A DNA stretch of 28,165 bases, from positions 1 through 28,165 of IMG/VR virus record IMGVR_UViG_3300037420_001135, one strand, 5' to 3'. Under the pieces are notes generated by a model, which saw only the letters and a program-made list of their open reading frames with translations, was not told the DNA's origin and did no database searches. This DNA comes from a virus (Duplodnaviria; Caudoviricetes). A program made the translations under genes and the position numbers. This document shows positions 1 through 28,165 of the stretch, in pieces. The first letter of the stretch is position 1; the number at the start of each line of letters is the position of its first letter.

Positions 1-99
1 ACTCAAACCGTTGAACTCGTATCTGTATTCCTTGCCTTCGTGCGTCACGTTCGTATTAACGATGAAAGTCTTTCCGTTTACTTCGACAGTGAATGCCAT
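1..99 (-). CDS. hypothetical early protein, partial (runs off the window)
   Basis: ATG at 99 with GAGGAG SD upstream; open frame MAFTVEVNGKTFIVNTNV... to the window edge. Confidence 0.7.
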   Translation of the reverse strand, partial: MAFTVEVNGKTFIVNTNVTHEGKEYRYEFNGLS

Positions 100-184
100 C
101 TACTGCTCCTCTCCTCCTCGCCGTAAGCCGACTAGCTCTCCCACTCTTCGCGTTTGCACAGACCGTGCTTTAGATCACTCTTTA

Positions 185-213
185 AGTCTCGCATCTTCCC
201 TCGTGCTTGTCAA
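185..213 (-). promoter_or_regulatory. putative sigma70-type early promoter
   Basis: TTGACA at 213-208; only a weak -10 (GAGACT at 17 bp spacing); intergenic. Confidence 0.35.
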
Positions 214-240
214 CTTATTTTCCCTGTTATACGTGAGAAA

Positions 241-269
241 TTGAGATGGAAAGGTTTTTGAGGGAGATG
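241..269 (-). repeat. dispersed bipartite repeat copy 1
   Basis: CATCTCCC-TCAAAAA-CCTTTCCATCTCAA on the minus strand, directly after the stop of 271..516. Confidence 0.9.
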
Positions 270-270
270 A

Positions 271-516
271 TTATCTGCTAGCTAACGCTCCCTGATAAAC
301 CCTCCCATTCACCTCAACCGTGAGCTTATCCGCGATAGCGGCGTCCGCGATCTCCTGGGCGCGATAACTCCCCTCAATCGCCACGCCCTTGCGAATATCC
401 CCTTGCCAGGGTTCGAACGGGACGTGATCGTTGATCCACTGTGCTCCCTCGGCGGTTTTGGCGTGGAGGGTGTAGAGACCGGCTAGGCCGGTGAAGGTGA
501 GGTCTGGGTGGGTCAT
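271..516 (-). CDS. hypothetical protein (81 aa)
   Basis: SD GGAGG upstream; ATGA overlap with the upstream gene. Confidence 0.75.
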   Translation of the reverse strand: MTHPDLTFTGLAGLYTLHAKTAEGAQWINDHVPFEPWQGDIRKGVAIEGSYRAQEIADAAIADKLTVEVNGRVYQGALASR

Positions 517-1289
517 GCTGCTTTATCCTCCCTGTTATCGAGTGATGTTAAGATGCCTTCAACTGCAGCCAATTGTGCCTTCAACTCGACCCGCTTTTCA
601 CTACGCAAGTAGTAATATCGTTCGTGCGCGGGCTTCCACTCCGCTTGCCGATAGCCCCACTCCCCGATCCACTTTGCCGGGTTGCGACCTATCGAGATGC
701 CGTCAGTCCGATTTACCAGAGGTAGGAAGTACTCTTTACCAAGCTTACGGCGAATCGGCTTTTCGTTTCGCCACACTAGGAATGCCGCGCGATCCCCGTC
801 CGTGAACTCGTGGGGTTTCGCGTTCCACGGTCTTTGCCGTAACCACCATATGTTCCGACTGATGTAACGCGAATCATGCTTTTTGATTGCTTCTTTTAAC
901 TGATGTATTTTGCGCTCGCGTGGGTTAGAAAACTTTGGCGTAACACGCTTCTTAGCTTGTTTTTCACGTTCCGCTTCGGTCCACTTGTGTTGTGTCTGAC
1001 AGATAGAGCGGCGGCCATCCTTTGCGAAGGGATAAAACACGCGCCTTGCTTTCACACGATCAGAAACCGCGTAGACGATCAACACGCGAGAGGCGCTAGG
1101 GATTAAAGGTTCCTGAATCGACGCTTCCGTTATACGCAAACCTTTAAGTCCATCGCGTAATAGGTCGCGTTTGACGGGAAACGGCCTCGCGCCAGGGACC
1201 GGCAAGCCCACGATGGGCGCTTTGGCTTTGATGGCTGACTGGATTGCTGAGATGTAGTTCACTGTGATGTCCTTATTCATGTGTGACAT
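513..1289 (-). CDS. hypothetical basic protein (258 aa)
   Basis: Long ORF in the minus-strand operon. Confidence 0.75.
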   Translation of the reverse strand: MSHMNKDITVNYISAIQSAIKAKAPIVGLPVPGARPFPVKRDLLRDGLKGLRITEASIQEPLIPSASRVLIVYAVSDRVKARRVFYPFAKDGRRSICQTQHKWTEAEREKQAKKRVTPKFSNPRERKIHQLKEAIKKHDSRYISRNIWWLRQRPWNAKPHEFTDGDRAAFLVWRNEKPIRRKLGKEYFLPLVNRTDGISIGRNPAKWIGEWGYRQAEWKPAHERYYYLRSEKRVELKAQLAAVEGILTSLDNREDKAA

Positions 1290-1307
1290 TCGTGGCCCGT
1301 GCGGTGG

Positions 1308-1330
1308 CTGAAAGGTTTTTCGGGGAGATG
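1308..1330 (-). repeat. dispersed repeat copy 2 (short form)
   Basis: CATCTCCC-CGAAAAA-CCTTTCAG, after the stop of 1335..1544. Confidence 0.9.
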
Positions 1331-1334
1331 ATGG

Positions 1335-1544
1335 TTAAGATTCGTTCTCCTGATCCTCGCGGTTAAGAATGTCCTCAGAGTCATACGGCGAAACGTGCCG
1401 GAAGCCACACTTTGGGCAGTCGTCATCTGCTTGGCAGCTCCAAGTGTCCGTCCATTTTTCGTGGCAGCGCGGGCATTCGTAATAGTTGATGAAGCAATCT
1501 TCGCCGCTGAAGTCAGGCTCGTATTTTTCGTGTGGCATATTCAT
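1335..1544 (-). CDS. small Zn-ribbon protein (69 aa)
   Basis: CPRC...CPKC pairs; its ATG is the ATG of repeat copy 3 (GGGAGATG). Confidence 0.8.
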   Translation of the reverse strand: MNMPHEKYEPDFSGEDCFINYYECPRCHEKWTDTWSCQADDDCPKCGFRHVSPYDSEDILNREDQENES

Positions 1545-1568
1545 CTCCCATAAAACCTTTCAATCTCA
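1542..1568 (+). repeat. dispersed repeat copy 3
   Basis: CATCTCCC-ATAAAA-CCTTTCAATCTCA. Confidence 0.9.
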
Positions 1569-1706
1569 AATCAGACAGAAACCGCCAAGTTCCCTCACAG
1601 CCCAATGCTGCCCACTCAGGCGCGAACGATAATGATTCACCCTCTGCGATCCCTTCAAAGTGGTGCCGCAGCGGTAGATGTAGAGGGTTGCGAAGAGATT
1701 GGACAT
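1566..1706 (-). CDS. small hypothetical protein (46 aa, below the ORF-track cutoff)
   Basis: AAGGAG SD, then MSNLFATLYIYRCG...; its TGA stop lies inside repeat copy 3. Confidence 0.6.
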   Translation of the reverse strand: MSNLFATLYIYRCGTTLKGSQRVNHYRSRLSGQHWAVRELGGFCLI

Positions 1707-1720
1707 GTGAGTTTGCTCCT

Positions 1721-2011
1721 TTATGCGAGGCTGTACTGTGCTTGCAATTCACCTGTTTTGCTGATGATCGAAACCAAGGCGTCACAGAAAGTGATGGTGT
1801 CGCCGGTCTCGAAGCGTAGCCAGCTCTTTGAGCCGCTTGCCTTTTGCATGATGTAGCCAAACGATTTTTGCTCTAATACCTTGCGATATTGATTGTCGGG
1901 CGACACGCCACCGAGTAAGCACGACACAAGGCGAATCTCTCGTCCTGGGTAGAAAAGCGTTTGCAGTTCTTTGCGGCTCAGCGTCACGGCATCTTGTACT
2001 GTGCTTGTCAT
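1721..2011 (-). CDS. hypothetical protein (96 aa)
   Basis: Purine-rich SD-like sequence upstream; operon context. Confidence 0.7.
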   Translation of the reverse strand: MTSTVQDAVTLSRKELQTLFYPGREIRLVSCLLGGVSPDNQYRKVLEQKSFGYIMQKASGSKSWLRFETGDTITFCDALVSIISKTGELQAQYSLA

Positions 2012-2045
2012 TTATCTTCCCCCTTATTCTCCCTGTTAGATGCAA

Positions 2046-2075
2046 ACATTACGCTCGGGCGTAGCCCGTTGTCAA
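2046..2075 (-). promoter_or_regulatory. putative sigma70-type promoter with palindromic spacer
   Basis: TTGACA at 2075-2070; TAATGT at 18 bp spacing; spacer contains the inverted repeat CGGGC-TAC-GCCCG. Confidence 0.45.
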
Positions 2076-2101
2076 GAGAAAAATGCAGGATAAGGAGGAT
2101 T

Positions 2102-2590
2102 TTAAGAGGGATTTTGTCCAAGTTCGCTAAGTTGTTGAAGGACAAAGGCTAGCGACTTGGGCCGGTTCTCTTTTTGGAGCGGTCGTGTCTCCCAGAAGTC
2201 GAAAATGGCGCGGTAGTTGCGCTTGCGCTCCATGAGATCCACCCACTCGCCGTAAGGCTTGTAATCGCGTTCGTATAGTTCGGGATTATCTTTCCCCCAC
2301 ATCTCATGTTGGTCTTTGAGCCATTGGTGGATATTCTCTGCGCGTTCTTTGCCCCACTTATCCTGTTTGGTCATACCCTGGCGACCGGCTGGGTTCGGAT
2401 TGTTGGCTTTGTCAATCTTGCTCTTTTTCAGGTCAAGCTTAATAGCCTGCACGTTGCGTTCGCGTGCTTCTCGCACAATCACATCCACGATCCAGCCGGA
2501 CATAGATTTTTGATCCATCTCCGCGAGCTGGCGTAGTTGGTTGACGGTTTCGGAAGTGAGATTAAGGGTTAGTTTTTCTTTTTGAGCCAT
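2102..2590 (-). CDS. ribbon-helix-helix (CopG/Arc-like) DNA-binding protein with C-terminal extension
   Basis: N-terminal KLTLNLTSETVNQLRQLAEMDQKSMSGWIVDVI fits the RHH pattern. Confidence 0.75.
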   Translation of the reverse strand: MAQKEKLTLNLTSETVNQLRQLAEMDQKSMSGWIVDVIVREARERNVQAIKLDLKKSKIDKANNPNPAGRQGMTKQDKWGKERAENIHQWLKDQHEMWGKDNPELYERDYKPYGEWVDLMERKRNYRAIFDFWETRPLQKENRPKSLAFVLQQLSELGQNPS

Positions 2591-2594
2591 TTCG

Positions 2595-2670
2595 TTTCGG
2601 TAAAATCTACCGAAGATTTCGGTAGAATTTCGGTATGTTTTCGGTAGATTGTAGGTAGAATCTACCGAAA
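2595..2670. repeat. array of TTTCGGTA(GA) direct and inverted repeats (operator- or iteron-like)
   Basis: Direct copies at 2595, 2617, 2628, 2639; inverted copies at 2606, 2661; a degenerate copy at 2652. Confidence 0.85.
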
Positions 2671-2817
2671 TTGTACGTAAAGCTTAAAGTTATTTTCCTT
2701 GTTTTATGTCTCTAAGTTGTTGATTCCACGTAACACTCCCTCGCTTCTCTTATATATCGTCAATTTTTGTTCTTTTTTCTAGAAAAGAAGAGGGGGTTTA
2801 AGAGAGATTAAGAGACC

Positions 2818-3126
2818 TCAGCGACCTTGCTTTTTGAGCAGGAAACGGTTCATCTCTTCCATGATGGCTATTTGCACCATCGTAGATCGGTCAGATTTGT
2901 ACGCCCGAACCAGGGTGTCTAGGTCTTGGATGGCGAGATATGGGAGTGTGAATGTGTATTGGCCGATGTCTTTAGGATCTTCGGTGCGCCGGTCCTGTTC
3001 CTGTTTAATCAGGTGTGTGATCCAGGCGGATTTGTTTTGCCCGTCGCTTGCGGCCATTTGATCTAGGGCATTGCTGATTTCAGGGGGAATGGTGAATGCA
3101 CGTAATAGTGATTTGTTGGGTTTCAT
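2818..3126 (-). CDS. tandem ribbon-helix-helix protein
   Basis: Two RHH-like units: RAFTIPPEISNALDQMAASDGQNKSAWI and QYTFTLPYLAIQDLDTLVRAYKSDRSTMV. Confidence 0.7.
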   Translation of the reverse strand: MKPNKSLLRAFTIPPEISNALDQMAASDGQNKSAWITHLIKQEQDRRTEDPKDIGQYTFTLPYLAIQDLDTLVRAYKSDRSTMVQIAIMEEMNRFLLKKQGR

Positions 3127-3164
3127 TTATAGAGCCTGCTATATGGAATTTTAGTCCTACATAT

Positions 3165-3198
3165 AGTTAGACTCTCCAAACACCTAATCGACTTCACA
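3165..3198 (-). promoter_or_regulatory. phage promoter motif (ECF-sigma-like)
   Basis: TGTGAAGTC-N17-GTCTAACT. Confidence 0.7.
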
Positions 3199-3235
3199 TA
3201 TCCTCCCTTTTATTTTCACTTGTGCGCGTAAGCGC

Positions 3236-3264
3236 AAAACCCCAGCCGGGGGAGCTGGGGCTTT
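3236..3264 (-). terminator. putative intrinsic terminator
   Basis: GCCCCAGC-loop-GCTGGGGT followed by a short T run on the minus strand. Confidence 0.55.
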
Positions 3265-3266
3265 AA

Positions 3267-3288
3267 TTGAAAGGTTTTATGGGAGATG
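3267..3288 (-). repeat. dispersed repeat copy 4
   Basis: CATCTCCC-ATAAAA-CCTTTCAA, immediately after the TAA of 3289..4017. Confidence 0.9.
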
Positions 3289-4017
3289 TTAAAGCCGCTC
3301 GGTATGCCAGAGCAGTTGATCGTAAGCCTCTGGTCCGATGGTGCGTTTGAGTTGTTCGGCTTGTCGTCGAGTGGCCTTATACATTTTCTCAGCTTTGCGA
3401 CTGTCGGGATCATAGCCAAATTCAGTAGCCCAATTCTCAAAAGCCGTGTCGCTGTAAATGGCTCTTGGATGTTCGTCTGAGGGTTTTGAATTTTCAATGC
3501 TAGCCGCATCAGACGCGAGGCAATCCAACACATCCTCTAGCGTTGGTGCTTTCACATGTGCCGAGCCTTGCGAGAAATACAGGCTCATTGCCTTGCCGTT
3601 GTTTTGGTTGATGATCGAGCAGCGGAAATGCCGCGTCATGCTTGCGCCTAATCCATCGGGACGCTCGTTCACGCGATGCGCGGTAAAGAGTAATCCGTTG
3701 GACTCGGCAAAAGTCTTAATGTTTTGACGTGTGGCTTCGCTGGGATCATCTTTGTCGGCATCCTCCCCGGCGCGATCAGAGTCGCGCCACTCAGATTCGG
3801 CAATTTCCGCGAAATCGGCATCAGCGATCTTGTCACCATCGGGAGTCTTGCCGTTCGGCCATACTGCTTTGGCCAGTTCCTCGATTTTCTCTGCAAGATC
3901 TTCAACGTCTGAGGCGCGACGAATCACAGACTGTAATTCGTGGTAGAGGGGTTCATCGTTGCTAAGCCAGAGTGAAACATTCCAGGTTGCGCGATTTGAC
4001 CATCCGTTATAGCTCAT
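3289..4017 (-). CDS. two-domain acidic phage early protein
   Basis: N-terminal YNGWSNRATWNVSLW and C-terminal FENWATEFGYDPDSRKA motifs, both recalled from phage hypothetical families; SD GGAG. Confidence 0.8.
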   Translation of the reverse strand: MSYNGWSNRATWNVSLWLSNDEPLYHELQSVIRRASDVEDLAEKIEELAKAVWPNGKTPDGDKIADADFAEIAESEWRDSDRAGEDADKDDPSEATRQNIKTFAESNGLLFTAHRVNERPDGLGASMTRHFRCSIINQNNGKAMSLYFSQGSAHVKAPTLEDVLDCLASDAASIENSKPSDEHPRAIYSDTAFENWATEFGYDPDSRKAEKMYKATRRQAEQLKRTIGPEAYDQLLWHTERL

Positions 4018-4100
4018 ATTTGTCTCCGTGTTTAACGAGCTGCCCGCTCGATTTATTGGACCGCCTAAGCGGTGGGTTGTAGTTTACAGCTGGTGGGCTG

Positions 4101-4289
4101 CTAGTTAGTTTCTTCTACGATTTGCGCTGATTCTGAATCAATGAACGCAAACGCGGGATTACCATTCTTGATTTGCGTAAGACGTTGCTGCAAGTTGTTC
4201 CGTTCGCCTTGCGCGTAATCAGTGGTGACGGTTGTTTTCCAGAAGCGATTGCCTGTTTTGTCTGTGATGTAAAGCAGGGAAACTGTCAT
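4101..4289 (-). CDS. hypothetical protein (62 aa)
   Basis: Start directly follows the upstream stop. Confidence 0.65.
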   Translation of the reverse strand: MTVSLLYITDKTGNRFWKTTVTTDYAQGERNNLQQRLTQIKNGNPAFAFIDSESAQIVEETN

Positions 4290-4484
4290 TTATGCACGCC
4301 CCAACTCTGCTAGTCGCGCTGTGATCTCGCCGTTAATCTCTTGTTGTTTGGGGCTACTAGGAAACGCTTTGAGCGCTTTGCCGTACAGCTTCAACAACGT
4401 CACATCCAACCCCTTCGACGCACATCCATCACAAATACGCTCACCGCGTCTCGTGCGCCGTGTTTTGCATTCTTGACATTTCAT
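4290..4484 (-). CDS. small Zn-finger protein (64 aa)
   Basis: CQEC...CDGC; SD GAGG. Confidence 0.7.
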   Translation of the reverse strand: MKCQECKTRRTRRGERICDGCASKGLDVTLLKLYGKALKAFPSSPKQQEINGEITARLAELGRA

Positions 4485-4543
4485 TTCTTTGACCTCATCA
4501 GCGCACGCTTAACGTGCGGACGCCCAAGGGCGTTTCGGTCTGG

Positions 4544-4705
4544 TTAATTACTTGTATCCGCACAGCACGAAAAACTTGTTTCCGCACAATCAGCGCAACG
4601 GCTGAGCTGTACTGGGCACGGCTTGCCGCACTCTTCACAGTCAGCTCGCATGTCACCAATGGCATAAGCCATGATCCGTTCGTGTTGTAGTTCCTGAGGG
4701 TTCAT
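4544..4705 (-). CDS. small Cys-rich protein (53 aa, below the cutoff)
   Basis: GAAAGGA SD; MNPQELQHER...CEEC...CADC. Confidence 0.6.
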   Translation of the reverse strand: MNPQELQHERIMAYAIGDMRADCEECGKPCPVQLSRCADCAETSFSCCADTSN

Positions 4706-4747
4706 TGGCTGTGTCCTTTCATTACCGTTTGCTCACTTACTGAGATA

Positions 4748-4777
4748 CTTATATTCCCCCTTATGTTGCCTTGTCAA
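4748..4777 (-). promoter_or_regulatory. putative sigma70-type early promoter
   Basis: TTGACA-N18-TATAAG at the head of the leftward operon. Confidence 0.55.
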
Positions 4778-4854
4778 CAGAAAAGTTATGCGGATAGTTA
4801 ATTTTCTTTGTTGGGAGACGGGCCAGAGGATCCGCTCAAAAATTGTGTCGCGTG

Positions 4855-5008
4855 TAAGTCCTTTGTTTTCAACAAGATAGCTCTAAATACTAAGTCATTG
4901 ATTCTAAAGGGTTTGGAGAGTACCTTATTGTACCTTCTAAGTCCTTTGTTTTCATCGCTTTCTTTAGAATCAACAAGTTAGCTAAGTCTTTTGTTTTCTG
5001 TAGGTTAC
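4855..5008. repeat. cluster of TAAGTCnTT(T)G(T/A)TT quasi-palindromic repeats in the AT-rich divergence region
   Basis: Copies at 4855, 4891, 4938, 4983 and an inverted copy at about 4961-4980. Confidence 0.8.
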
Positions 5009-5132
5009 GGCTTTCCGCCCGATCAGAACGGCTCAAGATAATGGATTCCTTGGCTCCGACAAAAATTCCAATTTTGAAATATTTGCAAATAGCTAATATC
5101 AAAGGTTTTAGTGTGTATTTTTCCTCTAATTA

Positions 5133-5166
5133 GGTGAAGTCATGCTCCCTTTTACGCTGTCTAATT
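5133..5166 (+). promoter_or_regulatory. phage late promoter motif
   Basis: GGTGAAGTC-N17-GTCTAATT. Confidence 0.75.
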
Positions 5167-5184
5167 AGCAGGAGGGTTAAATCA

Positions 5185-5673
5185 TTGGCACGTAAGTACT
5201 TATTTGGCGCAAAGACGCCGGAACAGCATTTAAAGAAGTGTTTGGAGTTCAAAGAGAGGTGGTCGAACCGAGGCCAGGTGGAATACACGCCGGAGCAAGT
5301 TGAAGAAGGTGTCAGGCGGATCGAAGAAAAGCGGAAGCGTGAAGAGGAAGTGCTGAAGACCGCAGTCGAGAACTACATCGAATATCCGACCAAAGCCTCT
5401 CAACGCTATAGAAACAAGGTCTTTAACCACTACGGCAAATGGTGTCGGTGTTGCGGAATCAAAGATTCTCGTTTTCTCACTATCGACCACGTTTACAACG
5501 ATGGAGCCGAGCACCGTAGAAAAGAGAAAATTAGCTGTTTGGCAAAGTGGATTGTCGATAATCACTATCCATCGGAGCGTTTCCAGATCCTCTGTTGGAA
5601 CTGTAACTTGGGGAAATACCACAACAAGGGTATCTGTCCTCATAAAGCCAAAGAAATAGTTCAGGACAGGTGA
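5185..5673 (+). CDS. HNH endonuclease-like protein
   Basis: CRCC...LTIDHV...ILCWNCN motif. The TTG at 5185 follows GGAGG, whereas the track start at 5134 lies inside the promoter. Confidence 0.8.
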   Translation: MARKYLFGAKTPEQHLKKCLEFKERWSNRGQVEYTPEQVEEGVRRIEEKRKREEEVLKTAVENYIEYPTKASQRYRNKVFNHYGKWCRCCGIKDSRFLTIDHVYNDGAEHRRKEKISCLAKWIVDNHYPSERFQILCWNCNLGKYHNKGICPHKAKEIVQDR

Positions 5674-5702
5674 AGTCGGATCAGTGTTTCAACTGTCTAA
5701 TT
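5669..5702 (+). promoter_or_regulatory. phage late promoter motif
   Basis: GGTGAAGTC-N17-GTCTAATT ending 7 nt before the ATG at 5710 (near-leaderless). Confidence 0.75.
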
Positions 5703-5709
5703 AGAATGA

Positions 5710-6156
5710 ATGGCTCCCCGCAAAGAAGAACCCTACTTCGCCCGCCTCGCCGAACAGATGGTCAGGAACAACCAGACCGTTTGGCAGGCTTCCGTCGAGC
5801 TGGGCTTGGGACTCCGAGACGAAGAAGCTAAGAAACTCTCCCTCAATCCGGCTTTCCAACAAGTCCTCTACCAGCGCCGAAATCAGATTGCGAAGGAGAT
5901 TGCGACCGATCCCCAGCGGGACAAGAACACCACCATCGGGAAGATGGTCATTTGTATGGACCGGCTTATGAACGACGACGCCTGGGAGAAGGCCGCGAAT
6001 GTAGGGATGAATATTTTGAAGGCCGAAGGGCATGTGGGGGCGGAATCAGCCATCAACGTGTTTGCGGGCCTGAGCGCGAAGGACATCGACGCGATGAAGC
6101 GCAAGTTGAAGGGTGAGGGCGAGCAGGCGGTGGATCTCACCCAACTGCCGAATTGA
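5710..6156 (+). CDS. terS: probable terminase small subunit
   Basis: 148 aa, helical with an HTH-like N-terminus, at the start of the late operon upstream of TerL; call is mainly positional. Confidence 0.5.
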   Translation: MAPRKEEPYFARLAEQMVRNNQTVWQASVELGLGLRDEEAKKLSLNPAFQQVLYQRRNQIAKEIATDPQRDKNTTIGKMVICMDRLMNDDAWEKAANVGMNILKAEGHVGAESAINVFAGLSAKDIDAMKRKLKGEGEQAVDLTQLPN

Positions 6157-6180
6157 GATTGAAAGGTTTACAGGGAGATG
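6153..6180 (-). repeat. dispersed repeat copy 5
   Basis: TTGAGATTGAAAGG-TTTACA-GGGAGATG on the plus strand; its TGA is the stop of 5710..6156. Confidence 0.9.
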
Positions 6181-6204
6181 GACTTGTATACCTAGGGTTG
6201 ACAA

Positions 6205-6384
6205 ATGACGAAATTCTTAAACTCCACTTTCTCCAATTATCCAATCGTCAAGTCCTCCTCGCGCCCCGAGGTGCAGGAGTTCGGTGGGCCTGCGGCTGAG
6301 ATCCCCATCGGGGATAGATGCCCTTCCGGTCGTCACAACAAGCGCATCAACAACTGCCTCTGCGAACTATTCGCCGCTGAATAA
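6205..6384 (+). CDS. small hypothetical protein (59 aa, below the cutoff)
   Basis: MTKFLNSTF...CPSGRHNKRINNCLCELFAAE*; fills the gap between repeat copies 5 and 6. Confidence 0.5.
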   Translation: MTKFLNSTFSNYPIVKSSSRPEVQEFGGPAAEIPIGDRCPSGRHNKRINNCLCELFAAE

Positions 6385-6411
6385 CATCTCCCTAAAAACC
6401 TTTCCATCTCA
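6385..6411 (+). repeat. dispersed repeat copy 6
   Basis: CATCTCCC-TAAAAA-CCTTTCCATCTCA, immediately after TAA. Confidence 0.9.
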
Positions 6412-6417
6412 CTTACC

Positions 6418-6573
6418 GTGCCCAAACGCCCTCCCTTCAACCCCCGCCAGAAAGCTGCCCTCACGCGCATGATCGACTCCCGATTGGCAAAGCTGGTGAG
6501 TGAGCTGATTAAGGAAAGACCCCCTGCGATTGGGTTCATCACGCCGATTGAGGAAGATGAGGATGATGAATAA
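6418..6573 (+). CDS. small hypothetical protein (51 aa) with IGF motif and acidic tail
   Basis: GTG start 6 nt after repeat copy 6; ends ...RPPAIGFITPIEEDEDDE*. Confidence 0.5.
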   Translation: MPKRPPFNPRQKAALTRMIDSRLAKLVSELIKERPPAIGFITPIEEDEDDE

Positions 6574-6587
6574 TTTTCCTTGGTAAA

Positions 6588-6621
6588 GGTGAAGTCGATG
6601 ACAGGTTTCAGCAGTCTAATT
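6588..6621 (+). promoter_or_regulatory. phage late promoter motif
   Basis: GGTGAAGTC-N17-GTCTAATT. Confidence 0.75.
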
Positions 6622-6624
6622 AAG

Positions 6625-6925
6625 TAACACACTCATCCACGCCTCTCGAAGAAGCGTATAGCTGGGGAGTATTGGCGCAGCCTACTCATGGCGGAGAGTC
6701 TAAACAGCCAGTTTCCTGTTGTGGCGGAAAGAAAACGATCCACAAATTGAGACGCTAAGGTTTTGCGGCGTAGCTACCGCAGGGCTGAGAAGCATTCGAC
6801 ACGGTAGGCCACCGTGAAAAGCTTCATCCAGAGGTGGAGAATCGGGAGTCCTCTGGCGACGGGAATCAATCTTCTCCTGCTCATTCATACAGCTTCAAAT
6901 CGGCATCATCCAGATGCAGGAGAGA
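6625..6925 (+). ncRNA. candidate structured RNA or long 5' leader
   Basis: About 300 nt without a credible ORF, after a promoter motif; hairpins GAGTA/TACTC, TGCGG/CCGCA, CACGG/CCGTG, CCAGAGG/CCTCTGG, TCTCCTGC/GCAGGAGA. Confidence 0.55.
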
Positions 6926-6931
6926 ATTTAG

Positions 6932-7234
6932 ATGTACAAGCAAGCAGATTATGGGGCGGTTCCGACCAATTTTAGTGGTCTTCAAAATGCCATCGTCCCT
7001 AAACAAGAAACTATCGAAGCCCTCATTAGTGAGTTGTTCGGTGTTGCAAATTCGGTCGAGAACACTGCACGATTGGTGGCTGAAAACGTGCAAGGAATTG
7101 AGCCGGAGCCTGCATGTACTCAATCAGGACAGGCGATTCCTACAGTGATTGAACGTCTTCGTTCACTTCGTTCAATTCTCTACTCCGCTGATCGTCATCT
7201 CGGTCGTAGCAAAGTCGCACTCGGAATTCAATAG
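6932..7234 (+). CDS. hypothetical helical protein (100 aa)
   Basis: AGGAG SD; coiled-coil-like composition. Confidence 0.7.
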   Translation: MYKQADYGAVPTNFSGLQNAIVPKQETIEALISELFGVANSVENTARLVAENVQGIEPEPACTQSGQAIPTVIERLRSLRSILYSADRHLGRSKVALGIQ

Positions 7235-7257
7235 AAAGGGAGGCTAGACCTCCTTTT
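7235..7257 (+). terminator. small hairpin with T run
   Basis: GGAGG-CTAGA-CCTCC-TTTT. Confidence 0.35.
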
Positions 7258-7284
7258 CATCTCCCTCAAAACCTTTCAATCTCA
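7258..7284 (+). repeat. dispersed repeat copy 7
   Basis: CATCTCCC-TCAAAA-CCTTTCAATCTCA upstream of terL. Confidence 0.9.
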
Positions 7285-7304
7285 ACAACTCACCCACTCC
7301 TCCC

Positions 7305-8828
7305 GTGTCCCTCGATGCAGCCCTCAGCCAACTCAGCCGCCTCCCAGCCGATGAACGGTTGGCGGCGATTTTGGCTCTCGAAGAAAAGCGGAAGAAGGAG
7401 CATTTCGCTCGATACTGGCAAGCTACTCCTGCACAGCAGGAAGCAATCGCGCAGTTCACACCGGAGTTAAAAGTTTTCGGCCTCCTAGGAGGCAACCGGA
7501 GCGGAAAAACGGAATTAGGTGCCTTCCTCACCACCGCCGCCTTTCTCGGTAAAAGTTATTTCAAAGATGAACCCTCGTGGGACTTGGTAAAGGATGTCCC
7601 GCTTCCCGATGAAAACAAGCCTCGGATCATTTGGGCGACTGGACTTGATTACAACATCGTCAGGGATGTGATCCTGCAGGAGAAACTCCTGACAGGAAGA
7701 AACCATCCTGGCTTGATTCCTAAGCTCGATGAGAGCGTGATTGCGAAGGTCAGCGAATATGAGTCGCGGATCATTCACGCTGACGGAAGCATTCTCCAAT
7801 GCAAGTCGGCTGAAGCAGGACGTGAGAAGTTTCAAGCGGCCTCGGTCGATTGGGCGTGGATTGATGAGGAGCCGAACAAGGACATCTACGATGAAATCTT
7901 CCAGCGCACGATTGACTGTAATGGAAAGATTCTCATCACTCTCACTCCTTTGAACGACATCAACTCCGCCGCCCGCGAACCGTGGGTGTTTGACCTCCAT
8001 CAAGAATGGAAGGCGGGTCGGAAGGATGTGAGATTTGTTTCGCTCTCGGTTCTCGATAATCCGCATATTCCTGAGGACGAGAAAGAGCGGCTGAAGGCGA
8101 GATGGCTTAATGGTGATCCTGAAGGTAGGGCGCGAATTTACGGGGAGTTTATCTCCCGAGCTGGGCTGGTCTTCAAAGCGTTCAATCGAAACACGCACTT
8201 GGTAAAACGCTTCACGATTCCGAAAGAGTGGTACAGGCTGAATGTGATTGACCCTGCACCTACCGGACCCACAGGAAGTTGCTCAATCGCTTTTGCTCCG
8301 AATGGAGATGCGTATCTCGATTTGGAATACAAGGAACGAGATTTAATCGTCAGCGAACACGCGAAGAACCTAAGCACCCTCTATTCAGGAAACGTGATTG
8401 ACCTGTGGTTGATTGACCCGCGTGGTGGAAATCAGAAGAATGCGGAATCTCATCGCACTTGTAAAGACCTCTACGCGATGTCAGGAATCAACTGTCGGTT
8501 TCCGCAATTCGATGAGCAGTATGGTCGGGACATCTTCAACGAGTATTTGAACGCGACCACAGATTCAAATGCACGTCATCCGAAGTTCTTTGCTTTCGAT
8601 GACAATCACAAGTTCGTAGATGAGATCGAGACATATACCTACGACTTCCATGCACGAGGCAGGCTAAAAGGGTTGAGTAAGGATCGACCGGCTAAAGGTA
8701 ATGACGATATTTTGCAGTGCATCGGAATGGCTCTCGGTTACATGAACGGACGCAAGCCTCACCTTCGCTCGCGTGAATTTCGCGGTGGAATAGTGAAGCA
8801 TAACGCGCAACATAACTCGTATTTTTAA
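7305..8828 (+). CDS. terL: terminase large subunit
   Basis: Walker A GGNRSGKT, Walker B WIDEE, motif III TLTP, RNase H-like acidic residues (VIDP, IDP, NDD). Confidence 0.95.
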   Translation: MSLDAALSQLSRLPADERLAAILALEEKRKKEHFARYWQATPAQQEAIAQFTPELKVFGLLGGNRSGKTELGAFLTTAAFLGKSYFKDEPSWDLVKDVPLPDENKPRIIWATGLDYNIVRDVILQEKLLTGRNHPGLIPKLDESVIAKVSEYESRIIHADGSILQCKSAEAGREKFQAASVDWAWIDEEPNKDIYDEIFQRTIDCNGKILITLTPLNDINSAAREPWVFDLHQEWKAGRKDVRFVSLSVLDNPHIPEDEKERLKARWLNGDPEGRARIYGEFISRAGLVFKAFNRNTHLVKRFTIPKEWYRLNVIDPAPTGPTGSCSIAFAPNGDAYLDLEYKERDLIVSEHAKNLSTLYSGNVIDLWLIDPRGGNQKNAESHRTCKDLYAMSGINCRFPQFDEQYGRDIFNEYLNATTDSNARHPKFFAFDDNHKFVDEIETYTYDFHARGRLKGLSKDRPAKGNDDILQCIGMALGYMNGRKPHLRSREFRGGIVKHNAQHNSYF

Positions 8829-8830
8829 CA

Positions 8831-9028
8831 ATGAAACCTCAAAACAAATTCATCTGCAAAGGCCCGCACAGATTCCACTGCTGCGATGTAGTGGGAGTTC
8901 CCGCTTCAGGAGTCGCCGTGATTCTGGGAATGTGCGTGGATTGCGGAGAGACCTTCGCCAGTGAACATTCAGTGGCAAAGCCGGGTGAGGATTTGATCCT
9001 CCGCTCGGAGATCAAAACCAAAAAATAA
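8831..9028 (+). CDS. small Cys/His-rich protein
   Basis: CKGPH...CVDC; directly follows terL. Confidence 0.6.
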   Translation: MKPQNKFICKGPHRFHCCDVVGVPASGVAVILGMCVDCGETFASEHSVAKPGEDLILRSEIKTKK

Positions 9029-9041
9029 GGAATAAAACACA

Positions 9042-9476
9042 ATGCTCTTTCAAAATTCAACTCCGGCACTCGGTTCAGGTGCATCAGTCAATGGCAACCT
9101 GATTCCGACCGTTTCCCTAAAAAACATCACCATTTCTGCAACCGACGTTTCACGCTCTCTGTTCATCTGTCCCGCAGGCGATGCCTATCAGCTCGTGGGC
9201 ATTGATGTTGTGTTTGGAACCGCCTCGACCTCGGGCACGCTTCAGCTTGAAAAGTTGACCGGCACCACGGCTCCTGGTTCGGGTACGGCCATGCTGACGG
9301 GTACTGTGGCGCTCTCAGGCAGCGCAAATACCGTCGCCAGTGGCACTGTTTTGAGCGGTGACGCGGCTGCGCTGAAACTCGGTGGCGGTGATCGTCTGGG
9401 CCTCAAGCTTGCGGGTACTCTCACGAACCTCGCGGGTTGTGTTGCGACCATCCGCCTAAAGAGGATCTTGGCTTAA
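9042..9476 (+). CDS. putative virion beta-sandwich (decoration/fibre-like) protein
   Basis: Gly/Thr/Ala-rich with beta-strand pattern; resembles the C-terminal domain of 10683..12389. Confidence 0.55.
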   Translation: MLFQNSTPALGSGASVNGNLIPTVSLKNITISATDVSRSLFICPAGDAYQLVGIDVVFGTASTSGTLQLEKLTGTTAPGSGTAMLTGTVALSGSANTVASGTVLSGDAAALKLGGGDRLGLKLAGTLTNLAGCVATIRLKRILA

Positions 9477-9754
9477 TGCTGACTTTCCTCTCAATAGTCT
9501 TTGTCGGGCTGTGCGCGTTTGATGCGTGGTTTTCTGCGCGTCAGATGCGATTGTTCGGTATCGCTGTTGAGTTGAACCGTTTTGTCCGATTCCTATGCGG
9601 ACGGTTCGGCATAGAGATCGGCGCAATCATTGGAGTGGGAGGGCCGAGTGTTGCTTTGCTCGCCCTCTCTCTTATTTTTCACGCGGAAGTCCCACTCGCG
9701 TTGATTGTAGGTTTCCGCTTCGCCCTTTTTCTCAAGCAGGTGATTCAACTGTGA
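9476..9754 (+). CDS. small membrane protein (DUF5658-like)
   Basis: TAATG overlap start; about three hydrophobic segments; D...G...ELN motif. Confidence 0.55.
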   Translation: MLTFLSIVFVGLCAFDAWFSARQMRLFGIAVELNRFVRFLCGRFGIEIGAIIGVGGPSVALLALSLIFHAEVPLALIVGFRFALFLKQVIQL

Positions 9755-10059
9755 GCAAGAGAACTCCCAAACATCAAGAAGACACAACGGGAATCTACAT
9801 CGTCCCGTCATGCCCGCTACACGGCTACACCGGAAGAGGTTCAGTCATGCCTGAGGTGATGGGATGCGCGTCGTGTGTGGAAGTAAACGCTCTCTACGCG
9901 GTTGCATCGAGTGACAGTTCGCAAAGTTACGTCAAGGTGCAAATGCTTCAAGACCTCGTGCATCACTGGGCGGAGGGCATCAAGTCGGGAAAGTTCACTA
10001 CTGTTGAGGATCTGATTTCCGATTTCAAAGTCGAGAAGAACGGACAGAAGCTCAACTAA
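9751..10059 (+). CDS. hypothetical protein with CPLH/CASC motifs
   Basis: GTGA overlap start, in frame with the track ORF 9595..10059. Confidence 0.6.
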   Translation: MSKRTPKHQEDTTGIYIVPSCPLHGYTGRGSVMPEVMGCASCVEVNALYAVASSDSSQSYVKVQMLQDLVHHWAEGIKSGKFTTVEDLISDFKVEKNGQKLN

Positions 10060-10060
10060 A

Positions 10061-10086
10061 CATCTCCCAAAAACCTTTCAATCTCA
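10061..10086 (+). repeat. dispersed repeat copy 8
   Basis: CATCTCCC-AAAAA-CCTTTCAATCTCA fills the gap between a stop and a start. Confidence 0.9.
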
Positions 10087-10089
10087 ACA

Positions 10090-10308
10090 ATGAAAACCTT
10101 CCTAAAATCCTGCTTTTCTGAAGCCGATGGCACAGTCAGCTTTTCTCGCTGCATAACGCTTCCCATCGTCTGCGCGGTCCTTGCCTGGGACTCGTGCTTT
10201 TTGAAAATTACTCACACCTTGCCTGATCCGATGACGCTTGGCGCGCAAGGGGTTCTGATGACCCTCTTCTACGGCGTGAACCGTAGCGCAGACGTTTTCA
10301 AAAAGTAA
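10090..10308 (+). CDS. holin-like small membrane protein
   Basis: 72 aa, two hydrophobic segments, SEADG.SFSR N-terminus, basic C-terminus. Confidence 0.55.
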   Translation: MKTFLKSCFSEADGTVSFSRCITLPIVCAVLAWDSCFLKITHTLPDPMTLGAQGVLMTLFYGVNRSADVFKK

Positions 10309-10312
10309 TTTT

Positions 10313-10334
10313 CATCCCCCCAAAACCTTTCAAT
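10313..10334 (+). repeat. dispersed repeat copy 9 (degenerate)
   Basis: CATCCCCC-CAAAA-CCTTTCAAT. Confidence 0.75.
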
Positions 10335-10371
10335 TACCTCCCTCTCAATCCCCGCCTAGGAAAAATCTAAA

Positions 10372-10683
10372 ATGGCCATCCTCTCCTCTCTCTTAACCCA
10401 CTCCGAAGCCCCCACGATCACAGGAACTCTCGCAACCACCACCTCTAGCGCGGCAATTGAGGTTGGCTCGAACGCGGCGGTTGCGATTGTTGGCACGGGA
10501 AACATGCACATCAAAGCAGGAACCTCTTCGGGCATGAATGCGGCTTCCACTTCGGATTTCCTCATTCCTTCGGGAGTCGTCTACACGATGGGCACAGGTC
10601 GGAATGTCACGCACATCCGCATCTACAACCCGACTGCGGGGAACGTTACCTACTACATCCAGCGTTTGGAGTCGGCGCGATAA
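10372..10683 (+). CDS. putative small virion beta protein
   Basis: Thr/Ser/Ala-rich; TAATG-coupled to the next gene. Confidence 0.6.
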   Translation: MAILSSLLTHSEAPTITGTLATTTSSAAIEVGSNAAVAIVGTGNMHIKAGTSSGMNAASTSDFLIPSGVVYTMGTGRNVTHIRIYNPTAGNVTYYIQRLESAR

Positions 10684-12389
10684 TGCGGAAGATAATTCTC
10701 ACAATTGCGCTCTCATCCCTCGCATTCGCCCAAGGACAATTCGGCGGTGGCGGAGGTGGGAATTCCTCTCTCCCCGACCAATCGGGTCAGTCAGGCAAAT
10801 TCCTCTCCACTAACGGCACCACGACCCAATGGAGCACTCCTGCTGGTGCGGGAGACGTGGCGGGACCGGCTTCGTCTACGGACTCACAGATGGTTCTATT
10901 TAATGGAATCACTGGAAAAGCCATCAAAGTTTCTTCGCTCTCGGGTGTAATCAAATCCACTTCGGGTGTTCCGAGTGCGGCTGCGGCAGCCGATATCGTC
11001 ACATTGTGGGCTGCAGGTGCGTGTTCGGGCTTGCTAAAAAGTGATGCGACTTGTGTAGCTGCACCTGCGAATACAACGGCCACAGCAAGCAATTTCTTTA
11101 CCGCATACAACTCAAGTACTGGCGCATTCACCAAAGCACAACCCGCGTTCTCAGACATTAGTGGCACAGCAACTTCCGCTCAGTTACCCAACCCCGGCGC
11201 ATCGGCTGGTGGAAAGGTGCAATCAAAAGATTGCACTGGAACAGGACACGTACTTTCTATTAACACCGATTCAACGGTAACGTGTTCGGCTGATTCTGGT
11301 GGGGGCGGTGGATCTGGAACGGTCAGCTCTGCGACCGTCAATCAGGTCGCCGTCTATACCGGCACAACGACAGTAGGTGGCGATGCTGGGATGACGTATG
11401 ACTCGGCCACCGACACGCTAACGGTTGGTGCTGTTACTACTACGGGCACAGCGGGTGAAGGCTCGTCTTGGAAATTCTCAGAAGGCACAACTCCCGCAAG
11501 TGGTCCAGCTGCGGGAAAGACCTTTCTTTACGCCGATTCAACATCCCACACCATTAAGGCTTCTTTCAATAACGGAAGTTATGTGGATTTGGCCAGAACT
11601 TCGGGCACGCTGACCTCGGGCAACTGCGCGAAGTTCGACGCGAGCGGGAACATCGTAGATAACGGTGCAGCGTGCGGAGGCGGTGGCAGCACGCCAACGG
11701 GCACAGGCTTCACGCATATCACTTCCGGCACGCAGGATGCGGCTGCTGCGCTTGTGAATCTAACTAGCTCGTCTCACGTTGCGGCAAACCAAGGTACGAC
11801 GACGCAAGTTTTGCATGGTAATGCGGCGGGTCAGGCTTCATGGTCAGCCGTAAGTCTTGCCAACGATGTGACTGGAAATCTTTCAGTCAACAATCTAAAC
11901 AGCGGAACAGGCGCGTCATCGTCAACGTTCTGGCGTGGGGATGGTACATGGGCTACCCCATCAGGTTCGGGCATCGGCACGGTGTTTGGGTTCTATGGCG
12001 GGGTCTCGGTAAGTGCATCAACAACAAGTTACTGTCCGATTCTCGGAGGCAACGTAGGTGGGTCGGGCGCGTGCTCGACAACGGAAGCAGACCGGACGAC
12101 CAAGATTCCGGTGGCCTGTACCGCCAAGAACCTTTACATCTATCTCGGCTCGGCACAATCCGGCACTGGAAGTCAGGTGCTCACGCTGCGCAAGGGTGCA
12201 ACTGTGGCGGGCATGGCCGACACGACCCTGACGGTGACGGTAGCGGCCGGGGCAACAGACGCAACTGTCACTCCTGATACGACGCATACAGTGGCGCTCT
12301 CGGCGGGGGACTATGTCTCGCTGAAGATCCAGAACAACGCCACCGCAGGTTCTGGCGTGGTTAATACCTACACCTTCCAGTGCCAATGA
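10683..12389 (+). CDS. fibre-like protein with N-terminal signal peptide
   Basis: MRKIILTIALSSLAFA|Q leader; Gly/Ser/Thr-rich fibre motifs (GKFLSTNGT, TFWRGDGTW, CAKFDASG). Confidence 0.75.
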   Translation: MRKIILTIALSSLAFAQGQFGGGGGGNSSLPDQSGQSGKFLSTNGTTTQWSTPAGAGDVAGPASSTDSQMVLFNGITGKAIKVSSLSGVIKSTSGVPSAAAAADIVTLWAAGACSGLLKSDATCVAAPANTTATASNFFTAYNSSTGAFTKAQPAFSDISGTATSAQLPNPGASAGGKVQSKDCTGTGHVLSINTDSTVTCSADSGGGGGSGTVSSATVNQVAVYTGTTTVGGDAGMTYDSATDTLTVGAVTTTGTAGEGSSWKFSEGTTPASGPAAGKTFLYADSTSHTIKASFNNGSYVDLARTSGTLTSGNCAKFDASGNIVDNGAACGGGGSTPTGTGFTHITSGTQDAAAALVNLTSSSHVAANQGTTTQVLHGNAAGQASWSAVSLANDVTGNLSVNNLNSGTGASSSTFWRGDGTWATPSGSGIGTVFGFYGGVSVSASTTSYCPILGGNVGGSGACSTTEADRTTKIPVACTAKNLYIYLGSAQSGTGSQVLTLRKGATVAGMADTTLTVTVAAGATDATVTPDTTHTVALSAGDYVSLKIQNNATAGSGVVNTYTFQCQ

Positions 12390-14251
12390 AGAAAGTCCTG
12401 CTTTTATTGCCGGTGCTTGCATCGCTTGCGTATGCGGGAGTGTGTCCCGGCGCGGCACCTGCGATTACCTCAGGTCCGACCGCAACAGCCCTCTCAACAA
12501 CTTCTGTCCGTGTGGACTGGACGACTGACTCACCCTCAGATTCATTCCTGATGTGGTCGGTTCCCAACGATGATGGTGGAAGCGTGGGAGATGCGTCCGG
12601 TGCTGGTCATACTGCAACGCTGGACACAGGAGGGGTAACTTCGCATTCGGTGACTGTCACCGGAATCTATCCAGCCGGGATTAGCTGGTACACGCAAGTT
12701 CGTTCGCGTTGTATTGCAGACACAAGCAAGTACATTCTTGCTACGGTGTTCATGAGTCCGACTGCCGCAGGCGCGGGATCTTACGACTATCGTCTGAACT
12801 TCTGGGGAGCGCACCACGTAGATGCGGGACATGACCTGCCTCTCGGCATGGACTTCTACTTGCTTTCTGATACAAGTTCAAGTCCAAATCATGCCTTGAG
12901 CGTCGTGGCTCAGAACTTACCCCCAGGAGCTACACTCTCGACCGATTCTGGTTCATTCGTGTGCGGCGGCGGCAATCACGTCAATGTTGTGGGGACTACA
13001 CTCACTTATTATCAGGACTGCACTGACCCAATCAATCTCAAGATCACCATTCCATCGAACACAACGCCGGGAACGTATAACACAAATTTCCATGTAACAG
13101 CAGCGGGTGGAGTACCAGCGGCAAAAGATTATCCGTGGACAATCGTCGTTGACTCGCCAGCTACGTTCACATTCGGGAATCCGAACTGGAGCACGACGCC
13201 GCAGATTCCGTGTTTAACAACAGGCTCATTACAGATGGATGGCTCACCATGTCCGAGGACATGGACAGGCGTCATGACCACGTACGCAGCACTGCGCTGC
13301 AACGACGCAACTTCGATCGGCAGTGAAAACACTCCTTATTACTACGATGGCTGGTGGGTGTTCTTGCGCGTCAAACAGTACGACGCGACCTTTGGGCTGA
13401 CTGGTAATTCGTCGCAATGGGATGCCTGCATTACGAATGTAAAGAACACGTACCTTCCGTATGCAGCGGGTTCACCGGCAGGCTGGCGTGTTTATCCAAG
13501 GGGACCGTACTACCATTGGCTGCTTAATGGAGACACCGCAGCGAAGTCTGCCGTGCAAAACCTTGCGACGAATGCGTCTGAGGCGAACTTAGCGTCAAAT
13601 GCAAATGTGCGCACGGTGCTTACTCGTGAAGCTGTCTACAAGCTTGACGCAGAACTTTACAACGCCAAGACTGGCGACACATCGCGCTCTGCGTATATGC
13701 AGAAGGCGCTGGACATCAACATCGGACGAGCCGATGAATGGGTGACGACGGGGCATGCTCCCTATATCCAACCCTTCTACACGGGACTGTGGGCGCAATC
13801 TCTGATTGACTGCTATGAATCACCACAATGCGTAGGCTATCAGGATAAGCGCATCCCGAAAGCCATCAAGACGGTTGCTGATTATTTATGGACGAACGCA
13901 TGGAACCTGAGTCTTTATCCGAACGCTTTTTATTACAACTCAGCCAACTATGCAGCTGGGCTTCCAGCGAGCGCAGGTTCTGACAACAGACAGCTCAACC
14001 ACTTCATCGCGCCCATGTACGCATGGTTGTTCAGTATCACAGGCGATTCTACTTATCAGGTCAGAGGCGACACCATATTCCAGAATGCGATCCTGCTCGA
14101 TCCGGTGAACGGCGGGTGCGGAGAAACCAACGGGCATTTTCCGTTCGGAGAGTGCTACCGCTTCAGTTTTGACTACGTGAAGTGGCGCAGTGCGCCCACC
14201 ACGAAGCACGTCGGAAAGGGCGTGACGGTTAGAGGCGGGACGGTTCGTTAG
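12386..14251 (+). CDS. signal-peptide protein with Fn3/Ig-like domains and an aromatic-rich helical (glycosidase/lyase-like) domain
   Basis: MKKVLLLLPVLASLAYA|G leader; VDWTTDSPSDS...HSVTVTG Fn3-like pattern; ATGA overlap start at 12386. Confidence 0.7.
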   Translation: MKKVLLLLPVLASLAYAGVCPGAAPAITSGPTATALSTTSVRVDWTTDSPSDSFLMWSVPNDDGGSVGDASGAGHTATLDTGGVTSHSVTVTGIYPAGISWYTQVRSRCIADTSKYILATVFMSPTAAGAGSYDYRLNFWGAHHVDAGHDLPLGMDFYLLSDTSSSPNHALSVVAQNLPPGATLSTDSGSFVCGGGNHVNVVGTTLTYYQDCTDPINLKITIPSNTTPGTYNTNFHVTAAGGVPAAKDYPWTIVVDSPATFTFGNPNWSTTPQIPCLTTGSLQMDGSPCPRTWTGVMTTYAALRCNDATSIGSENTPYYYDGWWVFLRVKQYDATFGLTGNSSQWDACITNVKNTYLPYAAGSPAGWRVYPRGPYYHWLLNGDTAAKSAVQNLATNASEANLASNANVRTVLTREAVYKLDAELYNAKTGDTSRSAYMQKALDINIGRADEWVTTGHAPYIQPFYTGLWAQSLIDCYESPQCVGYQDKRIPKAIKTVADYLWTNAWNLSLYPNAFYYNSANYAAGLPASAGSDNRQLNHFIAPMYAWLFSITGDSTYQVRGDTIFQNAILLDPVNGGCGETNGHFPFGECYRFSFDYVKWRSAPTTKHVGKGVTVRGGTVR

Positions 14252-14898
14252 CAGAACCAATAATTCGTCTTGCGTTCTCCATCGAGACGCGGACGAAGTG
14301 AACCGGAATCTTCGATATAGCAGGAATACCCGAGCATCTGCATTTGGTCGAAGAGTGGCGAGTCCCAGTTCGACTCGATGAGCCACATAGGACGATGGCG
14401 AGAGATGGTTGTTAAAGCTCCCTTGATGACGGGTAATTCGTGGCCTTCGACATCGACCTTGATGAAGTCGATCCGAGGAAGATTGAGCGAGTCAACGGTG
14501 ATGCAGGGGATGTCACCGGAATCGGCAACGATGTGGGCCTCGTAGATGTTAGGACACTCCATTGAGACGGTGCCGAGATGGTCGGAGACAGCGGCGTTGT
14601 GCAGGGTGACGTTAGGCAGTTCGCGGACGTTGTTTTTGAGGAAAGAAAACGTTTCCCGCATCGGTTCGATGGAAATGACCTGTGATGAAAGTCTCGATAG
14701 GTGCTTGGTGAAGATGCCGAGATTGGCTCCAAGGTCGAGGCAGACGAAGTCAGGTTTGATGACATGCGGCAGGATAGCAAGGTCCGCTTCGTCATTCACG
14801 GTGCTGCGCTGGAAGGTGCGTTGATAGTGAAACCGCTTTGCCACATGCAGAAGCGGCGACGGTAGATGGTGAGCGAGGGTCTTGAGTGCAGTGTTCAT
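14248..14898 (-). CDS. FkbM-family SAM-dependent methyltransferase
   Basis: LDLGANLG, IEP, NAAVSD and IDFIKVDVEGHE motifs. Confidence 0.9.
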   Translation of the reverse strand: MNTALKTLAHHLPSPLLHVAKRFHYQRTFQRSTVNDEADLAILPHVIKPDFVCLDLGANLGIFTKHLSRLSSQVISIEPMRETFSFLKNNVRELPNVTLHNAAVSDHLGTVSMECPNIYEAHIVADSGDIPCITVDSLNLPRIDFIKVDVEGHELPVIKGALTTISRHRPMWLIESNWDSPLFDQMQMLGYSCYIEDSGSLRPRLDGERKTNYWFC

Positions 14899-15131
14899 TT
14901 GGAACTCAGTGTCACGAGAAACAGGGTCATGCTGATGGCGAACAGAACATTGAATGAATAGGCGGCTGCATAGATGGCCGCAAACAGTAAAGCCATACAG
15001 ACCAGCGTTTTGAAGAATTCCCGCACAGTGCTTACCAAGCCGTGTTTTCGAGGTGGTTCGGATCTTCTTCGTTTATCGCATTCCACATGCGACGGAGCAG
15101 CTTTAGCAGTCGTTCCATAACAGGCCAGCAA
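14895..15131 (-). CDS. small membrane protein (start uncertain)
   Basis: Hydrophobic C-terminal half; ATGA overlap with the FkbM gene. Confidence 0.45.
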   Translation of the reverse strand: MLACYGTTAKAAPSHVECDKRRRSEPPRKHGLVSTVREFFKTLVCMALLFAAIYAAAYSFNVLFAISMTLFLVTLSSK

Positions 15132-15659
15132 GTCTATTACGGAAACGGGAAAGATAACAAGGTAGTTACTCCTCAGTTATCCCCTCCATCTCCCTCAAAT
15201 CCTTTCCATCTCAATCCCTCCGAAAGCTCCCCCTTGGAAATTCTTCTTATCGGCCTCGTTATTTCGCTCTTTTTCCACGCGAAAACCCATCTCCCAAAGC
15301 TTAGGAAAGTGAAGTTTCTGAAAGGTTTTAAGGGAGATGTTTTGGGGTGGGCTGTCGGTTTCTGCCTGCTCATCCACTTCCTCGACATCATTTCAACCAT
15401 GTTGGGAATGCGGGTCGGACTCTCTGAGTCAAACCCCTACATGCGAGATCCCTACACGCTCCAGTTCGTTCTCTCGTTGGGGATTAGCGTAAAGGCTCTC
15501 TGCACTCTGTTCTACGCTGCTCTCCCCTCTTACTTCATCCTCCGCGCCACCAAAAATCCCCTCCTCGCTTCCCTCCCCTTTTGGTGGGATGCATGGGAAG
15601 TGATTCCCGCCGTTGTGAACAACATCCTTCTCCTCCTTTTCAAACTTCATGGAAACTAA
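15042..15659 (+). CDS. membrane protein (DUF5658-like); true start probably further downstream
   Basis: DIISTMLG...SESNP motif and several hydrophobic segments. Confidence 0.55.
   Translation: MFSRWFGSSSFIAFHMRRSSFSSRSITGQQVYYGNGKDNKVVTPQLSPPSPSNPFHLNPSESSPLEILLIGLVISLFFHAKTHLPKLRKVKFLKGFKGDVLGWAVGFCLLIHFLDIISTMLGMRVGLSESNPYMRDPYTLQFVLSLGISVKALCTLFYAALPSYFILRATKNPLLASLPFWWDAWEVIPAVVNNILLLLFKLHGN
15187..15213 (+). repeat. dispersed repeat copy 10
   Basis: CATCTCCC-TCAAAT-CCTTTCCATCTCA. Confidence 0.85.
15318..15339 (-). repeat. dispersed repeat copy 11 (short form)
   Basis: CTGAAAGG-TTTTAA-GGGAGATG on the plus strand. Confidence 0.85.
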
Positions 15660-17820
15660 ATCCCCCGAACAGATTGCGGCTGAAGAAAAACTCCGAACCG
15701 ACACCGAGGCTTGTGTTGAGCAGATGCTTTTCTTCAGGCGGCTCAACGATGCTGCGAACTTCCGCTTCTACAAGCAATTCGTCGGTTATCGCGAACAACA
15801 GTTCTTTCCTGATGGCGTGACGAAGAGATCGAACCTCTTCTTCCCCTATCCGCAGTCGAACGTTGAGACCATTACCTCCCGAGTGGATGACGCTCTGTTT
15901 CCTGATGGGGATTGGTTTGAGTGCAACGGCGAGGGAATGGCCGACCAGCCTGCGGCGGAGAAGATGGGGACGGTGCTCAAGTACAAGCTTGAGCGGGCCG
16001 ATGCGATTGGAACGGGCTTTCAGCCGGTCATTAAGAATGCTTGTATCTATCGGCTTGCGGGCCTCAAGGTCGATTGGGACCACGGCTACGACATCGTGGA
16101 TTACAAGGAACCGGTTTTTCCGTTGGCTCCCGTCACCCAGCCGATTGTTGATCCCCAAACAGGACAACCACAGACCGACGCTAACGGCCAACCTGTGATG
16201 CAGATGGTGGTTGACCCGCAGACTGGTCAACCTCAAATGACTCCTGACCAGAACCAACCTCCGATTGGCTTCCGTCCCGCGCAGAAACCCGTTAAGCGGA
16301 ACCGTCCAAAGTTCATCCCTATCGACCCGTTCGACCTTTTGGTTGATCCGAACGGTATCTACATCGGGCACATAGTTGAAAGGTCTTTGGGGGAGATGAT
16401 TCGTGAGGCTGAGGGCTTCAAGGCTCAAACGGGCGAAGACCTCTATTTTCCCGAGGCGCTGGATGAAATCAAGAATCACCTTGTCACGCAGAAGGAACCG
16501 CTGAACGTCATCATTCGGTTTGCGGAAGTGTGGAACCGGATTGATGGGAGTGTGGTTCAACTCACTTGCAAGGACCAAGATGGACTTTCTTGGAAAGACG
16601 CTCGACTCGCTCTTCGCGCCCTTAACTCCTCTTCCTTTAATCGGCAGATGTACGGCGGGAAGACGGTTGTGTTGTATGCGGGCAAGAACCAATTCGCGCA
16701 CAAGCAAATCCCGATCCTCACCACCTCCTACATCAAGATCCCGAACGAGATTTACGGCATCAGCGCGGTTGAGACGATTGCCGAGCTGAACGAGCACCTT
16801 TCCAAGCAAGTCGGGATTCTGGAAGATAACTGGAACATGGGAGTCAATGCCCGCTACGGCATCAACACCGATGCGGATGTTGACCACGATTCGCTCAACA
16901 ACGCGAACGTGCCCGGTGGGAAGGTGTTTGGCTCAGGCGACCCGAAGACCTGGATGTTCCCGCTTCCGATTCTCAAACCTGAGCAGGGTGACTACCAGAT
17001 GATCGAACTCACTCGCGGCATGTGTGAGATGGGTTCGGGTGTGAGCGACTTCTATTCGAAGGGTGTGGGTGCTCCGAGCGACAACGGCACCGCGACCGGA
17101 ATCGCTTCCATCATCAATGAGAGCAATTTCCGCTTCAAGCAATTCATCCGCAACATCGGTCGGGACATCCTTCGTCCCGCGTTGAAGATGACCGCCTCGA
17201 TGATTCAGCAGTTTGTGACCAACGAGGAAGAGATGCTCATTACCGATGAGCAGGCGGGCATTCCTAAGATTGAGATGCTCATCCCTGAGCAGATTATCGG
17301 GCAGTTCGATTTCGTGGTGAACGACGCAAACTATGCTTCGAACAAGACCGTCAGGCAGCGCAATCTGATGGCACTCGCGAATATTGCGAAGGAGAGCGGG
17401 TATCTGAAAGAGGGTGCGGGACTCCGCAGGCTGTTCAAGGAATTCCAAATCCCAGGTTGGCAAGAGTTGGTGATGACCGACCAAGAGTATGCCGCCAATC
17501 AGCAAGCGCAACAACAACAGATGTTGCAGATGCAATACCTCGAACTTCAGAAGGAACTCATTCTGATCGAGGCCAAGGCGAAAGCCGCGTGCATGTGCAA
17601 GGACGAGAAAGGCGGGGGAAAACCAGCCCTCGGCTCGTCCTCAAAGGACTCCAAACCTCGCGGATCGAACGATGGCAGGGGCGGGGGACGTAAGCCTTCG
17701 ACCCAAATGGAAGGCTCAATCCCCGGCGCGGGCACGACTTCCGAGAGCCGTCTGAGTGCTCAGGGAGTGGGTGCGAACTCGCTCGGACTTGGGCAGATGG
17801 GTGAGATTGGGAACGGCTAA
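15649..17820 (+). CDS. portal protein (podovirus-type)
   Basis: 723 aa, between terL and scaffold/capsid; YGISAVE, SGVSD...G and TATG motifs; Gln-rich C-terminus. Confidence 0.85.
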   Translation: METKSPEQIAAEEKLRTDTEACVEQMLFFRRLNDAANFRFYKQFVGYREQQFFPDGVTKRSNLFFPYPQSNVETITSRVDDALFPDGDWFECNGEGMADQPAAEKMGTVLKYKLERADAIGTGFQPVIKNACIYRLAGLKVDWDHGYDIVDYKEPVFPLAPVTQPIVDPQTGQPQTDANGQPVMQMVVDPQTGQPQMTPDQNQPPIGFRPAQKPVKRNRPKFIPIDPFDLLVDPNGIYIGHIVERSLGEMIREAEGFKAQTGEDLYFPEALDEIKNHLVTQKEPLNVIIRFAEVWNRIDGSVVQLTCKDQDGLSWKDARLALRALNSSSFNRQMYGGKTVVLYAGKNQFAHKQIPILTTSYIKIPNEIYGISAVETIAELNEHLSKQVGILEDNWNMGVNARYGINTDADVDHDSLNNANVPGGKVFGSGDPKTWMFPLPILKPEQGDYQMIELTRGMCEMGSGVSDFYSKGVGAPSDNGTATGIASIINESNFRFKQFIRNIGRDILRPALKMTASMIQQFVTNEEEMLITDEQAGIPKIEMLIPEQIIGQFDFVVNDANYASNKTVRQRNLMALANIAKESGYLKEGAGLRRLFKEFQIPGWQELVMTDQEYAANQQAQQQQMLQMQYLELQKELILIEAKAKAACMCKDEKGGGKPALGSSSKDSKPRGSNDGRGGGRKPSTQMEGSIPGAGTTSESRLSAQGVGANSLGLGQMGEIGNG
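16376..16398 (-). repeat. dispersed repeat copy 12 (inside the portal CDS)
   Basis: TTGAAAGG-TCTTTGG-GGGAGATG on the plus strand. Confidence 0.65.
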
Positions 17821-17824
17821 GTAA

Positions 17825-17844
17825 CTGAAAGGTTTTGGGAGATG
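17825..17844 (-). repeat. dispersed repeat copy 13 (short form)
   Basis: CTGAAAGG-TTTT-GGGAGATG; supplies the ATG at 17842. Confidence 0.9.
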
Positions 17845-18021
17845 AAATGTGGCGAAGCCATTCTCGACCCTGAGTTCGAACGAACCTCGATGGGCATTCA
17901 GAACTGCCGCCTCTTCCTGTGTGATCGGATGCTCAGTTATTACGAGACTGAAGAGTACGAAATCATCACCCGACCTTACGTGACTTTCATCGCCTGCGCG
18001 GATTGTGCCGAAAAACTTTAA
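17842..18021 (+). CDS. small Cys-rich protein (59 aa, below the cutoff)
   Basis: MKCGEAILDPEF...CADCAEKL*; bounded exactly by repeat copies 13 and 14. Confidence 0.6.
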   Translation: MKCGEAILDPEFERTSMGIQNCRLFLCDRMLSYYETEEYEIITRPYVTFIACADCAEKL

Positions 18022-18022
18022 C

Positions 18023-18049
18023 CATCTCCCCCCAAACCTTTCCATCTCA
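18023..18049 (+). repeat. dispersed repeat copy 14
   Basis: CATCTCCC-CCCAAA-CCTTTCCATCTCA, immediately followed by the ATG at 18050. Confidence 0.9.
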
Positions 18050-18400
18050 ATGATTAGTTACCTCAAATCCCTCGTCCGTCCGCTGGTGATTGAAACCACC
18101 GCCGAGAAACCCACTCTCACTGAATCCACTCTCCTTGACCTCAAACAACTTCAATATCGGGACGGGTTCAAATACATCCTCGCATCGCTGCGATTCAAGA
18201 AAGCCGTCGCGCAGAGCAAGCTGGTGAGTGAGACCGATGCGAAGTTAATTCCCCATCTGCAAGCGATGGTGAGAGCGATTGATTTGCTGGAAGCCGATCT
18301 CCGCATGTTTGCGCAGATGGACACCAAGAAATCTCGTCCCGCAGAGGACGAAGAGATTCGACTCTTCAAAAAAGTCTCAGCCTCGACCACTTTGGTCTAG
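18050..18400 (+). CDS. hypothetical helical protein between portal and scaffold
   Basis: ATG at 18050 is in frame with the track ORF 18005..18400. Confidence 0.65.
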   Translation: MISYLKSLVRPLVIETTAEKPTLTESTLLDLKQLQYRDGFKYILASLRFKKAVAQSKLVSETDAKLIPHLQAMVRAIDLLEADLRMFAQMDTKKSRPAEDEEIRLFKKVSASTTLV

Positions 18401-18407
18401 AAGGCGC

Positions 18408-18460
18408 TGTCCGCTGAAGCGGCTTGTCCATTAATAACGGACATCGCAAAAGAGCGGACA
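18408..18460. repeat. short TGTCC(G) / (C)GGACA direct and inverted array
   Basis: TGTCCGCT at 18408, TGTCCATT at 18425, AACGGACA at 18436, AGCGGACA at 18453. Confidence 0.6.
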
Positions 18461-18516
18461 TCTCGTGTTCGACAGCCACAAGCTGTCAAATCCAAAAACC
18501 CCACAAGGGAGAATGA

Positions 18517-19485
18517 ATGAAAGCACTAACCAACCGCGTTTGCGGATTGGCTTTGGTCCTGCTCGGTCTCGGCACTGATGCCATTACCGCAGGAGTTACG
18601 CCCGCCGCAACCGACCCCACATCAGTCGTAGATATGTTCTCGACTACTGCTGATGGCAGCCAGCCGACAACGGCAACCACGGGAACAACCACCTCTGTCG
18701 ATCCTGGTGCGACAACGCCCGCTTCTTTCGAGCTTCGTGCTGGAGAGAGCGTCTATCGGTCGGTGGAGGAAGCTCAACGGGGCATTGAGCATAAAGACAG
18801 CTTAATCAATCTGCTCCGCAGTCAAGTGACACAGACTACAGGCATTGACCCTCTCACGGGTCAGCGCGTGCAGCCTGGACAGATGCAGCCGATGGTTGGG
18901 CCACAAGCCCCCGTTCGCTACATCGACAATCCGAATCAGTATGCAAAAGACCTGACCGAAGCCGTGCAGATGGGCCAGCAGACGGGGGATTATTCCCGTT
19001 ATCACGCAGTCCAGAAGCAGATGGCCTCGGAGCAGATGGAGCAGCAGTTCGCTCCATACATGCCGGTCCTTCACAACTTTGTCGAGACCTCGGCGGTTCA
19101 GCAGGTTTCTGCTCAGATCCCTGAGTTCGGCAAGTTCTACGGATCTCCGGAGTTCAAGAAGACCCTCGACGCACAGCCTCTTTTGAAAATGGGCATCGAC
19201 AACGCGAAAGCGAACCCACAATTCGCCTCGCAACTTCCCGAACTTTACAAGCAGGTCTATACCGTTGCGGAGAACGCTCGCTTGAAGGCGCAGTTGGCTG
19301 AGCTTCAAAAAGCCTCGCAAACTCCCACTCAACCTGTCCGTCCCACGGCTCAACCGCTTTCCACTCAACCTCAAACGGGGAATGTGAATGTCCAGGATTG
19401 GAGAACCGATCCTGCCGCTCGCAAAGCCTACATTGAGCAACAGAAGAAAGCCGGGATTGAGAACGTGGTGATGCCGCTTGCGTGA
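18517..19485 (+). CDS. probable capsid scaffolding protein
   Basis: Immediately upstream of the capsid gene; low-complexity N-terminus, YRSVEEA motif, Gln-rich helices. Confidence 0.7.
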   Translation: MKALTNRVCGLALVLLGLGTDAITAGVTPAATDPTSVVDMFSTTADGSQPTTATTGTTTSVDPGATTPASFELRAGESVYRSVEEAQRGIEHKDSLINLLRSQVTQTTGIDPLTGQRVQPGQMQPMVGPQAPVRYIDNPNQYAKDLTEAVQMGQQTGDYSRYHAVQKQMASEQMEQQFAPYMPVLHNFVETSAVQQVSAQIPEFGKFYGSPEFKKTLDAQPLLKMGIDNAKANPQFASQLPELYKQVYTVAENARLKAQLAELQKASQTPTQPVRPTAQPLSTQPQTGNVNVQDWRTDPAARKAYIEQQKKAGIENVVMPLA

Positions 19486-19518
19486 GGGGAGAAATCTTCC
19501 TTCAAAGGATAAATCTCT

Positions 19519-19574
19519 ATGAAATTCAAATTTACCTGGCTGCTCTCGATCTTCGGTTTGGGTGCAGACGTGAT
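19519..19574 (+). CDS. major capsid protein exon 1
   Basis: AAGGA SD, MKFKFTWLLSIFGLGADV+AT; joins exon 2 in frame (AT|C = Ile). Confidence 0.8.
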
Positions 19575-19658
19575 TAACTAAATGGTCACGTAACTTGGCT
19601 ATATGCTGGAACATCCTAATACTTACGGTTACTGTTTACGTAAAAATACCTAAGTTAA

Positions 19659-19692
19659 GGTGAAGTCGAACCCGTTATTCGGCTGTCTAATT
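19659..19692 (+). promoter_or_regulatory. phage late promoter motif inside the intron
   Basis: GGTGAAGTC-N17-GTCTAATT ending 23 nt before the endonuclease ATG. Confidence 0.75.
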
Positions 19693-19715
19693 GAGCAGAA
19701 TAACAGAGAACCTTA

Positions 19716-20246
19716 ATGGACAATCAGCAGGAAAGATTTCTGGAATCGAAGCAATTAAAACAATATGGCGACCTTAATTGGTTAGTCGGGTTATGGGAGG
19801 GTGAAGGAACCTTCACTCTTGTAGCCGGAAGCAAGCGGAGAATCATGCCGCGCCTCTCACTTATCAATTCAGATTTCGATCTAATCGACGAAGTGAGCCG
19901 GATTTTAACTGACAACATGGTTGGTCACTATATACAAACACGCAAAGGCGGATGTACGAACAATCCTAAACATAAGGATGTTAAGACCGTCAGTATTTGC
20001 GGATTAAAACGTGTAGCGCATTGTGTTCGTACGTTTATGCCTTATATACGGGGTAATAAACGGAAAGTAGCACAGCTTGTTGGAGAGTATGCGGAGCACA
20101 GATTAGGTCTCCCCAAAAACGCTTCCTACACGGATAAAGATTACACGTATGTAAAAGCCGTACGTGTCCTAAATCGTAAAGGTCCAGAAAAATCCTCAGA
20201 GACTACACGCCAAGCTCCCGTTTATTTTCGCGGGAAGAAGATATAG
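19716..20246 (+). CDS. LAGLIDADG homing endonuclease (single motif)
   Basis: WLVGLWEGEGTF motif; intron-encoded. Confidence 0.85.
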   Translation: MDNQQERFLESKQLKQYGDLNWLVGLWEGEGTFTLVAGSKRRIMPRLSLINSDFDLIDEVSRILTDNMVGHYIQTRKGGCTNNPKHKDVKTVSICGLKRVAHCVRTFMPYIRGNKRKVAQLVGEYAEHRLGLPKNASYTDKDYTYVKAVRVLNRKGPEKSSETTRQAPVYFRGKKI

Positions 20247-20270
20247 TCCAAACCGCATTTAGCGGTAAAG

Positions 20271-21225
20271 CACAGTTACAACTGGTTCGGCTGGCTCTGC
20301 CGGTTCGACCGCAGCTGAACTCGTCAACTTTATCGACGCGCAGATGCTTGATGTCGCGGAACTCAACACCGTGCTCAAGCAATTCGGTCAGGCGAAGCCT
20401 CTTCCGAAGGGCGTCGGTTCCAAAACGATTCAGTTCAACCGTATGGAAAAACTGACGGTCTCTGCGTCTCCGACTCAGTTGACCGAAGGTTCGCAGCCTG
20501 ACGCGGTTGGTCTGACGATCAATCAGTTCACCGCTACGACCGAGCAGTACGGCAACTTGGTTCGTATCGCGGACCTCGCGGAACTTTCCGCAAAGCATCC
20601 GCTGATTCAGGAAGCAATGCAGAAGCTTGGGTTGTGGTCTGCGGAAGTCATCGACATCCTCATCTACAACGTGATTGACGCTGCGACCAACGTGTATCGC
20701 GTGAACAACCGTGCGGGTGACACCTCAACCCTCGCTTCGGACGTTCCGAGTTACAACGACCTTGTGGAGCTGAATGCGATCCTGGTGACGCAGGGTGCAA
20801 AGCCGTTTGCCGATGGCAATTACGCTTTCATCACTTCGCCTCAGCCGTACGCTTCGCTGCAGCGTGATCCGGACTGGAAGGCTGCTAACCAACTCGCAGG
20901 CGCGGACAAGATTTTCCGTGGTCAGGTTGGCGCAATCTCCGGCATGAGCGTGACCCGCTCGAACTCTCCGGCTTATGCCGTGACCTCGCAAGCCACGACC
21001 GGCTTCTCGAACAAGATCTACTCTTCGTTCGCAGTTGGCATGGGTGCGTATCAGGTCTCGGATTTCCAGAGCCTTGAGTCCATCGTGACGCCTCCGGGTG
21101 GTCACGGGGATGCGCTGAAGCAGAGCACGAAGCTCGGTGTGAAGTTCTCCATGAAATCGGTCATCACGAACCAGGCATGGATCCGCCGTGTGCGTAGCTC
21201 CGGCAACGATTCCATCACCAACTAA
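20271..21225 (+). CDS. major capsid protein exon 2 (N4-gp56-like family); spliced product 336 aa
   Basis: QFGQAKPLPKGVGSKTIQFNR, LTEG, QYG and GQVG motifs; frame is open from 20272. Confidence 0.88.
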
Positions 21226-21236
21226 TCTCTAGCCTT

Positions 21237-21265
21237 CTGAGGGGAGGACACAATCCTCCCCTCGG
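21237..21265 (+). terminator. strong hairpin after the capsid gene
   Basis: CTGAGGGGAGGA/TCCTCCCCTCGG stem; lacks a good U-tract. Confidence 0.45.
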
Positions 21266-21298
21266 GAGCAATTTCAAGAAAAGGACAAAAGCCACACA

Positions 21299-21619
21299 AT
21301 GGCAGACCCCAAAGCAAAACAATCAGAAGTAAAAGCAATGACGCTCGATGAAGCGTTCAAAACCGACAAGAGCGATTGGGAATACGTTGCGATCCCTCAG
21401 TTCACCGTTCTCGGCACTGAGCACGATTCCATTTCGCTCAACAACTACGAATTCGCGGCGGGCAAGAAACACTTCGTCCCGAAGGTTGTTGCCGAACAGT
21501 TGCGTGACCGCCTCGCTGCGGACCACGAACAGAAGCTCCGTATCAACTCCGACCAGAAACGGATGGAAGTGATTCGCCGGACTCGCGGGGCTATTGATAT
21601 GCCGGTAGAGGGCATTTAA
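21299..21619 (+). CDS. hypothetical protein (106 aa)
   Basis: AAAGGA SD; follows the capsid gene. Confidence 0.7.
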   Translation: MADPKAKQSEVKAMTLDEAFKTDKSDWEYVAIPQFTVLGTEHDSISLNNYEFAAGKKHFVPKVVAEQLRDRLAADHEQKLRINSDQKRMEVIRRTRGAIDMPVEGI

Positions 21620-21632
21620 GAGGGAAAATAAA

Positions 21633-22058
21633 TTGCAACTCAAATCTGAATCCCAGCTTCTAAGAGAAGTGATCTACAAAGAGGCGAGGGGTGAGGGCAA
21701 ACAGGGAATGGAAGCGGTTGGGCATGTGATTCTCAACCGCTCCAAAGCCTGGAATCAAAGGCTCACGAAGGTGATTACCGGGCCTAATCAATTCTCGTGT
21801 ATGTCCGTCCCCTCCGACCCCCAATACCTGAAGCCCTGCCCGATGCCTGACGATCCCGCTGGGAAGTTGTGGGAGGCGGCGGGTGAGATAACTGAAAGGT
21901 TTATGGGAGATGATAAGCCTGAAGATATAACCAACGGCGCTCTTTACTACTGCAACCCTAAAAGTAGTACCTCGGGCTGGTTCAGCCGCAATATAGTGGG
22001 GAAGCCTAAGGAGCATCCGTTGGTGGCTGTGTTGGGCAAGCATCATTTCTACGCCTAA
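21633..22058 (+). CDS. cell wall hydrolase, SleB/Hydrolase_2 family (probable endolysin)
   Basis: EARGE...AVGHVILNR, QFS, GALYY and GKHHFY motifs. Confidence 0.88.
   Translation: MQLKSESQLLREVIYKEARGEGKQGMEAVGHVILNRSKAWNQRLTKVITGPNQFSCMSVPSDPQYLKPCPMPDDPAGKLWEAAGEITERFMGDDKPEDITNGALYYCNPKSSTSGWFSRNIVGKPKEHPLVAVLGKHHFYA
21892..21912 (-). repeat. dispersed repeat copy 15 (inside the lysin CDS)
   Basis: CTGAAAGG-TTTAT-GGGAGATG on the plus strand. Confidence 0.85.
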
Positions 22059-22081
22059 GGGTGAAAATAATTTTCAGAAAT

Positions 22082-22115
22082 GGTGAAGTCGGAACCCGTT
22101 TTCGGGAGTCTAATT
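22082..22115 (+). promoter_or_regulatory. phage late promoter motif
   Basis: GGTGAAGTC-N17-GTCTAATT. Confidence 0.75.
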
Positions 22116-22119
22116 ACAC

Positions 22120-22219
22120 AGAGGGCTTCGGTAGGAGCCGGTACTAAATGACGCTCTGAGGGGAGCAATCCCAAAAGGTCTCATCGTCGGGGAGATGCCG
22201 GTTCCTTCCCAAGTCCTCT
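22120..22219 (+). ncRNA. candidate ~100-nt rod-like RNA
   Basis: Nested stems AGAGGGCUU/AAGUCCUCU, GGAGCCGGUA/UGCCGGUUCC, GACG/CGUC, UGAG/CUCA and a GCAA tetraloop; starts at the predicted TSS. Confidence 0.6.
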
Positions 22220-22267
22220 TTTAAGTTTAATCAGGAGGTGACTTATGCGTTAGGAGGAAACCTAACC

Positions 22268-22585
22268 ATGAGTCGTTCGTTTAAGAAACGGCCTTTTCAG
22301 GCTATTTGTGGCGGCGGAAGTGCAAAGCACGATAAACAGCTTGCGGCACGCGGAATGCGCCGTCGTCAGAACCAAGCTCTGCGTACTGCAGATGATTTTG
22401 AAGATTTTTTGATTCCGCATCGTTATGAGTGCGCTTTCAACGAGACGTATTGTTGGGGGCGTGATGGATCTCAGATGTATCAAGGTCTGGATGCCGGGAG
22501 AACTTGGCACTATTACGGACCTGATGGATGCCTGTGGGATGGTCAATGGCCTCCCAAGTGGTATCAGAAGATGATGCGGAAATAA
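22268..22585 (+). CDS. basic hypothetical protein (MSRSxKK...MRK type)
   Basis: AGGAGG SD before the ATG at 22268; Arg/Lys-rich N-terminus, aromatic C-terminus. Confidence 0.75.
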   Translation: MSRSFKKRPFQAICGGGSAKHDKQLAARGMRRRQNQALRTADDFEDFLIPHRYECAFNETYCWGRDGSQMYQGLDAGRTWHYYGPDGCLWDGQWPPKWYQKMMRK

Positions 22586-22589
22586 GCGT

Positions 22590-22790
22590 GGCTCCCTGCT
22601 TTGCCCTGACGCGGAACTAATGCGTTATCAACGGAGCCGTGAGAATGATGGCTATACGCTATCAGCCTACACACGGTGCCACATGATGTCCTAGGAAACG
22701 TCATGTGGTGGAGCGCATCCGGCCTTTCCCTAGATGCGCGTATAGGGAGCCTTCCCGAATTGAGTCGGGTTCAGGTGCGGGGATCTGAAA
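22590..22790 (+). ncRNA. candidate multibranch structured RNA
   Basis: Closing stem GGCUCCCU/AGGGAGCC (22590/22744) encloses 4-5 hairpins, e.g. CCACAUGAUGU/ACGUCAUGUGG and GCGCAUC/GAUGCGC. Confidence 0.55.
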
Positions 22791-22815
22791 CCGTGATAGC
22801 GTCCAATCCCTCCCG

Positions 22816-23424
22816 ATGTTCTCGCTCGCTTCCCTCTTAGCTTCACCACTTCTCCGAAAGGCTCTCGCTACCTTAGGAGTTGTTCTCCTTTTGTGGGGCG
22901 CTTACGAATGGGCTTACCAGCGTGGGCGTTCCACAGGAGAGCAAGAGGGAAAGATTTCTCAGCTTCAGGAAGATAAAAAGGCTTGGGAGGCCGATAGAGC
23001 GAAGTTCGAACAAACGCTCAACGCCCTCAGCGATCAGAAGAAGGCCGCCGAACAACGAGCGGATGTGGCCGAGCAATCGGTTGCTCAACTAAAGCAAGGT
23101 CTCAACGACATCAAGCGGGCAGTTGCGGCAAATGTTCATCCGACTGACGACGCAACGAAGCTAGCCGACTACGACGCGCTCTACGAAGAGAACCAGCAGC
23201 GCAAGCAGATTGAGGCCAAGCAGCAAGAGCAAATCGACGCGCTGAAATCTCAGGTCGATATTCAAGGCAAGCAACTCGCAGCGACTCTCGACCAGCTCCA
23301 CAAGACCGAAGTGGTCTACGCGAAGGCTTATAACGCCGCACAGAAAAGAAATTGGTTTCAACGTCTCTTCCATCTCAAGGGTAGGCATCTAGACCTCCCC
23401 ACCCCAATCTCCATCTCCCAATAA
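22816..23424 (+). CDS. membrane-anchored coiled-coil protein (i-spanin-like)
   Basis: N-terminal hydrophobic segment then a long coiled coil; close to the lysin gene. Confidence 0.5.
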   Translation: MFSLASLLASPLLRKALATLGVVLLLWGAYEWAYQRGRSTGEQEGKISQLQEDKKAWEADRAKFEQTLNALSDQKKAAEQRADVAEQSVAQLKQGLNDIKRAVAANVHPTDDATKLADYDALYEENQQRKQIEAKQQEQIDALKSQVDIQGKQLAATLDQLHKTEVVYAKAYNAAQKRNWFQRLFHLKGRHLDLPTPISISQ

Positions 23425-23438
23425 ACCTTTCCATCTCA
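23412..23438 (+). repeat. dispersed repeat copy 16
   Basis: CATCTCCC-AATAAA-CCTTTCCATCTCA; the spacer carries the stop at 23422-23424 and the next ATG is at 23440. Confidence 0.9.
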
Positions 23439-23439
23439 A

Positions 23440-24537
23440 ATGCTCCAGACCACCACAGCACAAAATATCGTTGACGATGTATCCCAAGATGTCCGCAAGG
23501 TGTTGGGCAACTCTGGAACCGACGCGACCATTATTCTCGGCTATGTCAATCGCGTTCAGCAGAGGATTCTGAGGAATCAGCGCCACCCGTTCCTACTCTC
23601 CGCGCCTAAGCAGTTCGTGACGCAGTTGGGAGTGACGGACTACTGGATCGGCACAAGCGGCTCCGCGACCGCAGGCACCTACGACACGGGACTCAATCTC
23701 ACCGACATCGGATTCATCCAACCTAATCATGTTTGGGATCGGAGCAACAACACGCCGCTAGCGCGAGTCGATTCCGATCCCCTCCCCGTCAGCTTCCAAT
23801 ATCAGGACGGAACATCCCGAATCGGCAGACCGACAAGCTGGCTCGATGTGGATGTAACCACCCCAAACGTCCTCTCCATCTTTCCCGCTCCCGACAATCA
23901 GAACTCTTACCAACCAATCGGCGCGGCTCCTATCTTGTCAACCACCACGAGCGGAGCACTCTCAGCCCGCACTTACTATGTGCGCCTGACGGTTGTGGAT
24001 TCGAATGGTGGGGAGAGTCTGCCGGGGCCAGAAGCACAGGTGTTCGTTCCCGCAAACAAACTCCTGATGGTGAAATCTCCCGCCACGCCGGTCAACCCTG
24101 CGAGCGGAATCCCCTACACAAAGTTCAACGTTTACATTTCGACCACCAGCGGGAGCGAGACCAAGCAAGGAACGGGAACAAACTTCGGCTCAGATTTCAC
24201 GGAATCCATAAGCGGACTCTCCGCAGGCACCCCCCTCCCAACCGCCTCCACTATCGAACCTCTTCGCGGCTATCTGATTGAGTTCCGCTACTACAAGACC
24301 CGTCCGACCGTTTCCTCGCTCGCGACTGTTCTCCTGATCCCCGACGATTACGCCGACATCGTGAAGGCGGGCGTGAACGAACTCACTTTCAAATTCTTGA
24401 AGGCCGATAACGAAGCGGCTTACTGGCAACGCCTCTTTCTCGACGGCCTACGTCAGATCACCCGCGACTACAATCTCCAGCCCTCCGCGAACTCAAACTT
24501 CATCGGCCCCGACCCGATGATGAATAGCAATTTCTAA
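23440..24537 (+). CDS. probable head-tail adaptor with inserted Ig/Fn3-like domain
   Basis: Helical ends, GRPT, FPAPD and LLIPDDY motifs; internal TYYVRLTVVDSNGGES module. Confidence 0.6.
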   Translation: MLQTTTAQNIVDDVSQDVRKVLGNSGTDATIILGYVNRVQQRILRNQRHPFLLSAPKQFVTQLGVTDYWIGTSGSATAGTYDTGLNLTDIGFIQPNHVWDRSNNTPLARVDSDPLPVSFQYQDGTSRIGRPTSWLDVDVTTPNVLSIFPAPDNQNSYQPIGAAPILSTTTSGALSARTYYVRLTVVDSNGGESLPGPEAQVFVPANKLLMVKSPATPVNPASGIPYTKFNVYISTTSGSETKQGTGTNFGSDFTESISGLSAGTPLPTASTIEPLRGYLIEFRYYKTRPTVSSLATVLLIPDDYADIVKAGVNELTFKFLKADNEAAYWQRLFLDGLRQITRDYNLQPSANSNFIGPDPMMNSNF

Positions 24538-24540
24538 GCC

Positions 24541-24593
24541 TGTTCAATATTTCGGCGTGTTCAAAAATATTGAACAAAGACAAATATTGAACA
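24541..24593. repeat. TGTTCAATATTT direct and inverted array
   Basis: Direct copies at 24541 and 24558; inverted AAATATTGAACA at 24565 and 24582. Confidence 0.8.
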
Positions 24594-24598
24594 CAAGC

Positions 24599-24624
24599 CA
24601 TCTCCCATAAACCTTTCAATCTCA
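24599..24624 (+). repeat. dispersed repeat copy 17
   Basis: CATCTCCC-ATAAA-CCTTTCAATCTCA. Confidence 0.9.
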
Positions 24625-24637
24625 CGTATCTCCACAA

Positions 24638-24659
24638 CTGAAAGGTTTTGAGGGAGATG
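24638..24659 (-). repeat. dispersed repeat copy 18 (short form)
   Basis: CTGAAAGG-TTTTGA-GGGAGATG; inverted relative to copy 17, 13 bp away. Confidence 0.9.
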
Positions 24660-24673
24660 AAAAATCCCTCCTG

Positions 24674-26590
24674 ATGGAAGCAGAAATCTCAAAAACAGAT
24701 TCGGGCTATTACTACACCCGCAAGAGCTTTCGCGCTGCGGGAGTGGACGGCTTTACCAAGCCGCCTGGTCAGAATCCGGACCTGTTCGAAAAGCTCGAAA
24801 ACGTCATGCCTCCTTCGGCGGGGAACATCCAGCGCCGTTGGGGGTACACGCTTTTTGCCTCGCCTGCGGCGGCGACCTATCGCCAGATGCAGATGTACGA
24901 GAACGACACCACCAATGCGCGGAGGATTGTGGTGAGTACTTCCTCGCGGGTGGACGCGCTCAATGAGGATGGCACGAATTACGCGCTGGCTCTCTTCACT
25001 CCCTCGACTCAACCACGATTGGTCAACTCCCGTGACTATGCTTACTTCGCTTCGGGCACCAGCGGGGATCTCAAAAAGTGGAACGGAGCTGCCGCTTCGG
25101 GCGTCAGTAAATGGGGGATTGCGAAACCTGTCACGGCCATCAATGTCGGAGCGTCGGTAGCTGGAAGCATCACTCTCCAACGTGGTCGTAACTACTATCT
25201 CGTTTTCAAGAACTCCACCACGGGACAAATCTCAAACCTCAATCCCATCAGCGCCTCGACTGGCCCCATCACATCGCGAAACATTCCCCTCTCTTCTTTG
25301 GAGGTTTCAGCCGATTCCCAAGTCGATCAGAAACTCATTCTCGCGACCGCTGATGGTGGAGATGCAACCACTCTCTATTTCCTTGGCCAAGTCACCAACG
25401 GTACTATCACCTTTACCGACACGATCCCTGAAGCAACTCTCCTTCTCAATCCCATCTATCTCGAAACCAACCAAGCGGGATTGGAGATAGGGGTTAGTGA
25501 CAACGATCCGCCGCCAAACGGGATTTATCCCACCAAGCATCGCGGGCGGATTTTTCTCGCGTCGGGTCAGCTTGTTTACTTCTCGAAAAACGCGAATGAG
25601 GTTGTCACCTCGACCGCAACCACCGCTGGACGTTATGAAGAGTGCTGGCCTGCGGATTACTTTTTCGATTGCTCCGTGGGAGCCGAAGCCATTCGCGGAA
25701 TGATGTCGGATGGGCTTTCCCTTTACATCGGAACCGAGCGTCACATTCGCAGGATTGATGGCGACGGGCCTGATACCTTCTCGCGGCCTGAAGTCATCTT
25801 CAACGAAGCGGGAGTTCTGAATCAGGATGTGTGGAAGGCAGGGTTTGTTGAGGGCGCTCCGGTCGGATGTTTGTGGCTCACGCCCGACTTCCGAGTGATG
25901 GCCTCAAACTTCCAAGCCTACGCAGATGTGGGTTGGCAGGTTCAGCACATCCTCAGCACCATCAACTCTACGGTCGCGCAGAGCAAAGCTCACGCGGTCA
26001 CGGTCTCGAACGCGCAGTATGACATCTACGCACTTGCGATTCCGACTGGTTCGAATACCGAATGCGACACGCTCCTTATCTACGATCTCCGTCGTAAGAC
26101 ATGGGTGGTGTGGTTTCTGACCGACTCCTCCGCCTCGATGTTGTTCAACATCAACGCGAGCGGACTTCCGCAGTTCCTCTTCAGTTCTGCATCGGTCGCA
26201 GGGAAGATTTACAACATCAACGCCTCTGCCACGCAGGACCGGGTGGGCAACACTCCAGCCGATTTCACCTCGACCGTCCAAACCTCCTGGCTTGACCTCG
26301 GACAATCCACCACACGCAAGGTTCTCAACAGCCTTGAGGTGATGACAGCCGATAGCAATCTTGCGGTGAGTGTGGATGGTGCGACGAACGTAGGTGATTT
26401 CTCTTCCCCGACTTCGGTTGTGAGTGGCACGACTCTCACGGGTTCGTACATCGGGGAAAGTTTCGTTCCGCTTGCGGGAAAGACGACCAAGTTCCGTTTC
26501 TACCGATTCAAGTTCGTCTCCACGGCGAATGCCTCGTCGGTGGTGGATTACTACCGAACCAATGTGGTTCCCGTCCACCAGCTCGTTTAA
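24674..26590 (+). CDS. probable tail nozzle / tubular protein (beta-propeller)
   Basis: 638 aa, beta-rich; N-terminal ENV...G.IQRRWG pattern; follows the adaptor. Confidence 0.65.
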   Translation: MEAEISKTDSGYYYTRKSFRAAGVDGFTKPPGQNPDLFEKLENVMPPSAGNIQRRWGYTLFASPAAATYRQMQMYENDTTNARRIVVSTSSRVDALNEDGTNYALALFTPSTQPRLVNSRDYAYFASGTSGDLKKWNGAAASGVSKWGIAKPVTAINVGASVAGSITLQRGRNYYLVFKNSTTGQISNLNPISASTGPITSRNIPLSSLEVSADSQVDQKLILATADGGDATTLYFLGQVTNGTITFTDTIPEATLLLNPIYLETNQAGLEIGVSDNDPPPNGIYPTKHRGRIFLASGQLVYFSKNANEVVTSTATTAGRYEECWPADYFFDCSVGAEAIRGMMSDGLSLYIGTERHIRRIDGDGPDTFSRPEVIFNEAGVLNQDVWKAGFVEGAPVGCLWLTPDFRVMASNFQAYADVGWQVQHILSTINSTVAQSKAHAVTVSNAQYDIYALAIPTGSNTECDTLLIYDLRRKTWVVWFLTDSSASMLFNINASGLPQFLFSSASVAGKIYNINASATQDRVGNTPADFTSTVQTSWLDLGQSTTRKVLNSLEVMTADSNLAVSVDGATNVGDFSSPTSVVSGTTLTGSYIGESFVPLAGKTTKFRFYRFKFVSTANASSVVDYYRTNVVPVHQLV

Positions 26591-26591
26591 C

Positions 26592-26618
26592 CATCTCCCT
26601 CAAAACCTTTCCATCTCA
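26592..26618 (+). repeat. dispersed repeat copy 19
   Basis: CATCTCCC-TCAAAA-CCTTTCCATCTCA between the stop at 26590 and the ATG at 26623. Confidence 0.9.
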
Positions 26619-26622
26619 ATCA

Positions 26623-28165
26623 ATGTCCTTCGAACCTCTCAATTATGGCGACGACCCCACTATTTCGCGTTGGAGTCGTGGTCTCAGCAGTGATTTAAGA
26701 GACCTCAATAATCGAGTCGGACAGGTTGAGAGGCAAAGTCAAGAGACTCAAGTAGTTCTTGCAAACACGGAGATTCCGCTCGATCCAATCTTTACCTCGG
26801 TTAGTGAGAGTGGATATGTGATTGATGGGGTTCTCTATTCGGAAGTCACTTGTTCCTACACTTCTCCGACTCCGCTTGGAACTTTTGCGGGAGTCTTCTT
26901 GGTTGCGAAGAATTACCGTGGTTCGGCAGAGCTGGTAAAAATCCACGAGCACACCTACACAGGGGTTGCAGGTGGTTCGGCTTCTTTTAAAACCACTCTC
27001 CAGCGTACCAACGAAACCATCACGCTTTATCTGGTCGCCAAGAACTCAAGCGAAGCGGCTCGGAGTGATTGGGGCAACGCACCCTCTCAGACAGTTGTTT
27101 TAGATGGAAACGCATCAGCCCCGAATGCTCCGACTGGATTGAGCGCGAGTGCAACGCGTTTCGGTGTTTCGTTAAGTTGGACAGAGAACAGTGAAAGCAA
27201 TCTCGCTGGATATAACGTTTATCGGAACTCTTCCAACAATTCCGGCACCGCGACAAAGATTGCGCCTATTCAAGCTACCAAAACGGGATCGGCTAGCTAT
27301 CAAGACAATACGGCAGACCCAAACGCAACAAACTACTACTGGATCAAGGCCGTAAACACTGCTGATCTTGTAAGTTCTTTTAGCAGCGTTGCCAGCAACA
27401 CTCCCTTGGCTTTGTCGATTCCAGCAGGCAGCAATGTCATCGACAATCCCAGTTTTACGATTGCCGCGCAGCCGAACACCACGGAAATTGCACTAGGGTG
27501 GGTTCCAGGAGTTACCAATGTCGCAGGCACTTTTGGTTATACCCGAGAAACCGGTAGCAATGCTCATTCGAGTGATGCTTGTTTATTCAGCAGTCTGACT
27601 AATTCCGTAGCGATTCCTGGGGGATCCACCCGCTACAGACAAGACTACAGTTCAACAACTCGCATTCCGATTGTTGCAGCCCAGCAATGGGTTGTGAGTT
27701 TTTGGATGTGGACGGCTAGAACAAACGGCCCGACTGCAGGTTTGACGTTTGATGCAGGGGCATATTTTGTTTGTGTTGACACCGCAGGAAACTCCACGCT
27801 TCTAAACATTGCTAACGTGACCACCACCAATGGCGGATGGACACGCTACACAAAAGCAGTCACCGTTCCTGCGGCGGGTGCAAACCCGTGGTCTTACGCT
27901 TATATTCTTCCCTATACAGGCGTAACGAACACCACTGGGGCACCAATCACCCCACTAACCTTGGAATGGGACACACGGTTTGACGATTTCATCGTTACCC
28001 GCCAAAACACCACTTACGAACAATCAGGAGTCAACACTGGCAACACTCCTGATCCTCAACCGCTTAGTCAATCAGGGGTCTCTCTTACCGTCCTAGTCTC
28101 TGCGTTCACGATGTATTTCGGATTTGGGACTGTGAGTTACAACTCAGGTTCCCTTTCGGTCGCTT
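26623..28165 (+). CDS. tail fibre/host-specificity-like protein with Fn3 domain, partial (no stop in window)
   Basis: MSFEPLNYGDDP...; PNAPTGLSA...LSWTENSESNLAGYNVYR Fn3 pattern; absent from the ORF track, consistent with no stop codon. Confidence 0.8.
   Translation, partial: MSFEPLNYGDDPTISRWSRGLSSDLRDLNNRVGQVERQSQETQVVLANTEIPLDPIFTSVSESGYVIDGVLYSEVTCSYTSPTPLGTFAGVFLVAKNYRGSAELVKIHEHTYTGVAGGSASFKTTLQRTNETITLYLVAKNSSEAARSDWGNAPSQTVVLDGNASAPNAPTGLSASATRFGVSLSWTENSESNLAGYNVYRNSSNNSGTATKIAPIQATKTGSASYQDNTADPNATNYYWIKAVNTADLVSSFSSVASNTPLALSIPAGSNVIDNPSFTIAAQPNTTEIALGWVPGVTNVAGTFGYTRETGSNAHSSDACLFSSLTNSVAIPGGSTRYRQDYSSTTRIPIVAAQQWVVSFWMWTARTNGPTAGLTFDAGAYFVCVDTAGNSTLLNIANVTTTNGGWTRYTKAVTVPAAGANPWSYAYILPYTGVTNTTGAPITPLTLEWDTRFDDFIVTRQNTTYEQSGVNTGNTPDPQPLSQSGVSLTVLVSAFTMYFGFGTVSYNSGSLSVA

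Follow-up and report, generated by a model that had tools for sequence, protein, structure and literature searches.

MITE-like cassettes carry terminal inverted repeats, are bordered by a target-site duplication and bear their repeats only as element ends; an integron cassette has one palindromic attC site each, in direct orientation, and the partner sites of a shufflon share a crossover core of fixed length. A processing stem of the RNase III type is a partner-specific long-range duplex. Chi sites are short and contiguous, and signals of the DUS/Chi type are present in hundreds of copies in the host chromosome.

Sites dispersed over phage genomes have also been described. In the available part of one account (PMC4351075), the 17-bp repeat of Cluster O mycobacteriophages is present in tens of copies genome-wide, with no function assigned and with occasional gene gain or loss between copies; its sequence forms a perfect dyad around a fixed 3-bp centre, and copies are more crowded towards one end of the genome. 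The same part of that source presents the stoperators of Cluster A, which are asymmetric, dispersed, phage-specific sites oriented with transcription and in many cases located at gene junctions, and the start-associated sequences of Cluster K, which are tied to start codons. The nick sites of T5, phiKMV-like and tf/LUZ24-like phages are dispersed and strand-specific with a consensus that differs by group, the phiKMV consensus being bipartite; in the portion of the source at hand they occur on one strand only and are uneven in tf (PMC3517423). Among replication modules, CCPol-MP-Cch2 (PolA-SSB primase) of SCCmec combines an A-family polymerase, a small protein and a helicase near a recombinase with no canonical primase, and a dispersed lattice of sites is not described in the accessible parts of its two accounts (PMC7581432, PMC10061031). 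Every one of these closest known systems differs from the element described below in at least one of the defining features tested.

The portal junction and the 59-aa gene

The window, that is the whole stretch of DNA analysed, is the complete 28,165-bp contig of a podovirus-like phage (IMGVR_UViG_3300037420_001135), with genes for terminase (7305-8828), portal (15649-17820), capsid, adaptor and internal virion proteins; the same proteins are found on a 64,141-bp contig. The metagenomes in which the phage occurs are from soil and rhizosphere, and its capsid protein is at most 31% identical to records of the phage collection; the single match in bacterial assemblies, a 3.3-kb contig in a Terriglobia MAG, is a weak hint of a Terriglobia host. 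The family resembles the phiEco32/SU10-like podoviruses in its SU10-type portal and adaptor, phage sigma factor and phiEco32-like COOH.NH2 ligases, as far as the available part of their description extends (PMC4331800).

A second repeat, GTGAAGTC-N17-GTCTAA, has a fixed 17-nt spacer and six copies in the window (3167-3197 on the minus strand, 5134-5164, 5670-5700, 6589-6619, 19660-19690 and 22083-22113); in several relatives the GTCTAA end recurs behind other first boxes. These copies are likely promoters for a phage ECF-type sigma factor, and the sigma promoters of phiEco32 and 7-11, in the same partial description (PMC4331800), correspond to this separate repeat and not to the two-box motif treated here. 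An endonuclease-like ORF (5134-5673) lies between two of the promoter-like copies and has homologs at varied positions in 16 of 79 related loci; another copy lies in the region of ~19600-20340, where the capsid gene likely holds a group I intron (weak Rfam match at 20033-20265, E=0.063) with a LAGLIDADG-like ORF at 19716-20246. Elsewhere in the window, an FkbM-family methyltransferase is encoded on the opposite strand within the late region (14248-14898, minus), and a hammerhead type II-like match at 4487-4540 (minus) is below the gathering score (30.2 of 37 bits, E=0.019).

The locus between the portal gene and the next conserved gene consists of the following features:

15649-17820, plus strand: portal gene (SU10/P22-like), with one motif copy in frame
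17827-17844, minus strand (pyrimidine form on the minus strand, purine form read on the plus strand): left motif copy with a 4-nt spacer, giving an SD-like box and ATG to the 59-aa ORF
17842-18021, plus strand: 59-aa accessory gene with five cysteines, likely zinc-binding; its start position is common to P0130 and P0001
18023-18049, plus strand: right motif copy, pyrimidine form with CATCTCA tail, core at 18023-18042, abutting the ATG at 18050
18050-18400, plus strand: conserved 116-aa gene after the portal (family 5)

The description of this locus in the sequence-only reading, a 59-aa ORF between inverted copies of a repeat, agrees with the sequence at 17827-18042: the left repeat, GAAAGG-TTTT-GGGAG-ATG (17827-17844), is the source of the start codon, and the inverted copy at 18023-18042 begins 1 nt past the stop, which ends at 18021. 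Protein comparison makes it very likely that the 59-aa ORF is a genuine gene; P0130 shares 62% identity with it, including the first ten residues unchanged and four of the five cysteines, P0001 is a 95% variant, and close strains keep the ORF. All three changes in P0001 cluster around the C-terminal CxxC (compared at the protein level with 17998-18015), and the next protein on the P0001 contig differs at one residue; at the protein level only, the clustered changes may be read as diversity-generating. The P0001 and P0130 loci were not found in the viral contigs searched. Alignment of the portal gene yielded 79 other loci, many with a two-box repeat of their own; the exact motif and the 59-aa ORF are absent from all of these, the small ORFs gave no phmmer match in 250 other loci, and an atlas search with the 59-aa ORF returned only scores below 0.9.

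At the DNA level the flanks on the two sides of the pair share no direct repeat that would represent a target-site duplication. One contig covers 15976-21935 intact, and two short contigs depart from the window exactly at the portal stop. Inversion or excision joints at motif copies were not found in eight shallow contig runs, such contigs dropping rare variants (X8-X11 over 1-20000; X3, X5, X6 and X7 over 14901-27500). In RNA, the two copies are base-paired with each other in the minimum-energy fold of 17815-18060, which conceals the ribosome-binding site (RBS) of the ORF and has a z-score of -1.05.

Copies of the motif in the window and in related phages

The window carries 19 dispersed copies of the motif, split 10:9 between the strands and with 4-7 nt separating the two boxes; the 18 strict copies compare with 0 in each of 200 resamples, which is far beyond chance. 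Apart from the two copies at the portal junction, these are, together with the small ORF that lies between the second and third of them:

249-269, minus strand: motif copy with tail, intergenic
1310-1330, minus strand: motif copy just beyond the stop of the 69-aa ORF
1335-1544, minus strand: 69-aa Zn-ribbon-like ORF, its start from the 1542 copy
1542-1561, plus strand: motif copy with tail; its reverse gives the ATG of the 69-aa ORF
3269-3288, minus strand: motif copy directly after the stop of 3289-4017
6161-6180, minus strand: motif copy with tail, following the stop of 5710-6156; the ATG it contains opens only five codons
6385-6404, plus strand: motif copy with tail, abutting the stop of the ORF at 6205-6384
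7258-7277, plus strand: motif copy with tail, upstream of the terminase large subunit
10061-10079, plus strand: motif copy with tail, intergenic
10313-10331, plus strand: motif copy with one mismatch, without tail
15187-15206, plus strand: motif copy with tail, in the DUF5658 ORF or just ahead of it
15320-15339, minus strand: motif copy inside the DUF5658 coding frame
16378-16398, minus strand: motif copy inside the portal frame
21894-21912, minus strand: motif copy inside the cell-wall hydrolase frame
23412-23431, plus strand: motif copy with tail, before the adaptor gene
24599-24617, plus strand: motif copy with tail, outward pair with 24640
24640-24659, minus strand: motif copy before the 638-aa internal virion gene
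26592-26611, plus strand: motif copy with tail, before the gene at 26623

Three copies (15320, 16378 and 21894) are inside coding frames; the portal copy at 16378 encodes part of ERSLGEMI where the most frequent sequence of relatives is ERTLGQ, and since there is no indel the copy arose in place. The copy at 23412 is kept, with a changed spacer, in a 180-bp contig with nine differences. The ATCTCA tail is strand-biased in the window (9 of 10 copies vs 2 of 9, p=0.005). An SD-like box is present at only 12 of 33 gene starts examined in the window, and the genes behind the pyrimidine form with tail are mostly without one. Head-to-head copies lie 10 and 22 nt apart at 5527/5552 of one relative (G001) and at 24599/24640 of the window, where local hairpins with an internal loop are possible.

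An Rfam scan returned no family reaching its gathering score, and a CRISPR-repeat mimic was considered and dropped; a ATTGAAAG-like end is present in only some copies. Among viral contigs the exact full motif occurs only in this phage; metagenome contigs hold eight single, unrelated matches, and the relaxed core gives five single matches, none with genes of the family. The features of a phage sigma promoter, a near-fixed spacer of ~17 nt and orientation with genes, are absent from the motif, which has a 4-7 nt spacer and is found in both senses.

From the related loci 23 contigs were taken, chosen by length and partly by visible repeats, so the sample is biased; 19 of the 23, and 10 of 12 near-complete genomes, have a bipartite, variable-spacer motif of their own. 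Version A is CCAGGC..ACCCCTC and aligns by eye with the motif of the window, version B is CCACC..GGGTCC, version C is ACCCCGTT..GCGAGG and version D is ACCCCTT..GGTAGG; the site architecture has at least five sequence versions in this podovirus-like family. One relative (G010, L142-L144) has a one-box repeat, GCCGGGACA, in 14 copies over 44 kb instead of a clear two-box motif, and no convincing motif was found in G013, G014 and G018, though a recombinase-like gene is present. When the collection was scanned for class C, 15 of 15 contig groups with at least two copies matched core genes of the family vs 1 of 40 single-copy groups, some groups possibly being one contig. As to a genome-wide signal of the host, the core motif of the window is present in 0 of 301 Terriglobia-class genomes, and the class-A motif has one copy in G024. 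Multi-copy motifs are confined to the phage family where tested, and the restriction of class C together with the Terriglobia result makes the signal look phage-encoded.

Arrangement of the sites and the inverted pairs

Order and spacing were analysed for 243 strict copies; the motif patterns were derived from the relatives' own genomes and used neither property in their definition. Of these copies, 101 lie in called genes (simple custom gene caller), and the ratios of sense to antisense relative to transcription are 42:30 (A), 40:23 (B), 15:25 (C) and 9:7 (window). The strands are balanced, at 10:9 in the window, 17:15 in G001, 8:8 in G005 and 9:9 in G007. Spacing along each strand is regular in the relatives: 21 of 23 strand series are more evenly spaced than the random mean, 11 of them at p<0.05, and of 166 same-strand gaps, which have a median of 5.3 kb, 3 are shorter than 1 kb where 28 would be expected; the two strand series of the window itself are not significantly regular (p=0.16 and 0.48). 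For 40 of 49 weaker hits (47 distinct), the distance to a strong copy on the same strand exceeds the random median. Neighbouring copies switch orientation in 165 of 223 cases vs 116.5 +/- 7.1 by shuffling; when 38 weak copies are added in ten near-complete genomes, alternation (132) equals that of two independently regular strands (130.2, p=0.39). Because the alternating orientations follow from even per-strand spacing, many inverted pairs come about that are not units in themselves.

Copies that have an opposite copy no more than 500 bp away are still modestly over-represented (27 vs 16.3; p about 0.002). Neither this nor the strand-biased tail is accounted for by the best explanation; both could reflect a secondary use at the level of RNA. 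The sequence-only reading had also offered long-range RNA stems that loop the ORF out for processing. In the form considered here, inverted copies would pair in the mRNA as helix-loop-helix stems, looping out genes for processing or controlling translation of the enclosed ORF. The copies do pair in the minimum-energy fold of the locus, with the RBS hidden, and both the close-pair excess and the tail bias would suit such stems. Partner specificity, the defining feature of an RNase III-type stem, is absent, however: neighbouring inverted copies form duplexes no better than non-neighbours, whether 0, 6 or 12 flanking bases are included, they share spacers and flanks no more than non-neighbours do, and identical spacers are found at the same rate, 10%, in opposite copies that are neighbours and in those that are not. 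The z-score of the fold is -1.05, the alternation is accounted for without pairing, and local stems would not need one shared sequence; RNA stems are very unlikely to be what the copies are for.

The other claim made from the sequence was that the inward pairs are mobile or exchangeable mini-gene cassettes and that the arrangement at the portal junction recurs at 1308-1568 and 6153-6411. The window does have three inward pairs within 250 bp, with inserts of 211, 204 and 178 bp (0.8 pairs expected, p=0.03), and the likeness stops short of identity at both of the other places: the layout holds for the pair 1310/1542 with its 69-aa ORF on the minus strand, and the left ATG of the pair 6161/6385 opens a frame of only five codons, the enclosed 59-aa ORF starting 27 nt after that ATG, at 6205. 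The 69-aa ORF found only itself in a homology search and unnamed Zn-ribbon-like clusters in the atlas search; a small ORF with five cysteines at 8831-9028 is without repeats. The remaining 13 of the 19 copies are outside the three inward pairs and include the outward pairs 15187/15320 and 24599/24640.

The portal junction of relatives bears on the same claim. In G021, the layout is the same with an unrelated small ORF started by a purine-rich copy, and in G003 a pair surrounds a 29-nt loop with no ORF; both are distant phages carrying another version of the motif. G001 has one copy after the portal stop and one inside the portal gene, G002 has one copy, and class C phages have one site before the RBS of the next gene; the motif lies within -110..+25 of the start of the 116-aa gene in 9 of 18 genomes. 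Both flanking genes were called in 21 relatives; in nine of these, accessory genes follow the portal and the motif is absent or present once. The junction is thus an insertion hot spot in which a motif copy is often present. Across the family, a single complete small gene is enclosed by only 4-5 of the 33 inverted pairs spaced 100-800 bp, and in one case this is a core gene; the remaining pairs cut through genes or hold none.

That the inward pairs are the ends of cassettes moved by a phage tyrosine recombinase would be in keeping with the other ORF of G021, the ORF-less pair of G003, the three pairs of the window, the recombinase encoded by the family and the two contigs that leave the window at the portal stop. 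A small ORF between short repeats, in a genome with a tyrosine recombinase, is also what this locus shares with integrons, MITEs and shufflons. Against this, copies arose in place within conserved frames, the variable spacer is accompanied by no target-site duplication beside the pair, few close pairs enclose one whole gene, accessory genes at the portal junction are mostly without pairs, and the eight shallow runs contain no joints. With respect to MITE-like cassettes, the terminal inverted repeats are present (17827-17844 and 18023-18042), but the duplication is absent and repeats are not restricted to element ends, as the in-frame portal copy and the 101 of 243 copies in genes make plain; the two inverted, non-palindromic copies and the lone copies elsewhere do not correspond to attC sites, and a spacer of 4-7 nt is not the fixed-length core of a shufflon. 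The cassette reading is unlikely and carries very little probability, while the motif is taken, with a probability of about 0.85, to be a dispersed polar DNA signal and not a set of cassette ends.

On this view, the small accessory gene inserted after the portal would likely have taken over the left copy for its RBS and start codon, since gene junctions are preferred locations of the motif and its purine-rich form resembles a ribosome-binding site and can double as one; the right copy at 18023 would be an ordinary site before the next gene. Some window copies serve as RBS and start in the manner of the Cluster K start-associated sequences, unlike which the motif is at the start of 52 of 845 genes and is not tied to start codons (PMC4351075, available part). 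The Cluster O repeat is similarly dispersed, with about a third or more of copies in genes and no tie to the direction of transcription; the motif differs from it in being asymmetric, with a 4-7 nt spacer, even spacing per strand and clade-specific versions, so far as the same part of the source describes that repeat (PMC4351075).

Candidate reader protein and a possible role in replication

Among the genes of the relatives are those for a tyrosine-recombinase-like protein, a sigma factor, a Pol A that has UDG-like and exonuclease domains, a helicase that stands alone, an SSB-like protein and a nuclease; the window is without the replication region and without the recombinase-like gene. The N-terminal domain of the recombinase-like protein is found in 17 genomes, including 12 of 12 near-complete ones, and its homologs are often without the catalytic half: by-eye reading of 14 short-form proteins finds the C-terminal His/Tyr kept in five, Phe at the Tyr position in one, degenerate or cut-short sequence in three and the N-terminal domain only in five. 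Some relatives have a second, longer integrase. Of 13 genomes, 7 (from classes A, B and D) have a motif copy over the RBS or start of the recombinase-like gene, vs 52 of 845 genes overall; the interval scored, -45..+10, was set after seeing the data, the genomes are related to each other, and for a phosphatase-like gene family the corresponding count is 8 of 11. Among six other core proteins for which trees were compared, five (portal, capsid, Pol A and both terminase subunits) sort the motif classes with about the same success as the recombinase domain, and phylogeny therefore gives the recombinase-like protein no special place; an apparent class specificity of the recombinase (0.32 vs 0.0) did not survive this comparison. 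That a recombinase-derived protein reads the motif is, from these observations, close to an even bet.

Such a protein may be a stoperator-type repressor blocking elongation, a candidate on positional evidence. The copies would then be operators or roadblocks, giving self-repression and genome-wide damping of transcription, with which the overlap with the RBS or start of the recombinase-like gene, the missing or degenerate catalytic half of most homologs and the second integrase of some relatives are in keeping. The motif resembles the Cluster A stoperators in its asymmetry, dispersal, phage specificity and frequent location at gene junctions; however, stoperators follow transcription, according to the available part of the account (PMC4351075), and the motif is found in both senses with 101 of 243 copies in genes. 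Nor would operators be expected to show regular spacing strand by strand, and this function is unlikely.

The copies might instead be nicking or nicking-closing sites for packaging, ejection or relief of supercoils, comparable to the breaks in T5, phiKMV and tf; the known sites are dispersed and group-specific with a bipartite consensus in phiKMV (PMC3517423, in part), like the motif, and 5 of 14 recombinase-like proteins keep the C-terminal His/Tyr in the by-eye reading. The known sites lie on one strand in that portion of the source, whereas the motif is balanced on both, and 9 of 14 homologs are without the catalytic Tyr or the whole domain by the same reading; nicking is distinctly unlikely.

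Polar sites evenly spaced on both strands would also suit Chi-like signals, which after a break would act from either direction, halting or redirecting a nuclease or loading a recombination protein; among the gene products of the family are an AAA_24 protein and a PD-(D/E)XK nuclease. The known Chi sites are short and contiguous, the overlap with the start of the recombinase-like gene is not predicted, and the motif is not host-wide in the genomes sampled (0 of 301 of the Terriglobia class, the host hint being one 3.3-kb MAG contig), in which it departs from a genome-wide signal of the host; a Chi-like role is highly improbable.

The tentatively preferred reading, held at somewhat less than even odds, is that the polar sites are read by a phage protein, the best candidate being derived from a tyrosine recombinase, and mark the priming or reloading of replication on either strand. 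Two-box sites about every 5 kb per strand would be polar landing sites for a phage-encoded DNA-binding protein, each site covering a range of a few kilobases on its own strand; a range of this size is what a priming or replisome-loading signal would need, and it is not predicted by operators, promoters or cassette ends.

No primase domain was detected among 144 non-structural proteins of at least 95 aa from five relatives, a scan which left out genes below 95 aa or spanning the 20-kb cut points; the helicases match the helicase half of primase-helicase profiles, and one PHROG profile named 'DNA primase' matches them over most of its length. Host DnaG could be the source of priming. Pol A, a small protein and the helicase are adjacent in this order in most of 15 relatives. 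The slot after Pol A holds one of two helicase families, AAA_25 or DUF3987, which separate G004, G007, G008, G012, G017 and G018 from the other relatives, and no helicase was called there in G002. The small protein encoded there, of ~100 aa (L120:15687-16001 and homologs, alignment A2), lies between Pol A and helicase and is conserved in the 15 relatives; its model (pLDDT 87) features a five-strand SH3-like barrel and a long helix, with no named family and only weak nearest folds (SH3/Tudor/PWWP-like, none at E<=0.001).

This gene set recalls CCPol-MP-Cch2 in its A-family polymerase, small protein, helicase near a recombinase and lack of a canonical primase, but the analogy was set aside on the fold: the small partner protein in CCPol-MP has an OB fold (PMC10061031, accessible part), and the protein of the relatives is predicted to be an SH3-like barrel. 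The polymerase of the relatives is moreover full-length with UDG-like and exonuclease domains, unlike CCPol-MP as portrayed in the accessible parts of both sources (PMC7581432, PMC10061031). A fuller scenario would have primase-less replication proceed through a polar two-box lattice of ~5 kb per strand, with a catalytically retired recombinase reading the sites, recruiting polymerase or helicase, controlling its own gene from the site that covers the gene's start, and co-evolving with the sites into clade-specific versions; taken as a whole, it is doubtful.

The element is real and found across the family, a variant of the DNA sites dispersed in phage genomes that is apparently undescribed, the open literature searched for the motif family or its mechanism (most subscription journals and supplements being outside its scope) yielding no description. 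Dispersed phage repeats and nick consensus sites have long been without an assigned function, and here at least five site versions, a spacing rule and a candidate reader are found in one family; cross-specificity is therefore testable with purified proteins, no cultured phage being needed. If the replication reading is false, the motif is still a family-wide cis-element, one for which the literature searched offers no description; if it is true, these phages would provide a new way to prime or reload DNA synthesis, along with a set of orthogonal protein-site pairs.
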